Assembly (NCBI GenBank): GCA_016208745.1
Contig: JACQXN010000022.1
Location: forward strand, 19,212 to 83,211
Direction: 5' to 3'
Source: Candidatus Portnoybacteria bacterium
GTDB lineage: Bacteria > Patescibacteriota > Minisyncoccia > Portnoybacterales > GWB1-42-6
Length of the DNA stretch: 64,000 bases
Shown: positions 1 to 64,000 of the stretch, piece by piece
How positions within the stretch are numbered: position 1 is the first letter of the stretch
Layout: the number at the start of each line of letters is the position of its first letter
Translations under genes and position numbers: made by a program
Notes under the pieces: generated by a model
Databases searched by the model: none
What the model was told of the DNA's origin: nothing
The model's input: the letters and a program-made list of their open reading frames with translations, nothing else

Positions 1-1010
1 CAAATTAAAATTGTGGCGACGCCCTCCATCCCACCGGCAATTGCCCCCACCAAACCAATGATAACGATAAAATTATTAATGCCAAAAAGGTAGCCTAAAA
101 GCGGCACAAAACAAACCAACGCCCAGGCCAAAATATTATTTAGATGATAGTCTCTATAAAAAATGCGGCGCAGATTGGCGCCCACAACAATAAAAGAGGT
201 CATCACTGCTAAAAAACCAAAAATCGCGCCAAGAATTATAATTTTTTGGCCAAAATATGGCGCAAGCCCGCTGATTGCGTCCTCGGTGGTCGCGTTGCCT
301 GTTATGCCGGTAACGCTTAAAGCAAATAAGATACAAATTAGCACCGGAATAAGGGTGCCCCAAATAATTGCTGTTCTTAATTTTCTTTCCTGACCTTTTA
401 AAATCTGCCGCATTTCCGGAATCGCCGCTCCGCCTGTCAAAGCAAACAAAATAACGCCATAAGGCAGGAAAAATTTTACCCAATTAATACCTGATAAATT
501 AATTGGATTGATCAACGGCGCACCTCTGAAAATAAAAACTCCCGCGACAAATAAAAGGAATAGGCTCATAAAAAACTCAGCCGGGCCAATAGTTTTTAAA
601 CCAAAAAGAATAATCAAAGCACCGAAAACAAAAAACACCAGAACCCACAAAAAATCGCTCCCGCCCAAAATGGGTTTGAAAATAAGGCTTAAAAAATTTC
701 CGCCGACAATTAAATAAGCCAGGAGCGCTCCGTAAAACTCAAAAATGATAATTGCGCCGACAATTCTTTTGCCGACCAACCCAAAGAATCTTTCGGCGTA
801 ACAGACCAAACCATGATCTTTTGTCGTGCGCAAAGCAATTTCTCCATAAAAAAGGTGGATAAACAAAATTACGCCGCCAATTACTATCAAATAAAAAAGA
901 CCGATTGAAAAACCGGCCTGCGCACAAACATAAGGAATGGCAAAAATCCCTACACCAATAATCATCCCAATCAAAGTCGCTAGCGCATAAAAAAACTTTT
1001 TATTCGCCAT
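1..1010 (-). CDS. Amino acid permease (HAAAP/TyrP-like aromatic amino acid transporter), partial; C-terminus lies beyond window start
   Basis: Manual minus-strand translation from ATG at 1010 (MANKKFFYALATLIGMIIGVGIFAIPYVCAQAGF...) is continuous to position 1. Multiple hydrophobic helices and a GxGIFxxP-like motif typical of amino acid transporters. Absent from the ORF track only because no stop lies in the window. Confidence 0.55.
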   Translation of the reverse strand, partial: MANKKFFYALATLIGMIIGVGIFAIPYVCAQAGFSIGLFYLIVIGGVILFIHLFYGEIALRTTKDHGLVCYAERFFGLVGKRIVGAIIIFEFYGALLAYLIVGGNFLSLIFKPILGGSDFLWVLVFFVFGALIILFGLKTIGPAEFFMSLFLLFVAGVFIFRGAPLINPINLSGINWVKFFLPYGVILFALTGGAAIPEMRQILKGQERKLRTAIIWGTLIPVLICILFALSVTGITGNATTEDAISGLAPYFGQKIIILGAIFGFLAVMTSFIVVGANLRRIFYRDYHLNNILAWALVCFVPLLGYLFGINNFIVIIGLVGAIAGGMEGVATILI

Positions 1011-1034
1011 AGGGTAAAAAATCTCGCTTAACTT

Positions 1035-1292
1035 CTATTCCAGAATCTTAAAAACTTCATCGCCTTCCTTAACTTTCTGCTCTGTTTTTAAACCAACTGC
1101 ATCGCCGGGTTTAGCGTTTTCAACCTCTTTATGCTCAACCTGCATTGAATCAACCGTCTGGTCAAAATCGGTGTTTGAGCCTTTGATTTTTATTTTATCG
1201 CCTTTATTCAGAGAGTCGGAAAGCTCAATAATACCCACGCCGATATTGCCGTAGTAATGGACAATTTTACCGACTAATTTTTCTTCTGCCAT
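1035..1292 (-). CDS. Small conserved hypothetical protein (beta-barrel, EF-Tu domain-2/KOW-like)
   Basis: 85 aa ORF. Likely true ATG at 1292, preceded by GGAGGTG Shine-Dalgarno; the track start at 1301 is GTG. Gly/Lys-rich small barrel-like sequence. Confidence 0.5.
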   Translation of the reverse strand: MAEEKLVGKIVHYYGNIGVGIIELSDSLNKGDKIKIKGSNTDFDQTVDSMQVEHKEVENAKPGDAVGLKTEQKVKEGDEVFKILE

Positions 1293-1302
1293 CTTTATCA
1301 CC

Positions 1303-1374
1303 TCCTCTGTATTCCCTCCTTTGGAAAAAGAGGGCTTGCGCCGCCTCTTAAAAAGGCGGGGTGAAGAGTGGATT
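1303..1374. repeat. GC-rich hairpin element (family B copy), intergenic
   Basis: Hairpins CCCTCctttggaaaaaGAGGG and CCGCCtcttaaaaaGGCGG followed by ggggtg. Same module architecture as 2055, 6457, 8289, 45667, 47688 and 56006. Confidence 0.6.
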
Positions 1375-1410
1375 TTGGGAAATTATCACAAATCACCCTG
1401 TCCCAAGTTT

Positions 1411-2013
1411 TTACTCTTCGTTAATTCTCGGTCTTTTTTCAATTTTCACTACTTTTTCCTCCTCCACCAATTCAAGTACTTTTTCTATTAAAGCCTTGGG
1501 GTCTGAATCATAAACTATTTTTCCTGAACCACGCTTGGCCCGCTCCACAATTTCTTCTATCATATCCGACATTCCGCCAGTACCAGTCAAAATGCCGATT
1601 GGTTTTTTATCCTCAAAAGCAATAGTAAATTCATTCAAAGTTCCCATGCGGCCGCAAATTATAATTACCGCATCCGAGGATCTGGTTAGCAAAAGATTCC
1701 GGCCCGCATATTCAAAGCCGGTATAAATAATCATATCAAAATAGTCAACCGGCAGGCGATAGCTTTTAACATGGGCGATTTCTGAAGCCGCCGGAGAGAG
1801 CCCAATGGAAATTCCGCCTTCTTCTTTGGCGCCAATAGCCGCCCAATAAGGAATGCCGGTGGTAGCACCAGTCATTAAAACTCCGTTGTGGCGGACGATT
1901 TCCCGTCCCACTTCTTTGGCTTTTTCAAGAGCTTCTGGCGCGCAACATTCGGTTTTGGCTGCGCCAGAAACGCAAATTTTGTATTTTAGATAGCTTTTTG
2001 CAACTTTTTCCAT
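1411..2013 (-). CDS. LOG family / TIGR00725 Rossmann-fold protein (putative nucleotide 5'-monophosphate nucleosidase)
   Basis: Motifs GATTGIPYWAA and ICGRMGTLNEF match the LOG-family GGxGTxxE signature; 200 aa. Confidence 0.7.
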   Translation of the reverse strand: MEKVAKSYLKYKICVSGAAKTECCAPEALEKAKEVGREIVRHNGVLMTGATTGIPYWAAIGAKEEGGISIGLSPAASEIAHVKSYRLPVDYFDMIIYTGFEYAGRNLLLTRSSDAVIIICGRMGTLNEFTIAFEDKKPIGILTGTGGMSDMIEEIVERAKRGSGKIVYDSDPKALIEKVLELVEEEKVVKIEKRPRINEE

Positions 2014-2054
2014 GATTTATACAGATAAACGCTGATATACAGATAGGATTTAAC

Positions 2055-2123
2055 TCCTCCCAGCCTCCTCTTTAAAAAAGAGGAAGAGCTCCCTCTCTTA
2101 TTTTAAGAGAGGGGTGGGGTGAG
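2055..2123. repeat. GC-rich hairpin element (family B copy), intergenic
   Basis: CCTCTTTaaaaaAGAGG and CCCTCTCTTAttttAAGAGAGGGG, then gtggggtgag. Confidence 0.6.
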
Positions 2124-2132
2124 TTAAATTTT

Positions 2133-2166
2133 ATCCGTATATCCGTAGAAAATCCGTATTCCGTAG
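2133..2166. repeat. Four direct repeats of ATCCGTA(T/G), possible operator-like site upstream of LOG gene
   Basis: atccgtat atccgtag aaa atccgtat tccgtag read directly; lies between the 2202 stop and the 2013 start. Confidence 0.45.
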
Positions 2167-2201
2167 CTATATTTTATCTTGACTCCCCTTAAAAGTCCAG
2201 C

Positions 2202-3599
2202 TTACTCTAACTCTACTGTACTCCCCATTTCTGGCACCTGCGCGTCCAAGCCCATCTCATCTCTTATAATTTGCGCCAAAACTCCTGCTGGCTCCTCTTC
2301 TCCGTGAACAACAAAAACTTTCTTGATTGGTTTACAAATATTGCACAGCCATTCTAATAACCCTTTTTGGTCGGCATGCGCAGAATAACCGGTGAAATTT
2401 TTAATCTTTGCCTTAACCTGAATCTTTGCGTCCAAAATTTCAACTTCTTTTTCCCCCTCCATAATTCGGCGGCCCAATGTTCCTTTGGCCTGGTAGGTGA
2501 TCAAAAGAAGAATATTTCTTTCGCCTGACAAATAAAGAGATTCATGGTGTATAATCCGGCCGCCTTGTGACATGCCAGAGCCGGCAATAATAACTTTTGG
2601 CGGAGGAATATTGTTTATTTTTTTTGAGTCTTTAATGGAGTGAGTAAACTGAAGGCCGGGGAATTTAAATATATCGTCACCTGACTTAATTAAGTTTCCC
2701 GCTTCTTGATTAAAATATCTCTCATGTTTTTTATAGACATCTGTTATATCATGCGCCAATGGACTATCAATAAAAATCGGGATTTGCGGAATACACTTAT
2801 TCTCTGCCAGCTCATTTAAATGAAAAAGCAACTGCTGGGTCCGCTCAAGGGCAAAGCTGGGAATCATTAAAACGCCATTTTTTCTAATTGCTTCTTCAAT
2901 AACATCTTCAATAATATTTTTTGCCTCGTCTGCTTTTTCGTGCAACCTGTCGCCATAAGTTGATTCTATCAAGACATAATCTGCCTCCTCAATTACTTCC
3001 GGCTTTCTTAAAATCGGCACCGGATAATTTCCTAGATCCCCCGAGAAGACAATAACAGATTTTTTATCCTGGGCTTGCTCGCCTCGCTGAAGCTCCGGCG
3101 AAGCGGGTCGAAGGATTACTTTAATTACGGCCGACCCCAGAATATGTCCGGCTTCAAAAAATTCAAAAGAAATTTCATCAGAAATTTTTGTTTCTTGATG
3201 ATATTCTGTTGGTATAAACAACCCCATGATCTGATCTATGTCTTTTTTACTAAAAAGAGAGAGCTTGCCTACGTGCTTGGCTTTCTCGGCTAAAATTTTC
3301 CTGCTGTCTTCTAAAATCAAGTGGACAAAATCTATGGTTGGCGGCGTGGCAAAAATTCTTCCGTTAAACCCGCCCTCAACTAAATTAGGGAGCCGGCCAA
3401 TATGGTCAAGGTGGGAATGAGTTATTAAAACCGCGTCAATTTCTTTTGGATTAAAGGAAAACGGCTCATTATTTTTTGCCTCCAGCTCTTTTTCGCCTTG
3501 AAACGCGCCGCAATCAACTAGGATTTTTGATTTTTCTGTTTCTAATAAATAACAGGCGCCGGTTACAACTTTAGCGCCGCCGCAAAAAGTAAGTTTCAT
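2202..3599 (-). CDS. beta-CASP family MBL-fold ribonuclease (RNase J / CPSF-like)
   Basis: HSHLDH metallo-beta-lactamase motif near the N-terminus; 465 aa with beta-CASP and RNA-metabolising MBL C-terminal regions. Confidence 0.75.
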   Translation of the reverse strand: MKLTFCGGAKVVTGACYLLETEKSKILVDCGAFQGEKELEAKNNEPFSFNPKEIDAVLITHSHLDHIGRLPNLVEGGFNGRIFATPPTIDFVHLILEDSRKILAEKAKHVGKLSLFSKKDIDQIMGLFIPTEYHQETKISDEISFEFFEAGHILGSAVIKVILRPASPELQRGEQAQDKKSVIVFSGDLGNYPVPILRKPEVIEEADYVLIESTYGDRLHEKADEAKNIIEDVIEEAIRKNGVLMIPSFALERTQQLLFHLNELAENKCIPQIPIFIDSPLAHDITDVYKKHERYFNQEAGNLIKSGDDIFKFPGLQFTHSIKDSKKINNIPPPKVIIAGSGMSQGGRIIHHESLYLSGERNILLLITYQAKGTLGRRIMEGEKEVEILDAKIQVKAKIKNFTGYSAHADQKGLLEWLCNICKPIKKVFVVHGEEEPAGVLAQIIRDEMGLDAQVPEMGSTVELE

Positions 3600-3767
3600 A
3601 AATATTTCTTCTTAGGGGATTCTTTAGTTTTTACGCAGGCAATCTGCTTCGCTTTCTGATACCTAAATTGGCTTGGCGTCCGATAGGCGGTTTTCCCTCG
3701 CCCTGCCCGAGCTGATGAATACTTTTTCATAGGTTAATTATAATATAGCTTAGAAAAAAGCTAAATA

Positions 3768-3796
3768 TTGACAAGACTATTTATTTATGAGATAAT
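3768..3796 (+). promoter_or_regulatory. Sigma70-like promoter TTGACA-N17-GATAAT
   Basis: TTGACA at 3768-3773, 17 nt spacer, GATAAT at 3791-3796. AGGAGG at 3833-3838 precedes ATG 3844. Confidence 0.5.
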
Positions 3797-3843
3797 AAAT
3801 ATACTGAATTTGGTTCCTTAAATAAATTCATCAGGAGGCGAGA

Positions 3844-4116
3844 ATGTCAGAAAATATAGAAGTTATAGAAGTGAAAAATTATACCGTGGAAATTAGAGTT
3901 TTAAGTATCCACTTTATCTTTGCATCGGCTGAAAATGGCAGAGTGCATTTGGTGGCTAGATTCAAGCCATACGCACAGATTTACGACCCAGCTTCTAACC
4001 GCGTCCCAAAACCTCTTTTCAAAGAAGCCTGCCGCATAGCTGCGGCGCGACTGAAATCTCAACAGAAAAGGTCCGTGCCCATAAAACACCTCCGCCAAAT
4101 TAAAATGTGGGGGTAG
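3844..4116 (+). CDS. Hypothetical small protein (90 aa)
   Basis: Consensus promoter plus strong AGGAGG RBS 5 nt upstream of ATG; no recognisable family. Confidence 0.45.
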   Translation: MSENIEVIEVKNYTVEIRVLSIHFIFASAENGRVHLVARFKPYAQIYDPASNRVPKPLFKEACRIAAARLKSQQKRSVPIKHLRQIKMWG

Positions 4117-4225
4117 CTGATATGTGATTCCTCCAAAAAAAACAAAACCCTTAGCAACCACGCTAGGGGTTATTTTTATCCTTATATTCTTTATTCGCCA
4201 TTGCAAAAATTTTGTTATAAAATCG

Positions 4226-4324
4226 CGGCGAGCTGAGTGTTTAAAAAATTACCTACGGAGGAGCAAAGCGACGAGTTTAGGAGGTAATTTTTAACAAAGC
4301 GAGTCCGATTTTATCAAAATTTTA
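4226..4324. repeat. ~100 nt structured repeat (family D copy 1) with 11 bp stem AAAAATTACCT/AGGTAATTTTT
   Basis: Near-identical architecture and flanks to 15258-15356; compensatory stem changes between copies. Confidence 0.6.
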
Positions 4325-4398
4325 TGCTTGGCGAGAGTTTTTTGCCTACTTTTTGTCGGTACAAAAAGTAGGTCCTTGCCGTCTTTAGATAAAGACGA

Positions 4399-5730
4399 TT
4401 AACGCATTCCTCTAAGTTCTTCTTTTACAATCTCGCTCTCCTGCCAAGGAATCTTTTTCCCATTTTCCACACACATCCAAACCTCTCCCCCTTTGCCAGT
4501 TAGAATAACCGCATCTCCGGCTTTCGCTAAACTCAATGCTTTTTTTATCGCTTCACGACGATCTAAAATTTCATAGACATTGGAAATTGGTAATTGGGTA
4601 TTGGAAATTCCAGATTTTATCTCCGATAAAATCTGGGTTGGGTCTTCATCATAAGGATCTTCATTGGTAATAATTACATAATCCGCGTATTCTCCAGCCA
4701 AGCGGCCTAAAGCCGCTCTTTTTGATTTATCGCGGCCGCCGCCCTGTGCGCCAAGCAAAGCAATAATTTTTCGCGGATTAAAAATTTTAAGCGCTTTGTA
4801 AGCCGATTCAAGAGAAGCCGGCTCGTGAGCATAATCAACGATAACTGTAAATGGCTGACCTTCATTAATTACTTCCAAACGGCCCGGCGCTGGTTTGGCA
4901 TTTTTTAGAGCCTCTTTTATTTTATCGACTCCGATTCCTTGCGAAATTGCTACGCAAATTGCCGCCGCAGCGTTATACATATTAACCTCGCCGATAAGAG
5001 GCGTAATAAAATTTTCACTGTTAAAATCGAATTCGGTTCTATCCGAGGCCAATTTAATGTTTGCAATTTGAAGCTTTCCAAATCCTCCCCAACCCTCCCT
5101 AAAGGGAGGGAGCGATTCCCCTCCTTTAGGAGGGGCTAGGGGAGATTTTAAAAAATACCCCATTTTTTTCGCCATTGGAATTTTCAAAAAATATTCTGTG
5201 CTCTCATCATCCAAATTATAAACTCCAATTCCGTTTTTCTTTTTCGCCACGGCTTCAAATAATTTTAATTTTGCTGCCCGATAATTTTCAAAACTGCCGT
5301 GGCGCTCAATGTGCTCGGGCGATAAATTAGTAAAAACCGCGACTGAATAATTAATGCCTTTGTGCCGATGCTGCAGAATTCCCTCTGAAGAAGTTTCAAT
5401 TACCGCGTATTTGCATCCTTCGCTAACCATTTGCCGCAATAATTTCTGCAATTTGAATCGGCCAAGCATAGTCTGCTTATAATCATTTATCCACTCCTTA
5501 TCCCTAATTCTAAAATTTACCGTTGTCGCCATGCCGGTTTTAAACCCCGCGCCCTGCAAAATCTGAGCGATTAAATTACAAGTCGTTGTTTTCCCTTTTG
5601 TCCCGGTCACGCCAATTACAATCAATTTCCGTGACGGAAAACCATACACAAGCGCGCCCAAATAAGCGAGCAACCAATGGTACCAACTAAAAATAAAATT
5701 CGGGATAAGTTTTTTTAGAATATTTTTCAT
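4399..5730 (-). CDS. Mur ligase family protein (MurE-like UDP-MurNAc-peptide ligase) with N-terminal membrane anchor
   Basis: GVTGTKGKTTT P-loop and DYAHEP motif of Mur ligases. N-terminus is a TM helix rather than a MurE N-domain. Carries an in-frame palindromic element at 5079-5149. Confidence 0.75.
   Translation of the reverse strand: MKNILKKLIPNFIFSWYHWLLAYLGALVYGFPSRKLIVIGVTGTKGKTTTCNLIAQILQGAGFKTGMATTVNFRIRDKEWINDYKQTMLGRFKLQKLLRQMVSEGCKYAVIETSSEGILQHRHKGINYSVAVFTNLSPEHIERHGSFENYRAAKLKLFEAVAKKKNGIGVYNLDDESTEYFLKIPMAKKMGYFLKSPLAPPKGGESLPPFREGWGGFGKLQIANIKLASDRTEFDFNSENFITPLIGEVNMYNAAAAICVAISQGIGVDKIKEALKNAKPAPGRLEVINEGQPFTVIVDYAHEPASLESAYKALKIFNPRKIIALLGAQGGGRDKSKRAALGRLAGEYADYVIITNEDPYDEDPTQILSEIKSGISNTQLPISNVYEILDRREAIKKALSLAKAGDAVILTGKGGEVWMCVENGKKIPWQESEIVKEELRGMR
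5079..5149. repeat. GC-rich nested-hairpin element (family A copy) inserted in-frame within Mur ligase CDS
   Basis: AAATCCTCCCC..CCCTCCCTAAAGGGAGGG..CCCCTCCTTTAGGAGGGG..GGGGAGATTTT. Translated in-frame on the minus strand as SPLAPPKGGESLPPFREGWGGF. Confidence 0.8.
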
Positions 5731-6068
5731 TCAAATTTTTTAATGAAAAACCATCTATATTTTTTTAATTTTCTTAAATACTCTAACTTGACCCCCGCCT
5801 CCCTCTTTTTCTTTGCATACTTATCGGTCATCTCTCCCCATTCCATTCTATTGGGGCTGCCAGATGATCTAAGTAATAGATTTTCGGGATTATATTCTGC
5901 CAAATCCCCGTTTATTAATTTTATATCTCTATCAATCTCGAATCCTTTTTGAATCCTGTTCCCAATATAAAAAATTACAGAAAGGATAAAAGAAATCCAT
6001 AAAATTGGGCTGATGCTTTTTAAAAAATCGAGCGTTGAATTGTAAAATTCAATAAAATAATCAATCAT
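5727..6068 (-). CDS. Hypothetical small membrane protein
   Basis: 113 aa with one TM helix; 4 nt overlap with the upstream Mur ligase start, suggesting translational coupling. Confidence 0.5.
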   Translation of the reverse strand: MIDYFIEFYNSTLDFLKSISPILWISFILSVIFYIGNRIQKGFEIDRDIKLINGDLAEYNPENLLLRSSGSPNRMEWGEMTDKYAKKKREAGVKLEYLRKLKKYRWFFIKKFE

Positions 6069-6105
6069 GCTTATTATTTATCGAGATAATTTGAATGAGA
6101 AATTT

Positions 6106-7194
6106 TCATCTTAAAATATTTCTTGTCGCTTTGTATATCTTGTACCACCATCTATTAAAAATGTAATTGTGCGTGCCGCAAAACGCGACTTCATACCCCC
6201 CAAAACCCTTCTTAAATCGGCTCACACCCGGCCATTTTTGTTCGTCATAACCCCAAAAATCATAATATTTACAGCCCTGATTTTTGACAAATTTTATCTG
6301 CTCCCATTGTAAAAGATGCGGCGCCATCAAACTGCGAGACTCGTTATCGGATCCGCCATGAATATAAATTGCTGTACTATTAAAAATATTTACTAAATTC
6401 GCGGCGATTGTTTTTCCTTGATATTGGGCTAAAAATAATAAATTCTCAAAATTTAACTCACCCTCGCTCTCTCTTAAAATAAGAGAGGGAATTACGTCTG
6501 TATTCTCTCCCCCTCTTAAATTAAGAGGGGGGTGGGGGGAGTTATTTCCAATTTGCAACTGCTTTCTATAATATTCTTTCTCAAAAATCTTTATCCCCTG
6601 TCTTTTTGCGGTCTGATTAAGCAAACTCCAAAATTCTTCAAAGTCTTTTTCGTTATACTCTGTCCTCCTTATTGTTACGCCTTTGCGCTGGGCAAGATTA
6701 ATATTATAACGTGTTTTCTCATGCATAGCCGCCAACAATTCTTCTTCACTTCTATCCAAATTTAAAATCAGAGTCCTGCTTGGCTGGATATCTTTTGTTT
6801 TTGAAAAACCCAACCCCCTTAAATCCTCCCTACTTATTTCAAAAGTCGGCTCGATTCTTAAAAATATCGCATTTTCTTGTTTAGCTAGATGTTTAACTTC
6901 CCGTAAAAAGCCCTGCATTCGCAGGAGATTCATCTCCGCCCGATGGCGGATCAGAATGGCATCTCGTGTTAATTCTGAAATTATTAGAGGGCCTCGCGGG
7001 CAATACAGATAGCTTTTCCCCAGCGGTAAATTATATTTAATTATTAAACCTGCCCAATCTTTGCCTTTCAGGAAAAAAGTTTTTCTCCCTAATGATTTCT
7101 GAAACTCCGCCCATTCTAAAGACTGCAAAAAACCGCCGCCTTGCTTCAAAACAAACTCATTCCAATCCTCTTTTCCGCCTTCATAAATAGCCAT
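6106..7194 (-). CDS. FemAB-family peptidoglycan interpeptide-bridge aminoacyltransferase
   Basis: FLQSLEWAEF N-terminal and LLQWEQIKFVKNQGCKYYDFWG C-terminal motifs typical of FemABX. Likely ATG at 7194 (track start 7239 is TTG). Contains an in-frame repeat at 6457-6541. Confidence 0.75.
   Translation of the reverse strand: MAIYEGGKEDWNEFVLKQGGGFLQSLEWAEFQKSLGRKTFFLKGKDWAGLIIKYNLPLGKSYLYCPRGPLIISELTRDAILIRHRAEMNLLRMQGFLREVKHLAKQENAIFLRIEPTFEISREDLRGLGFSKTKDIQPSRTLILNLDRSEEELLAAMHEKTRYNINLAQRKGVTIRRTEYNEKDFEEFWSLLNQTAKRQGIKIFEKEYYRKQLQIGNNSPHPPLNLRGGENTDVIPSLILRESEGELNFENLLFLAQYQGKTIAANLVNIFNSTAIYIHGGSDNESRSLMAPHLLQWEQIKFVKNQGCKYYDFWGYDEQKWPGVSRFKKGFGGYEVAFCGTHNYIFNRWWYKIYKATRNILR
6457..6541. 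repeat. GC-rich hairpin element (family B copy) inserted in-frame in FemAB CDS
   Basis: TCTCTCTTAAAATAAGAGAG and CCCCCTCTTAAATTAAGAGGGGGG hairpins. Encodes SPHPPLNLRGGENTDVIPSLILRESEGE inside the ORF. Confidence 0.75.
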
Positions 7195-7231
7195 ATTCTT
7201 AATGGCATTGTAGCGTAAAAAAATCCGAAAG

Positions 7232-7262
7232 ACAAACAAAAAAGGCAGTTATGACTGCCTTT
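7232..7262 (-). terminator. Rho-independent terminator for gene 7261-7671
   Basis: Hairpin AAGGCAGTtatgACTGCCTT followed on the minus strand by a T-run. Confidence 0.5.
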
Positions 7263-7671
7263 AATTTTGTAAAAACCATTCTGGAAATTTATCCAGCAAT
7301 ATGTCTTTGGCGGCATTCCAGCCGGCCATCTCCTCCATCCTTTCTTTCTTCTCTCGCGGAGTTAAATAAATAAATTCTTCTGGTGGTATATAATCGTATT
7401 CCGGCATCTCCCCTTCTAAAATCGCTATCCATAAACATTCATTCCAGCCCATCCGAAACCAGAAATCTGATGTGCTCACAAATGGCTTAAAAAGATGAAA
7501 AAACTTACTCACCCTTTTGCAAGCCCTTGCATATTCTTCTGTCTCTGGCGTCAAAAAATCCCTAATGCAATCTTTGGAATACTGGACTGTTTTTCTAATT
7601 TCCTCTTTTGAAAACCACGAGCCTGCCCGATGCGCTCCGGGTATCATCAATAGCAGCTCCCCCATCGCCAT
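7261..7671 (-). CDS. Hypothetical protein
   Basis: 136 aa ORF with no recognised family. Confidence 0.45.
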   Translation of the reverse strand: MAMGELLLMIPGAHRAGSWFSKEEIRKTVQYSKDCIRDFLTPETEEYARACKRVSKFFHLFKPFVSTSDFWFRMGWNECLWIAILEGEMPEYDYIPPEEFIYLTPREKKERMEEMAGWNAAKDILLDKFPEWFLQN

Positions 7672-7698
7672 CTCCTTTTTATTTAAATGAACATAAAA

Positions 7699-8277
7699 TT
7701 ACTTCCTCCCCAATCTCTTTAGGCATTCCTTAACCCGATTCTCAACTCCTTTAATTGTTTCTGGCAATTGCTGCAAAACTTCCCTGACCTCATAAACCCT
7801 ATAGCCTAAATTAACTAAAGCGTCAATCACTTCTATATCGCCGGCTACTCTCGATCCTTCTTTTCCTTGTGATAATTTTTTAACTTTTGTTTTTAATTCC
7901 AAAACTATCTTTTGCGCCATTTTTTTGCCAATGCCAGAAACCTTGCCTAAAATTGTTTCATCGCCTAAAACAATCGCCTCTTCCAAATCAGAAACTGAAG
8001 CTACGCCCAAAATATTCATCGCGGTTTTTGGCCCAATGCCCGGAATGGAAATCAAAAGCTCAAAAAGCTCCAATTCCTCAAAAGTCAAGAAACCAAACAA
8101 ATCCCAACTAGTTTCTTTAACTGAAAGAAAAGTAAAAACTTTGATACTTTGCCCGATTTGTGGTATTTTATTAAGGGTCTTTTCAGAAAAATGAACGCGA
8201 AAACCAATACCACCCGCTTCCATAATGGCGTATTTTTCCGATTTAAGAGAGATTTTGCCTTCTAAAGATGAGATCAT
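7699..8277 (-). CDS. ruvA: Holliday junction DNA helicase RuvA
   Basis: N-terminal OB-fold and helix-hairpin-helix motif (IPGIGPKTAMNIL); 192 aa. Confidence 0.85.
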   Translation of the reverse strand: MISSLEGKISLKSEKYAIMEAGGIGFRVHFSEKTLNKIPQIGQSIKVFTFLSVKETSWDLFGFLTFEELELFELLISIPGIGPKTAMNILGVASVSDLEEAIVLGDETILGKVSGIGKKMAQKIVLELKTKVKKLSQGKEGSRVAGDIEVIDALVNLGYRVYEVREVLQQLPETIKGVENRVKECLKRLGRK

Positions 8278-8288
8278 AATCTATTTTT

Positions 8289-8377
8289 TCCTCCTCCCCT
8301 CAGATGAGGGGAGGATTGAGGTGGGGTGCTGAAAAACACCACCACCCCCTGCCCCCTCCTCAACTGAGGAGGGGAAG
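8289..8377. repeat. GC-rich hairpin element (family B copy), intergenic
   Basis: CCTCCTCCCCTCAGATGAGGGGAGG..GAGGTGGGGTG..CCCTCCTCAACTGAGGAGGGG. Near-identical to 45667-45799 except for an internal ~50 nt indel. Confidence 0.7.
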
Positions 8378-8429
8378 AAAAAATTAAATAGTTTCTGCTT
8401 TCAGTATACCTCCCGCCCGCGCGAAATTC

Positions 8430-8460
8430 AAATAAAAAAGCCCGACAGTAAAGTCGGGCA
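8430..8460 (-). terminator. Rho-independent terminator for gene 8476-8745
   Basis: GCCCGACagtaaaGTCGGGC followed by T8 on the minus strand. Confidence 0.6.
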
Positions 8461-8475
8461 GGTTAAGTTAATTAA

Positions 8476-8745
8476 TCACCTACTTATATTTAAATCGTGG
8501 CCATATTCCAATTCCTCATTAATAATATCAAGAATTTCTTTATACCCTTTGTTTTGCGCGACTTCCCGAATTCTTTCAATCTGCTTAAGGACAAGTTCAG
8601 CCTCCCCTCTGACCAAACCAAATCTGTATTCAATGTCTTCTTGCGTGTTGTAGCCTCCCAAAACCATTAATCTTGCTTTATGAGGTGCGATGTGATGAAT
8701 CAACGCCTCGAGACAATTAATCAAATCTCCTTTTTCTCTTGCCAT
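8476..8745 (-). CDS. Hypothetical protein
   Basis: 89 aa ORF with a terminator downstream. Confidence 0.45.
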   Translation of the reverse strand: MAREKGDLINCLEALIHHIAPHKARLMVLGGYNTQEDIEYRFGLVRGEAELVLKQIERIREVAQNKGYKEILDIINEELEYGHDLNISR

Positions 8746-8842
8746 ATTACGTCTCCTCTGTGAGTTTTTAATGCCTGAAAATAATAAATAAAACGAACTA
8801 TCTAGCGAATTGAATTAATAATTGTATACCATAAACCAATTT

Positions 8843-10921
8843 ATGTCAACCTTCAAGCTCCGCGCACCATTTCGCCCAACAGGTGACCAGCCAGGCGCAA
8901 TAAATGCACTAGTTAAAAATTTAAAGACTGGCATTAAGCATCAGACGCTTTTGGGTGTGACAGGAAGCGGCAAAACTTTTACTATGGCCAATGTGATTGA
9001 GAAAAATCAAAAACCAACATTGGTTATTTCGCATAATAAAACTTTGGCGGCCCAGCTTTATCAGGAATTTAAAGAGTTTTTTCCGGAAAACGCCGTGCAT
9101 TTTTTCGTCTCCTATTATGACTACTACCAACCCGAAGCCTATATCCCCCAAACCGACACCTATATTGATAAAGACGTAAAAATCAACGATGAAATTGACC
9201 GCCTGCGCCACGCCGCCACGCAGGCGCTTTTAACCAGAAATGACACGATTGTTGTGGCTTCAGTTTCTTGCATTTATAATATCGGCTCGCCAGAAGAATA
9301 TCAGAATTTGAGTTTAGAGTTTAAGAAAGGCCAATTTTTGAGCCGCCAGAAATTTTTAAGGCATTTAATATCTCTGCAATACCAGCGATCGGATGTTGAT
9401 TTCAAAAGAGGCACATTTAAAGTCCGGGGCGATTTAATTGAGGTCTGGTCAGCCACTGGCGAACAAATATTAAAATTTGATTTTTTTGGCAATCAGATAG
9501 AAAAAATATCAGAAATCAATTTGCCCAATAATATTTTAAAAGCAGACAAGGAAAAAGAAGTTAAACAGGCAAGAGTTTTTCCGGCTAAATACTGGGTCGC
9601 GCCAGAGCAGAAATTGGGCTTAGCAATAAAAAATATTAAATTGGAGCTTGAAAACCAGCTGGAAAAATTAAAAAGACAGAATAAAATTCTTGACGCCGAA
9701 CGGCTTAAGCGGCGCACCAACTTTGACCTTGAAATAATCAAAGAAACCGGCTATTGTCACGGCGTTGAAAATTATTCACGGCATTTGGAATTTCGCAAAC
9801 CCGGCGAGCCGCCTTTCACCTTATTGGACTATTTTCCAAAAGACTATTTATTGATTATTGACGAATCGCACATGACTGTTCCCCAGCTTAACGGAATGTA
9901 TTTTGGCGACCGCTCGCGCAAAGAAACTTTAATTGAGTATGGCTTCCGCTTGCCTTCGGCGCTTGATAACCGACCGCTTAAATTTAATGAGTTCGAGAAA
10001 AAGGTTGATCAAGTTGTCTATACTTCGGCAACGCCCAGTAAGTACGAAATCGAGAAATCAAAGTCTGTCTGCACGAAAAAAAATCCTCCCCATCCCTCCT
10101 CCGTATCAAGTACGGGGCAAGCTCTAAAGGGAGGGAGTGATTCCCCTCCTTTAGGAGGGGCAAGGGGAGATTTTTGCATCATCCAGCAGCTCATCCGCCC
10201 CACTGGCCTGCTTGATCCGGCAATAGAAATCCGTTCAACTAAAAATCAAATTCCACATTTAATCAAGCAAATCAAAGAAACGGTCGAAAGTGGTGCCAGG
10301 GTTTTAGTAACAACAATTACCAAACGCCTCTCCGAAGACTTATCGGAATATTTGCAAGAGCAAGGAATAAAAGCCCAATATCTGCATTCTGAAATTAAAA
10401 CATTGGAACGACCGGAAATTTTGAAAGATTTAAGACTTGGCAAAATCGACGTTTTGGTTGGCATTAATCTTTTAAGAGAGGGGCTGGATTTACCAGAAGT
10501 TGGGCTGGTGGCAATTTTGGATGCTGACAAGGAAGGCTTTTTGCGCAATGACACAACGCTTATCCAAACAATGGGCCGCGCTTCTCGCCATCCGCAAGGC
10601 CGCGTTATTATGTATGCTGACAAGATTACCCAATCAATGAAACGCGCAATTTCTGAAACCAATCGCCGGCGCAAAATTCAGGAAAGCTATAATAAAAAAC
10701 ATAAAATCACGCCCCAGCCAATTAAAAAAGGCATCCGGCCAAGCATTGTAGAAATTACAAAAATGCCAAAAGGAGCGCTAAAAACTGAGAAAGAATATCT
10801 GGAAGAATACATTAAGGAGCTTGAGTTTAAAATGGAACTGGCTAATCGGAATTTGCAATTTGACGAAGCAATGAGACTGCAAGAACAAATTAATAAATTA
10901 AAAAGGGCGACGAAAAAATAA
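8843..10921 (+). CDS. uvrB: Excinuclease ABC subunit B (UvrB) with ~33 aa in-frame palindromic-element insertion
   Basis: GVTGSGKTF Walker A, helicase motifs, C-terminal UVR domain. Segment CTKKNPPHPSSVSSTGQALKGGSDSPPLGGARGDFC interrupts the conserved ELEKS...RPTGLLDP region. The track start at 8822 is TTG; the ATG at 8843 is more likely. Confidence 0.9.
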   Translation: MSTFKLRAPFRPTGDQPGAINALVKNLKTGIKHQTLLGVTGSGKTFTMANVIEKNQKPTLVISHNKTLAAQLYQEFKEFFPENAVHFFVSYYDYYQPEAYIPQTDTYIDKDVKINDEIDRLRHAATQALLTRNDTIVVASVSCIYNIGSPEEYQNLSLEFKKGQFLSRQKFLRHLISLQYQRSDVDFKRGTFKVRGDLIEVWSATGEQILKFDFFGNQIEKISEINLPNNILKADKEKEVKQARVFPAKYWVAPEQKLGLAIKNIKLELENQLEKLKRQNKILDAERLKRRTNFDLEIIKETGYCHGVENYSRHLEFRKPGEPPFTLLDYFPKDYLLIIDESHMTVPQLNGMYFGDRSRKETLIEYGFRLPSALDNRPLKFNEFEKKVDQVVYTSATPSKYEIEKSKSVCTKKNPPHPSSVSSTGQALKGGSDSPPLGGARGDFCIIQQLIRPTGLLDPAIEIRSTKNQIPHLIKQIKETVESGARVLVTTITKRLSEDLSEYLQEQGIKAQYLHSEIKTLERPEILKDLRLGKIDVLVGINLLREGLDLPEVGLVAILDADKEGFLRNDTTLIQTMGRASRHPQGRVIMYADKITQSMKRAISETNRRRKIQESYNKKHKITPQPIKKGIRPSIVEITKMPKGALKTEKEYLEEYIKELEFKMELANRNLQFDEAMRLQEQINKLKRATKK
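10081..10172. repeat. GC-rich nested-hairpin element (family A copy) in-frame in uvrB
   Basis: ~85 percent identical over 92 nt to 42961-43054, with the same outer AAATCCTCCCC/GGGGAGATTTT and two inner hairpins. Confidence 0.85.
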
Positions 10922-10929
10922 AGGGCATT

Positions 10930-11792
10930 CTTAACAAGTTGGAACAAGGAACAATGAATTCTTTAAGTATTCATGCGGGTTTTTAAAGATTTCAGGGTGG
11001 TTAAAATTTGCTTCAAATTCAGCCACGACATTTTCTAACTTGGAACCGGTAACGTGATGGTATTTTCTTCTGATAAAAGTCCTTAAATTACCAAATACTC
11101 CCTCTATCTCAGAAGTCAGCCCAAACTCCCATTTGGAATGAATGTCTCTTTGGTGAGTGACCGGCCAGGCATTCTTGATGCCCCGGTAATAGCCGGCTCC
11201 GTCCGTAAACAGCTTTGAGCCCGGCTCAACATGTCTGACAATGAATTGAGAGACGTTCTGTTTCTGAACATATTGTTTTGGGATGACTCGCAAAATTACC
11301 TTTTTGGCCAGCGTGTCTTTGGCTGCGATGACCGCTTTACCTCTAAAGAATGCTTCATCCATCTGAATCGTATCTTTTAGCGGAGAAAGCCAGTCAGGAT
11401 CAGGAATATTAAGCCTGAAGTTATCAAGCCAATTTCTAATTGTGACTTCGCTTAATTCTGTAATTTTAATTGTTTGGGTAATTGGCAAATGATTTAGCCA
11501 ACACCACAGAAGCGTGTAAAATGTTTCCCAGGGCAGCTTCATGTTGGACAGCCAGGTGTTGCTGGTTAGAGAGAAGGGTCTGCGGCATTTTTTACAGCGG
11601 TACCGATTCTCTGATTTGTAGACACTACGGCTTTTGCAACGCGGACAATGCAGATGAGTGCCAAAAAGAATACGCCTAACTATCTTTTTAATCTTAACTT
11701 CTGATGGTATTTGTTTTAAATGATACATAGGAGCAGATTTTTTAAAGATTTTCATCTTTATTGTATCATTGAATCTGTTCCAACTTCTTTAG
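10930..11792. mobile_element. IS1595-family insertion sequence (~860 bp) with 11 bp terminal inverted repeats
   Basis: AAGTTGGAACA at 10936-10946 and its exact reverse complement at 11776-11786 flank a transposase ORF. Confidence 0.65.
10931..11755 (-). CDS. IS1595-family (ISXO2-like) transposase
   Basis: N-terminal zinc ribbon CPRCKSRSVYKSENRYRCKKCRRPFS and a DDE region (IQMDEAFF...TDGAGYY); 274 aa. Confidence 0.75.
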   Translation of the reverse strand: MKIFKKSAPMYHLKQIPSEVKIKKIVRRILFGTHLHCPRCKSRSVYKSENRYRCKKCRRPFSLTSNTWLSNMKLPWETFYTLLWCWLNHLPITQTIKITELSEVTIRNWLDNFRLNIPDPDWLSPLKDTIQMDEAFFRGKAVIAAKDTLAKKVILRVIPKQYVQKQNVSQFIVRHVEPGSKLFTDGAGYYRGIKNAWPVTHQRDIHSKWEFGLTSEIEGVFGNLRTFIRRKYHHVTGSKLENVVAEFEANFNHPEIFKNPHEYLKNSLFLVPTC

Positions 11793-11863
11793 TATACCCA
11801 AATCATAATGTATGCCTAGCCGCGATGGTTTCGTGGCAAAATCACATCATTAGGGAGGCGGCA

Positions 11864-12055
11864 ATGGAAAAATGGGAAAAGTTTCTTAGTCGAGCCATGG
11901 TCGGAGGACTTGGTGAAAAAGTGAGAGAGGCTGTTATGGCAAATCCCGCTAGTCGCGATGACATAAAAATCGTCATCAAGGCTGCCGTAGAATTCGGGGG
12001 CCTGTCGGATGAGGCAATCATCGAAAAATACGGACCATCACCATTTCGCGGATAA
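11864..12055 (+). CDS. Hypothetical small protein (63 aa), higher GC than surroundings
   Basis: AGGGAGG RBS before ATG 11864 and a rho-independent terminator downstream. The longer track ORF starting 11720 is likely an overextension. Confidence 0.45.
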   Translation: MEKWEKFLSRAMVGGLGEKVREAVMANPASRDDIKIVIKAAVEFGGLSDEAIIEKYGPSPFRG

Positions 12056-12078
12056 CTCGGCCGCGTGTCAGTTTTACA

Positions 12079-12122
12079 CCCTGTCATAAAAAGCTTAGCG
12101 CCTACTGACAGGGATTTTTTTT
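12079..12122 (+). terminator. Rho-independent terminator
   Basis: CCCTGTCA..TGACAGGG hairpin followed by T8. Confidence 0.6.
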
Positions 12123-12141
12123 GACAGCGACCCCCTTTTTC

Positions 12142-12170
12142 TTGCCAAAAATAAAATTATCTGCTATATT
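12142..12170 (+). promoter_or_regulatory. Sigma70-like promoter TTGCCA-N17-TATATT for rpsT
   Basis: Spacing and hexamers read directly from the sequence. Confidence 0.45.
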
Positions 12171-12270
12171 CTCAATACAATCGAAAAACTAAAAATTAAG
12201 AATGAAAAACAACAATTAAAAATTAAAGGTTAATTTTTAACTTTTTCATTTTTCCTTTTTATATTGAAAT

Positions 12271-12528
12271 ATGCCAATCAAAGAATCAGCTAAAAAAGCA
12301 TTAAGACAAGAAAAAAAACATCGCGTTTTGAATTTGGCGCGGCAAAAAGCGGCCAAAGATGTTGTCAAAAAAATCAAAAAAATGGCAACTGCCGGCCAAA
12401 AAGACGAAGCAAAAAAGCTTGTCTCGCAAGCATATCAAGCCGTGGATAAAGCCGTTAAAAGAGGCGTCATCAAAAAAAATACCGCGGCCAGGCAAAAATC
12501 AAGATTAATGAAAATGCTGAATAAATAA
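12271..12528 (+). CDS. rpsT: 30S ribosomal protein S20
   Basis: 85 aa, Lys/Ala-rich, KKALRQEKKHRVLNLARQ and C-terminal KKNTAARQKSRL match S20. Confidence 0.85.
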   Translation: MPIKESAKKALRQEKKHRVLNLARQKAAKDVVKKIKKMATAGQKDEAKKLVSQAYQAVDKAVKRGVIKKNTAARQKSRLMKMLNK

Positions 12529-12531
12529 AAG

Positions 12532-12571
12532 AAAAACCACCCGATAAAATACTGGGTGGTTTTTTGTTTTT
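12532..12571. terminator. Bidirectional rho-independent terminator between rpsT and the convergent gene
   Basis: AAAACCACCCgataaaatactGGGTGGTTTTTTG flanked by A- and T-runs. Confidence 0.6.
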
Positions 12572-12573
12572 TA

Positions 12574-13212
12574 CTATTCTTCTACCAGCTCCGCAAGGAG
12601 CCTTCCCCAATCTTTCAGCCCGTCCTTTGTTTCCATATGGTTTGATGCAACAAGCTTGGTGTCGCCAGCTGAAAAACCAAAGAGTCTGTCAAAGGCAAAA
12701 ACGAATGGGTCGTCATGATGATTCCCCTGCGTAATGATCCCGACTTTCTTCACGCCAGCCTGCAATGCCCTCAAAACAATTATCGGCCCGTAAGGCATCT
12801 CACCCTGCTTTGAAACTAATTCCTCGCCTTTGGCGTTCATGCACTGATTCCCACCCTTTGGAAGCATAACGTCAGTAAGCACAACATCAAAGGGCATGTG
12901 CTTTGATTCTACTTCTGCCTTACGAAGAGCGAGCCTTATTTCTTTGGGAGCTTCGAAATGAGGCATTTCCTCTCCTTCGGAATTCCGCAAATACCAAATT
13001 TTGTGATTTGGGATACTGCTGTCTTCTTCTATTATCTTCCATCCACCTGTCGCTTTCTCAAATGCTGCCCTGAATTCATTAGGGTCAACGACAGGGATTA
13101 AAACTTCATGAGCCTGATCATATCCGGTTACAATGGTCAGCTCATGACCCCCTAACGCTCTCTTTGCCGCCTCAATATTCTTCTCCTTGTCTTCAACCAC
13201 TAAAATCTTCAT
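12574..13212 (-). CDS. Atypical receiver (CheY-like) domain protein with ~55 aa internal insertion; no output domain
   Basis: MKILVVEDKEK start and VVLTDVMLP phospho-acceptor context. Insertion between beta2 and beta3; K-P motif absent. Elevated GC relative to neighbours. Confidence 0.5.
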   Translation of the reverse strand: MKILVVEDKEKNIEAAKRALGGHELTIVTGYDQAHEVLIPVVDPNEFRAAFEKATGGWKIIEEDSSIPNHKIWYLRNSEGEEMPHFEAPKEIRLALRKAEVESKHMPFDVVLTDVMLPKGGNQCMNAKGEELVSKQGEMPYGPIIVLRALQAGVKKVGIITQGNHHDDPFVFAFDRLFGFSAGDTKLVASNHMETKDGLKDWGRLLAELVEE

Positions 13213-13350
13213 AATACCCTCCTTCCCTTGCCTGCTCTTTTGGAGTTCAGATCTTATAGGGCTCTGGTTTTTTAAAGAACCATCTTACATTTTTATCATA
13301 CCAGAATTTGTCAAATAATGTCGGCCTGTTGATAAAAAAATTGATAGCTA

Positions 13351-13379
13351 TTGACGTATTCTGGCTTATATGATATACT
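13351..13379 (+). promoter_or_regulatory. Sigma70-like promoter TTGACG-N17-TATACT
   Basis: Read directly; lies immediately upstream of the TrmB-like gene. Confidence 0.5.
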
Positions 13380-13391
13380 TAATATGTCGGT

Positions 13392-14165
13392 GTGATTTCC
13401 ACAAATATGATAAGAGACCTGCTAAACCAGCTAAATTTCTCAGAAAAAGAGGCTAATGTCTATTTAGCCCTACTTGAGCTTGGCTCGGCCAAAGCTAAAG
13501 AGATATCTCGTAAAACAGGCCTAAATCGAACAACCATATATGATATTTGTGAGGCGTTATTGCAAAAGGGGGTTATTAGTAAGTATAAAAAGGGCGCCTC
13601 TATGTTTTTTAACGCCCTTGATCCTAAATACCTAATAACCTATCTTGACCGAGAGAAAGAAGAAAATTCAAAAAAAATCGAAAAGCAGAAACGTAGAATC
13701 AATGAACTTTTACCCCAGCTAATTTCTCTCCAAGATATTTCTTCGGCAAAGCCCAAGATACAATTTTTTGAGGGAGAAAAAGGAATGCGTGAGGCTTACG
13801 AAGATACCTTAACCTCAAAAGAAATAATTTTAGCTTATGCCAATGTTGAAACAATGCATGAAGGACTGCCTAACTTTTTCCCTGAATATTATGCCAGACG
13901 GGCAAAAAATAAAATTTTTATCAGAGCCATAATCCCAAGAAATGAGGCTTCTATTGAGCGCTCGAAGAATAATCAACAAGAAATGCGCGATACCAGATTC
14001 CTGCCCGAAGAAATGACTTTTTCGCCAGAGGTTAATATCTATAACAATAAAATCTTGATTGTCTCTTGGAAAGAAAAAATGGCAATCTTAATAGAGTCAA
14101 AGGAGCTGACTGATTTACAACGGATAACCTTTGATTTACTCTGGGACACTCTACCTAAAAATTAA
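13392..14165 (+). CDS. TrmB-family transcriptional regulator
   Basis: N-terminal wHTH (LNFSEKEANVYLALLELGSAKAKEISRKTGLNRTTIYDICEALLQKG) matches TrmB. The track start is GTG; the ATG at 13407 is possible. Confidence 0.75.
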   Translation: MISTNMIRDLLNQLNFSEKEANVYLALLELGSAKAKEISRKTGLNRTTIYDICEALLQKGVISKYKKGASMFFNALDPKYLITYLDREKEENSKKIEKQKRRINELLPQLISLQDISSAKPKIQFFEGEKGMREAYEDTLTSKEIILAYANVETMHEGLPNFFPEYYARRAKNKIFIRAIIPRNEASIERSKNNQQEMRDTRFLPEEMTFSPEVNIYNNKILIVSWKEKMAILIESKELTDLQRITFDLLWDTLPKN

Positions 14166-14175
14166 TTAAGGCAAG

Positions 14176-14209
14176 TAAAAACCGCCCCACAAAATTTGGG
14201 GCGGTTTTT
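14176..14209. terminator. Bidirectional rho-independent terminator
   Basis: AAAAACCGCCCCacaaaatttGGGGCGGTTTTTG. Confidence 0.65.
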
Positions 14210-14235
14210 GTGTTCTCTTTTTTATTTAAACAGCG

Positions 14236-15189
14236 CTATCCCGTTATTTCTGCCACCACCAAATCCAACGCCACCTTAGGCTCAATTTTTCCGCGCTTGA
14301 TTGCAATATCAAGCTTTAATAACCTGTTGTATATTTTTTCTAAAATCTCCAGGCTAAAATTCCTAATTTGCGGCCAGGATTTTTTTATAACAAAAGGGTG
14401 TAGGCCGGTTTTTTTAGCCAAGGCGCCAAATTGCGTCCCCTGCTCTGACAGGCTCTTTATCTGTAATAAATTCCTGAACTGATAAACAAACATTGATAAA
14501 ATATAAATTTCGCTCTCGCCCTGCGACAAATGCTGATGCAATAATTTATAAACCAGTGTTTTATTCCTTGAGGCTAGAGCGTCAATGGTGTTAAAAATAT
14601 TGGGGTCAAATTTTGCTTTAACTAAAATATCTATATCCTTTTCGCCAATGGGGTCTTCCGCCTTATAGGCAACCAGCTTTTCAATTTCATTGTGCATCTG
14701 CCAAAGATCCGAACCGACTGAACCAGCTAATTTTTCTGCGGCTTGCGGCAAAATTTTGCCGCCAAAATTCTCCACCTCTTTTTTTATCCAATTGATAAGC
14801 TTTACTCCGCTGAGATATTCAAAATTTTGGGCCATCTCTGATTTTTTGGCCAACCAATCAAACAACTCTCCCTTCTCTGGTTTCTTGCTCTCAAAAAATA
14901 CCAGAATTATATCTTCGTCTTTTTCGGTTTTCTTTTTTTCCAGCAATTCTTTTAATTTCTGCTGGTCAGATTTTGCCGCCAAAGACGCCTCTTTGATAAC
15001 AATTAATTTTTTCTCGGCAAACATAGAAATAGAACCAAGCATATTGCCAAGCTCGGCCCATATATCAGGCAACCAATCAAATTGCCTAAAATTAAGGCCG
15101 CTTTTGTGTTTAACTTGATAGCCCTCAACAATTTCCTGTAATTTTTGACGGGACCGGAAAGTATCAGGCCCGTAAAGAAAAATGATCAT
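14236..15189 (-). CDS. holA: DNA polymerase III delta subunit
   Basis: N-terminal MIIFLYGPDTF...; 317 aa, HolA-like length and pattern. Confidence 0.75.
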   Translation of the reverse strand: MIIFLYGPDTFRSRQKLQEIVEGYQVKHKSGLNFRQFDWLPDIWAELGNMLGSISMFAEKKLIVIKEASLAAKSDQQKLKELLEKKKTEKDEDIILVFFESKKPEKGELFDWLAKKSEMAQNFEYLSGVKLINWIKKEVENFGGKILPQAAEKLAGSVGSDLWQMHNEIEKLVAYKAEDPIGEKDIDILVKAKFDPNIFNTIDALASRNKTLVYKLLHQHLSQGESEIYILSMFVYQFRNLLQIKSLSEQGTQFGALAKKTGLHPFVIKKSWPQIRNFSLEILEKIYNRLLKLDIAIKRGKIEPKVALDLVVAEITG

Positions 15190-15257
15190 AACGCTCCTTT
15201 AATATGTATTAAAAATTCAGCCTTCTCCTTGCATCGAAAAATTTTGCAAGAAAATTG

Positions 15258-15356
15258 AGATGAGCGAGGCGTTTGAAAAATTGCCGAGCGACGAGGGAAG
15301 CGAGGAGTTTACGAGGCAATTTTTAGATGAGCGAATCCAATTTTCTCAAAATTTTA
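15258..15356. repeat. ~100 nt structured repeat (family D copy 2)
   Basis: Matches 4226-4324 including flanks gagcgag..gttt(g/a)aaaaatt and gagcgaatccaattttctcaaaatttt. Stem covaries (TTGCC/GGCAA versus TTACCT/AGGTAA). Confidence 0.6.
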
Positions 15357-15431
15357 TCGCTGCAAGTGGTTTTTTGGTTACTTTTTTGTCATCAAAAAAG
15401 CAACTCTTTACCGCCTTTGGATAAAGGCGAT

Positions 15432-16487
15432 TTAATTCCCATAAGCTACTTCTTGTGTCGGATCCGCGATTTGAACCCAAATTTGGCCGGGCACGAATTT
15501 AATTTCCTGATCTTGCTCGTCATAAAAAAATAGCTTGCTTTTTTGACTCTTACTATCTTTTTCCCATCTGCCTTTAATAACTTGTCCGTTTAAATAAAAT
15601 TCAGCATCACCATTGCCTTCAATCTGAACATCGTTATATTGATCTTCCAGTTGACGGGATTGCGCCCTCATAATAACAATGTTTTTTGCCTCAACTTGGG
15701 AATTGTTATTTTTGTCTATTTCTTTTAAGTTATTGCGAAAACGAAAATAAGAATTGGTTTCTGGATCATATTGATAAGAAACACCAAAAGCGCCCGGATA
15801 TTTAATTTTTAAAATCTTTTTTTCTTTTTCTTGGCTGGCGATTTCACTTTTTAAAAGATGCTGATAGCCAACCAATTCTGATGTCAACTGATAACCAAGT
15901 TTCCCGGCCGTGTCTAAAAGCCTTTTGGCAGAGGTAAATCCGTTATGAGGCGCCGCAATGCCGGATTGACGATAAAAAGCATTATAGGGGTTAGGCAGGG
16001 CGTCAATATTATCCATGATGCCGGTTTTTAATTTTTCCAACGCAAAATGAGATCCGCCCCAATGGGCATAAATCGCGTCAAGGCCCAGAGCCAAAGGGAT
16101 AAAATCGTGCCGCGCCGATCTGACAGAGCCGATTTTTTCCGGAGAGTTGCATACAAAAACCGCCATTAGGCGCGTAATGCCGCCTTCCACCACCGGCATT
16201 TCAAAAACTAAATCCGCTTGTGAAATTCCAGCCAGCGGCCGCGCCTCAGCATCACTGCTTAGCATAATGGCTAGCGGCCGGCGATTGGCATTCTCGCAGG
16301 CAAGACCTGAAATCGGACTCTTTGGCCCCTGATCTTCGTTTATTTCCTGCTCTTGCTTGTTGTTCTGGCCTGAAACAAACTCAAAAGTACGGCCCTTCTG
16401 CCAAACAAAAAATGCGCTGCCCAGCAACACAAAAAATAAAATAGCGACAAAAATTATAAATTTAATTTTTTTCCTATTCGCCCTCAT
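15432..16487 (-). CDS. DUF3048 domain protein (YerB-like lipoprotein)
   Basis: ISGLACENANRRPLAIML...ADLVFEMPVVEGGITRLMAVF matches the DUF3048 core; N-terminal TM/signal. Confidence 0.7.
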   Translation of the reverse strand: MRANRKKIKFIIFVAILFFVLLGSAFFVWQKGRTFEFVSGQNNKQEQEINEDQGPKSPISGLACENANRRPLAIMLSSDAEARPLAGISQADLVFEMPVVEGGITRLMAVFVCNSPEKIGSVRSARHDFIPLALGLDAIYAHWGGSHFALEKLKTGIMDNIDALPNPYNAFYRQSGIAAPHNGFTSAKRLLDTAGKLGYQLTSELVGYQHLLKSEIASQEKEKKILKIKYPGAFGVSYQYDPETNSYFRFRNNLKEIDKNNNSQVEAKNIVIMRAQSRQLEDQYNDVQIEGNGDAEFYLNGQVIKGRWEKDSKSQKSKLFFYDEQDQEIKFVPGQIWVQIADPTQEVAYGN

Positions 16488-16864
16488 TTCTTTCCTTCTA
16501 AAACCTGCCTAATTTTATTGATAATTTCTCCCGGCGTAAAGTGGGCCTTGATTAAAAAGTCGTTTGCGCCAAGACTTATGCCTTTTTGCACATCTTCGCG
16601 CTGGCCGAGATTACTTAAAATTATTACTGGGATTTTCTTTATTTCTTCAGGAAAATCTTTTTTCAATCGTTCCAAAACCTCAAATCCATTAATCCCGGGC
16701 AGGATTAAGTCTAAAAGGATTAACGCTGGTTGGTCTTCCCTGATTTTTCTTAACGCCTCCTCGCCATCAACAACCGGGATGACTTCATAGCCCTCGCTTT
16801 TTATTTTCTTGGAGATCAGCTCTCTTAAGAATTTATCGTCTTCAACGACTAATATCTTCTCCAT
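16484..16864 (-). CDS. Stand-alone response regulator receiver domain protein
   Basis: VVEDD, conserved D in ILLDLILPGINGF, and KA motif; 126 aa CheY-like. Confidence 0.8.
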   Translation of the reverse strand: MEKILVVEDDKFLRELISKKIKSEGYEVIPVVDGEEALRKIREDQPALILLDLILPGINGFEVLERLKKDFPEEIKKIPVIILSNLGQREDVQKGISLGANDFLIKAHFTPGEIINKIRQVLEGKK

Positions 16865-16922
16865 AAATAATTCACTAGTTAGTTAATGTTAATTATATTA
16901 TAAAACAAAAACGTCAAAATCG

Positions 16923-19151
16923 CTACCTTTTCCATTTCATAAGCTCCCCCCAATTATCCCCTGTCTCAATTTCAACAATCAAGGGGGCGGGTAACTGATA
17001 AATACTCTCCATAATATTTTTTATCCTTGGCGCCGATTCGTCAATATAATCTTTTCTCACCTCAAAGATCAATTCATCATGAGCCTGAAGAAGCATTTTA
17101 ATTTTATCGCTTTTTAGCCTAAACGCTGAGTCTATTTTTACCATTGCCATTTTGACTAAATCAGCCGCTGTGCCCTGAACCGGAAAATTAATCGCCGCCC
17201 GCTCAGCCGCTTGACGCAAATTCCAAGCCGAAGAGTTAACTTCAGGCAGGAATCGCTTACGGCCAAAAAGAGTTTGGGCAAAACCCTTGTCTGCCACCTG
17301 GCTCTTTATTGTCTCAATATAGCGAGCTACCCCTTTAAATTCATCAAAATATTTTTTAATAAAAATCTTTGCCTTAGCCGACTCAATGCCTGCGGCCTGC
17401 GCGAATCCATGAATACTCATACCGTAAATTACGCCAAAATTAAGCGCTTTGGCAGCTTGCCGCATTTTTGGAGTGACTTTTTCAAGTGGCGTCTCAAAAA
17501 CTTCAGCAGCAGTAGCCAAATGGATGTCTTGCCCGGCCTTTAAAATTCCGATCATTTTTTTATCCTGCGCTAGCGAAGCCACAACCCGCAGCTCAATTTG
17601 AGAATAATCAGCCGCCAGAAATAAAAATCCTTTTTCAGCCACAAAAGCCTTTCTTATTTCATTGCCAAGATCAGTCTTTATGGGAATGTTCTGTAAATTC
17701 GGGTTGCGCGAAGAAAGGCGGCCGGTAGCCGCGCCAAGCTGATCATATTGCGTGTGAATGCGGCTATCTTTTTCACTGATCAAAGAAGGTAAGGCATTAA
17801 TATATGTTGACTTAAGCTTGGCTAGCTCCCTGTATTCTAAAATTAAATCTATTATTTTATGGCTGCCTTTTAGCTTTAGAAGCTCTGGCGCGGCAGTAGA
17901 AATAACTCTGCCCGGAGTTTTTTTTAATCCCTTAGTGCCTAATTTTAGTTTTTCAAACAATATATCGCTTAACTGCTGGGGAGAATTAATATTAAAATCT
18001 GCGCCTGATAATTGGTGGATTTCTTTTTCCAAGTTAAGCAGGCGGCTATCAACTTTTTTACCAAGCATTTTTAATTTTCCAACATCAATTTTTATGCCGC
18101 TTTTTTCCATTTTCTCAATCACTGGCGCAACTTCTTTTTCTAATTCATAAATTTTATACGATAGAATACCTGCTTTATAAGCCTCGTCTATTTTTTGATA
18201 AACGCCGCGCGTCTCTTCGTTTTTAATCGCTTCTTCAATTTCTTCTGGCGAGCCGCCGCTTATTTCTGAAAGTCTGTTTATCAAGCTAAAAAATTCCAAT
18301 TCGCGAAAAAGCGCTTTTATTTTTTCCAAATCATATTTGCCAAATTTTGCGCCTTCTAATTTAAACTTTATCGGCACGTCTCTTTTTATTGTCGCTAGGT
18401 ATTTACTAAAAACCGCTTGGTCTTTATTCTCAATAAGTTTCTCGTAAAGTTTTGGATTTTGGATCTTGGGATTTTTTTCTAATTCCTCGTATAGCTCCTC
18501 GATTGTGTTAAATTTTTTTAATAATTCTGTTGCGGTCTTTTCTCCTATTCCCGGCACTCCTGGAATATTATCCGAAGGATCGCCTTTTAATCCCCTGTAA
18601 TCTGGCATCTGCTCTGGTTTTAAGCCGTATCGATCCAGAACCGCTTTTTCGTCGTATATCATTGTGTCTTTCACGCCTTTACGAAGAGTATAAACGCGCG
18701 TGCTCTCATTAATTAGCTGCAATGTATCCAAGTCGCCAGTCACAATAATATTTTTGGTTATTGTTTTTTGGTTATTGTTTTTTGTAGCTATCGTGCCAAT
18801 AATGTCGTCTGCTTCAAACCCCTCTTTTTCATAGACAGGAATACCAAAAGCACTGACCACTTCTTTAACTCGACCAATTTGCGCGTAAAGTTCATCTGGC
18901 GCCTTAACCCGCGTGGCCTTGTAATCCTCAAATTCTTTATGACGAAATGTCGGCCCCTGTAAATCAAAAGCTGCTGCCACATAATCTGGCTTTAGTTCTT
19001 TTAAAACTTTTAACAAAACCAAAATAAACCCATAAACCGCGTTCACCCGCTCGCCTTTTTTAGTGCTAAGATCGGGCAAAGCATGAAACGCGCGGTGAAT
19101 AAGGGCGTGGGAATCAATGAGGACCAAGGTTTTTTGATTTTTGTCGGACAT
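16923..19151 (-). CDS. polA: DNA polymerase I (5'-3' exonuclease plus polymerase domains; short form)
   Basis: N-terminal FEN/5'-nuclease motifs and C-terminal family A polymerase motifs (RRAAKALNFGVIYG, HDELIFE); 742 aa. Confidence 0.9.
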   Translation of the reverse strand: MSDKNQKTLVLIDSHALIHRAFHALPDLSTKKGERVNAVYGFILVLLKVLKELKPDYVAAAFDLQGPTFRHKEFEDYKATRVKAPDELYAQIGRVKEVVSAFGIPVYEKEGFEADDIIGTIATKNNNQKTITKNIIVTGDLDTLQLINESTRVYTLRKGVKDTMIYDEKAVLDRYGLKPEQMPDYRGLKGDPSDNIPGVPGIGEKTATELLKKFNTIEELYEELEKNPKIQNPKLYEKLIENKDQAVFSKYLATIKRDVPIKFKLEGAKFGKYDLEKIKALFRELEFFSLINRLSEISGGSPEEIEEAIKNEETRGVYQKIDEAYKAGILSYKIYELEKEVAPVIEKMEKSGIKIDVGKLKMLGKKVDSRLLNLEKEIHQLSGADFNINSPQQLSDILFEKLKLGTKGLKKTPGRVISTAAPELLKLKGSHKIIDLILEYRELAKLKSTYINALPSLISEKDSRIHTQYDQLGAATGRLSSRNPNLQNIPIKTDLGNEIRKAFVAEKGFLFLAADYSQIELRVVASLAQDKKMIGILKAGQDIHLATAAEVFETPLEKVTPKMRQAAKALNFGVIYGMSIHGFAQAAGIESAKAKIFIKKYFDEFKGVARYIETIKSQVADKGFAQTLFGRKRFLPEVNSSAWNLRQAAERAAINFPVQGTAADLVKMAMVKIDSAFRLKSDKIKMLLQAHDELIFEVRKDYIDESAPRIKNIMESIYQLPAPLIVEIETGDNWGELMKWKR

Positions 19152-19277
19152 ATTCTAAATTTCTAATTAATCTAATTCCTAATTGACCTAAATAATTTCC
19201 AATTACTAATTCCTAATTTCCAATAAAATGTCTAATGTCTAATTCCCGAATTTGGGCATTGGGATTTTTGTTAGAAA
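19152..19277. repeat. Low-complexity CTAATTCC-type intergenic palindromic repeat (family F)
   Basis: ctaattcctaatt units plus ttgggcattggg, the reverse complement of the block at 60428-60445. Confidence 0.5.
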
Positions 19278-19781
19278 TTAGAAATTCTTAAGAGATATTC
19301 TCCTCTCCTTATCTCCGACCCATTCAAATCTAACCCATGTTGCATCTTTTGATATAAGTTTTTTAATCTTCTCCGCCCATTCGATAATAATTATGTTTTT
19401 GGGGTTAGCGGCAATCTCATTAAATCCAAGCGCTGATAATTCTTTGGGACTTTGGATGCGATAGCAGTCAATATGATATAAATTCTCTATCGATACCCTT
19501 CGACTCGCCCCGCTGCGCGCGGCTCGCTCAGGGAATAATTTAGCGGCGTTTACAATAAATCGCTTCATTATAACAAATGTTGGACTCGTAATTTTCTCCT
19601 TGACGCCAAGCGCCTTGGCCAGCCCTTGCGTAAAAGTGGTCTTGCCAGCCCCAAGCTCGCCTTCCAAAGCCAAAATTTTGGCTTTTTTATTTGCCTTATC
19701 GGCAAATAATTCTTTTAGAACCTGACCAGCCAAACGCTTGGTCTGCGCTTCGTTTTTCGTCAAAAAAACCTGCTTTTTCAT
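19278..19781 (-). CDS. tsaE: tRNA threonylcarbamoyladenosine biosynthesis protein TsaE
   Basis: GELGAGKTTFTQGLAKALGV P-loop context characteristic of TsaE/YjeE. Confidence 0.8.
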   Translation of the reverse strand: MKKQVFLTKNEAQTKRLAGQVLKELFADKANKKAKILALEGELGAGKTTFTQGLAKALGVKEKITSPTFVIMKRFIVNAAKLFPERAARSGASRRVSIENLYHIDCYRIQSPKELSALGFNEIAANPKNIIIIEWAEKIKKLISKDATWVRFEWVGDKERRISLKNF

Positions 19782-19952
19782 AAGATTATAATATCACGCC
19801 ATAGCCCAAGAAAAAAGGCTGCCTAACAAAAATCTAAAGTTATCCACCCCTTCCTACCTTGACCTTACTGCCGCCCTGCGATAGATTATATTAATATCTT
19901 TCTTTGGCATTTTGGTTTTTCCTTCTTAATTTTTACCTCTCAATTTATTAGT

Positions 19953-21074
19953 ATGCTTTCCCCAAAACAACAGGCTTTTGATTTACTAAACAAAAGCCAA
20001 AACATTTTAATCGTCTTGCCAAAGAACCAGTCAGCCGATAATTTAGGCTCGGCTTTGGCATTGTTTATTCTATTGAACGGACTGAATAAAAAAGCGGAAA
20101 TAATAGCCCAAGAACCGATAGCCGAAAGGCTTTCTTTTTTTCCTGGTCTTGAGCAAATAAAAGAGGAGCCGGCTGCTTTGCGTGATTTTATTATCTCAAT
20201 AGATACCTCGCAAAAAAGCATCAAAAGATTGCGTTACGAAACCAAAGATTCTCTGCTAAAAATATTTCTAAGCAGCCCTGATAAGCTGGAAGAAAAAGAC
20301 GTGCGACTAGAGCCGGGCCCGTATAATTATGACGCAATTATAATTATTGGCGCCCAGGACATGGAATCCCTTGGGGAATTTTATGAAAAACACACCGAGC
20401 TTTTTTTTCAAAAGCCGATTTTAAATATTGATTATCGTTCGGGCAATGAGCTTTTTGGCGAAATTAATTTGGTTGAAATAACGGCTAGCTCAGCCGCCGA
20501 AATTCTAACCGAATTTATCCTCGCCTTTTTCCCTAATTCCATAAGCCAGCCCATTGCCACCTGTCTTTTGGCCGGTATCATAGATGAGACTCATAGCTTC
20601 CAAAACACCAACGCGACTCCTCAGACTTTTAATCTAGCTTCTTCGCTTGTAACCCATGGAGCGGAAAAAGAGAAAATTATTCAAGCGCTTTACAAAACAA
20701 AGCCGTTGAATTATCTCCGACTTTGGGGAAGGCTTCTTGGCCGGCTTAATTACGAACCTGATAAAAATCTGGCTTGGCTTGAGGCCAGCCCAGAAGATTT
20801 TCAAGAAACAGAAACGTCTAGCTCAGATCTTTATACTATTTCCGATGAAGTACGCAGCCTCCTGCCCCAGTTAAATGCCGCCATTATTCTTTGGCCCGAA
20901 GAGCAAGAGATGATTTCAGCTATAATTCAGTCTTCCAAAATTGATCTTTTGCAAAAAATAAACCTAGAACTTGGCGGGGCTTTAAAAAATAATCTTATTT
21001 TGGCAAAGGCTATAGGCCCTGATCTTTTAAGCGCCAAAGCCCGATTAGAGAACTTGATTAATTCTTTTTTATAG
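19953..21074 (+). CDS. DHH-family phosphoesterase-like protein (NrnA-like) with degenerate catalytic motifs
   Basis: DHH/DHHA1-like architecture, but DHH motif III reads DYR and motif I is KNQSADNLGS. Confidence 0.55.
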   Translation: MLSPKQQAFDLLNKSQNILIVLPKNQSADNLGSALALFILLNGLNKKAEIIAQEPIAERLSFFPGLEQIKEEPAALRDFIISIDTSQKSIKRLRYETKDSLLKIFLSSPDKLEEKDVRLEPGPYNYDAIIIIGAQDMESLGEFYEKHTELFFQKPILNIDYRSGNELFGEINLVEITASSAAEILTEFILAFFPNSISQPIATCLLAGIIDETHSFQNTNATPQTFNLASSLVTHGAEKEKIIQALYKTKPLNYLRLWGRLLGRLNYEPDKNLAWLEASPEDFQETETSSSDLYTISDEVRSLLPQLNAAIILWPEEQEMISAIIQSSKIDLLQKINLELGGALKNNLILAKAIGPDLLSAKARLENLINSFL

Positions 21075-21117
21075 CATAAGATAAAAATGAAGGCAGATAA
21101 ATTCTCTTATATTTAAT

Positions 21118-21140
21118 GCGAAAATAATCATATTTTCGCC
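21118..21140. repeat. Short hairpin sharing the family E stem sequence (partial E-like copy)
   Basis: GCGAAAATaatcatATTTTCGCC. Shares atgcg(g)aaataatcatatttt with the 5' arm of E1 at 23036. Confidence 0.4.
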
Positions 21141-21177
21141 GAGTAATCACGTATCTTGTATAACTTGTAATTTTGCT

Positions 21178-22839
21178 ATGGCCAACCTTAAAAAAACAGA
21201 GATAAATGAAAAGCTTAATATCCTGAAGCGCAAACAGGAAGAAGAAAGCGCCCAGCGTCTAGCAGGAAAGCATCACTTGTCTTACATGGATTTGCACATG
21301 TTTCCGATCAATTCGGAAATTATCTATACCCTAGCCGAACAGGAAGCCCGGCAAGGCGAATTAATTGTTTTAAAAAAAGAGCTGGACAAGATAATCGTAG
21401 GAGTTGTTGATCCTGAGAGCCCGTCGACAAAAGGAGTCACAGAAAAGTTATCTCAAAGATCAGGTCGGCAAATAACTATGGTTGTTATTTCCCCCTCGTC
21501 CTTTAAGAGGGCGTTGAAATTTTATCAAATCAAAACAACCGAGACCCCGCTGGTTGGCAAAATAGCCATTAACCAAAAATATCTTGATGAGTTTAACCAG
21601 CAAGCCAAAGAAATCAGTGAATTAGGAAATTTATTCGCTAAAATTTCCACCACCGAAATCTTAGACACTATTTTCGCCGGCGCTCTTAAAACTGAGGCCG
21701 GCGATATTCATATTGAGCCGGGAAAAACAACCAGGCTAAGATATAGAATTGACGGAGTCTTGCAGGACATAACTTCTTTTTCTGAAAATATTTACCAATT
21801 TCTATTAAATCGCGTTAAGCTCCTTTCTGGACTCAAAATTAATGTTCATGATATTGGCCAAGACGGCCGGTTTACTATTCAAATTTTCAATCAAAAAAGT
21901 CCTTTTGAAAAAGAAATAATAAAAGAAATTGAGACCAGGGTCTCTATCCTGCCCCAAGGCGGCAATGAAACAATAGTCATCCGCCTTTTGGGTGTTGGTT
22001 TCAAAGAATTGGCCTTGGAGTATATCGGCTTAAGAGAAAGTATTCTAGAAATTCTCAGAAAAGAAATCCAAAGGCCCAATGGCCTAGTCCTAAACACCGG
22101 GCCAACCGGATCGGGAAAAACCACTACTCTCTATGCTTTCTTAAGCTATCTTAATAATCCAAAAGTTAAGATTATAACCGTTGAAGACCCAATAGAATAT
22201 CGACTGCCAGGCATTGTCCAAACCCAGATTAGCGAAAACTATACTTTTGCTGAAGCCTTAAGATCTATTTTGAGGCAAAATCCTAACATAATTATGATTG
22301 GTGAAATCAGGGACGAAGAAACTGCTAAAATTGCCATTGAGTCGTCTGCGACCGGCCATTTGGTTTTTTCTACTCTTCATACCAATGACGCCGCCGGCAC
22401 AATTAATCGCTTGATTGACTTGGGCGCTAACATAAAAACCTTGCCCGATTCCTTGGCTTTAATTATTGCTCAAAGATTATTAAGAAGGCTGTGTCCGCAA
22501 TGCAAAGAAGAATACGAACCAGACAAAGAAACCGCGCAAAAAATAGAAAAAAACCTAGCGAATGCTTCTGTCGGGCCCGTAAAAAAGCTATACAAAAGCC
22601 ACGGCTGCAAAGCTTGTTTTGGCTTAAAATACAAGGGCCGGCTGCCTGTTTTTGAAATAATGACAATGAATGAAGAAATAAAAAATGCGATAAGCAATGG
22701 CGCGACTTCCTCGGAAATTAAAAAAGCCGTCAAGCAGACAGGTATGGTGTCTTTGCTGCAAGACGGACTATTAAGGGCCATAGAAGGCGAAACCAGCCTA
22801 GAAGAAGTAGAACGAGTCGCAGGCCGACTAGAGGAATAA
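21178..22839 (+). CDS. pilB: Type IV pilus / type II secretion assembly ATPase (PilB/GspE family)
   Basis: GPTGSGKTTTLY Walker A, Asp and His boxes, C-terminal tetracysteine (CPQC...CKAC); 553 aa. Confidence 0.85.
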   Translation: MANLKKTEINEKLNILKRKQEEESAQRLAGKHHLSYMDLHMFPINSEIIYTLAEQEARQGELIVLKKELDKIIVGVVDPESPSTKGVTEKLSQRSGRQITMVVISPSSFKRALKFYQIKTTETPLVGKIAINQKYLDEFNQQAKEISELGNLFAKISTTEILDTIFAGALKTEAGDIHIEPGKTTRLRYRIDGVLQDITSFSENIYQFLLNRVKLLSGLKINVHDIGQDGRFTIQIFNQKSPFEKEIIKEIETRVSILPQGGNETIVIRLLGVGFKELALEYIGLRESILEILRKEIQRPNGLVLNTGPTGSGKTTTLYAFLSYLNNPKVKIITVEDPIEYRLPGIVQTQISENYTFAEALRSILRQNPNIIMIGEIRDEETAKIAIESSATGHLVFSTLHTNDAAGTINRLIDLGANIKTLPDSLALIIAQRLLRRLCPQCKEEYEPDKETAQKIEKNLANASVGPVKKLYKSHGCKACFGLKYKGRLPVFEIMTMNEEIKNAISNGATSSEIKKAVKQTGMVSLLQDGLLRAIEGETSLEEVERVAGRLEE

Positions 22840-22840
22840 A

Positions 22841-23010
22841 AATAGCTCCTATTAATCTGCAGGCGATTTTCCTTCCCTTAGAGGGAAGAATTAAAAATTT
22901 CCCCGAGGAGTAACCCAGCCTGAGCCAGATTATCCGAAGAGCCTAAGGGAAATCCCAGCAAGACCCCCTGTTAATGTGAGTCTTGATCGCCTACAGGTTA
23001 ACGAGAGCTA
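22841..23010 (+). ncRNA. Candidate structured RNA / 3' UTR element (multi-stem), unclassified
   Basis: Closing helix ATAGCTC..CTGCAGGCGAT pairs with ATCGCCTACAG..GAGCTAT. Internal hairpins CTTCCCttagaGGGAAG and CAAGACcccctgttaatgtgaGTCTTG. No family match recognised. Confidence 0.3.
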
Positions 23011-23035
23011 TTTCTAAAAATATCCTTGTCTGGAT

Positions 23036-23139
23036 GCGGAAATAATCATATTTTTCTTCACGCCTTCATTTAGATTGGCGCTCGCGCCTCAAGTAGAACC
23101 CGTAGCCAACCCGATGAAGAAAAATATGATTATTTCCGC
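23036..23139. repeat. Family E element: 25 bp perfect stem enclosing a conserved GC-rich loop (TTGGCGCTCGCGCC)
   Basis: GCGGAAATAATCATATTTTTCTTCA ... TGAAGAAAAATATGATTATTTCCGC. Second copy at 30699-30805 with compensatory stem substitutions. Confidence 0.65.
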
Positions 23140-23201
23140 CGTGCTATTTTGTTATTTGGGAAGAATAAAGCATTGTATCATATATATCTAAACTTGTCAA
23201 G

Positions 23202-24215
23202 ATGAGACTCACAGATCCCCAATCAACAAACGAAGATCAGGGGCTAGACCAAACCCTAAGACCAAAAACCTTTAAGGAATATTTAGGGCAAGAAAAAACT
23301 AAGGAAAATCTAAGAATCCTTATTGGCGCGGCTAAAAAGCGCCAAGAGCCGGTTGAGCACATTCTTTTATCGGGTGCCTCGGGTTTGGGTAAGACAACAT
23401 TAGCCCATATTCTGGCCTATGAAATGGGAGTCGGCCTTAAAGTGACATCTGGCCCGGCTATTGAACGAGTAGGAGATTTGGGCTCTATTTTAACCAACCT
23501 TTCTGACGGCGATATTTTATTTATTGACGAAGCTCACCGCTTAAATAAATTAATAGAAGAAGTTTTTTATCCGGCCATGGAAGATTTTAAACTGGATATT
23601 GTTATCGGTAAAGGGCCCTCGGCCAGAACTCTTCAGCTTGACTTGCCTCGCTTCACTTTAGTAGCTGCCACTACCAGACCCGGCCTACTTTCCACTCCCC
23701 TGCGCTCCCGTTTTGGCGTCAGTTTCCGTCTGGATTTTTATCAAACTCCTGATATGGAAAAAATTATTGAGCGCTCCGCCAAAATACTACGTGTTGACAT
23801 TTTGCCAGAGGCGACTAAAATTATCGCTCAATGCTCGCGCTTTACTCCCCGGGTAGCTAACCGGCTGCTAAAAAGAGTTAGGGATTTTGCCCAAGTTAAA
23901 AATAGCGGACAAATTGATGAGCTGCTAGCCAAAGAAGCCCTGGCCATGCTTGAGATTGACGAATTGGGCCTTGAACCAATTGACAGACAAATTCTAAAAA
24001 TTATTATAGAAAAATTTGACGGCGGCCCGGTTGGCCTGCAAACCTTGGCCGCTGCCACCTGCGAAGAAGAAGACACGATCACCGATGTCTATGAACCCTA
24101 CCTTATGCAAATAGGATTTTTAATCCGCTCTCCTCGCGGCCGTATGGCCAGCCGTGAGGCCTACGCCCATCTAAATCAGAAACTGCCACAAGATTACCAG
24201 AAAAAATTGATTTAA
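23202..24215 (+). CDS. ruvB: Holliday junction branch migration helicase RuvB
   Basis: [17 protein letters not shown] Walker A, AAA+ motifs; 337 aa. Confidence 0.9.
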
Positions 24216-24421
24216 TGTTTTTAACCGCCTTAATTCTGTTTAATTTCTTAATCACTGTTTTTGTGGTTTTTTCTTTGGCTATTTTATTCCATTTTCGCAA
24301 ATACCGCTGGCCTGGCGATTTAAACACCCTTTCGGCCGCTATTTATATTGTTGGCGCGATCTTTTTTGTCAGCCTGGCTTTTTATTTTTTTATCGCATGC
24401 CCCTGGGATATGCTGCCTTAA
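24215..24421 (+). CDS. Hypothetical small membrane protein (68 aa, 2 TM)
   Basis: Start overlaps the ruvB stop; hydrophobic helices. Confidence 0.4.
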   Translation: MFLTALILFNFLITVFVVFSLAILFHFRKYRWPGDLNTLSAAIYIVGAIFFVSLAFYFFIACPWDMLP

Positions 24422-24425
24422 ATTT

Positions 24426-24968
24426 ATGTTTTTTGAATTAAAACCAGACGAAAAAATTATTGCCACCTTACGCCGGCATTGGCTGGTTTTATCGCTAGTA
24501 ATTTTGCGAGTTTTACCGCTGCTATTTTTGCCTTTTATTCTCAAGCTTCTTTTATTATTTGTCGATCTGCCGTCTAACCCCTTGATTGACGAACTTTTTT
24601 GGCTCGCCTCATCTATTTGGTGGCTATTTGTCTGGACGGGGCTGGCAGTTATCTGGATTAATTACTATCTTGATTACTGGATTATTACCAACCAACGAAT
24701 TATCAGCACCTATCAAAAAGGTTTGTTTCGCCGCGAGGTTTCAGAGCTTTCTTTCACGCGAATTCAAGATATCACCGCCAATGTTGGAGGAATTATAAAA
24801 ACTTTTTTTAATTACGGGAGTCTGGAAGTCAGAACTGCCGGCACTTTTGAAACTGGCCAAGAAAGCAACGTCTTTGTCTTGGAAGACATTCCCCGGCCAT
24901 ATGAAATCCAAAACACTTTGTCAAAAATTCATCATGATTTTATCCGGGATTTCCACCATCGGTTATAA
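24426..24968 (+). CDS. Bacterial PH domain (bPH_2/DUF304, YdbT-like) membrane protein
   Basis: Two TM helices followed by a PH-like domain (YYLDYWIITNQRII...GSLEVRTAG). ATG at 24426 is in frame with the track ORF 24348. Confidence 0.6.
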   Translation: MFFELKPDEKIIATLRRHWLVLSLVILRVLPLLFLPFILKLLLLFVDLPSNPLIDELFWLASSIWWLFVWTGLAVIWINYYLDYWIITNQRIISTYQKGLFRREVSELSFTRIQDITANVGGIIKTFFNYGSLEVRTAGTFETGQESNVFVLEDIPRPYEIQNTLSKIHHDFIRDFHHRL

Positions 24969-26389
24969 ATCAAAAATTCTTTTAATCCGGGGGGCTTTTT
25001 TAATCGCTACCTTGGCGATTATTTTTATTTGGCCGCAAATAGCCCAATGCCAAGAAAACAACGTTGTTATCAATGAAATATTTTCCGATCCCTCCGGCGA
25101 AGACGCGGGCCTAGAATGGATTGAGCTTTATAATCCCTCCAGCTTTAGCAGCTCGTTCTTTTGTCGTAATATATTGGCGAGCACAAGGAAGCGATGACCA
25201 AAAAAATCTTTTTACTGGTGCGCAGGTAATAACCAATATGGGTAATAAATCTGGCTTTGTCGCGCTCTTTAAAAATAGCGAGCACAATAAAGATACTATT
25301 GTTGATTACTTGGAATATGGAGCGGCGACTAAAACATGGGAGTCAGTAGCCGAACAAGCTGGTATTTGGATAAAAGGACAGTTCGTTGAATCAACCACAG
25401 AAGGAAACTCGCTCGGATTAAAACAGGGCGGCCAAGACACAAATTCAACTAACGACTGGCAAATATTTCCTCTGCCAACCCCTAGTCAGCCAAATATTTA
25501 TCAAGCGCTGCCAGAGCCTGAACCCGTACCTCTGCCTCCCCCGCCTGCAGTTAATCAAGAAAGTCCTGTAGCCACCACAGAACCTCCGCCCACAACCCAA
25601 ACTGCGCCTACTATTAAAAATTATTCCGACAAAATCCAGCTTAATGAATTTATGCCTTGGCCAAAAGAAGGCAAAGAATGGGTAGAATTAATAAATCAGG
25701 GCCCAGAGACAATAGATATATCTGACTGGCAAATCGACGATATAGATGGCGGCAGCAGTCCGCAAAAAATTCCCAGCCAAACCTTAATCGACGCCAACCA
25801 AATTCTGATTATTGAATTTAATAAAAGCGTCCTTAATAACGACGGCGACGAGATTAGACTAATTGGGCAAGACGGAAAAATTTTGGATTCAGCTAGCTAC
25901 CAAAAAGCAAACGAAGGAATTTCTTTTGTCCGCTTTGAAAATAATCCTTGGCTCCAAACTTCTAGCCCAACACCGGGACAGAAAAATAAAAAAGCGGTCC
26001 CGCCGACAGAAACTCCGTTGGCGGAAAAATCACAAAATGCGGCGGCTGATCAAACGGAGCCAAATCAGGAATCATCGCAAATGGGCTTGTCTTTATCGCA
26101 AGAGGCCGCGAATTTAATGCCTGCAAACACAGGCATCCTGACAGCTCCAGCGGATAAAGTCGTCCAAAGCGAAAATGAGCAACCAAACATTAATAATACT
26201 CAAGTTCAATCTGGCCATCTCTTAGCAAGCCAAACCGCAAGCCAAAATTCTGCTTTAACCGAAAATAGCGCGCCTGAAAAATCCAAGGCAAAAACGCCCT
26301 TATTAATCGGGGTCGTTATTGTCTTGTCTTTCATATCGGCTATGGCCTTGGTATGTTTCAAAAGGAAAAATCCGGTTGACAGCGCCTAA
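24934..26389 (+). pseudogene. Lamin-tail-domain (LTD) surface protein, reading frame interrupted (+1 shift near 25140-25195)
   Basis: Frame 1 ORF (signal peptide, VVINEIFSDPSGEDAGLEWIELYNPS) ends at 25197. Frame 2 ORF from 25121 continues with the LTD consensus (FVVIYW...) and a second LTD (IQLNEFMPWPKEGKEWVELIN). C-terminal TM anchor. Confidence 0.5.
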
Positions 26390-26449
26390 AAAACAGACTA
26401 ATATTCATCCGTTGCCTTAATTTTTCATTTTCATTTTTTCATTTATTCT

Positions 26450-27196
26450 ATGTCCGGCCATTCAAAGTGGAGCCAAATTAAACACAAAAAAGCGCTAACT
26501 GATGCCAAGAAAAGCAAGGTTTTTAGCAAACTGGCGCGCTTGATTTCTGTTGCCGCGCGACAAAAAGGCGGCGACCAAAATACTAATCCTCAATTAAGAA
26601 TCATCGCTGAAAAAGCCCGGTCTTTGAATATGCCAAACGAAAATATTGAACGGGCAATAAAACGCGGCACCGGCGAAATAGAAGGTGGCAAAATTGAAGA
26701 AATAACGCTTGAAGCCTATGGACCAGAAGGCATCGCCCTTATCATTGAAGCGGTTACTGACAATAAAAACCGCACTATTTCTGAAATAAAATTCCTGCTT
26801 TCGCAACACGGCGGCAAAATGGCTGAGATAGGATCTGTTAATTGGCTTTTTGAAAAGAAGGGAGTAATTTATGTTGATTCAACTAACGAATCAAATAATC
26901 AAAAAGGCAAAGAGGAGCTGGAGTTGACGGCCATTGAAGCAGGCGCTCAAGATTTAAAATGGTCAGACGAAACAATGCTCGAAATTTATACTAGGCTAGA
27001 AGATTTTGAAAAAACCAAAGAGGAGATTGGATTAAAAAATATTAAAATAGAATCTAGCGCGCCAGAGTCTGTGCCAAAAAGCGAAATTAAAGTTGAGAAC
27101 GAAAAGAGCAAAGAGCAAATAAAAAAGTTGCTTGAGGCGCTTGATGAAAACGATGATGTCAACGAAATATATTCTAATTACAGAGAGCAAATATGA
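26450..27196 (+). CDS. yebC: YebC/PmpR family transcriptional regulator
   Basis: MSGHSKWSQIKHKK start, highly conserved in YebC; 248 aa. Confidence 0.85.
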   Translation: MSGHSKWSQIKHKKALTDAKKSKVFSKLARLISVAARQKGGDQNTNPQLRIIAEKARSLNMPNENIERAIKRGTGEIEGGKIEEITLEAYGPEGIALIIEAVTDNKNRTISEIKFLLSQHGGKMAEIGSVNWLFEKKGVIYVDSTNESNNQKGKEELELTAIEAGAQDLKWSDETMLEIYTRLEDFEKTKEEIGLKNIKIESSAPESVPKSEIKVENEKSKEQIKKLLEALDENDDVNEIYSNYREQI

Positions 27197-27690
27197 TTGT
27201 ACTTGGCATTGACCCTGGAACAGCTTCTATGGGGTATGGGATTATTGACGTAAAGAAAAGTGAATTAAAGCTAGTGTCTTTTGGCTGTATCAATACTACC
27301 AAAGATACTCCCACTCCAGACCGCCTAAAAATTCTTTATAAAAAAATAAGCGAGTTAATTAAAAAGTGTCGTCCGGATATTTTATCAATAGAGCAAATTT
27401 TCTTTTTTAAAAACTCAAAGACCGTAATTTCTGTAGCCCAAGCCCGAGGCATTGCTATTTTGGCGGCAGCTAATTCCGGCCTGCCGGTTCAGGAATATAC
27501 TCCGCTTCAGGTTAAACAAGCGGTTGTGGGTTATGGTTTGGCGCAAAAACAACAAGTCCAAAAAATGGTTAAAACTATTTTAAAATTAAAGGAGATTCCC
27601 CAGCCAGACGATGCAGCTGATGCCCTAGCAATTGCTATATGCGCTGGCCATTGCCCGGCCGCTATTGACAGCTTAAAGATAAAAAAATAG
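27193..27690 (+). CDS. ruvC: Crossover junction endodeoxyribonuclease RuvC
   Basis: MIVLGIDPGTASMGYGI N-terminus with catalytic D; 165 aa; 4 nt overlap with yebC. Confidence 0.85.
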   Translation: MIVLGIDPGTASMGYGIIDVKKSELKLVSFGCINTTKDTPTPDRLKILYKKISELIKKCRPDILSIEQIFFFKNSKTVISVAQARGIAILAAANSGLPVQEYTPLQVKQAVVGYGLAQKQQVQKMVKTILKLKEIPQPDDAADALAIAICAGHCPAAIDSLKIKK

Positions 27691-27765
27691 AATGATAGCA
27701 CAAATCTAATTATTGATTAAAGGTCGAGAAAAACAAATAATAAATACTTGCTAAAAAACAATACA

Positions 27766-27912
27766 TGAGCGAAGATTTAATTTTAAATCAGATGGATGAA
27801 GAGACCGAAGAGACTCCTGATGAAATCGAAGAAGGGGACACGACAACAGAGGCTCCCAAAGAAGACGAGGAAGGCGGATCCGATGAAGGAATTGAGAGCG
27901 ACGAAGCGTAAA
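27766..27912 (+). CDS. Possible tiny highly acidic protein (48 aa)
   Basis: MSEDLILNQMDEETEETPDEIEEGDTTTEAPKEDEEGGSDEGIESDEA. No obvious RBS; terminator-like hairpin downstream. Confidence 0.25.
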
Positions 27913-27935
27913 AACATTTTTTGATTACTCATCTT

Positions 27936-27967
27936 AAAAAGCGCCTCTTTTAAAGAAGCGCTTTTTA
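27936..27967. terminator. Bidirectional terminator-like hairpin
   Basis: AAGCGCctcttttaaagaaGCGCTT with flanking A- and T-runs. Confidence 0.45.
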
Positions 27968-27992
27968 AGTTTAGCTATATTGAGTTATCGTC

Positions 27993-29204
27993 TCATCTTA
28001 ATTTAATAAACTTTCTTTTACCAGCCTTAATCACCAAGCCTTTTTTTATTTTAATGGTCTCCTTCCAATCTTTTTTTATTTCATCATCAATTTCAATTGC
28101 TCCCTGCAAAACCAATCTTTTTGCCTCGGATTTTGAAGGAATGAGCTCGGTTTTTATTAATAGATCTAGAATATTTAATTCTTCTTCAGAAACTTTTATT
28201 TCTGGAATTTCCAAAGGCCTAGCTCCCTCTTTGAAAACAAGACTAAATTCTTTTTCTGCCTGAACTGCCGCTTCCTCGCCGTGATAAAAGGATGTTATTT
28301 TTTTGGCTAGTCTAGCCTTCGGATCCCGCGGATTTATTCTCTCTTCTTTCAACTCGCAAGAGATATTTTCGATTTCAGCTAACGGCGTATCGGTTAAAAG
28401 CTCAAAGGCCGGGATAATTTGCCCATCTGGCCAGCTCATTATTTTACCGAACATGTCTTTGGCGCTATCTTCCATTGAGACCATATTGCCTTCGGTTTTT
28501 CCCATTTTTTTGCCGCTGGGATCGGTTAGAAGCTTGGTTGTTAAAACAAATTTCTCTTTGTTTTTGACTGACTTCATTAAATCGCGGCCAACCAGCATAT
28601 TAAAAGTCTGGTCTGCGCCGCCAACCTCCAAATCAACGTCCATGGCTAAAGAATCATAACCTTGGGCGATTGGATATAAAAATTCATGCAGATAAATTGG
28701 CTCGTTGCGCTTTATCCTTTCCTGAAACATATCACGCACAATCATTTGGCCAACCGTGAAATTAGAAGCAATCTCAATTAAATCAAGAAATGTTAATTTG
28801 TCGCTCCACTCTGAATTATATTTTATTTGGGCCGGATTTTCACCGGAAAAATCTAAAAAATTTCCGGCTAGCTTCTTATAATTCTCTGAATTTCTAATAA
28901 CTTCGTCGCGGCTTAATTTTTTTCTCGCCGCTGTTTTATCTGTGGGGTCGCCGATCATGCCGGTAAAATCGCCTGTTAGCATGATTACCTCGTGACCTAA
29001 TTTCTGGAATTGGCTTAACTTGCGCAGGGTAATGGAGTGGCCAAAATGAAGGGTTGGCGAAGAAGGATCGTAGCCGCAATAAAGTCGGATTTTTTTGCCC
29101 GATTCCAAAACCTCCTTTAGTGCCTCGGCTGAAGGATAGACTTTCTCGACTCCGCGGGTTAAAGCCTCTTTAATTTTTTCTTGCACATCCGCCACTTGTT
29201 TCAT
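27993..29204 (-). CDS. tyrS: Tyrosyl-tRNA synthetase with C-terminal S4 domain
   Basis: HIGH-class motif (LHFGH), KMGKT (KMSKS), S4-like C-terminus; 403 aa. Confidence 0.9.
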   Translation of the reverse strand: MKQVADVQEKIKEALTRGVEKVYPSAEALKEVLESGKKIRLYCGYDPSSPTLHFGHSITLRKLSQFQKLGHEVIMLTGDFTGMIGDPTDKTAARKKLSRDEVIRNSENYKKLAGNFLDFSGENPAQIKYNSEWSDKLTFLDLIEIASNFTVGQMIVRDMFQERIKRNEPIYLHEFLYPIAQGYDSLAMDVDLEVGGADQTFNMLVGRDLMKSVKNKEKFVLTTKLLTDPSGKKMGKTEGNMVSMEDSAKDMFGKIMSWPDGQIIPAFELLTDTPLAEIENISCELKEERINPRDPKARLAKKITSFYHGEEAAVQAEKEFSLVFKEGARPLEIPEIKVSEEELNILDLLIKTELIPSKSEAKRLVLQGAIEIDDEIKKDWKETIKIKKGLVIKAGKRKFIKLR

Positions 29205-30604
29205 TTTTCGTTACTTAGAATTTTTAAGTGGAGCTCTTTTAATTGCTTTTCATCAACTTCCGACGGCGCAATCATCATTAAATCGCGGCCATCGCCGGTT
29301 TTTGGGAAAGCAATAACTTCTCTGATATTTGGCTCGCCTGCCAGAATCATAACAAACCTATCAATGCCCGGCGCGATACCTCCGTGCGGGGGCACGCCGT
29401 ACGAAAAAGCTTCCAGTAAATGGCCGAATTTTTCCCTGATTTGCTCTTTTTTATGCCCCATTACCTCAAAAACTGCTTCCAAAATTTCTGGCCGATATGT
29501 TCTTAGGCTGCCGCCGCCAATCTCATAGCCATTGCACACAAAATCATATTGAAAGCCCATAATTTTTTCCGGGCATTCCTTAATCTCCTCGATATCCTCG
29601 CTCTGGGGGCGGGTAAAAGGATGATGAACCGCATCCCATCTTTTTTCTTCCTCGCGCCACTCAAACATCGGAAAATCAACAATGAAACAAAAAGCGAGCT
29701 CATTGGGATCGTTTTTATCCTTACGCAGATCCGGCTTGTCGGTCCCGTATTTTTCCATTGCCTCCTTATAAGAAATACGAGGGAATGGCGTTTGCGTAAA
29801 TTTCTTATCTGGTGAAATATTTTTAACAATATCGGCGTATAATCTTTCAATTAAATCAAGGATTTCTTCCTGGCTCATAAAGCTTGTCTCCAGGTCAAGC
29901 TGAGTGAATTCTGGTTGCCTATCCCCACGCGTGTCTTCATCCCTAAAACACCGGGCAATTTGAAAATATTTTTCAAAACCAGCCACCATTAAAAGCTGTT
30001 TGTATTGCTGGGGTGATTGCGGCAAAGCATAAAATTTACCCGGCTCCAGACGGCTTGGAACGATGTAATCCCTGGCGCCTTCGGGCGTTGATTTAGTTAA
30101 AATCGGTGTTTCAATTTCAATAAAATCTTCTTTGCCAAGCCACTGACGCATAAATTGAATGACCTTATCGCGCAAAATCAAATTGTTCTTTAATCGCTCG
30201 CGGCGCAAATCCAAATAGCGAAATTTCAATCGCTTGTCTTCGCTGATTTGAGAACCGTCGGTATTAATATCAAAAGGCGGGGTTTTGGCTTCGGATAGAA
30301 TTTCTAAATTTTCAACAGCAATCTCTATTTCGCCGGTTGCGATTTTAGGATTAATCATACCTTTAGGCCTGGCTTTAACTTCGCCCTCAACCAAAACCAC
30401 CCACTCGGGCCTTAAGCTTGTCGCTTTTTCATATAATTCTTTGTTTTCGGGCAAAAAGACCAGCTGCGTTAAGCCTTCTTTGTCCCGCAGATCAATAAAA
30501 ATAATTTTTCCGTGATCTCTCCTGACATCAACCCAGCCGGCCAATTTCACTTTTTGACCGATTCTTAATGAAACCTCTTTTGATAGAATTCTTTTTTCAA
30601 TCAT
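29201..30604 (-). CDS. aspS: Aspartyl-tRNA synthetase (short form, apparently lacking GAD insertion domain)
   Basis: N-terminal OB fold, class II motifs (FQIARCFRDEDTRGDRQPEFTQLD; NGYEIGGGSLR); 467 aa. Confidence 0.8.
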   Translation of the reverse strand: MIEKRILSKEVSLRIGQKVKLAGWVDVRRDHGKIIFIDLRDKEGLTQLVFLPENKELYEKATSLRPEWVVLVEGEVKARPKGMINPKIATGEIEIAVENLEILSEAKTPPFDINTDGSQISEDKRLKFRYLDLRRERLKNNLILRDKVIQFMRQWLGKEDFIEIETPILTKSTPEGARDYIVPSRLEPGKFYALPQSPQQYKQLLMVAGFEKYFQIARCFRDEDTRGDRQPEFTQLDLETSFMSQEEILDLIERLYADIVKNISPDKKFTQTPFPRISYKEAMEKYGTDKPDLRKDKNDPNELAFCFIVDFPMFEWREEEKRWDAVHHPFTRPQSEDIEEIKECPEKIMGFQYDFVCNGYEIGGGSLRTYRPEILEAVFEVMGHKKEQIREKFGHLLEAFSYGVPPHGGIAPGIDRFVMILAGEPNIREVIAFPKTGDGRDLMMIAPSEVDEKQLKELHLKILSNEK

Positions 30605-30698
30605 AGCTTAATCCTATCTAATAAATGCCTCAAAGTCAATTAGAGCGGCAAGGTTGAAATCTGACTAGAATTCTGGCATAATTAGACAGATGACAGAC

Positions 30699-30805
30699 GG
30701 CGTAAATAAGCATATTTTTCAACGCGCCTCTATCAAGTTGGCGCTCGCGCCTATATTAACGAGCCCACAGCCAGCCCGACGTTAAAGAATATGCTTATTT
30801 ACGCC
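30699..30805. repeat. Family E element copy 2 (long stem plus conserved GC loop) in divergent aspS/PBP promoter region
   Basis: GGCGTAAATAAGCATATT ... AATATGCTTATTTACGCC. Loop contains TTGGCGCTCGCGCC as in copy 1. Confidence 0.65.
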
Positions 30806-30827
30806 AGATAATCTTACTTCGCACAAA

Positions 30828-33464
30828 ATGAAACTTTATCGCCCATATCATAGCGCTCCCAAAAAAAGAGGTAAAATAAGGAAAATCCTGACTTTTCTGG
30901 GTTATCTGGTTGGCGCAGGCATAATTATTATTGCCGGCGTTTTTATATATTTTGTCAAAGACCTGCCCAATCCCGATAAAATTTCCGAACGCCAAATTAC
31001 CCAGTCAACTAAAATCTACGACCGAACTGGCCAAGTTTTGCTTTATGATGTTCATGGCGAAGAGAAAAGAACCGTTGTCCCGCTTGACCAAATTTCTAAA
31101 TCTTTACAGCAAGCCACAATTTCCACAGAAGACGCTAATTTTTATCATCATTTTGGATTAGATTTCAAAGGCATTGCCCGGGCTGTTTGGGGAGTAATAA
31201 CCAACAACAAAAGCGCTGGCGGCGGCTCAACTATCACCCAGCAATTCATAAAGAAATCTTTTTTTACCGATAAAAGATCTTACACCAGAAAATTCAAAGA
31301 ATGGATTTTGGCTTTGGAGCTAGAAGCAAAATATTCAAAAGACGAAATTTTAGGATTTTACTTAAACCAAATTCCTTATGGCTCAAATGCTTATGGCGCC
31401 GAAGCAGCCAGTCAAACATTTTTTAATAAATCAGCCAAAGACCTGACATTAGCTGAAAGCGCTCTTTTGGCTGCTCTGCCCCAAGCCCCAAGCTATTATT
31501 CTCCTTATGGCTCGCACCCCGAAGACCTTAAGGCCCGCCAGGAATACGTTCTGGAGCGGATGGAAAAACTAGGGCATATCAACAGAGAAGAGATGGAGGC
31601 GGCAAAGGGAGAAAAGTTAAATTTTTCAAAAAATACGCAGATTATCAAGGCGCCGCATTTTGTAATGTATATCAAAGAATATCTGGAGGCAGAATACGGA
31701 GAAGAAATGGTTGAACGAGGAGGATTAAAAGTCTATACCTCTCTTGACTGGGATTTGCAGCAAGCCGCCCAGGAGATCGTTGAAAAAGGGGCACAAGACA
31801 ATCAGGCAAAATACGGCGCCTATAATGCCGCCCTTTCTGCGGTTGACCCAAAAACAGGCCAGATTTTGGTTATGGTCGGCTCAAAAGATTACTTTGCTGA
31901 CGCCCTGCCGCAAGGCTGCGAGCCAGGAAAGACTTGCCGCTTTGAGCCAAACGTCAATGTATCTGTGCGCAATCGCCAGCCAGGCTCTTCCTTTAAACCA
32001 TTTGCTTATGCGCTGGCCTTCCAAAAAGGCTTTTTGCCAGAAACTACGCTATTTGATTTAAAAACAGAGTTTAATTCTAGCTGTCCACCAGAGGCTGTAG
32101 CCGAACAATATAATGGCCAACGCTGTTATAATCCCCAAAACTACGACGGAAGCTTCAGGGGGCCGGTTTCTATGCGTCAGGCCCTAGCCCAATCGCTTAA
32201 TATCCCGGCCGTTAAAACTCTTTATTTGGCCGGCATACCAGAAACAATTGAATATTCAAGAGCAATGGGCATCACGACTTTAAAAGACAAAGACCGCTAT
32301 GGCTTGGCTCTGGTTCTTGGCGGCGGAGAAGTAAAGCTAATTGATGAAGTGGCTGCTTATGGCGTCTTTGCGGCTGACGGAATAAAAAACGAAAAAACCG
32401 CGATTTTAAAAATAGAAAATTCAGAAGGAAAAATTCTGGAAGAATTTAAGGCCGACCCCAAAAAGGTTATGGAGCCACAAATTGCCAGATTGATTTCTGA
32501 TGTTTTGTCTGACAATGAAGCGCGAGCGCCAGTTTTTGGACAAAGCTCCCCTCTCTATATTAGCGACCGACCAACAGCCGTTAAGACCGGCACCACCCAA
32601 GAATACCGCGACGCCTGGACCGTGGGTTACACTCCGTCTTTGACAGCTGGCGTCTGGGTTGGTAATAACAACAACGCGCCGATGGCCAAAGCAGGCGCTG
32701 GCTTATACGCGGCCGCGCCCCTCTGGAATGCTTTTATAAAAAAAGCTTATGAGATAAAGGCTGATAACCAACAGCCAATTCAGAATAGTTTTACCTTACA
32801 AAAAGAGCCGGAACAATTTATTAAGCCGGAAATAAAAACCACTGACAAGCCGGTTTTAAATGGCCAAATATTTTCTGAAGCAAAAGTAAAAATAGATAAA
32901 ATTTCTGGCAAGCTGGCCACTGACCTAACTCCCCCGGACTTGATTCAAGAAGTGCTCTTTAAAGAAATTCACACCATCTTATATTATCTTGATAAGGACG
33001 ATCCTTTGGGCGAGGCGCCAAAAAATCCTTCAGGCGACCAGCAGTTTTCTAACTGGGAATGGGCAGTGCAAAACTGGGCCAAGACCTCTGGTTGGGTCCC
33101 GCAGCTGCCGCCAAGCAGCCAAGACGATGTTCACAAGCCAGAGAACCAACCAACCATCCAGATTGTTTCTCCAAATTCTGGCCAGGCCATCACCCAAAAA
33201 TCAATTACTATTTCTGTCCAAGCCCAGGCAAAACTTGGCATTAAACAAATAGATTTCTTTTTTGATAACCAGCTTATCGGAACCGATACAAAAGAACCCT
33301 ATAGCATCACCTATAATCTCCCCCGCCGATTAAGCGGCGCCGCACATACAATTAAAGTCCGCGCCTATGACCAAGCCTATAATCGCCAAGAAACCGAAAT
33401 TCAAGTTTTTACCTACAACATACCAGGAATAATTATTGAGCCGGAAGAAACGCTAACTGACTAA
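30828..33464 (+). CDS. Class A penicillin-binding protein (transglycosylase + transpeptidase, PBP1A-like)
   Basis: N-terminal TM, GT51 motifs (TISTEDANFYHHFGLD; GGSTITQQ), transpeptidase SxxK/KTG motifs; 878 aa. Confidence 0.85.
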   Translation: MKLYRPYHSAPKKRGKIRKILTFLGYLVGAGIIIIAGVFIYFVKDLPNPDKISERQITQSTKIYDRTGQVLLYDVHGEEKRTVVPLDQISKSLQQATISTEDANFYHHFGLDFKGIARAVWGVITNNKSAGGGSTITQQFIKKSFFTDKRSYTRKFKEWILALELEAKYSKDEILGFYLNQIPYGSNAYGAEAASQTFFNKSAKDLTLAESALLAALPQAPSYYSPYGSHPEDLKARQEYVLERMEKLGHINREEMEAAKGEKLNFSKNTQIIKAPHFVMYIKEYLEAEYGEEMVERGGLKVYTSLDWDLQQAAQEIVEKGAQDNQAKYGAYNAALSAVDPKTGQILVMVGSKDYFADALPQGCEPGKTCRFEPNVNVSVRNRQPGSSFKPFAYALAFQKGFLPETTLFDLKTEFNSSCPPEAVAEQYNGQRCYNPQNYDGSFRGPVSMRQALAQSLNIPAVKTLYLAGIPETIEYSRAMGITTLKDKDRYGLALVLGGGEVKLIDEVAAYGVFAADGIKNEKTAILKIENSEGKILEEFKADPKKVMEPQIARLISDVLSDNEARAPVFGQSSPLYISDRPTAVKTGTTQEYRDAWTVGYTPSLTAGVWVGNNNNAPMAKAGAGLYAAAPLWNAFIKKAYEIKADNQQPIQNSFTLQKEPEQFIKPEIKTTDKPVLNGQIFSEAKVKIDKISGKLATDLTPPDLIQEVLFKEIHTILYYLDKDDPLGEAPKNPSGDQQFSNWEWAVQNWAKTSGWVPQLPPSSQDDVHKPENQPTIQIVSPNSGQAITQKSITISVQAQAKLGIKQIDFFFDNQLIGTDTKEPYSITYNLPRRLSGAAHTIKVRAYDQAYNRQETEIQVFTYNIPGIIIEPEETLTD

Positions 33465-33490
33465 AATGTAATCTCTTAAAAATTATCTAC

Positions 33491-33525
33491 AAAAAACAGC
33501 CCCATCTATGGGGACTGTTTTTTTA
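33491..33525. terminator. Bidirectional rho-independent terminator
   Basis: AAAAAACAGCCCCAtctaTGGGGACTGTTTTTTT. Confidence 0.6.
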
Positions 33526-33543
33526 ATTGCGGCTCCTACCGCT

Positions 33544-33837
33544 TTAACTAATGAATCTCATTTTTTCTATTAACTCCTTACCAAATAATTGATTAAGGTG
33601 TTGAATAATTCTTATTTGTTTTAATTGAAGATCAGAGGCCCAAATAGAGTTTAGGCAGTCAACGATTAAAACCTTATCCTTGAAAGAAACCGGTTTGGTT
33701 TTATTTCTATAAACTTCTCCGAAAAGTTCTACTAAAATTTTATCCCAACCCAAAGCAAGCTGGTTAAATTCTAAAACCGGGCCGAGGTTTAGTTTGTTTA
33801 TCGTAAAGGGGAGAATTTTTTTTAGCGTGACCCACAT
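33544..33837 (-). CDS. DUF721 (DciA-like) protein downstream of dnaN
   Basis: 97 aa; conserved position after dnaN and C-terminal pattern typical of DUF721. Confidence 0.55.
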   Translation of the reverse strand: MWVTLKKILPFTINKLNLGPVLEFNQLALGWDKILVELFGEVYRNKTKPVSFKDKVLIVDCLNSIWASDLQLKQIRIIQHLNQLFGKELIEKMRFIS

Positions 33838-33842
33838 TATAG

Positions 33843-34946
33843 TTAGGTTTTAATTGGCATTATTACATACAGAAATCCATCTTCGCCAGAGGGCCTAATA
33901 ACAGATGGACTGGTTTCTGAATTTAATCCCAAGGAAACATTTTTTGTTGAGATATTGCTTAAGCCATCCAAAAAATAACGAAAGTTAAAGATAACTTCCA
34001 TTGGTTTACCTTTGACATCAGCTGGGATTTGGGATTTATTTTCACCCAAATCAGCATCTTGAGACAAAATATCAATCTTACCAGAATAAATAGACAGCTT
34101 AACGTCATTTATTTTACTGCTAAAAATACTGGCGATTTTAATATTATTAACAAACTCATCCTTAAGAAGGGTTGCCTGAGTTTCAAAGCTTTTGGGGATA
34201 ATTTGTTGATAATCAGGGTATTGGCCGTCAATAATCCTTGAAATCAATTGCACCTCATTAGTCTCAAATAAAACTTGGCTATCGCCCAAAATAAACCTAA
34301 CTTCATTATCTGGCTTTTCGGTTAATATCCTAATTAGTTCCTGAATGGTGCGCTGGGGAATAATTAAAGAGATTGGTTTTGTAATTAAATTATTTGTCTG
34401 ATAGATAGTTTTTTCGGCTAGTCTAAAGCTGTCGGTTGCCACAAATTTAATTGCTTCTTTGTCTATTTTAAAAAGGATTCCTGAAATTTCAGGCCTTGAT
34501 TCAGAAAGAGCAGCCGAACCAACAACTTGAGATAAATTATTTTTTAATATCTCGCCTTTTTTAAAAATTATAATCGGCTTTTCTTTTATTTTAGGAATTA
34601 AAGGAAAATCATCAGACGGCAGACCCTTGATGCTAGCTTTGTAATTTTCACACCTAACAAAAAGGGTGTTATCTTTTACCTCTAGTTCAATTTTTTTATT
34701 TGGTAAACTATTAATAAAACTGCTTAATATTTTAGCTGGACAAGTAATTGAACCTTGTTTTTCTATTTTTCCTGAAGTCCAAGTGTTAATACCAATTTCA
34801 AGATTAGTTGAAGAAATTTTTAATCGGCCACCCTCGGTTTCAAGTAATAAATTATTTAAAATCGGCAAAGTTAAATTACGGCCAACAATATTTTGGGTAA
34901 TATTTAAATTGGTTTTTAGATTTTCCTGAAGACAGATAATTTTCAT
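33843..34946 (-). CDS. dnaN: DNA polymerase III beta sliding clamp
   Basis: 367 aa, three-domain clamp pattern, immediately downstream of dnaA. Confidence 0.9.
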   Translation of the reverse strand: MKIICLQENLKTNLNITQNIVGRNLTLPILNNLLLETEGGRLKISSTNLEIGINTWTSGKIEKQGSITCPAKILSSFINSLPNKKIELEVKDNTLFVRCENYKASIKGLPSDDFPLIPKIKEKPIIIFKKGEILKNNLSQVVGSAALSESRPEISGILFKIDKEAIKFVATDSFRLAEKTIYQTNNLITKPISLIIPQRTIQELIRILTEKPDNEVRFILGDSQVLFETNEVQLISRIIDGQYPDYQQIIPKSFETQATLLKDEFVNNIKIASIFSSKINDVKLSIYSGKIDILSQDADLGENKSQIPADVKGKPMEVIFNFRYFLDGLSNISTKNVSLGLNSETSPSVIRPSGEDGFLYVIMPIKT

Positions 34947-35152
34947 TAATTTAATTTTTAATTTATTTTAATGTTATATTTATTAAGTAATTACTTATTT
35001 GTGGAAAAGTTTGTTTTGTTGAAGACTGTATTAAATTTTTTATTTAATATATTGTTGATAATATATTAAAATTTAAGGGGATTATTATTATTTGTAATTA
35101 TTTTTTATAAAATAATTATTTTATAAAGTATTTATCCACCAGATATTAATTA
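34947..35152. promoter_or_regulatory. Candidate oriC: AT-rich dnaA-dnaN spacer with DnaA-box-like motifs
   Basis: ~85 percent A+T. TTATCCACC at 35132-35140 and TGTGGAAAA at 35000-35008 are each 8/9 to consensus. TATTTGTGGAAA recurs at 36835-36847 upstream of dnaA. Confidence 0.4.
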
Positions 35153-36523
35153 TTAAATACTATAAAATCTTTCTTTAATTAAATTAATTTCTTGTTGTAG
35201 GGATTCGTTTTTTTGTAGCTCTCTATTTAATTTTTCACAAGCATACATAACAGTTGTATGATCTCTGCCGCCTAACTTCTCACCAATAAAAGGAAAGGAG
35301 CTTTTTAATTCCTCCCTGATTAAAAACATAGCTACTTGTCTTGGCCAGACTAACTCTTTTTTACGACAACGATTAATTAGGTGGCTAGTGTTTATATCGT
35401 AAAATTCTGATACTGCCTGAAGAATAACTTTATAACTTATTTTTTTAGAAGGAGGTGAGGTAATGCCGGTTAGTATTTTTGAAATTTGCTCCAATGACGG
35501 CAGGGAGCCGCTTAATTTAAGGGTAATCATTACTCTATTTAATGCTCCTTCAAGCTCCCTGATATTTTTTTGAATATTGGCAGCGATATAATTTAACACC
35601 TCATCGCTTATTTGAAGATTTTTTTCGTAACACTTTGCTTTTAATATAGCGATTCTTGATTCTAAATCAGGATAGCTGATATCAGCGATCATTCCCCCTT
35701 CAAATCGTGATTTTAATCTTTCTTCAAGCGTTGAGATAGCTTTGGGCGGCCGATCAGAACTTATAATTATCTGTTTATTGTTTTGATATAAGGCGTTAAA
35801 GGTATGGAAGAATTCTTCCTGAGTTTTTTCTTTGCCGGATAAAAACTGAACATCATCAATAATTAAGACATCGATTTTTCGGTAACTATTCTTAAATTCC
35901 TCCATTTGCCCATTATAAAGGGCAGCGACTAGCTCATTGGTAAATTTTTCAGAACTTGTATAGCAGATTTTTTTCTCGTTTTTAAAGTTTTTAACTATTT
36001 CGTTGCCAATTGCTTGGATAAGATGGGTTTTGCCCAGCCCCACCCCGCCATAAATAAATAAGGGGTTATAGAGCCGGCCAAGGTTTTTAGTTATTGCTTG
36101 GGCAGCCGCTTGGGCCAATTCATTGAACGAACCGACAATAAAATTATCAAAAGTGTATTTTGGATTAAGGTGGGTCTCTTTGTTGATCTCAAGCTCTTGG
36201 AAAGACTGATTGACAATTTCGGTTTCTTTCCGTCTGGGAGGAGTTGATCGTCCAGGCGTTGCCAGTTCTGGCAAGGAAATCGCGGCAATGACAAATTCAA
36301 CCTCTTTTACTTCAGGTAAAATATTTCGCAGAGCTCTTAATATTAATTTATTGTATTTATTCTCCAGCCACTCTTTAGAAAAAGCATTAGGGACGCCGAC
36401 TGTCGCGGCGCCTTCTCTGGTTTTTATTACATCGGTGTTCCGAAACCAAGTAATAAAGTTTGTCTTGGAAATATTGAGTTCAATTTCCCCTAAGGCAGCT
36501 TGCCAAAGCTCGTGGTTGGTCAT
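35153..36523 (-). CDS. dnaA: Chromosomal replication initiator DnaA
   Basis: GGVGLGKTHL Walker A, AAA+ motifs, C-terminal DnaA-box-binding HTH; 456 aa. Confidence 0.92.
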   Translation of the reverse strand: MTNHELWQAALGEIELNISKTNFITWFRNTDVIKTREGAATVGVPNAFSKEWLENKYNKLILRALRNILPEVKEVEFVIAAISLPELATPGRSTPPRRKETEIVNQSFQELEINKETHLNPKYTFDNFIVGSFNELAQAAAQAITKNLGRLYNPLFIYGGVGLGKTHLIQAIGNEIVKNFKNEKKICYTSSEKFTNELVAALYNGQMEEFKNSYRKIDVLIIDDVQFLSGKEKTQEEFFHTFNALYQNNKQIIISSDRPPKAISTLEERLKSRFEGGMIADISYPDLESRIAILKAKCYEKNLQISDEVLNYIAANIQKNIRELEGALNRVMITLKLSGSLPSLEQISKILTGITSPPSKKISYKVILQAVSEFYDINTSHLINRCRKKELVWPRQVAMFLIREELKSSFPFIGEKLGGRDHTTVMYACEKLNRELQKNESLQQEINLIKERFYSI

Positions 36524-37056
36524 AGAGATTTATCGGCTAGAAGCGATTATAATTTCTAACCTTTGTTTTTAAAAAATAAACAAATATCAGCCCCCGTCAT
36601 TTATTGGCGGGTAGAGAGCGGGCTGTATAAATCTCAGTAGTTTTACAGAAGGCGTCTGTATTTAAAGAAAGCCTTTTGTAAAACCGCTGAGGGAGCAGGC
36701 GGTTTTGTAGCGTGTCCTGCTTGGCCCGAATTTTAATGGACTTTTTAACTTTTCCAATTATATCACAAAGAAAATTATTGAGAATAACCCTGTCTATGGC
36801 CAGAAAGACACAATTTTGTTAATAAGGTGTGCAGTATTTGTGGAAATCATTTTTTAAATTGACTTCGTAATTATTTAATACTATACTTAATTTAATCCAA
36901 TGTCAAAATATGCCGGGTAGTGAAAATTTGGCAGATAACATTCTTCCTCCGTAAAAGTTTCAAAACCGGCAAAGGCGAACAAAAATTAAGTAGAAACGAT
37001 TTCTAAGATTAAATTTATTAACGAATTTAATCTTAGCCAAATTTCTGCTAATCGGT

Positions 37057-37191
37057 ATGAGTATAACCTATAAGCCCAAAAAAAGAAAACGCAAGAAAAC
37101 CCACGGGTTTTTGAAAAGAATGAGGAAATTCGGCGGCCGTCGGGTTTTAAAAAAAAGAAGAGCCAAGGGCCGTAAGCATTTAACGGTTTAA
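37057..37191 (+). CDS. rpmH: 50S ribosomal protein L34
   Basis: Manual translation [44 protein letters not shown] (44 aa). Not in the ORF track because it is under 60 aa. Confidence 0.85.
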
Positions 37192-37194
37192 TCA

Positions 37195-37539
37195 ATGTTA
37201 CCCAAAATTCAGAGATTAAGAAAGGCCGGTGATTTCAAAACGGCCCTAAAAAGCGGGCGGTTTGTCAGGGGCGAATTAATGGATATAAGATTTTCTGCGA
37301 ACGATCTTGGTATTTGCCGTTTTGGCTTTATAATAAGCGCCAAGGTTTCCAAAAAGGCTGTTTTGCGCAATCGGGCGCGCCGACAAATATCCCAAGCAGC
37401 TAAGGCGCTTATCGGTTATATCAGGCCCGGTTATGATTTTGTGATTATTGCTAAACCAAAAATCATCGGCAAAGATTCTGGTGAAATTAACCAAAAATTA
37501 AATGACTTTTTTAAGAAAACTAACCTTTTTAGTCAATAA
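37195..37539 (+). CDS. rnpA: Ribonuclease P protein component
   Basis: [14 protein letters not shown]-terminus and RNR-like motif (RNRARRQ); 114 aa directly after rpmH. Confidence 0.85.
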
Positions 37540-37783
37540 AGCCGCCTTAATTTCTATTAGATTTTATCAGGTTGCTTTATCGCCAGATCAGGGAATTTTA
37601 CGAAAACAAAATAATGTCTGCCGATTTTATCCCTCCTGCTCTCATTACAGCTTTGGCGTGATTAAAAGATTCGGTGTTATGAGGGGCGCTTGGTTGTCTT
37701 TTAGAAGAATTTTAAGATGCCACCCGCTAAGTAGCGGGGGTTACGATCCTATCCCCCCAATTAAAAACAATGGACATAATTAG
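37502..37783 (+). CDS. yidD: Membrane protein insertion efficiency factor YidD
   Basis: [11 protein letters not shown] ... [12 protein letters not shown] signature. Confidence 0.75.
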
Positions 37784-38486
37784 TTTATTATTTAACGAAG
37801 TTTTATATAGACCGCTTTTTAACGGCTTGATTTTTTTATACAATACAATTCCCGGCCATGATTTTGGCGTGGCGATTATTGCTTTAACTTTAATTATCAG
37901 GGCGGCTATTTATCCCTTAGCGCAAAAGTCTCTCAAATCTCAAAGAGCATTGACTGAGCTGCAGCCCAAGGTTAAAGAGATTCAGCAGAAGTATAAAGAC
38001 GATAAAGAAAAACAAGGCCGGGCCCTAATGGAGCTTTACAAGGCCAATAAAGTTAATCCGGCTTCAGGCTGTTTGCCGCTTCTTATTCAATTGCCAATTC
38101 TTTTGGCTTTGTTTAGCGTTTTCAGAACCGGCCTGGATCCCGAAAGGTTAAATGGACTTTATAGTTTTATTTCAAATCCGGGCGTTATTAACCATATGTT
38201 CCTTGGTTTTCTGGATTTATCGCAAAAGAATCTATATTTAGCCCTTTTGGCTGGCGCAGCGCAGTTTATCCAGTCTAAGATGATGATGCCAAAATCAAAC
38301 AAATCCAGCGCTACTGATTTTTCAGGCGCCATGCAAAAACAAATGCTTTATATTTTCCCGATTATAACAGTCTGGATTGCAGCGAGTTTGCCAGCGGGGC
38401 TCGGGCTTTATTGGTTGGCAATGACTTTATTTGGAGTGGCTCAACAATATTTTCTTTTAAGGAAAAAAAATGAACAACGAATTTAA
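37770..38486 (+). CDS. yidC: YidC/Oxa1-family membrane protein insertase (short form)
   Basis: Conserved TM core (IIRAAIYPL...[16 protein letters not shown]); 238 aa. Confidence 0.85.
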
Positions 38487-38934
38487 AGAAACATTAGAGG
38501 TAATAGTTAAAGAAACGCTTTTAAAAATGGATTTTGAGGGCGAAATTTCATTTGACTCAGACCAGCAAGACTTGTTGATATTAAAAATAAAAAGCGAAGA
38601 AGCCGGTCTTTTAATCGGTAAAGGCGGCGAGACAATGGCGGCGCTACAGCATCTAATCAGGGCAATTGTTAGTAAAAAAATAGGAGCCTCGGCGCCAAAT
38701 TTCATTATTGATGTTAATGATTACCGGTATAATCAGATAGAGTCATTAAGGGAACGAGCCCAGGCTTTGGCAAAAGAAGCAATACTGGAAGGCCGATCAA
38801 AGATTTTGGAACCGATGTCTTCTTATGAGCGAAGAATAGTCCATTTAGCTTTGCGTGATGTTCGGGGTATAAAAACTGAAAGCGAGGGAGAGGGCTTATT
38901 AAGAAGAGTAGTGATCAAGCCAGATGCTAGTTAG
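38470..38934 (+). CDS. khpB: Jag/KhpB RNA-binding protein (KH + R3H domains)
   Basis: C-terminal R3H (YERRIVHLAL) after a KH-like region; located after yidC. Confidence 0.8.
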   Translation: MNNEFKETLEVIVKETLLKMDFEGEISFDSDQQDLLILKIKSEEAGLLIGKGGETMAALQHLIRAIVSKKIGASAPNFIIDVNDYRYNQIESLRERAQALAKEAILEGRSKILEPMSSYERRIVHLALRDVRGIKTESEGEGLLRRVVIKPDAS

Positions 38935-40345
38935 AAAAATCGCCTACAATACAATTATTTCCCTTGCCTCAAGGATTTTAGCCACTCTTATCGCTTTGAT
39001 AATAGTGGGTCTGACAACGAGGTATCTGGGCCAAAATGGTTTTGGTTTATATAGCACCATTTTGGCTTTTTTATATATTTTTTCGGTTCTAGCTGATTTG
39101 GGCCTCTATTCTATTTTAGTGCGGGATATTTCAAAAGACGGAGCCCCAGAATCTGAAATTGCAAGCCACGCGCTCTCTTTGCGATTTTGGGCGGGGCTTT
39201 TTATTTTTAGCGTGGCGCCGATTGTCGCTTGGTTTTTTCCTTATTCTTTTGAAGTTAAGGCGGGAATTTTAATTGCTTCTTTTGGCTCTTGGTCTTTATC
39301 TAACGCCCAAGTTTTAATGGGCGTTTTCCAAAAATATTTAAAAATGGACAAGGTGGCGTTTGCAGAATTTATTTGTCGCCTTTTTCAGCTTGCTTTAGTT
39401 GGCTTTTTTATCTGGAAAGACTTTGGGTTTTTAAGCCTTGTTATTGCTTATAGCGCAAGCGCTTTTGTTAATTTTTTGTTAGTTTGGTTTTTTGCCAGAA
39501 AATATGTTTTAATAAAAATCGGCTGGGATTTGCCTTATTGGAAAAAGATGTTGAGAAAAAGTTTTCCCTTGGCAATCTCAGCTATTTTTGTAATGATTTA
39601 TTTTAAACTAGACACAGTTATGCTTTCTTTAATGAAATCGCCTTCGGACGTAGGCATTTATAGCGCGGCTTATAAGATCTTGGAAAGCTTGATTTTTCTG
39701 CCGGCGATGTTTACCGGATTGATTATGCCTCTTTTATCGCGATATGCTTTTGGGAATCCGTTAGAATTTCAAAAGGTCAGCCAAAAAACCCTAAATATTT
39801 TTTTAATTTTTTCTATTCCCTTGGCAGTCGGTGGAATTTTTCTGGCTGGTCCGATAATCAATTTGGTTGCAGGGCAGGGATTTTCAGCTGCTGCCGGAAT
39901 TTTAAAGATTCTTATTTTTGCCACATCAATTATCTTTTTTGGCGCCTTGTTTTCTAATATGATTGTGGCGCTGGATAAACAAAAATCATTGGCCAAAATT
40001 TATGCCTTGGGCGCAGCGGTTAATTTTTCAGTTAATTTGGTTTTAATTCCGAAATTTTCTTATTGGGGCGCCGCCAGCTCAACTCTTTTGACAGAGCTTT
40101 TGGTTACTGCTTTAATGGCAGTAGTGATTTTTAAAGCAACTAAAAAGTTCCTCAATTTTAGGTCTTCTCTTAAGATTTTACTGGCTTGCGCGCCAATGGC
40201 CGCGATTCTTTATTTTCTCACCCCGTTTAATATTTTATTGCTTTTGCCAATTGCTCTTTTGGTGTATTTTTTCAGCCTTTTTGCATTAAAAGGATTTTCT
40301 ATTGACGACATTGCTTCTTTAATCAGGCGCCCCACCCAACCATGA
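38924..40345 (+). CDS. MOP-superfamily oligosaccharide/lipid-II flippase (Wzx/MurJ-like)
   Basis: 473 aa, ~12-14 TM helices, polysaccharide-biosynthesis-protein N-terminal pattern. Confidence 0.65.
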   Translation: MLVRKIAYNTIISLASRILATLIALIIVGLTTRYLGQNGFGLYSTILAFLYIFSVLADLGLYSILVRDISKDGAPESEIASHALSLRFWAGLFIFSVAPIVAWFFPYSFEVKAGILIASFGSWSLSNAQVLMGVFQKYLKMDKVAFAEFICRLFQLALVGFFIWKDFGFLSLVIAYSASAFVNFLLVWFFARKYVLIKIGWDLPYWKKMLRKSFPLAISAIFVMIYFKLDTVMLSLMKSPSDVGIYSAAYKILESLIFLPAMFTGLIMPLLSRYAFGNPLEFQKVSQKTLNIFLIFSIPLAVGGIFLAGPIINLVAGQGFSAAAGILKILIFATSIIFFGALFSNMIVALDKQKSLAKIYALGAAVNFSVNLVLIPKFSYWGAASSTLLTELLVTALMAVVIFKATKKFLNFRSSLKILLACAPMAAILYFLTPFNILLLLPIALLVYFFSLFALKGFSIDDIASLIRRPTQP

Positions 40346-41706
40346 ATAGCCTAGCGCAAATTTCCAGTTCATCCAAAGAAAAAATAACGCCTTTTTGGCG
40401 TTATTTTGAGATTGCCTTTTTACTGCTTATCCTTTATCTTCCGTTTCAGATTGCTTTAAATCCGGCTGGAAACATTGATTTGGCCTCAATCAGGGTTTTT
40501 GTCCTGTTGTTTTTCCTGGTCTGGTTTTTTTACACCGCATTTTTTAAAAAGGAAAATTTTTCTTTAACTTTCCAAGGCTTTGGCCTAGTCGCCTTTTTAA
40601 TAATTGGCGGCCTTTCTTTGCTTTTGGCTCAAGAATTTGAATGGGGCTGGCGCAAATTTTTATTTCTTTTGTCCATATTCCCGCTTTATTTTTTAGCTGT
40701 TGGTTTGGCCAACAAGCCAGATTATTTAAAGAAAGTGGTCGGCATTTTTATTTGGTCTGCGGCACTGGCGGCTTTGGCGGGTCTAATCCAATTTATAATT
40801 CAGTCGGTCTTCGGTCCGGAATTTTTGGCTAATATTTATTCACAAAGACTAGGTCCGTTATTTTGGGGCAAAAACTTTTCCTCGCTGGTCATAAGCGATC
40901 CAAGCTGGCTGGTTAATGTGGCTGGCCAAACTCATATTAGAGCCTTTGGCCTATTTCCAGATCCGCATATGATGGCCTTTTTTATGGGCTTATCATTCCC
41001 CATTGTCTTTGCCCAGCTTCTTTTTAGGAGAAGCAATAATCTTAAACTACTTGCTATTTTTTGTTTATTATTCGTTGTCCTTTTGCTGACTTTTTCTCGC
41101 GGTGGATATCTGGGATTCTTGGCAGCAGCCGCGATAATAATTTTGGTTTCTTGGCGGCTACTGGAGAGGAGTAAAAAAAAGGCAGTCTTAGTAAGCGTTA
41201 TTTTTTTTGCTATTGTTATATCTATATTTGCTCAACCGGTTACAGCGCGTTTTTTAGCCAGTTTCTCTCCAGACGAGGGCTCCTCTTCCGGCCGCTTGGC
41301 AATCTGGCAAGATTCTTGGAAGGTATTTTTAGGCCACCCGATTCTTGGTGTGGGTCTTGGAAATTATCCAAGGGAGGCCGACTCCTTAATTGGTTATCGC
41401 AGCTCTATTACCAGCCACAATCTTTATCTGGATATTGCTTCAGAAATTGGATTTTTTGGTTTAGCTATTTGGCTGATTTTAGTTTTTGGCAGTATCTTTC
41501 AATTGTATAAATCTATTAAGAGGCATAAAAATCAAGAATCAAATAATTTTTTATTGGCAGTTAAAATTGGGCTTTTAGGGTCACTCGTCTATTTTTCCGT
41601 GCATTCTTTTTTTGAAACACCAATATTTAATCCAGTTATCCTGGCGGCTTTTATGATAATTCTGGCTCTGGCCAGCTTAGTTGCTAAATATGGCTATCAG
41701 CATTAA
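40342..41706 (+). CDS. O-antigen ligase family (Wzy_C domain) membrane protein
   Basis: Multi-TM with large loop containing TFSRGGYLGFL; 454 aa. Confidence 0.6.
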   Translation: MNSLAQISSSSKEKITPFWRYFEIAFLLLILYLPFQIALNPAGNIDLASIRVFVLLFFLVWFFYTAFFKKENFSLTFQGFGLVAFLIIGGLSLLLAQEFEWGWRKFLFLLSIFPLYFLAVGLANKPDYLKKVVGIFIWSAALAALAGLIQFIIQSVFGPEFLANIYSQRLGPLFWGKNFSSLVISDPSWLVNVAGQTHIRAFGLFPDPHMMAFFMGLSFPIVFAQLLFRRSNNLKLLAIFCLLFVVLLLTFSRGGYLGFLAAAAIIILVSWRLLERSKKKAVLVSVIFFAIVISIFAQPVTARFLASFSPDEGSSSGRLAIWQDSWKVFLGHPILGVGLGNYPREADSLIGYRSSITSHNLYLDIASEIGFFGLAIWLILVFGSIFQLYKSIKRHKNQESNNFLLAVKIGLLGSLVYFSVHSFFETPIFNPVILAAFMIILALASLVAKYGYQH

Positions 41707-42940
41707 TTCAATTTATGAAATAGCTATTCTGGTAATCGGTTTTATTGCATTCGCCTTTTTGGCATGGCGGAATTTTGAGCGGGCTTTATATCTTGTAATA
41801 ATTTTTCTACCCCTATATATTTTAAAGGTTAAATTATTTATCATTCCCTTTAATGTTTTAGAGATTTTAATTTGGTTTCTTTTTGCGGTTTGGATTTTAA
41901 GGGGGGCTTACAGAAATATTGATTTGTCTAAGTTTAAAGATTTTTTATGGCCAGTCGTTTTAATTTTAGGCGGCGTGATTTTAGGGCTTTTTATCTCGGA
42001 TAATTTTAAAATAAGCGCGGGAATTTTTAAGGGCTGGTTTTTAACGCCTTTAATTTTTGCCTTAATATTGGTTGGCGAGCTTAAGGGAGACGAGAAAAAG
42101 AAAAATATTTTTTGGTCTTTTTATATTTCGGCTGTTTTAGTAGCAATTATTGCGCTTAGCTATTATATCGGAGGCAAGGTTACTTTTGATGGCCGCTTAA
42201 GCGCCTTTTTCCTTTCGCCAAATCATTTAGCCATGTATTTGGCGCCCGGATTTTTAGCTGGCTTAGGGCTTTTTGGGCTGACTGATTCAAGGAAACAACG
42301 CATATTGCTTGCAGCCGGCTTATTTATTTGCGGATTGAGCATTTATTTCACATTCTCATATCTTGCATGGATAAGCGTTCTGGCAGCAGCTGCTTTTTGG
42401 CCGATAATAAAGTTTAAGTGGTTGGATAAAAACGATAAAAAGTTATTGCTTATTGGCTGCTTGTTATTTGTCATATTGCTGGCCGGCTTGTTTTTTTCCC
42501 AATTTGGCAGCGAGAAACTTGATAATTTATTGCACTCTGACCGCTCTTCATGGCAGTCGCGCTTAATGATCTGGCGGGCAGCAGGCGAAATAATAAAGGA
42601 CCACCCGATTTTAGGTATAGGAGCAGGTATGTTTCAGGGGTATTATTTAAAATATCAAAGTCGATTTTCTGTTCCTTATCTTGAATGGGCGGTGCCGCAG
42701 CCGCATAATTTGTTTTTAGCTTTCTGGCTGCAGGCGGGCCTTGCCGGTTTAGTCGGTTTAATTTGGCTGCTGGCTGTGTTTTTTAAAAAAACATTTAGCC
42801 TGCTAAAAAACAAAAATCAGCTGGCGCTGATTTTAATAATACTTATGGGTTATATAATTTTACACGGCTTGCTAGACACAACCTATTTTAAAAATGATTC
42901 GGCAGTTATTTTTTGGATAATAATAGCTCTAGCTATTTGA
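41681..42940 (+). CDS. O-antigen ligase family (Wzy_C domain) membrane protein, second paralogue
   Basis: Multi-TM, SDRSSWQSRLMIWRAAGEII...PILGIGAGMF motif; 419 aa. Confidence 0.6.
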   Translation: MLNMAISINSIYEIAILVIGFIAFAFLAWRNFERALYLVIIFLPLYILKVKLFIIPFNVLEILIWFLFAVWILRGAYRNIDLSKFKDFLWPVVLILGGVILGLFISDNFKISAGIFKGWFLTPLIFALILVGELKGDEKKKNIFWSFYISAVLVAIIALSYYIGGKVTFDGRLSAFFLSPNHLAMYLAPGFLAGLGLFGLTDSRKQRILLAAGLFICGLSIYFTFSYLAWISVLAAAAFWPIIKFKWLDKNDKKLLLIGCLLFVILLAGLFFSQFGSEKLDNLLHSDRSSWQSRLMIWRAAGEIIKDHPILGIGAGMFQGYYLKYQSRFSVPYLEWAVPQPHNLFLAFWLQAGLAGLVGLIWLLAVFFKKTFSLLKNKNQLALILIILMGYIILHGLLDTTYFKNDSAVIFWIIIALAI

Positions 42941-42960
42941 GATTAACTTGGCTACTCGTT

Positions 42961-43054
42961 AAATCCTCCCCAACCCTCTCCCCGTATCAAGTCCGGGGCA
43001 AGCTCTAAAAGGAGAGAGCGATCCCCCTCCTTTAGGAGGGGTTAGGGGAGATTT
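42961..43054. repeat. GC-rich nested-hairpin element (family A copy), intergenic
   Basis: Near-identical to the uvrB-internal copy at 10081-10172. Confidence 0.8.
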
Positions 43055-43065
43055 TAGCTAGTCTC

Positions 43066-44169
43066 CTATTTTAATTTTATATTACAAAGCAATCCGTTTT
43101 TCCCATTTATAAAAAACAAATAATCTTCCTCTGGAGAAAGGATCAGCTCTTTGGCGTCAAAGGATTGCTCTTCGTTTGATTGGGCGATTTTTGTTGTTTT
43201 TTGGCTGGCAACATCAATCATATAAATATCATCTCGGATAATTATTTTTCCGTTTAAATAATCGTCAGGCATAGCTACGCCTTCGGAAAGCCCTTGGGGC
43301 ACAGCGCAAAAAATCTTTTGGCTGTCTGCTCCCCAGACGCATTTTTCAGCGATTGTTTTAAGCGGCAATAGCGTGGCTTGACCAGATCCGATTTGCGTGA
43401 CAAATAATTTTAAGTCTTTCCCCTTTTCATTGGTTGTCTGATAAATAATTTTTTTTTTTTTTTTCGACCACTTAACAGATAAGCCATAAATATCGCTTAA
43501 AATTTTCGTTAAGTTGCCAGATTCCGGGTCAATGGTAAAAAGAGAACCCGGAACTAGGCCGCTGGGAGAATTTCCAATAGAAATTTTATCTGGGCCGGGC
43601 CATTCAACAATTAGATTGGTTAGGCGGGTAGTAAAAATATTTTTCCAATTTTGACCATTGGCATCGGCAACGCTGATATTATTTTGATCGTTGGAAGCAT
43701 TTTGATATTGATAGACAATTTTTTGGCTGTCTGGCGAAAAATTGATTGAGCGAACATTTTCATTTAAGGCGTTATTGGCTCTGGCCTGATAATTAAAAAC
43801 GCTTTTTGTTGTTTGGCCGTTTTTCTCAAAAATACTGATAACTTTCTTTTTGTCTGGCGACCAAACAACCCCTTCTAAATCCGGCAGGTTAGCGCTTGAG
43901 ATGACCTCTTCTCCTGACCCATCAAAGTTAGATTTTAAAACATGGCCATCGGCTTTTGAATAATATTTTATGGTTTGGCCGTCTTCGGAAATTGTTGGCG
44001 CCAAAACCGCGGCCTTGCTGATAATATTTATTTTAAGGTCGGTTTTTATCCCTTCGTTTTCTGTTTCGCTGGTTGGCTCCTTTTTAATGTAGAAATTATA
44101 AACCACTAGCGCGCCAGCGGCAAAAAGAAGAAGAACAAGAGAGGTGATAAAAAGTTTTTTGGTGTTCAT
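43066..44169 (-). CDS. TolB-like beta-propeller (PD40 repeat) protein with N-terminal anchor; contains A16 tract
   Basis: Repeated SPD(S/K)xK(I/V)xY motifs. T16 on the plus strand at 43449-43464 encodes KKKKK. Confidence 0.6.
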   Translation of the reverse strand: MNTKKLFITSLVLLLFAAGALVVYNFYIKKEPTSETENEGIKTDLKINIISKAAVLAPTISEDGQTIKYYSKADGHVLKSNFDGSGEEVISSANLPDLEGVVWSPDKKKVISIFEKNGQTTKSVFNYQARANNALNENVRSINFSPDSQKIVYQYQNASNDQNNISVADANGQNWKNIFTTRLTNLIVEWPGPDKISIGNSPSGLVPGSLFTIDPESGNLTKILSDIYGLSVKWSKKKKKIIYQTTNEKGKDLKLFVTQIGSGQATLLPLKTIAEKCVWGADSQKIFCAVPQGLSEGVAMPDDYLNGKIIIRDDIYMIDVASQKTTKIAQSNEEQSFDAKELILSPEEDYLFFINGKNGLLCNIKLK

Positions 44170-44213
44170 AGATATTTAATCGAGATTAGATCCGTTATTG
44201 AGCAGTAAAGTAA

Positions 44214-45026
44214 TTATGCGGACATGACGACTGAAACGTCCCAATGATTGCTTTCGTTAGTATATATGGCCCCACTTGGAGAGCGATACTGTTCTGAGCC
44301 AAAAGTGGGAGGTTCTATTTTGGTGAAATTATCTTCTATGTAAGATGTTAATATATCGCTCATCATCAAATCAACTTTATAGCCATTTTCATGGCTGTAT
44401 TGTCCTTCTGAGTGACCAGCCTCTGTGCCGCCAGTAATGTATACGCTGTTAGGGCTAATATTATGATCTTCTACAAGACTAATGACTTCATTAAGAGTTG
44501 TTTGCTTTATGCCTTCTAGTTTGACACATCCTACAGATTGGCCTTGTGCACACGCTGGTTTTACTCCGATGCCATGTGCCGTAAGCAAATCTCTTGCAGC
44601 TTGCTCTGTCATTCCGCCGCTTGGCGGAGGGGGTGGGGGAGGAGGGGTTGGTGTTGGGGCCGGCACATATTTTTCTATTGGTGCAAGATCCGGCCCGCTC
44701 AAATCAATCAGTTGATGGTTAATCGTCCACAAAATTATGTAGGCGCCAAAAAGAAGCAAAAGACCAAGCAGAGCAGATAAGATATAGTCTTTAGCTTGGG
44801 CAGTTTTGCCAACCATATATAAAAATCCGCCAAAAGCAATGGCAGCTACTGCTAGCGCGCCGGCAATGCCAAGCCCCCAGATATAAAGCGCTTTAATATA
44901 TACTCCGGGTTCGGGGTTATCGCCTTCTTTCATTCCGCCAAAGGGAAATTCAATGGCTGAAGCAACTAAGGGCACAACAAAAACAATTATTATTAAAATT
45001 AAGAAAAGCATCGCCTTTTTTTTCAT
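44214..45026 (-). CDS. Pilin-like membrane N-terminus, Pro linker and C-terminal M15/LAS-type peptidoglycan peptidase-like domain (putative T4SS cell-wall hydrolase)
   Basis: Two TM helices, PAPTPTPPPPPPPPSGG linker, SHENGYKVD (Hx6D) and ESNHWD (ExxH-like) motifs reminiscent of VanY/M15. Confidence 0.45.
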   Translation of the reverse strand: MKKKAMLFLILIIIVFVVPLVASAIEFPFGGMKEGDNPEPGVYIKALYIWGLGIAGALAVAAIAFGGFLYMVGKTAQAKDYILSALLGLLLLFGAYIILWTINHQLIDLSGPDLAPIEKYVPAPTPTPPPPPPPPSGGMTEQAARDLLTAHGIGVKPACAQGQSVGCVKLEGIKQTTLNEVISLVEDHNISPNSVYITGGTEAGHSEGQYSHENGYKVDLMMSDILTSYIEDNFTKIEPPTFGSEQYRSPSGAIYTNESNHWDVSVVMSA

Positions 45027-45128
45027 AGAGAAATTTTAAAAATTAAAAGTATGCGTTAGCGTGTGAAAAAATAAATTAATGTTATGACGTCCGACATCGA
45101 TAGAATTCTGGTTTTTAAAATTATGTAT

Positions 45129-45167
45129 AAAATCCCCCTTAATCCCCCTTTAAAAAGGGGGAGATAG
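45129..45167. repeat. GC-rich hairpin element (family B short copy), intergenic
   Basis: aaaatcccccttaatCCCCCTTTAAAAAGGGGGagat; 39 nt near-identical to 56052-56090. Confidence 0.7.
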
Positions 45168-45186
45168 TTGTCTTATGATTTGAAAG

Positions 45187-45639
45187 CTATGCTTTAACAG
45201 AAACCGGCTTAATTTTCCTTTTTAGAAATCCCGGCAGATACCCGCCCTCTTCCAAATATAGCGTGATTATAAAAAAAGTCCAAGTTGGCAGAGCGCCCAA
45301 CACCGGCACAAATTCAACAAGACTGGCGCCAATAAATCTTTTGCTCGGGAATTTATGAAGCTTCCAAAAGCACCAGAACCACAAAATTGCAGTGATTGGC
45401 AGATTGATTATTGTTACTAAAACCGCTAAAAAGACTGAAAGCGTGCAAACTACATCAAGGCTGTCTTTAACAACGCACAGCATGCCAACAAGCGCAAATT
45501 CAACGCCGGTAATCTTTTTGCTTGAGCTGGGTTGTTTTGTCTGCGTTGATTCTTCGTCTGGCTCTTGGCTTGTTTGCGCCCGATTTTGATTTAATTTTTG
45601 CTGATTTAGCTGTTCTTGGGGCATTTGGTTAAGAGGCAA
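45187..45639 (-). CDS. Hypothetical membrane protein of T4SS-like cluster
   Basis: 150 aa, Gln/Ser-rich N-terminus then 3 TM helices. Confidence 0.45.
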   Translation of the reverse strand: MPLNQMPQEQLNQQKLNQNRAQTSQEPDEESTQTKQPSSSKKITGVEFALVGMLCVVKDSLDVVCTLSVFLAVLVTIINLPITAILWFWCFWKLHKFPSKRFIGASLVEFVPVLGALPTWTFFIITLYLEEGGYLPGFLKRKIKPVSVKA

Positions 45640-45666
45640 TTATTGTGGGCTACGAAACACTCTTTT

Positions 45667-45799
45667 CCTCCTCCCCTCAGATGAGGGGAGGATTGAGGTG
45701 GGGTGATGATTATTCGCGTGGACGCATTTGCATGAATTCGCGCCATTTAAATGCAATCAACACCACCCCCTACCCCTCCTCATCTGAGGAGGGGAGGAG
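45667..45799. repeat. GC-rich hairpin element (family B copy with ~50 nt internal palindromic insert), intergenic
   Basis: Same termini as 8289-8377 (CCTCCTCCCCTCAGATGAGGGGAGG ... CATCTGAGGAGGGGAGGAG). Confidence 0.7.
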
Positions 45800-45811
45800 T
45801 TAGAAAATACT

Positions 45812-47638
45812 TTACATCAGCGGGTTTTTTTGTTGAATAGTCTCTTGCTCGGCAAATTCCTGTTTGGCTTTTTCAATTTCTAAAAGTTGCGAAGGGTCAG
45901 AGGTAATAATCTGGTCTTCGGTGTAGGAGGCGACAACTTTTATCGCCACATGCTTTAGCCCGGCAAAAAATATTCCTTCGCCAACATTGCATTCCAAAAG
46001 CAGGTATTTTTCTTGCTCGGTTAAACTAAAGGTCTGTTTGATTATATCAATGGTGGTCGGCGACTGCTTCATTAAAAGCTGTATAGAGGAATTACTGACG
46101 ATTGGTTTGCCGTATTCGGAGCTCATAAAATCAGCAATATCTTGTGTAATAGTTGTTAGGGCGGTGAAATATTTGCGGCAACGCTTGGCAATATGCGTCA
46201 TAAACGAAGCCGCATCTACGTATTTCATCATTACCCAAGCCTCGTCAACCACTAAAAGTCTTTTTTTAAGCCTTTCTGTTCGCATTAGATTCCAAATGTA
46301 GTGTAGGACAATATACATTGCCATTGGCCGCAATTCCTCTTCCATATCGCGAATGCTAAAAGTTACCAATTTATTTTTGGCTGTAATATTGGTTGGCTGG
46401 TTAAAAAAGCCAGTATAAGAGCCAGTAACGTATTTTTCCAAACGCAGGGCAATGGGTTTGCCGCCCTCCATATTCTCTAAAACGGTTTTTAAATCGCCCA
46501 AAAGCGGCGGCGTCATTTTGGAAAAATCAACATTAGGTGTGATATCGCGGGAAGCATAAGTTTCATTAAGCGCTTTATCCAAAATCGCGTCTTCTTGCGG
46601 AGTTAGGCCTCCAAGCATTATTCGAAGCAAACCAACAAGATGTATAATATTGCTTCGTAAAATATCAGCTGGCTGGTCGTCTTTTTGTAAAACAGGTAAA
46701 TCAAACGGGTTAATGTTGTTGGCGGAATTAAGCGAGATTTTAATATATGAGCCGCCGACAGTCTCGGTTAAATATTGGTATTCGTTTTCCGGGTCAATAA
46801 CGATAACATCTGTGCCAAGCATCAGCGATCTTAGAATTTCCAGTTTAACAGCATAGCTTTTGCCAGCGCCAGATTTAGCAAAAATCACGGAGTTATAATT
46901 TTCCATGCTAAATCTGTCAAAGAGCACGAGGCTGTTATTGTGCCGGTTAATGCCATAAAGAATGCCTTTGTTATCCGACAAATCAGAAGAAACAAAAGGA
47001 AAGGTGCTTGATATTGGCGAGGTATTCATTGGAACGTTAATAAAAAGCTCGTCTTTGGCCAGAGGCAGAATAGCGTTAAAACCTGCTTCTTGTTGAAATG
47101 AGGCGGGTTTGGCATAGACCAGTTTTGCCTCCAGCAGTCCCCTTATTTCATTCTCTGTTTCATCAAGCTCCTTGGCTGAGTCGCCAAAAATAGCCAGATA
47201 AAGCCCAAAGCGGAAAAATCTTTCTGTCCCCTGTTGAAGGACGTCTCTTAAGCCCTCCATATCCTGCAAAGAGGTTTCCAAGATTGGGTCTCTGGCTTTG
47301 CCTTTCTCCTGCTCTATGGAAATTTGCGATTGAACATGCCCCACTCTTTTTCTTAATTGTTTTAAGATTAAACCGGTGTCAGCCGGGTGAATAAACATCG
47401 TAATATTTTTTTCTTTATCAAGCGAAAGAATAGGCGAGAGCCAATTGGTTAAAAGATGCCTTGGGTAGGTAAAAACAAAAAGAACGCGGCAAAATTTATT
47501 GCCAATTTCAAGATGGTTGACGCTAAGCTTAATAGCGGGCGGCGCGATTAATTCAGCCAAGCCAAGCGAGGTTTGGTTTGGTTGGTTTGCGGCCGAAGGT
47601 TCGGGGGATTTTTTTCTTGAGAATAAAGAGAAGGCCAT
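45812..47638 (-). CDS. VirB4/TrbE-family T4SS ATPase, C-terminal two-thirds (separate ORF)
   Basis: Walker A AKSGAGKSY, Walker B LLVVDEAW, WLSP motif, VirB4 C-terminal pattern; 608 aa. Confidence 0.8.
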   Translation of the reverse strand: MAFSLFSRKKSPEPSAANQPNQTSLGLAELIAPPAIKLSVNHLEIGNKFCRVLFVFTYPRHLLTNWLSPILSLDKEKNITMFIHPADTGLILKQLRKRVGHVQSQISIEQEKGKARDPILETSLQDMEGLRDVLQQGTERFFRFGLYLAIFGDSAKELDETENEIRGLLEAKLVYAKPASFQQEAGFNAILPLAKDELFINVPMNTSPISSTFPFVSSDLSDNKGILYGINRHNNSLVLFDRFSMENYNSVIFAKSGAGKSYAVKLEILRSLMLGTDVIVIDPENEYQYLTETVGGSYIKISLNSANNINPFDLPVLQKDDQPADILRSNIIHLVGLLRIMLGGLTPQEDAILDKALNETYASRDITPNVDFSKMTPPLLGDLKTVLENMEGGKPIALRLEKYVTGSYTGFFNQPTNITAKNKLVTFSIRDMEEELRPMAMYIVLHYIWNLMRTERLKKRLLVVDEAWVMMKYVDAASFMTHIAKRCRKYFTALTTITQDIADFMSSEYGKPIVSNSSIQLLMKQSPTTIDIIKQTFSLTEQEKYLLLECNVGEGIFFAGLKHVAIKVVASYTEDQIITSDPSQLLEIEKAKQEFAEQETIQQKNPLM

Positions 47639-47687
47639 TAGAATAAATTAAAAAGTAAAAAAAGAATTATAAGCGTTATCCCCCTCT

Positions 47688-47773
47688 TTATAAAAGAGGG
47701 ACTAAGGGGGATTTATATTGAAGACTATTTTTAAAATCCACCCCAGCCCTCCTTTTTTAAAGGAGAGAGCAGG
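47688..47773. repeat. GC-rich hairpin element (family B copy) separating the two VirB4 ORFs
   Basis: Reverse-complement relative of the element at 56006-56090. Lies between the stop at 47777 and the ATG at 47638, which are in the same frame; the intervening 138 nt contains stops. Confidence 0.75.
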
Positions 47774-47776
47774 CCA

Positions 47777-48409
47777 TTATACATTAATAACCGGCCTTTC
47801 TCTGGCGCCGGGGTTATACATTTTATAAAGAAGCTCAACTAATTCATCGTCATTTAGGGCAACTGTTTTTAAACTGCAGGCAGAGAGTCCGGAAGATATG
47901 TATTCCATTCTTTGCCAAAGGCCGGCGCGCATCTGTTGGAAAGTTGGGAGCTTTGTTTCCCCGTTTTTTTTGCCAAACGATTTTTTCATCTTTTCAATAA
48001 GACCGGTGGCTTGTTTTTCAATGCTTTGGGTAAAGGGCACGATGACATAAAAATAAGTGCTCATAATATTAACCATTTGCGATAAATTTTTCACAAAATC
48101 AATATATTCGCTCGTTTGGATTTTTAAAAGCTCGTTTTCCTGTTCAACTCTTTTTTGTTCCAAGGTTTTTAAATAATCAGAAACATCAAATTTTCTGGTT
48201 GAGACCAGAATTTGGATTGGAAAATCAAGCGAGTTTAAAAATTCCTGATAACGATAAGTGATGGCTTCCTGCTCTTCGCTGGATTTTAAAGAGAAATTAA
48301 GAGAGCCGATCATCAAAACCCCCTTTAAAGAGCCGTCTTTCATTAAGATAGCGCCTTCTTTGATTTCAGTGACTGGGATTTTTTTTTTTTTTCTTGCGCC
48401 CTGATTCAT
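47777..48409 (-). CDS. VirB4-family ATPase N-terminal domain (separate ORF); contains A14 tract at codons 6-10
   Basis: GAILMKDGSLKGVLMIGSLNFSLKSSEEQEAI...PIQILVSTRKFDVSDYLK matches the N-domain of Gram-positive VirB4 (Tn916 Orf16/PrgJ-like). T14 on the plus strand at 48379-48392. Confidence 0.7.
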   Translation of the reverse strand: MNQGARKKKKIPVTEIKEGAILMKDGSLKGVLMIGSLNFSLKSSEEQEAITYRYQEFLNSLDFPIQILVSTRKFDVSDYLKTLEQKRVEQENELLKIQTSEYIDFVKNLSQMVNIMSTYFYVIVPFTQSIEKQATGLIEKMKKSFGKKNGETKLPTFQQMRAGLWQRMEYISSGLSACSLKTVALNDDELVELLYKMYNPGARERPVINV

Positions 48410-48432
48410 AAAGTTAATTTAAATATCAAATT

Positions 48433-48497
48433 GTCATTCCTGCGAAAGCAGGGATCCAGGTTTTATGAGTCTGGATTCCCGCTTTCGCGGGAATGAC
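48433..48497. repeat. Family C hairpin repeat (GTCATTCC-TGCGAAAGCA-GGGATCC / GGATTCCC-GCTTTCGC-GGGAATGAC)
   Basis: Internal hairpins CCTGCgaaaGCAGG and TCCCGCtttcGCGGGA with outer GTCATTCC/GGAATGAC inverted repeat. Relatives at 56371-56462 and 56878-56900. Confidence 0.65.
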
Positions 48498-48553
48498 ATA
48501 GAATGTTCTAGGGATTTTGTTGATGTCAGACGTCAGCAGATTAATTGCCTAAT

Positions 48554-48859
48554 TTAAATTCGATTTTTCTTCCAAATAAACATCCTTCCTTTAATTATAT
48601 AATTAATAGAAGCGCCAAGAATGGTAATAAACGGCCGGCCGTTGATTTTAAGAAATGCCAAAGCCAGCGCAAAAAGAGTCAAGGGAATAGAAGCTAGCAT
48701 AAAGAGCCAAAACTCGGCATATTGATACAAAAAGAAAAGGATTGCGCCGGTTCCGCCAAGATACCCAAACTGCTTTAAAGTCAGCGGCCCGACTATTTTG
48801 TCCTCTACTTCTAAAAATTGGGGGACATTGAATTGCATATAAAAAAGCTCAAAGCTCAA
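48554..48859 (-). CDS. Small two-TM protein (VirB3/PrgI-like candidate)
   Basis: 101 aa, two hydrophobic helices, positioned immediately upstream of VirB4 as is typical for VirB3. Confidence 0.4.
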   Translation of the reverse strand: MSFELFYMQFNVPQFLEVEDKIVGPLTLKQFGYLGGTGAILFFLYQYAEFWLFMLASIPLTLFALALAFLKINGRPFITILGASINYIIKGRMFIWKKNRI

Positions 48860-48911
48860 AACTCAAATATCAAAGCACGATTTCACGCTTGGTAATATTA
48901 TCGGTCTTCGG

Positions 48912-48982
48912 AAATCCTCCCCAACCATCCCTAAAGGGAGGGGGTTGTTCCCCTCCTTTAGGAGGGGTTAGGGGAGATTTTA
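48912..48982. repeat. GC-rich nested-hairpin element (family A copy), intergenic
   Basis: AAATCCTCCCCAACCATCCCTAAAGGGAGGG..CCCCTCCTTTAGGAGGGGTTAGGGGAGATTTT. Confidence 0.8.
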
Positions 48983-49041
48983 AAAGCAGCATTGTTTGGC
49001 TGACGGAAATGTTTTAAGCCTCGAGCTTTTAATTTCTAATT

Positions 49042-50055
49042 TTACTGCTGGTTAAAATCCTTTCTTAAATTAACAATATTTCCCTCCAGTTTTGGCGTTG
49101 GTTTGGGAGCTTGCAGAACCGGGCCAGATAAATCTTCGCTGGAAACAGGCTCTTTGTAAGCGTCTTTTGTTGGGATCGACGACGGGGGTGGTTGATAGGT
49201 AGGTTTTTGGGGGAGACCGCTGATTGGCACTCCTCGCGGGGGTTGGGGTTGAGGTATAGGCTGGGCAGGTGCGGACTTTGGCGCAGGAGCGCTCGGCATG
49301 GGTTTTTCTAAAATCAACAATCCGGTTTCTTTGGAAAAAGGCAATTCTATTTGCTCGTCAAAAGATTTTAAAACTTGATTTAAAGCCACTCTTTCTTGCT
49401 CTTTTAAGGCTCGGCCATTTTGGCTCTCATATATATAGCGCATTCTAACAAGCGCCAAATCCTGTTCTGGAAAACCGGTTCTGAATTTAGCGTAATCAGT
49501 CAGCCAATTCCCTATTGAAGGAAGCCTCGGGCTTTCTGAATCAGGCAGCCTAATCGGACTTTCGGTTATTTTCTGATTGGCAATTTCTGGTTTTTGATTG
49601 ATAGCAGAGGCGATTGTTTGGTTTGCGATTTCCTGCGGAGCTGGTTTGGGAGTCTCGTTTTGAATCGGAGCGGAATTATTTTCTTCTAGTTCCAATAACT
49701 CTGCTTTATGGGTTGGCGGAGTTGCCGTGCGCGACCAATTCTGTATTAGCGATTCAATGTTTGGGAAATATTGTTTAAGCGGCAGAAATATCGTTTTTGC
49801 TAAAGCGCAAGATAGGCCATTCGCAATTTCCATCGGAGCGGGCAATTCTCTTTGAAAGATTTCTGGCATTTTTTCCAAAGGCGCGTCATTAACAAAAACA
49901 AGGCCGATTAACTTCGCTATTTTACCCCGGCCATCAAGCGCGATGCCGTAACTTGTGCCGACGCCGTGAACTGTCTGGGTTGGCAGGTCAGAAAGTAAAA
50001 CATTTTTTACCGGCTCCGGAAGATTATTCACTTTTTCTCTAAAAGCCAGATCCAT
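49042..50055 (-). CDS. Hypothetical protein with Pro-rich C-terminus (T4SS-like cluster)
   Basis: 337 aa; PxP-rich tail (PSAPAPKSAPAQPIPQPQPP). Confidence 0.45.
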   Translation of the reverse strand: MDLAFREKVNNLPEPVKNVLLSDLPTQTVHGVGTSYGIALDGRGKIAKLIGLVFVNDAPLEKMPEIFQRELPAPMEIANGLSCALAKTIFLPLKQYFPNIESLIQNWSRTATPPTHKAELLELEENNSAPIQNETPKPAPQEIANQTIASAINQKPEIANQKITESPIRLPDSESPRLPSIGNWLTDYAKFRTGFPEQDLALVRMRYIYESQNGRALKEQERVALNQVLKSFDEQIELPFSKETGLLILEKPMPSAPAPKSAPAQPIPQPQPPRGVPISGLPQKPTYQPPPSSIPTKDAYKEPVSSEDLSGPVLQAPKPTPKLEGNIVNLRKDFNQQ

Positions 50056-50058
50056 AAA

Positions 50059-52413
50059 TTATACATTTCTTAAATAAGCATCTTGAGTTGCCATAGTGTG
50101 CCCTTGAGCCGCGGGGTGTTGTCTTATATATTCAACAATATCGTGAGCTAGCTGGCCATTTTCATTTCCAAGTTTTTCAACAACACCACGTAAAAGATTG
50201 GGCGGGATATTCATAGCCACAGTCGGTGAGAAGTTTTGCAGGCGTTTCAGGCCTTCTGCGCCAGCCCTCCGGGCCCAGTCTCTTTGTTGGGTAGGGGACA
50301 TTCTTTGTACATCGCCAGTTTGGGACGCATAAGCAAAGTTGACCTCATTTCCCACAGGGTTGATACCTCGGGCATTCATCGCCGCTTGATTCGTTGGGTT
50401 TGTTATTCTCGTTAGCGTAGCAATGAGTTCTCTTTGGTGTTGGGTTGATTTATTCCTTAAGTCTTCAACTTGTTTGGCGCTTCCGTTTCTAACTATAGCA
50501 TCTACAACATGATCATCCAAAAGGGAAAGATGCGAAATACTATTAAGATTACCTTCACGGATCGTGGTCTGGACAGCTTGTTCGCGCTGGGCAAGATTTG
50601 CGATGGTCTCTGGTCTTGCCTGCTCTAGCTGGGTAGCTTCTTGCCCGTAGCCAAATCGCCTGAGGTTTTCAATGGCTGTCGTGGCTGTCGCATTGTCATA
50701 TTGATTTTTGGCTACGCCTCTCCTTGTATTTTCCAAATCAACGGCAACCGCTCTAGCCCCTCCTGTTCTTCTATCTAGTTTTTCTCTGTCTAAGTCGGCT
50801 TGGCTATATGAGGCAATCCGTCTTGCGTAAGCCTGCATCTCTGGAGTTTCCATTGCCCTTCGTCGTACGTCTTTGGCTGCAGCCTCAACTCTTGCTCCAG
50901 TTTTTGCGAATGGCGTTCTTTCTTTTAAGGTTGTTCCTACTCTTTCTGTGACTGCGGCTCCGGCTCTCCTTGCCTGTGTTTGCGCTTGCCTACCAGTCCA
51001 CGCCACCGGTCTCATTGCTTGTCCTTGCGCCCAGCGTCTGCCTCTCTGACCCATACTGACAACCGCGCTGGCGCCAGTGATGCTCATTTTCTGGGCGACA
51101 ATTAAAGAGCCTAAAAGAAAACCGATTATTATGACAAAGCTAATTGTTGTACCAATGCTAAAACTTCCAATTCCGGGCATTTGTTGTAATTCTGTAAGCC
51201 CTTCCCCTGTATTGCGCATTTGCTTCAAAACAACGCCCTTGGTAATCATAAGAAGCGAGATATAAAGAAAAAAGGTGAAGGCCGGAGCAAATAGAATCCA
51301 TTTCATAAAACTCTCCCACCATTGATTCCAATATTTTTGGGTTACTGGCAGAATAGAAAAAAGCCAAGCTAGTGGAGCTAAAATAAGTAAGAATAATAAG
51401 GATATATAACGGATTATAAAAAGAATAGCCGCGGCAAAAAATACAAAAGCGGCGATTAAAATAAAAATAGAGCCTGCAAAAATTCCGATTAGAATTGTTA
51501 AAAGAGCGTCTACTTCGCCGTCAAGGTTAGGCATATTCACTTCGTCTTTAAATACGCTTGCCATATCTAGGCCATTCATAATATTGTCGGTTATGCTAAC
51601 CGCTCCATTCGATGTCGCCGCGTTAACAAAATATTTGGTTAAAACTTGAGAAAAATCAATTATGACTCCAGCAATTACTAAACTAAAATTAATTAAAAGA
51701 GCGGCGATGATTAATTTTGGCAAGGTGCGTTTTAAGCCGTATGAATCAAGTTTTAAAATCGTGGCAAAAGCAATAATGATTAAAATCAAAGAGAAGAACA
51801 TATTGGCCAAATCTCTAGTGTATCTCCAGCCTTCTTGGACAATGACTGACTTGGTGAAATCCTGCAGTTCCGGTTTCTCGAGCACAAAATTAAATATATA
51901 AGCTGCTAACCGAAGAAGTAGGCCTAAAACCGAGAAAATAAACCACATAACACCGCCTAAAAGTTTAAGGGCCTGTTCATATAACCATCCTCCGCCTCCA
52001 GCATTACCAGCGCTGCTATTTGATACGGATGCTACATTATTTTGGTTGCTGGGCGTATCACAAAAATATCTTTGTTCCGCTACTCCGTGCGCTATTAACA
52101 TTGATTTATAAACGCAGAACCCTTTTTCGCCACTTTCCATACAAGGCGCGCCCACGGTTTTTGCTGTGCAGTTAGTGATATATGCTGAATCCGGCACGTC
52201 GCATTCCAAAACTGGCTCGCCTTCGTCGTCTAAATCACCCGTCATCACGCAGGTTCCGTTCACGCCTCCTAAGGCACATGTATCTCCTGCTTCCAGGCCG
52301 TCACATTCTTGCGCAGACGCATAATTAGCAGTTGAGAAAAAAATAAAACCAGCAACTGCCAAAACAGCAATAATTAAAACAATATTTATTTTTCTGGATT
52401 TATTTTGAGCCAT
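50059..52413 (-). CDS. VirB6/TrbL-like polytopic membrane protein with Cys-rich N-terminal ectodomain and Arg/Ala/Gln-rich C-terminal extension
   Basis: Signal/TM, 10 Cys in the first 120 aa, ~8 TM helices. The C-terminal ~330 aa is hydrophilic and encoded by markedly GC-richer DNA (50059-51060). Confidence 0.55.
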   Translation of the reverse strand: MAQNKSRKINIVLIIAVLAVAGFIFFSTANYASAQECDGLEAGDTCALGGVNGTCVMTGDLDDEGEPVLECDVPDSAYITNCTAKTVGAPCMESGEKGFCVYKSMLIAHGVAEQRYFCDTPSNQNNVASVSNSSAGNAGGGGWLYEQALKLLGGVMWFIFSVLGLLLRLAAYIFNFVLEKPELQDFTKSVIVQEGWRYTRDLANMFFSLILIIIAFATILKLDSYGLKRTLPKLIIAALLINFSLVIAGVIIDFSQVLTKYFVNAATSNGAVSITDNIMNGLDMASVFKDEVNMPNLDGEVDALLTILIGIFAGSIFILIAAFVFFAAAILFIIRYISLLFLLILAPLAWLFSILPVTQKYWNQWWESFMKWILFAPAFTFFLYISLLMITKGVVLKQMRNTGEGLTELQQMPGIGSFSIGTTISFVIIIGFLLGSLIVAQKMSITGASAVVSMGQRGRRWAQGQAMRPVAWTGRQAQTQARRAGAAVTERVGTTLKERTPFAKTGARVEAAAKDVRRRAMETPEMQAYARRIASYSQADLDREKLDRRTGGARAVAVDLENTRRGVAKNQYDNATATTAIENLRRFGYGQEATQLEQARPETIANLAQREQAVQTTIREGNLNSISHLSLLDDHVVDAIVRNGSAKQVEDLRNKSTQHQRELIATLTRITNPTNQAAMNARGINPVGNEVNFAYASQTGDVQRMSPTQQRDWARRAGAEGLKRLQNFSPTVAMNIPPNLLRGVVEKLGNENGQLAHDIVEYIRQHPAAQGHTMATQDAYLRNV

Positions 52414-52429
52414 TAAAGCCTTTTAATTT

Positions 52430-53959
52430 TTATTGGCATGACGCCAGTCGTGCCTGCTCCGCAAGTATCTGCTGGGCTACTCCAGCGGCCTGCTGGTTGT
52501 AGTAGCCAGTAAAAGCAGCTATCTGATTATTAAGAAGAGAGGCAGCTTCTAAAAGCCCTCGGAATGTGGTTTGGTTGGTGTCTAAAAGATTTTGTAATGA
52601 GTTTAGCGTTTCCCTGTAAAGGGTATCAAACTGCGCCAAGGCAGCGTCTAGTTCGCCAGGGTCAGTCTGGGAATCTATAACTTCCTCCATGGCCGCGATT
52701 AGATTTTTCAGATTGCTTTCGGCTTCTGGAATTAAGGCGCTTTTTCGTGATACCAGAGACATAAAACCGGTAACAACAGCCAGAGGCGTGCCTCTATTGT
52801 CACCCCAATTCCAGTCGCCAGCTGATATGGGGGGTGTGGCTAGAGTGCAGCCATCAGTATGACTAATTTGAAATTGAAGCGAGGTTAATTGTTGAATGGC
52901 ATTTAATATGCCGCCTGCATCATAGCTGGCATTTATTAAATTCATTCTCATCGTTTGGATTGCAGAAAGCAGGTCTTCGGCTGTTTGAAGATTATCCTCT
53001 ACGTAACCCAGATCAAGATCAGGCACTGGCGGATTGCCTCCGCCTCCGCCACCACCGCCTCCACCGCCACCGCCACCGCCACCATCATCGCCGCCGCTCT
53101 CACCCCAGACATCAAGGGCTGCGTCAGCCCCTTCTTCTACAATATAATTAATCGCTCCTAATCCCATGTCTATAATGCCGTTTATAAAAAATTCAGCTAC
53201 AGCAGCGGCAAATTCAGACCACTCATCAATAGTCAGCATATAGTCCAGGTCCATCATTGTGCTTCTTCCGGTCGCGAGAGTTTGAAGAATACCCGGGGTT
53301 GTCCTGTCACCCAAAGAGCTTTGGTTGCCAACTAATTTGCTTGATTCGGTTGAAAAAGCTAAATTTTCTCTGGCCGTTTTTTCGTCAGAAGCAAGAAAAT
53401 ACGCGCCATACATATTGCCTGAGGGTTTTAGCATTTTTGCCCACATATCCCAGCCGCCGCTACCAAAGTCACCTAAAAAGGCATCTGCTTCATCATCTGA
53501 AAACGGAGGCTCTGCTTGATCTCTGAAGCTGGCGCTTTGAGACAGGTAATATCTTGTTTGTTCGTCAAACACTCCAGATAAATATCCTGTGCCAAGGTTG
53601 CTTTCAATAAAATTAAGACCGGCTATTTGAGCAGTTCCTGATAGATAATTCATCCAATCTATGACAAAATTTCCCTGTGTCCAGCCAAGCACTTCCTTAA
53701 CTATAAATTCCAAAACAGCTCTTTTGAACACGGCAAAAGTTATTCTTCTGGCCAGATCAATAAGTTGTTCAAACGCAAAAAATCCCGCTAAAGTCCCTTC
53801 GATAGTGGTGAGCAATGCTATTTCCGCTCCGCAGCATTGAGCTTTTGCTTCTTTGGGTGGAGTAAGAATATTGAACGCAATAATATTGAAAAGAAGCACA
53901 AAAACTAAAACCGCGGCAAATAATTTACGGGACCAAATTGTTTTGTTGAAGAAAGACAT
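52430..53959 (-). CDS. Secreted/anchored hypothetical protein with 17-residue poly-Gly linker
   Basis: N-terminal TM; GGDDG(G)17NPP encoded by imperfect (GGY/GGC) repeats at 53040-53100. Confidence 0.5.
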   Translation of the reverse strand: MSFFNKTIWSRKLFAAVLVFVLLFNIIAFNILTPPKEAKAQCCGAEIALLTTIEGTLAGFFAFEQLIDLARRITFAVFKRAVLEFIVKEVLGWTQGNFVIDWMNYLSGTAQIAGLNFIESNLGTGYLSGVFDEQTRYYLSQSASFRDQAEPPFSDDEADAFLGDFGSGGWDMWAKMLKPSGNMYGAYFLASDEKTARENLAFSTESSKLVGNQSSLGDRTTPGILQTLATGRSTMMDLDYMLTIDEWSEFAAAVAEFFINGIIDMGLGAINYIVEEGADAALDVWGESGGDDGGGGGGGGGGGGGGGGNPPVPDLDLGYVEDNLQTAEDLLSAIQTMRMNLINASYDAGGILNAIQQLTSLQFQISHTDGCTLATPPISAGDWNWGDNRGTPLAVVTGFMSLVSRKSALIPEAESNLKNLIAAMEEVIDSQTDPGELDAALAQFDTLYRETLNSLQNLLDTNQTTFRGLLEAASLLNNQIAAFTGYYNQQAAGVAQQILAEQARLASCQ

Positions 53960-54942
53960 TATTTAAGATTTTTTTTAAGGTTGTTTATTTCCATTGTTAT
54001 TTTTTCAGACGCCGAACCGCTTTTCTGGTATTCTTCTATGGCGATTAAGGCTTTCAGCGGATCTTCCTGAGCATTGCTTATAACCAAGAAAACATTACTG
54101 CTATGAAGCATTGTTGATAAAAGAGTCTTTTGGAATTCAGCATAAAATTTGGGCGTTGAAATGTTTTTTAATTTTTCATAGGATTCATGGAAAGTTTTTT
54201 GCGCTATTTTAACTTTTGAAAAATCACTATTTGTCATAGCCCATTCGATATCCTGGTCTGAGACCTGAATATTTTTTGAGTTTTCTTTGATAATATTTAA
54301 AACAGCAGTTAAATAGGCAATTCTGTCTTCGTTCCTATCGCTTTGGGAAATTTTTATGTCGTTATCGGTTATGCTGGGCGGCAAAACTTTTTTTAATTCC
54401 TCATTGCTTATATTTTGGAGCATTTTTTGAAATTCCGGCATATTCTCAAGCTCTTCTGCGCTATACATTTCGCCTGTGTCTGGATTTATAAGTACGCTTT
54501 TGCCTTGTTTTATGCCTCCGCCTATTCCTTTTGCAAAAATTTCGGTCCAGTTATTTGTGCTAGCTAATATTTTTTCTTTTTCGCTAAAACCAGTTTGAGC
54601 ATTACTGCCTTTTTGCATTGGGTTGTAGCCAGACGCCACTTCTTCGCCGTCCAAATATCCATCGCCATCAGAATCTTGATTATTGATATCTGTTCCGTAT
54701 TTTGCTTCTTCCCAATCTCTTAAGCCATCGTTATCAGAATCTTTAAATTTGTCTTTTATAGCCGAAGTTACAGAAGCAGTTCCTTTGCCGATTTTTTTAA
54801 AAAGATTTATAGGATTAAATTTTCCTTCGGCGTAAAAAAAACTGCCAAAAACCAATAGTAAAATTAGCAGTATCACGCCCGCTGCAAAAATACTTTTTTT
54901 TCTGTTCTCAAGCATACCCAGTATATCAACTTCCAGAGCCAA
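53959..54942 (-). CDS. Membrane-anchored protein with thrombospondin type-3-like Ca-binding repeats
   Basis: DSDNDGLRDWEE and DSDGDGYLDGEE motifs after an N-terminal TM; 327 aa. Confidence 0.5.
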   Translation of the reverse strand: MALEVDILGMLENRKKSIFAAGVILLILLLVFGSFFYAEGKFNPINLFKKIGKGTASVTSAIKDKFKDSDNDGLRDWEEAKYGTDINNQDSDGDGYLDGEEVASGYNPMQKGSNAQTGFSEKEKILASTNNWTEIFAKGIGGGIKQGKSVLINPDTGEMYSAEELENMPEFQKMLQNISNEELKKVLPPSITDNDIKISQSDRNEDRIAYLTAVLNIIKENSKNIQVSDQDIEWAMTNSDFSKVKIAQKTFHESYEKLKNISTPKFYAEFQKTLLSTMLHSSNVFLVISNAQEDPLKALIAIEEYQKSGSASEKITMEINNLKKNLK

Positions 54943-55234
54943 GCGCCGCTTTCTTGTGGCGCCTGTATTCTAAAAGTCTTAAACCTAAAAATCTACGACC
55001 CTGAGTGGTTTTCAAATAATGCTCTCGGCGCTTGGCATCTTCTTGATTAAGACAGCCTTCAAAATATATTAACTTGAACGGTAATCGGAATTTTGTAGAG
55101 AAAGATAATCCCTTATTATGTTCTTCTATTCTTTTTTTAAGATTAGCGGTATAGCCAACATAGCAATCTTTATCTTTTAGGCTCTCTAAAACATAAACCC
55201 AGAAGAACATACTGGAAGTTGTATTACTGGGCAT
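54926..55234 (-). CDS. GIY-YIG nuclease family protein
   Basis: FFWVYVLESLKDKDCYVGYTANLKKRIEEHN (GIY...YIG motif); 102 aa. Confidence 0.75.
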   Translation of the reverse strand: MPSNTTSSMFFWVYVLESLKDKDCYVGYTANLKKRIEEHNKGLSFSTKFRLPFKLIYFEGCLNQEDAKRREHYLKTTQGRRFLGLRLLEYRRHKKAALGSGS

Positions 55235-55264
55235 AGAATTTATTAACTTAATTTTAACACAGAT

Positions 55265-55306
55265 TTATCCACAAAAAAATAACCGATTTTCAGTCAGTTA
55301 TCCACA
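55265..55306. promoter_or_regulatory. Two perfect consensus DnaA boxes (TTATCCACA) in direct orientation
   Basis: 55265-55273 and 55298-55306. Followed by three CAATAACCA-like direct repeats (55279-55350) in an AT-rich spacer. Confidence 0.45.
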
Positions 55307-55412
55307 ATTAGGGAAATGCAATAACCAATAATCAAAAAACAATAACCAGGCAAATTTTAATAATCAATTTTTCAATATTCAGATTATTTTAGTCCGATGC
55401 CGGATTTCTCTA

Positions 55413-55739
55413 TTATTGAAGAAGAATTCTTTTTAGCTCGTCGGCCTCCTTTATTAGGGGCTGGATTTCTTTAGATAAGCCTTCGTTTGTTTCTGATATC
55501 AATATCAACCAATAGATTGTTTCTTTCGCCTCTTTTCTTGCTATTCTTAGTCGATGGACAAAGTCCTTTTTACTCAACGCGTCATTAGCTTCTATATAAT
55601 TTGCTCCGATTGAAGTTCCCGCTCGAAAGCCCTGCCGGATTAATTCTATATTGATTATGTTTTTTTGCAGAATCTTACATGCTCTAGCCATCTTTTTGCT
55701 AAAATCAAGCGTTCTTTCTTCTAAATCAAAATTATGCAT
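55413..55739 (-). CDS. Four-helix-bundle protein (TIGR02436; 23S rRNA intervening-sequence protein family)
   Basis: GTSIGANYIEAN and AKETIYWL motifs; 108 aa. Confidence 0.75.
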   Translation of the reverse strand: MHNFDLEERTLDFSKKMARACKILQKNIINIELIRQGFRAGTSIGANYIEANDALSKKDFVHRLRIARKEAKETIYWLILISETNEGLSKEIQPLIKEADELKRILLQ

Positions 55740-55796
55740 ATTGTTTCGGTTATTGTTTATTTGTCTATTGATTATTATTTGGAGCTTGTTTTTTGG

Positions 55797-56792
55797 TTAT
55801 TGGTTATTTAAATTTAATTCCTTCGTTATCCTTGTCCAATCTTCAGCTCTCAATGTTTCTGCCCTTTGGCTTGGCGAAATACCAGCTTTTTTTAAGGCCT
55901 CTTCAACTATTTTGCGGTTAATTTTTAACCCTTTTGTTAAGTTACCGGCTAATTGTTTGCGGGGAGCAGAAAAACCGGCGCGGACGACTTTAAAAAAATC
56001 ACTTGCCCCCTCCTTTTTAAAGGAGGGCTGGGGTGGATTTTCTTTTTCTACAAAATCCCCCTTAATCCCCCTTTTATAAAGGGGGAGATGGCTTTTTGGT
56101 ATAATCTTAATTATCGCCGAATCGACTTTTGGTTGCGGCCAGAAACAGCTTTTGGAAACATAATGCAAAATTTTTGGCTGGGCGTAAAATTGCACCGAAA
56201 CCGCCAAGAGACTCATTTCGGGCGGCTCGGCACAAATTCTTTGGGCTACTTCTTTTTGTACCATTAAAATCATTTCGCTTGGCGGATTATTTGATTCCAG
56301 AAACTTTCTAATAACGGGCGAGGTTATATAGTAAGGAAGATTGGCGACGAGTTTGTAATTATATACTTTTGTCATCCCGGGCTTGAACCGGGATCCAGAC
56401 GTCGTTCCTGCGAAAGCAGGGATCTGCTCATTATCCTGGATTCCCGTTTTCACGGGAATGACAAAAAGCGAGGTAATTGGAAATTTCAAGGCATCGCCTT
56501 CTATAATCTCTGCATTTCCATAATCTCTTAGTGTCTCTTTTAAAATTTGAATCATATTTCTCCCTTTTTCAATTGCGATAACCCTTTTTGCTTTTTTGGC
56601 TAATTCTTGTGTTAGCGTGCCAAGGCCCGGTCCAATTTCCAAAATCGTGTCGGCTTTTTTTATTTGTGCGGCTTCAATAATCTTATCTAATATATTTTTG
56701 TCAATTAAAAAATTCTGACCAAGCTGTTTTAGGGGCGTGGTGCCATATTTTGATAGCAGATATTTAATTGTTTGCGCGGATAAAAGGTTCAT
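55797..56792 (-). CDS. rsmA: 16S rRNA (adenine1518/1519-N6)-dimethyltransferase RsmA/KsgA carrying two in-frame repeat-element insertions
   Basis: SAM motif ILEIGPGLGTLT, NLPYYITSP catalytic motif, PQPKVDSAII. At 331 aa it is ~50-60 aa longer than typical KsgA. Confidence 0.8.
   Translation of the reverse strand: MNLLSAQTIKYLLSKYGTTPLKQLGQNFLIDKNILDKIIEAAQIKKADTILEIGPGLGTLTQELAKKAKRVIAIEKGRNMIQILKETLRDYGNAEIIEGDALKFPITSLFVIPVKTGIQDNEQIPAFAGTTSGSRFKPGMTKVYNYKLVANLPYYITSPVIRKFLESNNPPSEMILMVQKEVAQRICAEPPEMSLLAVSVQFYAQPKILHYVSKSCFWPQPKVDSAIIKIIPKSHLPLYKRGIKGDFVEKENPPQPSFKKEGASDFFKVVRAGFSAPRKQLAGNLTKGLKINRKIVEEALKKAGISPSQRAETLRAEDWTRITKELNLNNQ
56006..56090. repeat. GC-rich hairpin element (family B copy) in-frame in rsmA
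   Basis: CCCCTCCTTTTTAAAGGAGGG..ctggggtggatttt..aaaatcccccttaatCCCCCTTTATAAAGGGGGagatgg. Encodes ...KGDFVEKENPPQPSFKKEGA... inside KsgA. Confidence 0.75.
56371..56462. repeat. Family C hairpin repeat in-frame in rsmA
   Basis: GTCATCCCGGGcttgaaCCGGGAT..CCTGCgaaaGCAGG..GGATTCCCGttttcaCGGGAATGAC. Encodes FPITSLFVIPVKTGIQDNEQIPAFAGTTSGSRFKPGMT between DALKF and KLVANLPYY. Confidence 0.75.
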
Positions 56793-56805
56793 TCTAAAGA
56801 GAAAA

Positions 56806-56972
56806 TTATAAATCCAAAATCCTAAACTCTAAATAAACTCAAAATTCAAATGTTCTAAATTTAAAACTTCTGATTTTGTCATTCCGGCGAAATCCGGACT
56901 CTAGGTTCGTTTTAGATTTTGGATTTTGGTTATTGGGATTTGTTTAGAGTTTAGGATTTAGAATTTAGGGTT
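56806..56972. repeat. ~165 bp imperfect palindrome around a family C-like mini hairpin
   Basis: AAATCCTAAACTCTAAA at 56819-56835 and its exact reverse complement at 56942-56958. Second arm pair AAATCCAAAATCC/GGATTTTGGATTT. Centre is ttgtcattCCGGCgaaatCCGGa. Confidence 0.55.
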
Positions 56973-56974
56973 TT

Positions 56975-58918
56975 TTAGAAATCGTATTCTCCAAACTCTT
57001 CCGGCTCGCCAATTAAGTCTATGAGATGCTTTGGTATATCAAATAAAAACCTTGAGGGCGGATTGACTTGGATGCTGCCATATAAGTTTCTTTGCTGGGC
57101 AAAAGTTAAAAAAAGCTGTTCTTTGGCGCGCGTTATGCCAACATAGCAAAGCCGCCGTTCTTCCTCCATTTGCCAAACATCCATCATTGAGCGGGAATGC
57201 GGAAACAGGCCTTCTTCGCAGCCGATAATAAAAATCACGGGAAATTCAAGACCCTTGGCGCAATGAAGCGTCATTAGATTAACCAAGTCTTTTTGTGTTT
57301 CCACGTCATCATGATTTGACATTAGCGCTACTTCTTCCAAAAAAGAGGATAAACCTTCTTGGGGGCTTAGCGCGTCATATTTTTTGGTCACTGAAAAAAG
57401 TTCCTCAACATTTTCCCATCGGCAATCCCCCTCTGGCGAGCCGTCTCGCAAATAATTTTCCAATCCGATTTTTTTAATGACTTGCTTTAGGGTTTGCGAA
57501 AGAGGTAGAATTTTTGCGGTTTCTCTTAAGTCAGAAATTAAATCCTGAAAGTCTTTTAGGGCTTTGGTTTTTCTTGGGGTGAGCTCTGATATGAGTGCTT
57601 CACTTGGCCGGGTTAATAAATCAACAGCTCGCTTATCTTTTCCCAGCCCCCGCGGCGGCAAGTTGATGATTCTTTCAAGGCTTAGCGCATCTTGCGGGTT
57701 CTGGATAAAGCGCAGATAGGCGATTAGGTCCTTAATTTCCTTGCGTTCATAAAATTTAAGCGTGCCGATAACTTTATAAGGAAAGCCGAATTTCAAAAAC
57801 GCTTCTTCAATTGCCCGCGACTGGGCATTGGTGCGGTAAAGCACAGCAAAGTCCTTAAAGGATAATCCCCTTTTTGATTTCTGGCGGCTGATTTCCTGAA
57901 TAACAAACTGGCCCTCATCTCCCTCATCTTTGGCGGCAAAAAAAGTTATTTTGTGGCCGGCAGAATTTTCTGTCCAAAGCTGTTTGTCTTTGCGATTGAT
58001 ATTTTTTGAGATGATTGCCTGGCTAGCATCTAAAATGTTTTGGGTGGAGCGATAGTTTTGTTCTAAAAACACTAGTTTTGCTTCGGGGTAATCCTTTTCA
58101 AAATTTAAGATATTGCGGAAATCCGCTCCCCGGAAAGCATAGATTGACTGGTCAAAATCGCCGACCGCGCAAATGTTCCGGTTTTTGGCAGCCAAAAGAT
58201 TAACAAAGACATATTGAGCATGGTTTGTGTCCTGATATTCGTCAACTAAAAGATATTTAAAGCGATCTTGATATTTTTCCAGAATTTCGGGGTGGTCTTT
58301 AAAAAGTTTATTTGCCAACATCAGCAAGTCATCAAAATCCATTGCATTGTGACTTTTGAGGCCGGCCTGATATTTCTCGTAAACTCTTGAAACTATCTGC
58401 TGAAAATATTCAGCGCCTGACTGGCTGTAGAGTTTTTGATCTATGAGTTCGCTTTTGGCTTGCGAGATTATAGCTTGGATTGTCTGGGGTTTAAATTGTT
58501 CTTGAGAAATTTCCAAATCAGCCATCACCTTTTTTACTAAAGCCAAGCTGTCTTTGTCGTCAAAAATGACAAAATCCTTTTTATAGCCCAAAAGCTCTGC
58601 TTCTTGACGCAGAATTCTGGCGCAAATTGAATGGAACGTGCCAACTAAAGGCAGGTGAGCCGGCGTTTGGGGCTTAGCAAATTGATTATAAGCCAAAAGT
58701 TTTTGCAGGCGTTGCTTCATTTCGTCGGCTGCCTTATTGGTAAAGGTGACGGCCATTATGCTTTGTGGCGCCACCCCCTGTTCTATTAAATAGGCAACGC
58801 GGTGAGTCAGGACTTTTGTTTTGCCAGAGCCCGGACCAGCCACAACCAAAATCGGGCCTTCGGTTGTAATCACGGCCTCGCGTTGTTTTTCGTTAAGAGA
58901 GTTTATAATAGAAGACAT
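56975..58918 (-). CDS. pcrA: ATP-dependent DNA helicase, UvrD/PcrA/Rep family
   Basis: AGPGSGKT Walker A, helicase motifs II-VI; 647 aa. Confidence 0.85.
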   Translation of the reverse strand: MSSIINSLNEKQREAVITTEGPILVVAGPGSGKTKVLTHRVAYLIEQGVAPQSIMAVTFTNKAADEMKQRLQKLLAYNQFAKPQTPAHLPLVGTFHSICARILRQEAELLGYKKDFVIFDDKDSLALVKKVMADLEISQEQFKPQTIQAIISQAKSELIDQKLYSQSGAEYFQQIVSRVYEKYQAGLKSHNAMDFDDLLMLANKLFKDHPEILEKYQDRFKYLLVDEYQDTNHAQYVFVNLLAAKNRNICAVGDFDQSIYAFRGADFRNILNFEKDYPEAKLVFLEQNYRSTQNILDASQAIISKNINRKDKQLWTENSAGHKITFFAAKDEGDEGQFVIQEISRQKSKRGLSFKDFAVLYRTNAQSRAIEEAFLKFGFPYKVIGTLKFYERKEIKDLIAYLRFIQNPQDALSLERIINLPPRGLGKDKRAVDLLTRPSEALISELTPRKTKALKDFQDLISDLRETAKILPLSQTLKQVIKKIGLENYLRDGSPEGDCRWENVEELFSVTKKYDALSPQEGLSSFLEEVALMSNHDDVETQKDLVNLMTLHCAKGLEFPVIFIIGCEEGLFPHSRSMMDVWQMEEERRLCYVGITRAKEQLFLTFAQQRNLYGSIQVNPPSRFLFDIPKHLIDLIGEPEEFGEYDF

Positions 58919-59168
58919 TTTTTATCCAGTATAACGCAAAAGCGGAAAAACTAAAAATAGGATACCGTGATTCACGACAATCTCATACGTTTGCAGTTGT
59001 TGTGCGGTATTGCTTCGTCGCCCCGCCCGCTGTGGCGGGCTTGGCTCCTCGCAATGACAGGGCGGTGTTTTTACGCACAATTTTTAGTTTCTTTGCCTGT
59101 TAATTTCTTGTGGACAGATTTCTTGACCCGTTATACCAAAAAATGCTAGGATTTATAGGCAGCAAAGG

Positions 59169-60344
59169 ATGAGTACAACCCTTAAAAATCCCTCAAATAA
59201 GCCAAAAATGGCCTTGAGGGAGTCAAGGAAAAGTATTCGCCAAATGGTATTTGGCGCTTTTATGATTAAGAAGAAATGGCTGTTAAGCGCAGCCGTTATT
59301 TTATTTACTTTTATTACGCTAGATTGTTTCTGCGCTCCTCCGTTTAAAGACATTTCTGAAAAACCAATTTTGTTTAACAAAGAAGAAACGCAGGTAGTTT
59401 TTGGACAAATATTTTCAAACCAGGAGCAGTCGCTTATTGGAAGCGCGGGAATTTTAGGCGGCCCATCGATTTTAGGATCTCTGGTCGCTTCTGTGGCGCA
59501 AGCGAGCATTGATTTTTCCGCTGACGATGCTTTTGAGGACGCAGACTTACTGCTGCTCCAGGAGAATTCTTTAATATCAGCCAATAATCCGGCTGGCACA
59601 GTTGGTTTTTCCGAATTTAATCGTGAAGTTAGGACTTACGTTGTAAAACAAGGCGACACGCCCGAGGAGATTGCCATCTCTTTTGGTATTAATTCCTATA
59701 CTTTGCTTTGGGCCAATAACTTAAGAGATGGTGATATTATCAGGCCAGGCGATAAGCTGACAATTTTGCCGATTAACGGGGTGAGAGTTAAAGTTGGCGC
59801 GGCGGATACAGTAGCCTCTTTGGCAAAAAAGTACAAAGGTGATTCAATGGAAATCATAGCTTTTAATAGCCTTCCGCTTGACGGAGCGCTTAAGGCTGGC
59901 GAATACATCATTATTCCTGATGGCGAAACGCCTAGCCTGCCTAAGCCAAAATATACAGCGCCGGCTACAAAATATGCCAAATCAACCACGCCGGCTAGCA
60001 GCTGGTTGATCTGGCCGACATCCGGACAAAACTGGGGCAGGATTCATGGTAATAACGGCGTTGACGTTGCCAATAAATGCGGCACGCCGATATACGCGGC
60101 CGCTACTGGCAAAGTTATTATTTCAGATGGCGTTGGTTGGAATGGCGGTTATGGTAAGTATGTTAAGATACAACATCCAAATGGCGTAGCCACTCTTTAT
60201 GCTCATGCCACCCAACTTTTGGTCTCGGCCGGAGAACAGGTTGGACAGGGTCAGGTGATCGCTTTGATGGGCACCACCGGCCGCTCTACTGGCTGTCATT
60301 TGCATTTTGAGGTGAGAGGCGCGGCCAATCCATTAGCTAGGTAA
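59169..60344 (+). CDS. LysM-domain M23-family peptidoglycan metalloendopeptidase
   Basis: Two LysM repeats (YVVKQGDTPEEIA; DKLTILP) and C-terminal M23 motifs (HGNNGVDV...; HLHFEV). Confidence 0.8.
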   Translation: MSTTLKNPSNKPKMALRESRKSIRQMVFGAFMIKKKWLLSAAVILFTFITLDCFCAPPFKDISEKPILFNKEETQVVFGQIFSNQEQSLIGSAGILGGPSILGSLVASVAQASIDFSADDAFEDADLLLLQENSLISANNPAGTVGFSEFNREVRTYVVKQGDTPEEIAISFGINSYTLLWANNLRDGDIIRPGDKLTILPINGVRVKVGAADTVASLAKKYKGDSMEIIAFNSLPLDGALKAGEYIIIPDGETPSLPKPKYTAPATKYAKSTTPASSWLIWPTSGQNWGRIHGNNGVDVANKCGTPIYAAATGKVIISDGVGWNGGYGKYVKIQHPNGVATLYAHATQLLVSAGEQVGQGQVIALMGTTGRSTGCHLHFEVRGAANPLAR

Positions 60345-60384
60345 TATTTGTAGAACTAGATAGGAATTATTAAAAAGCCCGAGA

Positions 60385-60450
60385 GGGCTTTTTAAAGTTA
60401 CGAATATCTAATTCCTAATTCCTAATTTCTAATAAAAATCCCAATGCCCA
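60385..60450. repeat. Low-complexity CTAATTCC-type intergenic repeat (family F copy)
   Basis: tctaattcctaattcctaatttctaataaaaatcccaatgcccaatg; inverse relation to 19220-19277. Confidence 0.5.
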
Positions 60451-60564
60451 ATGTTAAAAAATAAAGCAGCGGACATTTTATTGGGGATTGAGAATTATTT
60501 AGGTCAATTAGCCCGCCCTCGGCAAGCCGAAGGCGAGGCCGGGGAAATTAGGTTAATTAGAAAT

Positions 60565-62103
60565 TTAATTTTCTTCCTTCGGTCTATATTGCAATGCTTC
60601 AGCCAAATACTGGGTTTTGATTTCCGCGTCTTGAGCCAAATCAGCAATGGTTCTGGCCAGTTTCAAAATCCGATGATAAGAGCGGGCTGATAAATGCATT
60701 GTGTTAACCGCATTCTTCAAAATTTGCTGGCCAGTTGAATCAATCGGGCAATACCTCTTTATTTGCCGTAAATCCATTTCTGAATTGGTGACAATATTTT
60801 CTTCTTTGAATCTTTCTTTTTGTATTTCTCGAGCTTGCCCAACCCTTTCTCTTATTAAAGCGCTTTCTTCGGCCACTTTTTCTGTGGCCAGCTTATCATA
60901 TTTTATTGGCGGCACTTCAATATGCAGATCAATGCGGTCTATTAATGGTCCGGAAACTCGTCTTTTGTATTTGGCAATTTGTCCTTGTGAGCAAACGCAA
61001 TGTTTGGCAGGATTGGTTAAATTGCCGCAGGGACAGGGATTCATTGCCGCTACTAAAATAAAACGGGCGGGGAAATTGAGCGTGCCCTGCGCCCGGGAAA
61101 CAGTAATAATGCCGTCTTCCAGGGGCTGTCGCAAGGCCTCCAAGACATCGCGGTGAAATTCCGGGAATTCATCTAAAAACAAAACGCCCCGGTGGGCTAA
61201 AGTTATTTCCCCGGGTTTGGGATGATTGCCGCCGCCAACCAAGGCAGGCGCTGAAGCGGTATGATGAGGGCTGCGAAAAGGCCGCTCGGTGATTAATGGT
61301 TTTGAATTGCCAAGACGGCCAGCCACGCTGAAAATTTTAGTTACATCCAAAGCCTCCCCAAGATTTAATGGGGGCAGAATTGTTGGCAGGGTCCGCGCTA
61401 ACAATGTTTTGCCAGCGCCGGGCGGGCCAGACATTGCTATGTTGTGGCCGCCAGCAGCGGCGATTTCAAGCGCCCGTTTGGCGCTCTCTTGGCCTTTAAC
61501 ATAGGCCATGTCATATGGGGAGTCGCTTTCTATATAATATTGGCTAACATCGGTTAGGGGGCTGGATTCAATTAATTGTTTGCTTTCAAGATGTAAAAAT
61601 AGATCTTCTAAATTTTGGGCGCCAAAAACCTTTATGCCTTTAACGAGCGCTGCTTCAGCGGCGTCAGCTTTGGGTAAAAAAATATTTTCAAAGCCTCTAG
61701 CTTTGGCCATAAGCGCCAGAGCCAAAGCGCCATTTGTATGGCGCAGTCCCCCTTCCAAGGATAGCTCGCCGATAAAAAGAGATTTGGCTAAGTCTATGTT
61801 TTTTGGCGCCACTTGTTCAGAAGCAATCAAAAAAGCTACGGCAATTGGCAGATCGTAGCTTGGCCCTTCTTTTTTTAAATCAGCTGGCGCCAGATTGACT
61901 GTTACGCGGCGGTTGGAATGATGCGGCGGTGAGGCGCCCGAGTTTTTAATAGCCGAAGAAACTCTTTCTTTTGACTCCTTAATTGCGGCATCAGGCAAGC
62001 CGACAATAGAAAAATTATGCAAACCCGGCGACATATCAACTTCGACTTCAATCGGCAGGCAGTCAAGGCCAATTAAAGCAGCGGAATAGACTTTGGAAGG
62101 CAT
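60565..62103 (-). CDS. comM: YifB/ComM-family Mg-chelatase-like AAA+ ATPase
   Basis: N-terminal Lon-protease-like S5 domain fold, GPPGAGKT Walker A, C-terminal Mg-chelatase subunit ChlI domain; 512 aa. Confidence 0.85.
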   Translation of the reverse strand: MPSKVYSAALIGLDCLPIEVEVDMSPGLHNFSIVGLPDAAIKESKERVSSAIKNSGASPPHHSNRRVTVNLAPADLKKEGPSYDLPIAVAFLIASEQVAPKNIDLAKSLFIGELSLEGGLRHTNGALALALMAKARGFENIFLPKADAAEAALVKGIKVFGAQNLEDLFLHLESKQLIESSPLTDVSQYYIESDSPYDMAYVKGQESAKRALEIAAAGGHNIAMSGPPGAGKTLLARTLPTILPPLNLGEALDVTKIFSVAGRLGNSKPLITERPFRSPHHTASAPALVGGGNHPKPGEITLAHRGVLFLDEFPEFHRDVLEALRQPLEDGIITVSRAQGTLNFPARFILVAAMNPCPCGNLTNPAKHCVCSQGQIAKYKRRVSGPLIDRIDLHIEVPPIKYDKLATEKVAEESALIRERVGQAREIQKERFKEENIVTNSEMDLRQIKRYCPIDSTGQQILKNAVNTMHLSARSYHRILKLARTIADLAQDAEIKTQYLAEALQYRPKEEN

Positions 62104-62254
62104 AAGATTTAACGATAATTAGAAATAATCTAAAATGTAAATATCAAAAATCAAAATGACAATGTAAAATGCAAAATTATTAAATTCATTTTTAAATTTT
62201 GTTCGTCAACTGGCGGATCATTTTCCATTTTGATTTTTGCATTTTTAATTACTT

Positions 62255-63859
62255 TCAATAAATTGGCAGCTCGACGAAGAATGTCGAGCCTTTCCCTTCT
62301 CCTTCGCTTTCAGCCCAAACTTTGCCTTTGTGCTCTTCAATTAGTTTTTTGGCCACATAAAGCCCTAGGCCTATGCCCTCAGTCCAGAGTTTGGGCACTT
62401 TTTTGCCTCGCACAAATTTACCAAAAATCATTGCTAGTTCTTCCCCGTCCATTCCAATGCCCGTGTCTTTAACCGAGAATAAAGTTTTATTGCCGGCTGA
62501 TTTAGCCAGCTTTATCTCCACATATCCTTCGTGAGTATATTTAATGGCATTATCAATTAAATTCATAATCACTTGGCGCAGTTTTTCTGAATCAGCCCGA
62601 ACAATCATTTTATCGTAAAACTGCGGATCCCATTTTAACTCCAGCCTTTTCTTGTCAGCGGTGGTTTTAAGTTCGTCAGCAACACTACTGACAAGCTCTG
62701 TCAGCGATATAGATTCCCATTTAAATTGCATTTTCCCCCCTTCTATGCGGGAGATATCAAGCAGATCATCAATTAGATGGCTTAATCTTTCGTTGCTGGC
62801 GTTTATTTTTTCTAAAATTTCTTTAGCTTGGTTGGGTAAGGATCCATAAGTTCCTTCAGTCAGCATGGAAACAAAGCCTTTGATAATAGAAAGCGGAGTG
62901 CGCAACTGATGCGAGGCAATAGAGATAAATTCTGATTTAGCTTTGTCTAACCTTTGTAAGTCTTCGTTGGCCTTTTTTAGTTGTTCTGTTAGCGCTGTTA
63001 ATTCTTCTCTGGTCCTGACTTCTTTTAAAACACCGCGAATGAGGAGGATGCTAAAGAAAGAAACGGCGCCAAAAAGTGAAAAATTAAGCACAACTGCGTT
63101 TACTGATTCAGAAAACAGAGCATTAATTAGGAGGATTAATGATATGAGAGCACCAAAAATTTCCGTGGCAATAACTTTTACATTCATCAGATGGTGTTTT
63201 AAAATCGCATAGACAATAAAAACAACCATCGGGATTGTCATTACCTGTCCCAGCCAATTGAAATAAAAGATATTGAATGAGGGGAGAGTCAAATTGGAAA
63301 AGTTGGCTAAAATAGTCGGGATAAATGTGCCCCATAAAATAAATCGGATCTGCACTTTATTGATGCCCGAGGCAGACCAGTATTTTTTAAAAAGGATAAA
63401 AAATAAGACCGAAAAATAGAGCAGAAAATAAATATTATAAACTAAATAATAAGCCCCCCAGAGGATTTCTTTTTCTTGGCCCGACCCTATTTTGACGCCG
63501 CTCACAATATATCCGTTTCTGGCTGCCATAACTGCAAGAATAATCGTAGGCAGCCACATAAAAAACCGGACATATTTATTGACATTTATCTGGCCCTCAG
63601 GGAGGGTGAAGACAAAATACATAAGAGTTGGCGGGATAAGCAGGGCGACTTCGTATAAAATCCTTACCCAAAAAATAGCGTCCTGCTGGGCGTTTGCGTT
63701 TCTAAAAAGAAACATGGCGACACACCAAGAAACAAGCGAGACAACAAACAAGCTAAACCATTGGTTTAGCTTGTTTTTGGGGTTCCTAAAATATACAAAC
63801 CCTCCTAGTAGGCTATTTGTAATAGCAGCTATAATAATTAGAATATTTTGTATATCCAT
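62255..63859 (-). CDS. Sensor histidine kinase with polytopic (~7-8 TM) N-terminal sensor domain
   Basis: HisKA H-box SHQLRTPLSIIKGF and HATPase_c N/G boxes (NLIDNAIKYT; DTGIGM; GIGLGLYV); 534 aa. Confidence 0.8.
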   Translation of the reverse strand: MDIQNILIIIAAITNSLLGGFVYFRNPKNKLNQWFSLFVVSLVSWCVAMFLFRNANAQQDAIFWVRILYEVALLIPPTLMYFVFTLPEGQINVNKYVRFFMWLPTIILAVMAARNGYIVSGVKIGSGQEKEILWGAYYLVYNIYFLLYFSVLFFILFKKYWSASGINKVQIRFILWGTFIPTILANFSNLTLPSFNIFYFNWLGQVMTIPMVVFIVYAILKHHLMNVKVIATEIFGALISLILLINALFSESVNAVVLNFSLFGAVSFFSILLIRGVLKEVRTREELTALTEQLKKANEDLQRLDKAKSEFISIASHQLRTPLSIIKGFVSMLTEGTYGSLPNQAKEILEKINASNERLSHLIDDLLDISRIEGGKMQFKWESISLTELVSSVADELKTTADKKRLELKWDPQFYDKMIVRADSEKLRQVIMNLIDNAIKYTHEGYVEIKLAKSAGNKTLFSVKDTGIGMDGEELAMIFGKFVRGKKVPKLWTEGIGLGLYVAKKLIEEHKGKVWAESEGEGKGSTFFVELPIY

Positions 63860-63865
63860 TTGCCG

Positions 63866-64000
63866 CTAGCAGTTGTGCAATTTTTCTGTAATTATTTTTT
63901 TGATTTCATTTATTTTTTCAGGCGCATAAACCTTGCCCGAGCGCTGGTAGTTGTCTATTCTAAAACCCAATAATTCCCCGAGTTCGCCAAATTGATTAAT
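63866..64000 (-). CDS. C-terminal fragment of an unidentified CDS extending beyond window end
   Basis: 44 in-frame sense codons ending at TAG 63866-63868, 6 nt upstream of the kinase start codon. Confidence 0.3.
   Translation of the reverse strand: MNQFGELGELLGFRIDNYQRSGKVYAPEKINEIKKIITEKLHNC

Follow-up and report, generated by a model that had tools for sequence, protein, structure and literature searches.

Does a ksgA gene that carries two in-frame palindromic repeats still encode a working KsgA, and if it does, on what terms are the repeats kept? The question is raised by a 64,000-nucleotide stretch of DNA (hereafter the window) from Candidatus Portnoybacteria, a member of the CPR/Patescibacteria, in which the KsgA frame is single and stop-free over 331 aa and specifies a protein identical to MBI4709346.1 (NCBI; Candidatus Portnoybacteria MAG). 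The answer we favour, at a probability of roughly 0.8, is that an intact ksgA has been struck twice by small hairpin repeats, which are kept as tolerated disordered loops.

The Pfam model PF00398 (RrnaAD) matches the 331-aa ORF with an E-value of 1.3e-57 (195 bits, against a curated cut-off of 24), and KsgA of B. subtilis matches it with an E-value of 3.6e-51 (phmmer), as do KsgA entries in the PDB. An AlphaFold2 (AF2) model with a mean pLDDT of 86 (above 90 in the core) has the two-domain fold, a Rossmann domain plus a helical C-terminal domain, and is matched by Foldseek to 6ift, the B. subtilis enzyme (E 3e-29; TM 0.86 normalised to target). Among columns judged invariant or nearly invariant on alignments of 29 and 120 homologues, the protein keeps E52, G54 and G56 of the SAM-binding motif I (ExGxGxG), D100 of motif III, N151-P153-Y154 of the catalytic motif IV, and the basic R278-K279-Q280 of loop14 in the C-terminal domain. 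Judged from its sequence, this is an intact 16S rRNA A1518/A1519 dimethyltransferase gene with a probably active product. No sense-strand terminator created by the inserts was found in ksgA. A search of positions 55500-57100 against Rfam at a permissive E-value detected neither a known RNA family nor an intron or riboswitch; the matches obtained there were sub-threshold eukaryotic miRNA hairpins only. An intein or intron as the source of the inserts was separately ruled out because of their size, the missing motifs, the collinearity and the fact that they recur in independent assemblies.

The extra length is confined to two places, since the alignment of B. subtilis KsgA splits in three (query 9-109, 148-232 and 256-323), with an excess of ~26 residues at site 1 and ~20 at site 2. 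Compared with orthologues that lack inserts, the protein is longer by ~30 aa at site 1 (43 aa versus a median of 13) and by ~22 aa at site 2 (36 aa versus 14). An earlier note on this DNA had claimed two independent in-frame insertions, drawn from two different families and missing from canonical KsgA, within a gene that is still one 331-aa ORF. All of this is borne out: the B. subtilis alignment breaks at both sites, the inserts match separate dispersed intergenic repeats (families C and B), and the frame is intact. The positions given for the inserts in that note, 56371-56462 and 56006-56090, were right to within a few bases. The features are collected in the table.

Features of the ksgA locus and of repeat copies elsewhere in the window (positions are those of the window)
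Feature	Position	Strand	Description	Basis
ksgA/rsmA ORF	55797..56792	-	331 aa including both inserts; stop codon 55797-55799	ORF list
Promoter-like TTTAGA-17-TATAAT	56805..56833	-	just 5' of ksgA start codon	consensus scan only
Site-1 insert, family C	56371..56462	-	V111 to M140/T141	orthologue codon alignment, blastn to intergenic copies
Unit a, TGTCATTCCCGTGAAAACGGGAATCCAG	56436..56463	-	sense to ksgA	SRM regex match, exact dRS3, 3 mismatches to 28-nt NTS
Unit b, CGTCGTTCCTGCGAAAGCAGGGATCTGC	56400..56427	+	antisense to ksgA, CGTC-tagged	5 mismatches to NTS
Unit c, TGTCATCCCGGGCTTGAACCGGGATCCAG	56370..56398	+	antisense to ksgA	SRM regex match, inverted-repeat pair
Site-2 insert, family B	~56006..56087	-	~L236-A263	blastn, palindrome fold, six-copy alignment
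B hairpin 1, TCCCCCTTT-ATA-AAAGGGGGA	56066..56086		perfect 9-bp stem	
B hairpin 2, CCCTCCTT-TAAA-AAGGAGGG	56008..56027			
Intergenic family C copy, inverted dimer	48432..48498		TGTC tags outermost	fold z -8.7
Single family C unit	56877..56904	+	ksgA upstream spacer	
Intergenic full-length family B copy	47678..47772	+		
Intergenic family B half copy (hairpin + tag)	45121..45165	-	89% identity to B element	
Small single-domain GIY-YIG protein	54926..55234	-	102 aa; 560 bp downstream of ksgA	Pfam GIY-YIG 7.6e-16

Site 1 separates motif III (GDALK) from motif IV (NLPY). Three CGTC/TGTC-tagged REP units make up its insert, a mosaic with inverted ends GTCATTCC...GGGATGAC in which units a and c together form the outer inverted repeat. 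Unit a reads TGTC-ATTCCCGT-GAAA-ACGGGAAT-CCAG at 56436-56463(-), while unit b is found in orthologue L003, occurs as a variant in L001 and is absent in L002. The palindrome fold of the insert beats 200/200 shuffles (z -4.6), and pLDDT in the AF2 model is below 50 at aa 116-135. Because 92 nt, the distance between the inverted ends, is not divisible by three, neither the precise unit that was inserted nor a target duplication can be delimited.

Family C, which the earlier note had not placed, is a CGTC/TGTC-tagged REP and belongs in one family with dRS3/NTS of Neisseria and RPE-6 of Rickettsia. The published CGTC-1 REP consists of a CGTC (or TGTC/CCTC) tag, an 8-bp stem starting from AT, a 4-nt loop and a short CCA-type tail, and CGTC-1 equals dRS3 and RPE-6 of Rickettsia conorii (PMC3733652); the units described here show the tag, an 8-bp AT-initial stem, a GAAA-type 4-nt loop and a CCA tail. 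They also fall within the definitions of dRS3 (core ATTCCC-N8-GGGAAT; PMC11893778, PMC3733652), of NTS (CGTCATTCCCGCGMAVGCGGGAATCYRG with at most 1 mismatch, or the degenerate SRM motif; PMC11893778) and of SRM, with 4 SRM matches against 0.05 expected. Units a and b of ksgA have 3 and 5 mismatches to NTS, and a and c fit the SRM regex; an intergenic unit has 1 mismatch.

Site 2 is the linker joining the Rossmann domain to the C-terminal rRNA-binding domain. Its insert is an inverted dimer of a unit made of a C-rich hairpin plus the tag AAGGGGGATTTT, with a variable spacer between the two halves; the palindrome fold again beats 200/200 shuffles (z -4.5), and pLDDT is below 50 at aa 241-257. 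In orthologue L001 a CCCCGTATCAAGTACGGGG hairpin module is nested within the loop of B hairpin 2. Family B is a previously undescribed hairpin repeat, distinct from family C: a literature search for its sequences or peptides returned nothing relevant, and its peptide profile, run against 5.8 billion proteins, matched no host proteins, only 'hypothetical proteins' of 39-72 aa, which are spurious ORFs on stand-alone copies.

Both families are dispersed. Within the window, family C amounts to six units at three places, namely one dimer, one trimer and one singleton; the singleton sits in the middle of a 173-nt imperfect palindrome (56802-56974). The C element in ksgA is 80% identical to intergenic DNA at 48433-48498 in both orientations (blastn, E 4e-11), where the unit at 48471-48498(-), TGTC-ATTCCCGC-GAAA-GCGGGAAT-CCAG, is one position off the Neisseria NTS consensus, and the B element is 76% identical to 47678-47778 (blastn, E 5e-15). 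The window's UvrB has a clean 36-aa insertion coincident with a repeat, and its MurE likewise carries an in-frame repeat. Beyond the window, exact copies of the 27-nt C arm are present in at least 120 genome stretches (0.002 expected by chance), which span more than 12 phyla and include two Rickettsia genomes and six CPR classes. Long stop-free frames enclose 34 of the 143 C-arm matches, a few of them confirmed as real genes, a proportion that we do not use as a rate because most lie in high-GC genomes, in which such frames are common. The family B tag lies within ORFs for GatB, PEP carboxylase, ScpA, Der, a tRNA synthetase and an Mfd-like helicase on metagenome contigs, and an SRM-like insert was found in Rickettsia IleS (locus L058).

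On the reading we favour, non-coding hairpin repeats that populate intergenic DNA would have entered ksgA twice, once from family C and once from family B, each adding what appears to be a multiple of three bases with no stop in the frame used. Because of this length and the stop-free frame, translation of the inserts is the most likely outcome, giving disordered loops of ~30 aa and 22-27 aa. The first loop would extend the connection between beta3 (motif III) and beta4 (motif IV), at the sheet end distal to the catalytic pocket, and the second the linker between the Rossmann and C-terminal domains, both being positions that would accept extra length. The KsgA elements that contact rRNA are loop1, loop12, loop14 and the beta6/7 linker (bioRxiv 10.1101/2021.09.15.460497), and neither insert site falls among them. 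In the predicted structure, the inserts are at surface-loop positions compatible with the KsgA fold. We infer that enzyme activity is retained and that the inserts are neutral, and suggest that a high flux of repeat insertion, combined with purifying selection removing those insertions that break frame or fold, would yield the observed pattern.

Relatives provide a broader view of the two sites. Conservation among relatives, which the earlier note had raised, was assessed in the 120 nearest homologues, whose KsgA ranges from 269 to 386 aa: a long insert (at least 12 extra aa) is present at site 1 in 29/120, at site 2 in 24/120 and at both in 13/120. B. subtilis KsgA, orthologues P0011, P0013 and P0095, and about three-quarters of the closest relatives are without the inserts. 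Both positions are length-variable across the family in homologue alignments, and at least 6 unrelated repeat-peptide families occupy them among these 120 homologues, which argues that sites 1 and 2 are permissive hot spots; orthologue L125, for example, has family B at both. Strong tolerance, which the earlier note had proposed, is supported, in that disordered loops are set on a confidently modelled core with invariant catalytic and SAM motifs, at length-variable positions where relatives hold unrelated repeat families.

Between orthologues, third-codon-position identity is 77-81% in the inserts but 43-48% in the rest of the gene (Fisher P 0.0003-0.006), which argues that the inserts are not evolving as neutral coding filler. 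Substitutions in the inserts hit loops and spacers, whereas the stems keep their pairing, with compensatory changes from C-G to T-A and from C-G to G-C; nested insertions and deletions of interior modules make the peptides differ from one orthologue to the next. The site-1 insert is kept in four orthologues whose core DNA is only ~66-69% identical. The C-bearing orthologues share identical junctions, yet form an exclusive clade in 0/200 bootstraps (neighbour-joining, 236 core columns); since that tree is weakly resolved, it leaves undecided whether site 1 saw one gain followed by losses or several gains. A scenario of one ancient insertion and passive drift thereafter fits poorly with the third-position conservation and with C-bearers that form no clade.

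A bolder interpretation is that the two KsgA loops are recurrent landing pads of active, targeted insertion and turnover in CPR, going beyond mere permissiveness, which we consider unlikely. Pointers in its direction are that at least 6 families enter the same codon in different lineages, that elements are swapped or nested in each other's hairpin loops with the frame kept, and that element DNA stays near a pan-bacterial consensus while saturation has been reached at the host gene's synonymous sites. If this interpretation were true, a hairpin-specific ssDNA enzyme, Ssn-like GIY-YIG or other, would keep rewriting repeats into essential genes, a process that would contribute greatly to differences in protein length across CPR bacteria.

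We think it quite improbable that the hairpins are kept for a function at the DNA or RNA level, or by active maintenance, with the peptide as a by-product. They might be targets of Ssn-type GIY-YIG enzymes that modulate recombination or transformation, sites of recombination or gene conversion, or mRNA structures affecting ksgA expression. The excess conservation of insert DNA over the synonymous sites of the host gene, the compensatory pairing of stems and the exactness of the 27-nt arm across more than 12 phyla all speak for such a function, as does the report that SsnA binds and cuts the cognate Neisseria repeat, modulating transformation (Chenal et al. 2025, PMC11893778). However, active master copies that inserted recently or repeatedly would also leave near-consensus DNA, and no locus-specific role is needed because many orthologues are without inserts or have unrelated families.

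A small GIY-YIG gene 560 bp from ksgA, ~1.1 kb from the ksgA units, also favours a nucleic-acid function, its 102-aa product being possibly related to the Ssn nucleases, which cleave ssDNA at CGTC/NTS hairpins, and sharing 32% identity over 65 aa with an NTS-adjacent GIY-YIG protein in locus L073. Published ssn genes belong to cd10448 (GIY-YIG_unchar_3) and are flanked by repeats (PMC11893778), whereas no repeat units or hairpins flank the gene at 54926-55234 and an NCBIfam search gave its product no subfamily assignment. Homologues were near repeats at 2/120 C-arm loci and 2/120 B-tag loci (tblastn), with no enrichment, and no small GIY-YIG ORF was picked up with a motif regex. We treat a connection of the GIY-YIG gene with the repeats as no more than a lead, because few homologues lie near repeats, flanking hairpins are lacking and there is no subfamily assignment.

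Co-option, which the earlier note had also entertained, would mean that the peptides are functional in CPR KsgA, for example by contacting the unusual CPR 30S subunit or partner proteins. The recurrence of long inserts at these two sites in 20-24% of the nearest homologues, the retention of the site-1 insert in four orthologues so divergent in core DNA, and a site 2 that adjoins the rRNA-binding C-terminal domain are what such a role would lead one to look for. Nevertheless, we judge it very unlikely, given that at least 6 unrelated families with unrelated peptides occupy the same site and close relatives have none, that both inserts are modelled as disordered and lie outside the published rRNA-contact loops, and that interior modules come and go while the same elements recur in many unrelated proteins; what is conserved is the DNA palindrome and not a peptide motif. 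An artefact of mis-assembly at repeats, or a ksgA pseudogene in the course of being lost, is barely credible even for a MAG, a source in which short repeats can mislead assemblers, and for the reduced genomes of CPR, because each insert is flanked on both sides by collinear in-frame KsgA sequence, the same junctions and UvrD-ksgA synteny recur in independent assemblies from other samples (L001, L002, L003 and L125), and the stop-free 331-aa frame has all family-invariant residues.

Seen as tolerated, repeat-derived loops, the inserts have several implications. Repeat inserts go far towards explaining why KsgA length varies so oddly in CPR, and annotators and structure predictors can take low-confidence loops with VIPAKAGIQ or PLYKRGIKGD as repeat-derived. 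The 'protein-coding palindrome' phenomenon is tied to the CGTC/dRS3/NTS repeat, whose cognate ssDNA nuclease was described in 2025, and the excess conservation of insert DNA, together with recurrence at the same codon, offers a handle on how CGTC repeats move.

How these elements relate to known repeat systems differs from system to system. MITEs are defined by terminal inverted repeats (TIRs) that match a parent IS and by target-site duplications. Families B and C resemble MITEs such as Correia/NEMIS, ERIC and RUP in being small, non-autonomous repeats with inverted ends (TTTTGTCAT.../...ATGACAAAA), sometimes forming in-frame fusions, but a TIR match to a parent IS in the window and a target-site duplication could be shown for neither family, and none of the latter was discernible at the insert junctions by orthologue comparison. 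They share with the GTAG REPs, BIMEs and REPINs that go with RAYT transposases an organization of short tagged hairpins in inverted dimers and mosaics, although the tag differs, and no RAYT or IS200-like gene was seen adjoining the repeats here. CGTC elements are reported to have no dedicated transposase.

With RPE-1 of Rickettsia (Ogata et al. 2000, 'Selfish DNA in protein-coding genes'; summarised in PMC10969869), the likeness is one of concept: RPE-1 is a palindromic repeat of ~100-150 bp that lies in-frame in unrelated genes, where the fold and function of the host protein allow it, and has its own conserved peptide, whereas the KsgA inserts are shorter and unrelated to it in sequence. Neisseria dRS3/NTS/SRM repeats (PMC11893778) are closer, with the exact dRS3 core, a hairpin and a spread across phyla in common; only 2% of NTS copies in N. 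meningitidis lie within genes (PMC11893778), whereas here three units are in-frame within one essential-type gene.

The closest likeness is to CGTC-1/RPE-6 (Ogata 2002; Di Nocera 2013, PMC3733652), which also form inverted dimers and clusters and lie in-frame in housekeeping genes, encoding 20-30 aa or more. Intragenic CGTC and GTAG REPs encoding 20-30 aa, including two in one ORF, are already documented (PMC3733652), which lowers the novelty of the present case, and uvrB is a published host gene of intragenic REPs (PMC3733652; PMC10969869). The 2013 REP survey covered five phyla, CPR not among them (PMC3733652), and a literature search for CPR/Patescibacteria together with MITEs or palindromic or in-frame repeats returned nothing relevant. 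The in-frame hairpin repeats in KsgA are thus a new example of a phenomenon known from Rickettsia and other bacteria, and with them CPR/Patescibacteria join the lineages with in-frame palindromic repeats in housekeeping genes, which published surveys had shown for Rickettsia and other bacteria in five phyla, none of them CPR. Unlike the reported CGTC-1/RPE-6 cases, the host here is a CPR bacterium, the host gene encodes KsgA, and the insert is a three-unit mosaic in whose hairpin loops orthologues nest further modules.

Against Pfam RrnaAD the ksgA/rsmA product reaches 195 bits (cut-off 24), which identifies it as a KsgA/RsmA dimethyltransferase; its top solved relative is Bacillus subtilis KsgA (E 3.6e-51), and its sequence is the same as that of NCBI MBI4709346.1, which comes from a Candidatus Portnoybacteria MAG (95-kb contig). 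The phmmer alignment to the B. subtilis enzyme splits into three blocks (query residues 9-109, 148-232 and 256-323), with 38 query residues against 12 in B. subtilis between the first and second blocks (site 1) and 23 against 3 between the second and third (site 2). Site-1 insert DNA has matches at intergenic 48433-48498 (both orientations, 80% identity, E 4e-11) and at 56874-56905, while site-2 insert DNA matches intergenic 47678-47778 (76%, E 5e-15), 45121-45165 (89%) and weaker copies; as palindromes, both fold better than 200 of 200 shuffles (z -4.6 at site 1, -4.5 at site 2). These DNA matches and folds, with the alignment gaps, bear out the two extra in-frame segments claimed in the earlier note, the coordinates it gave and its assignment of them to two different element families; neither insert aligns to conserved KsgA regions. 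The gene is intact, and each insert is a copy of a dispersed hairpin-repeat family, C at site 1 and B at site 2 (see table). A promoter-like TTTAGA-17-TATAAT lies immediately 5' of ksgA, and no sense-strand terminator was found to have been created in the gene.

The ksgA gene and the hairpin units of its two inserts
Feature	Position	Strand	Detail
ksgA/rsmA ORF	55797-56792	-	331 aa, uninterrupted; from ORF list
Site-1 insert (family C), unit a	56436-56463	-	TGTCATTCCCGTGAAAACGGGAATCCAG
Site-1 insert (family C), unit b	56400-56427	+	hairpin unit
Site-1 insert (family C), unit c	56370-56398	+	hairpin unit
Site-2 insert (family B), hairpin 1	within about 56006-56087		TCCCCCTTT-ATA-AAAGGGGGA, then tag TTAAGGGGGATTTT
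Site-2 insert (family B), hairpin 2	within about 56006-56087		CCCTCCTT-TAAA-AAGGAGGG, preceded by inverted tag AAAATCCACCCCAG

The site-1 insert, which runs from GTCATTCC to GGGATGAC (56462 down to 56371), holds three hairpin units. A literature search with a DNA string of family C led to Chenal et al. 2025 (PMC11893778), where the Neisseria dRS3 repeat is defined as ATTCCC-N8-GGGAAT and the 28-nt NTS as CGTCATTCCCGCGMAVGCGGGAATCYRG, together with a degenerate 'Ssn-related motif' (SRM). Exact dRS3 matches occur in the window at 56440-56459 and 48475-48494, the NTS occurs with one mismatch at 48471-48498 and in four further units with 3-5 mismatches, and the SRM regular expression has four matches where first-order Markov simulations predict 0.05, although the match at 36262-36293, inside another ORF, looks like chance. 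The same sequence type has been classed as CGTC-tagged REPs, arranged mainly as dimers of units with a tag that is often TGTC, an 8-bp stem starting AT, a 4-nt loop and a CCA tail, CGTC-1 being the dRS3 of Neisseria and the RPE-6 of Rickettsia conorii (Di Nocera et al. 2013, PMC3733652); the window's family C units match this description at every position. When one genome per species was scanned, at least 120 stretches matched the 27-nt arm GTCATTCCNGCGAAAGCNGGRATCCAG, where ~0.002 are expected by chance, and the matches listed cover Alpha-, Beta- and Gammaproteobacteria, Desulfobacterota, Chloroflexota, Bacteroidota, Nitrospirota, Planctomycetota, Acidobacteriota, two Rickettsia genomes and six CPR classes. 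Family C is therefore a known, extremely widespread hairpin repeat.

The site-2 insert reads as hairpin 1 and tag, a variable spacer, then inverted tag and hairpin 2, which makes the family B element an inverted dimer built from a 'hairpin + tag' unit. Six copies aligned from three genomes are near-identical in stems and tags and differ only in loops and spacer, apart from one stem pair that changes from C-G to T-A on both sides. The exact 22-nt hairpin-tag junction is present in at least 120 metagenome contigs; no description of family B, as DNA or peptide, was found in the searchable literature.

An AlphaFold2 model (120 homologues; mean pLDDT 86, 241 residues >90) superposes on B. subtilis, T. 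thermophilus and E. coli KsgA with target-normalised TM of 0.86-0.91, and its pLDDT falls below 50 in the inserts (residues 116-135, 241-244 and 246-257) and otherwise only at the last three residues of the protein. Site 1 is modelled between the strands at 94-98 (motif III, GDALK) and 147-151 (motif IV, NLPY), and site 2 between the last Rossmann domain strand (225-232) and the first C-terminal domain helix (260-273). Going by class I methyltransferase topology, the site-1 connection presumably leads into the motif-IV strand at its N-terminal end, away from the catalytic pocket. All residues of the SAM-binding and catalytic motifs are intact. Neither site is among the rRNA-contacting elements named from cryo-EM of B. 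subtilis KsgA-30S, namely loop1, loop12, loop14 (R236-K237), loop15 and the beta6/7 linker (bioRxiv 10.1101/2021.09.15.460497), and R278-K279, the counterparts of the loop14 residues, are invariant.

Protein length varies from 269 to 386 aa in the 120 closest homologues, all of which come from CPR-type sources. The baseline is 8-13 aa for site 1 and 13-16 aa for site 2; an excess of at least 12 residues is present at site 1 in 29 homologues, at site 2 in 24 and at both sites in 13. The inserts occupy length-variable positions, modelled as disordered, that lie outside known functional surfaces. The extra peptides belong to at least six unrelated repeat-type families, VIPAKAGIQ.. (family C), PL.KRGIKGD..PP..KEG (family B), SLRG.SEATDEAIQ..PRNDE, VTKPVSF.GNGY..RDRNG, HPERSASEE..FAQND and IPGLHPDDTD, and others are also present. 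Seven ksgA relatives were compared at the DNA level, two of which (L001 and L002) share the UvrD-ksgA synteny and are therefore orthologous loci. The site-1 C element is common to L001, L002 and a third locus, L003, with junctions as in the window (..TTT/GTCATTCC ... GGGATGAC/AAA..) and interiors that differ by whole hairpin modules; one module, CCCCGTATCAAGTACGGGG, lies in the site-1 interior and, in L001, also within the hairpin 2 loop of the family B element. The site-2 B element is common to L001 and the window, and both inserts are absent from L004 (encoding P0011) by DNA comparison and from P0013 (encoded at L126) by protein alignment. At locus L125 (P0004; 111-1100) both sites are occupied by family B elements, the one at site 1 beginning at the 12th codon after the motif-III aspartate, the same codon as the window's C element. 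Since different families occur at the same sites across relatives, the sites are not family-specific and behave as permissive hot spots. Other homologues have inserts behind the helix that comes before motif I, and within the loop12 region in P0018 (371 aa) and P0064, so insertion is not strictly confined to these two sites. Some CPR KsgAs have much larger repeat-derived regions, such as P0009 (377 aa) with 89 aa at site 2. In L001 (3001-4161, encoding P0002), extra hairpin modules are nested in loops of both C and B elements; the called start of P0002, probably mis-called, adds a 34-aa N-terminal extension.

Other genes carry comparable segments. UvrB (8822-10921, +) has a clean 36-aa in-frame insertion relative to Bacillus UvrB (aa 417-452, about 10070-10177), coinciding with a 90-nt repeat at 10088-10177 whose family copies lie at 5063-5152, 42969-43058 and 48895-48984, the first of these in-frame and coincident with about 24-30 extra residues near aa 173-220 of a MurE-type Mur ligase (4399-5730, -); uvrB is a documented REP host in R. 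conorii (PMC3733652). A FemAB-family ORF (6106-7239, -) contains a perfect 10-bp C-rich hairpin, CCCCCTCTTAAATTAAGAGGGGG, at 6509-6531, which may be another in-frame repeat. Among 125 exact family B tag matches listed from metagenome contigs, 16 fall well inside long open frames, and all ten frames checked are real genes, for an O-methyltransferase, GatB, ScpA, a family 9 glycosyltransferase, PEP carboxylase, a class I tRNA synthetase, an Mfd-like helicase, Der GTPase, a C26 peptidase and a beta-helix protein. An IleS-like ORF (L058 859-4269, -) of the Rickettsia endosymbiont of Polydrusus tereticollis carries in-frame sequence of family C type ('..DSRLRGND..'; '...HSREGGNPEKK...LDSRLRGNDTEK...'), as is typical when CGTC/NTS units are translated; the neighbouring 1.5 kb holds three exact family C arms. 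The two families of the ksgA inserts occur within many unrelated proteins.

Of the window's 14 repeat copies, about 5 lie within genes, all of them in-frame; with 86% of the window coding, intragenic copies are depleted. Of the six possible frames, three are free of stop codons in the C element and two in the B element, so a sizeable share of random insertions could survive. We consider it likely (probability roughly 0.8) that frequent insertion filtered by selection explains the pattern, as proposed for Rickettsia RPEs (PMC10969869) and intragenic REPs generally (PMC3733652). Surviving inserts would be transcribed and translated as loops, with the KsgA enzyme still working despite them. Third-codon-position identity between orthologues is 43-48% in the KsgA core but 77-81% in the inserts (one-sided Fisher P 0.0003-0.006). 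In neighbour-joining trees of 236 core columns, C-bearing KsgAs never formed an exclusive clade (0 of 200 bootstraps), and among them only P0002 and P0003 pair (84% bootstrap). Near-consensus copies may have entered the same site repeatedly, or gene conversion, or selection on the hairpin, may hold an old insert near consensus. Co-option of the peptides is unsupported, given unrelated families at the same sites, empty sites in close relatives, loops modelled as disordered and interior modules that turn over.

Further repeats were noted in the window. The UvrD-ksgA spacer (56802-56974) is a 173-nt imperfect palindrome with 66-nt arms (73% complementary) of AT-rich TTTGGATTTTGG-type motifs that recur in spacers at 18450, 19243 and 60403, and a single CGTC-type unit (56877-56904) lies at its centre. 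Intergenic 8286-8378 and 45663-45798 share a 47-nt segment, TTTTCCTCCTCCCCTCAGATGAGGGGAGGATTGAGGTGGGGTG (98% identity), and a second hairpin, CCCCTCCTCA.CTGAGGAGGGG; these make up another family of C-rich hairpin repeats. A small gene (47777-48409, 210 aa) lies between a complete family B copy and an inverted dimer of family C (47678-48498), a layout reminiscent of Neisseria mosaic intergenic regions. Directly 3' of ksgA, 54926-55739 (-) holds a 102-aa GIY-YIG ORF and a 108-aa ORF for a four-helix-bundle '23S rRNA intervening sequence protein' (TIGR02436). CGTC elements have no dedicated transposase (Di Nocera et al., PMC3733652), and Chenal et al. (PMC11893778) linked Ssn GIY-YIG ssDNA nucleases to CGTC-type elements. 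The window encodes one single-domain GIY-YIG protein, the 102-aa one, 560 bp downstream of ksgA and 32% identical to an NTS-adjacent GIY-YIG protein of a gammaproteobacterial MAG; NCBIfam models assigned it to no subfamily, no repeats were found flanking its gene, and GIY-YIG homologues showed no enrichment near family C or B copies at the loci listed. This protein is possibly a relative of the Ssn nucleases, which we offer as a lead only.

Novelty here is limited to four points: the CPR lineage, KsgA as a host gene with its two hot spots quantified, a second, undescribed repeat family (B), and insert DNA conserved beyond synonymous sites. CPR are not mentioned by Chenal et al. (PMC11893778) or Di Nocera et al. 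(PMC3733652), and a literature search combining CPR/Patescibacteria with MITE, palindromic or in-frame repeats found none. The closest known system is the intragenic CGTC-1 REP, that is, RPE-6: CGTC and GTAG REPs have been found inside known genes, with dimers or groups of units encoding 20-30 aa or more, two inserts per ORF are on record in R. conorii uvrB and O. terrae uvrA, and recB of two Xanthomonas species carries different REPs at about the same site (Di Nocera et al., PMC3733652).
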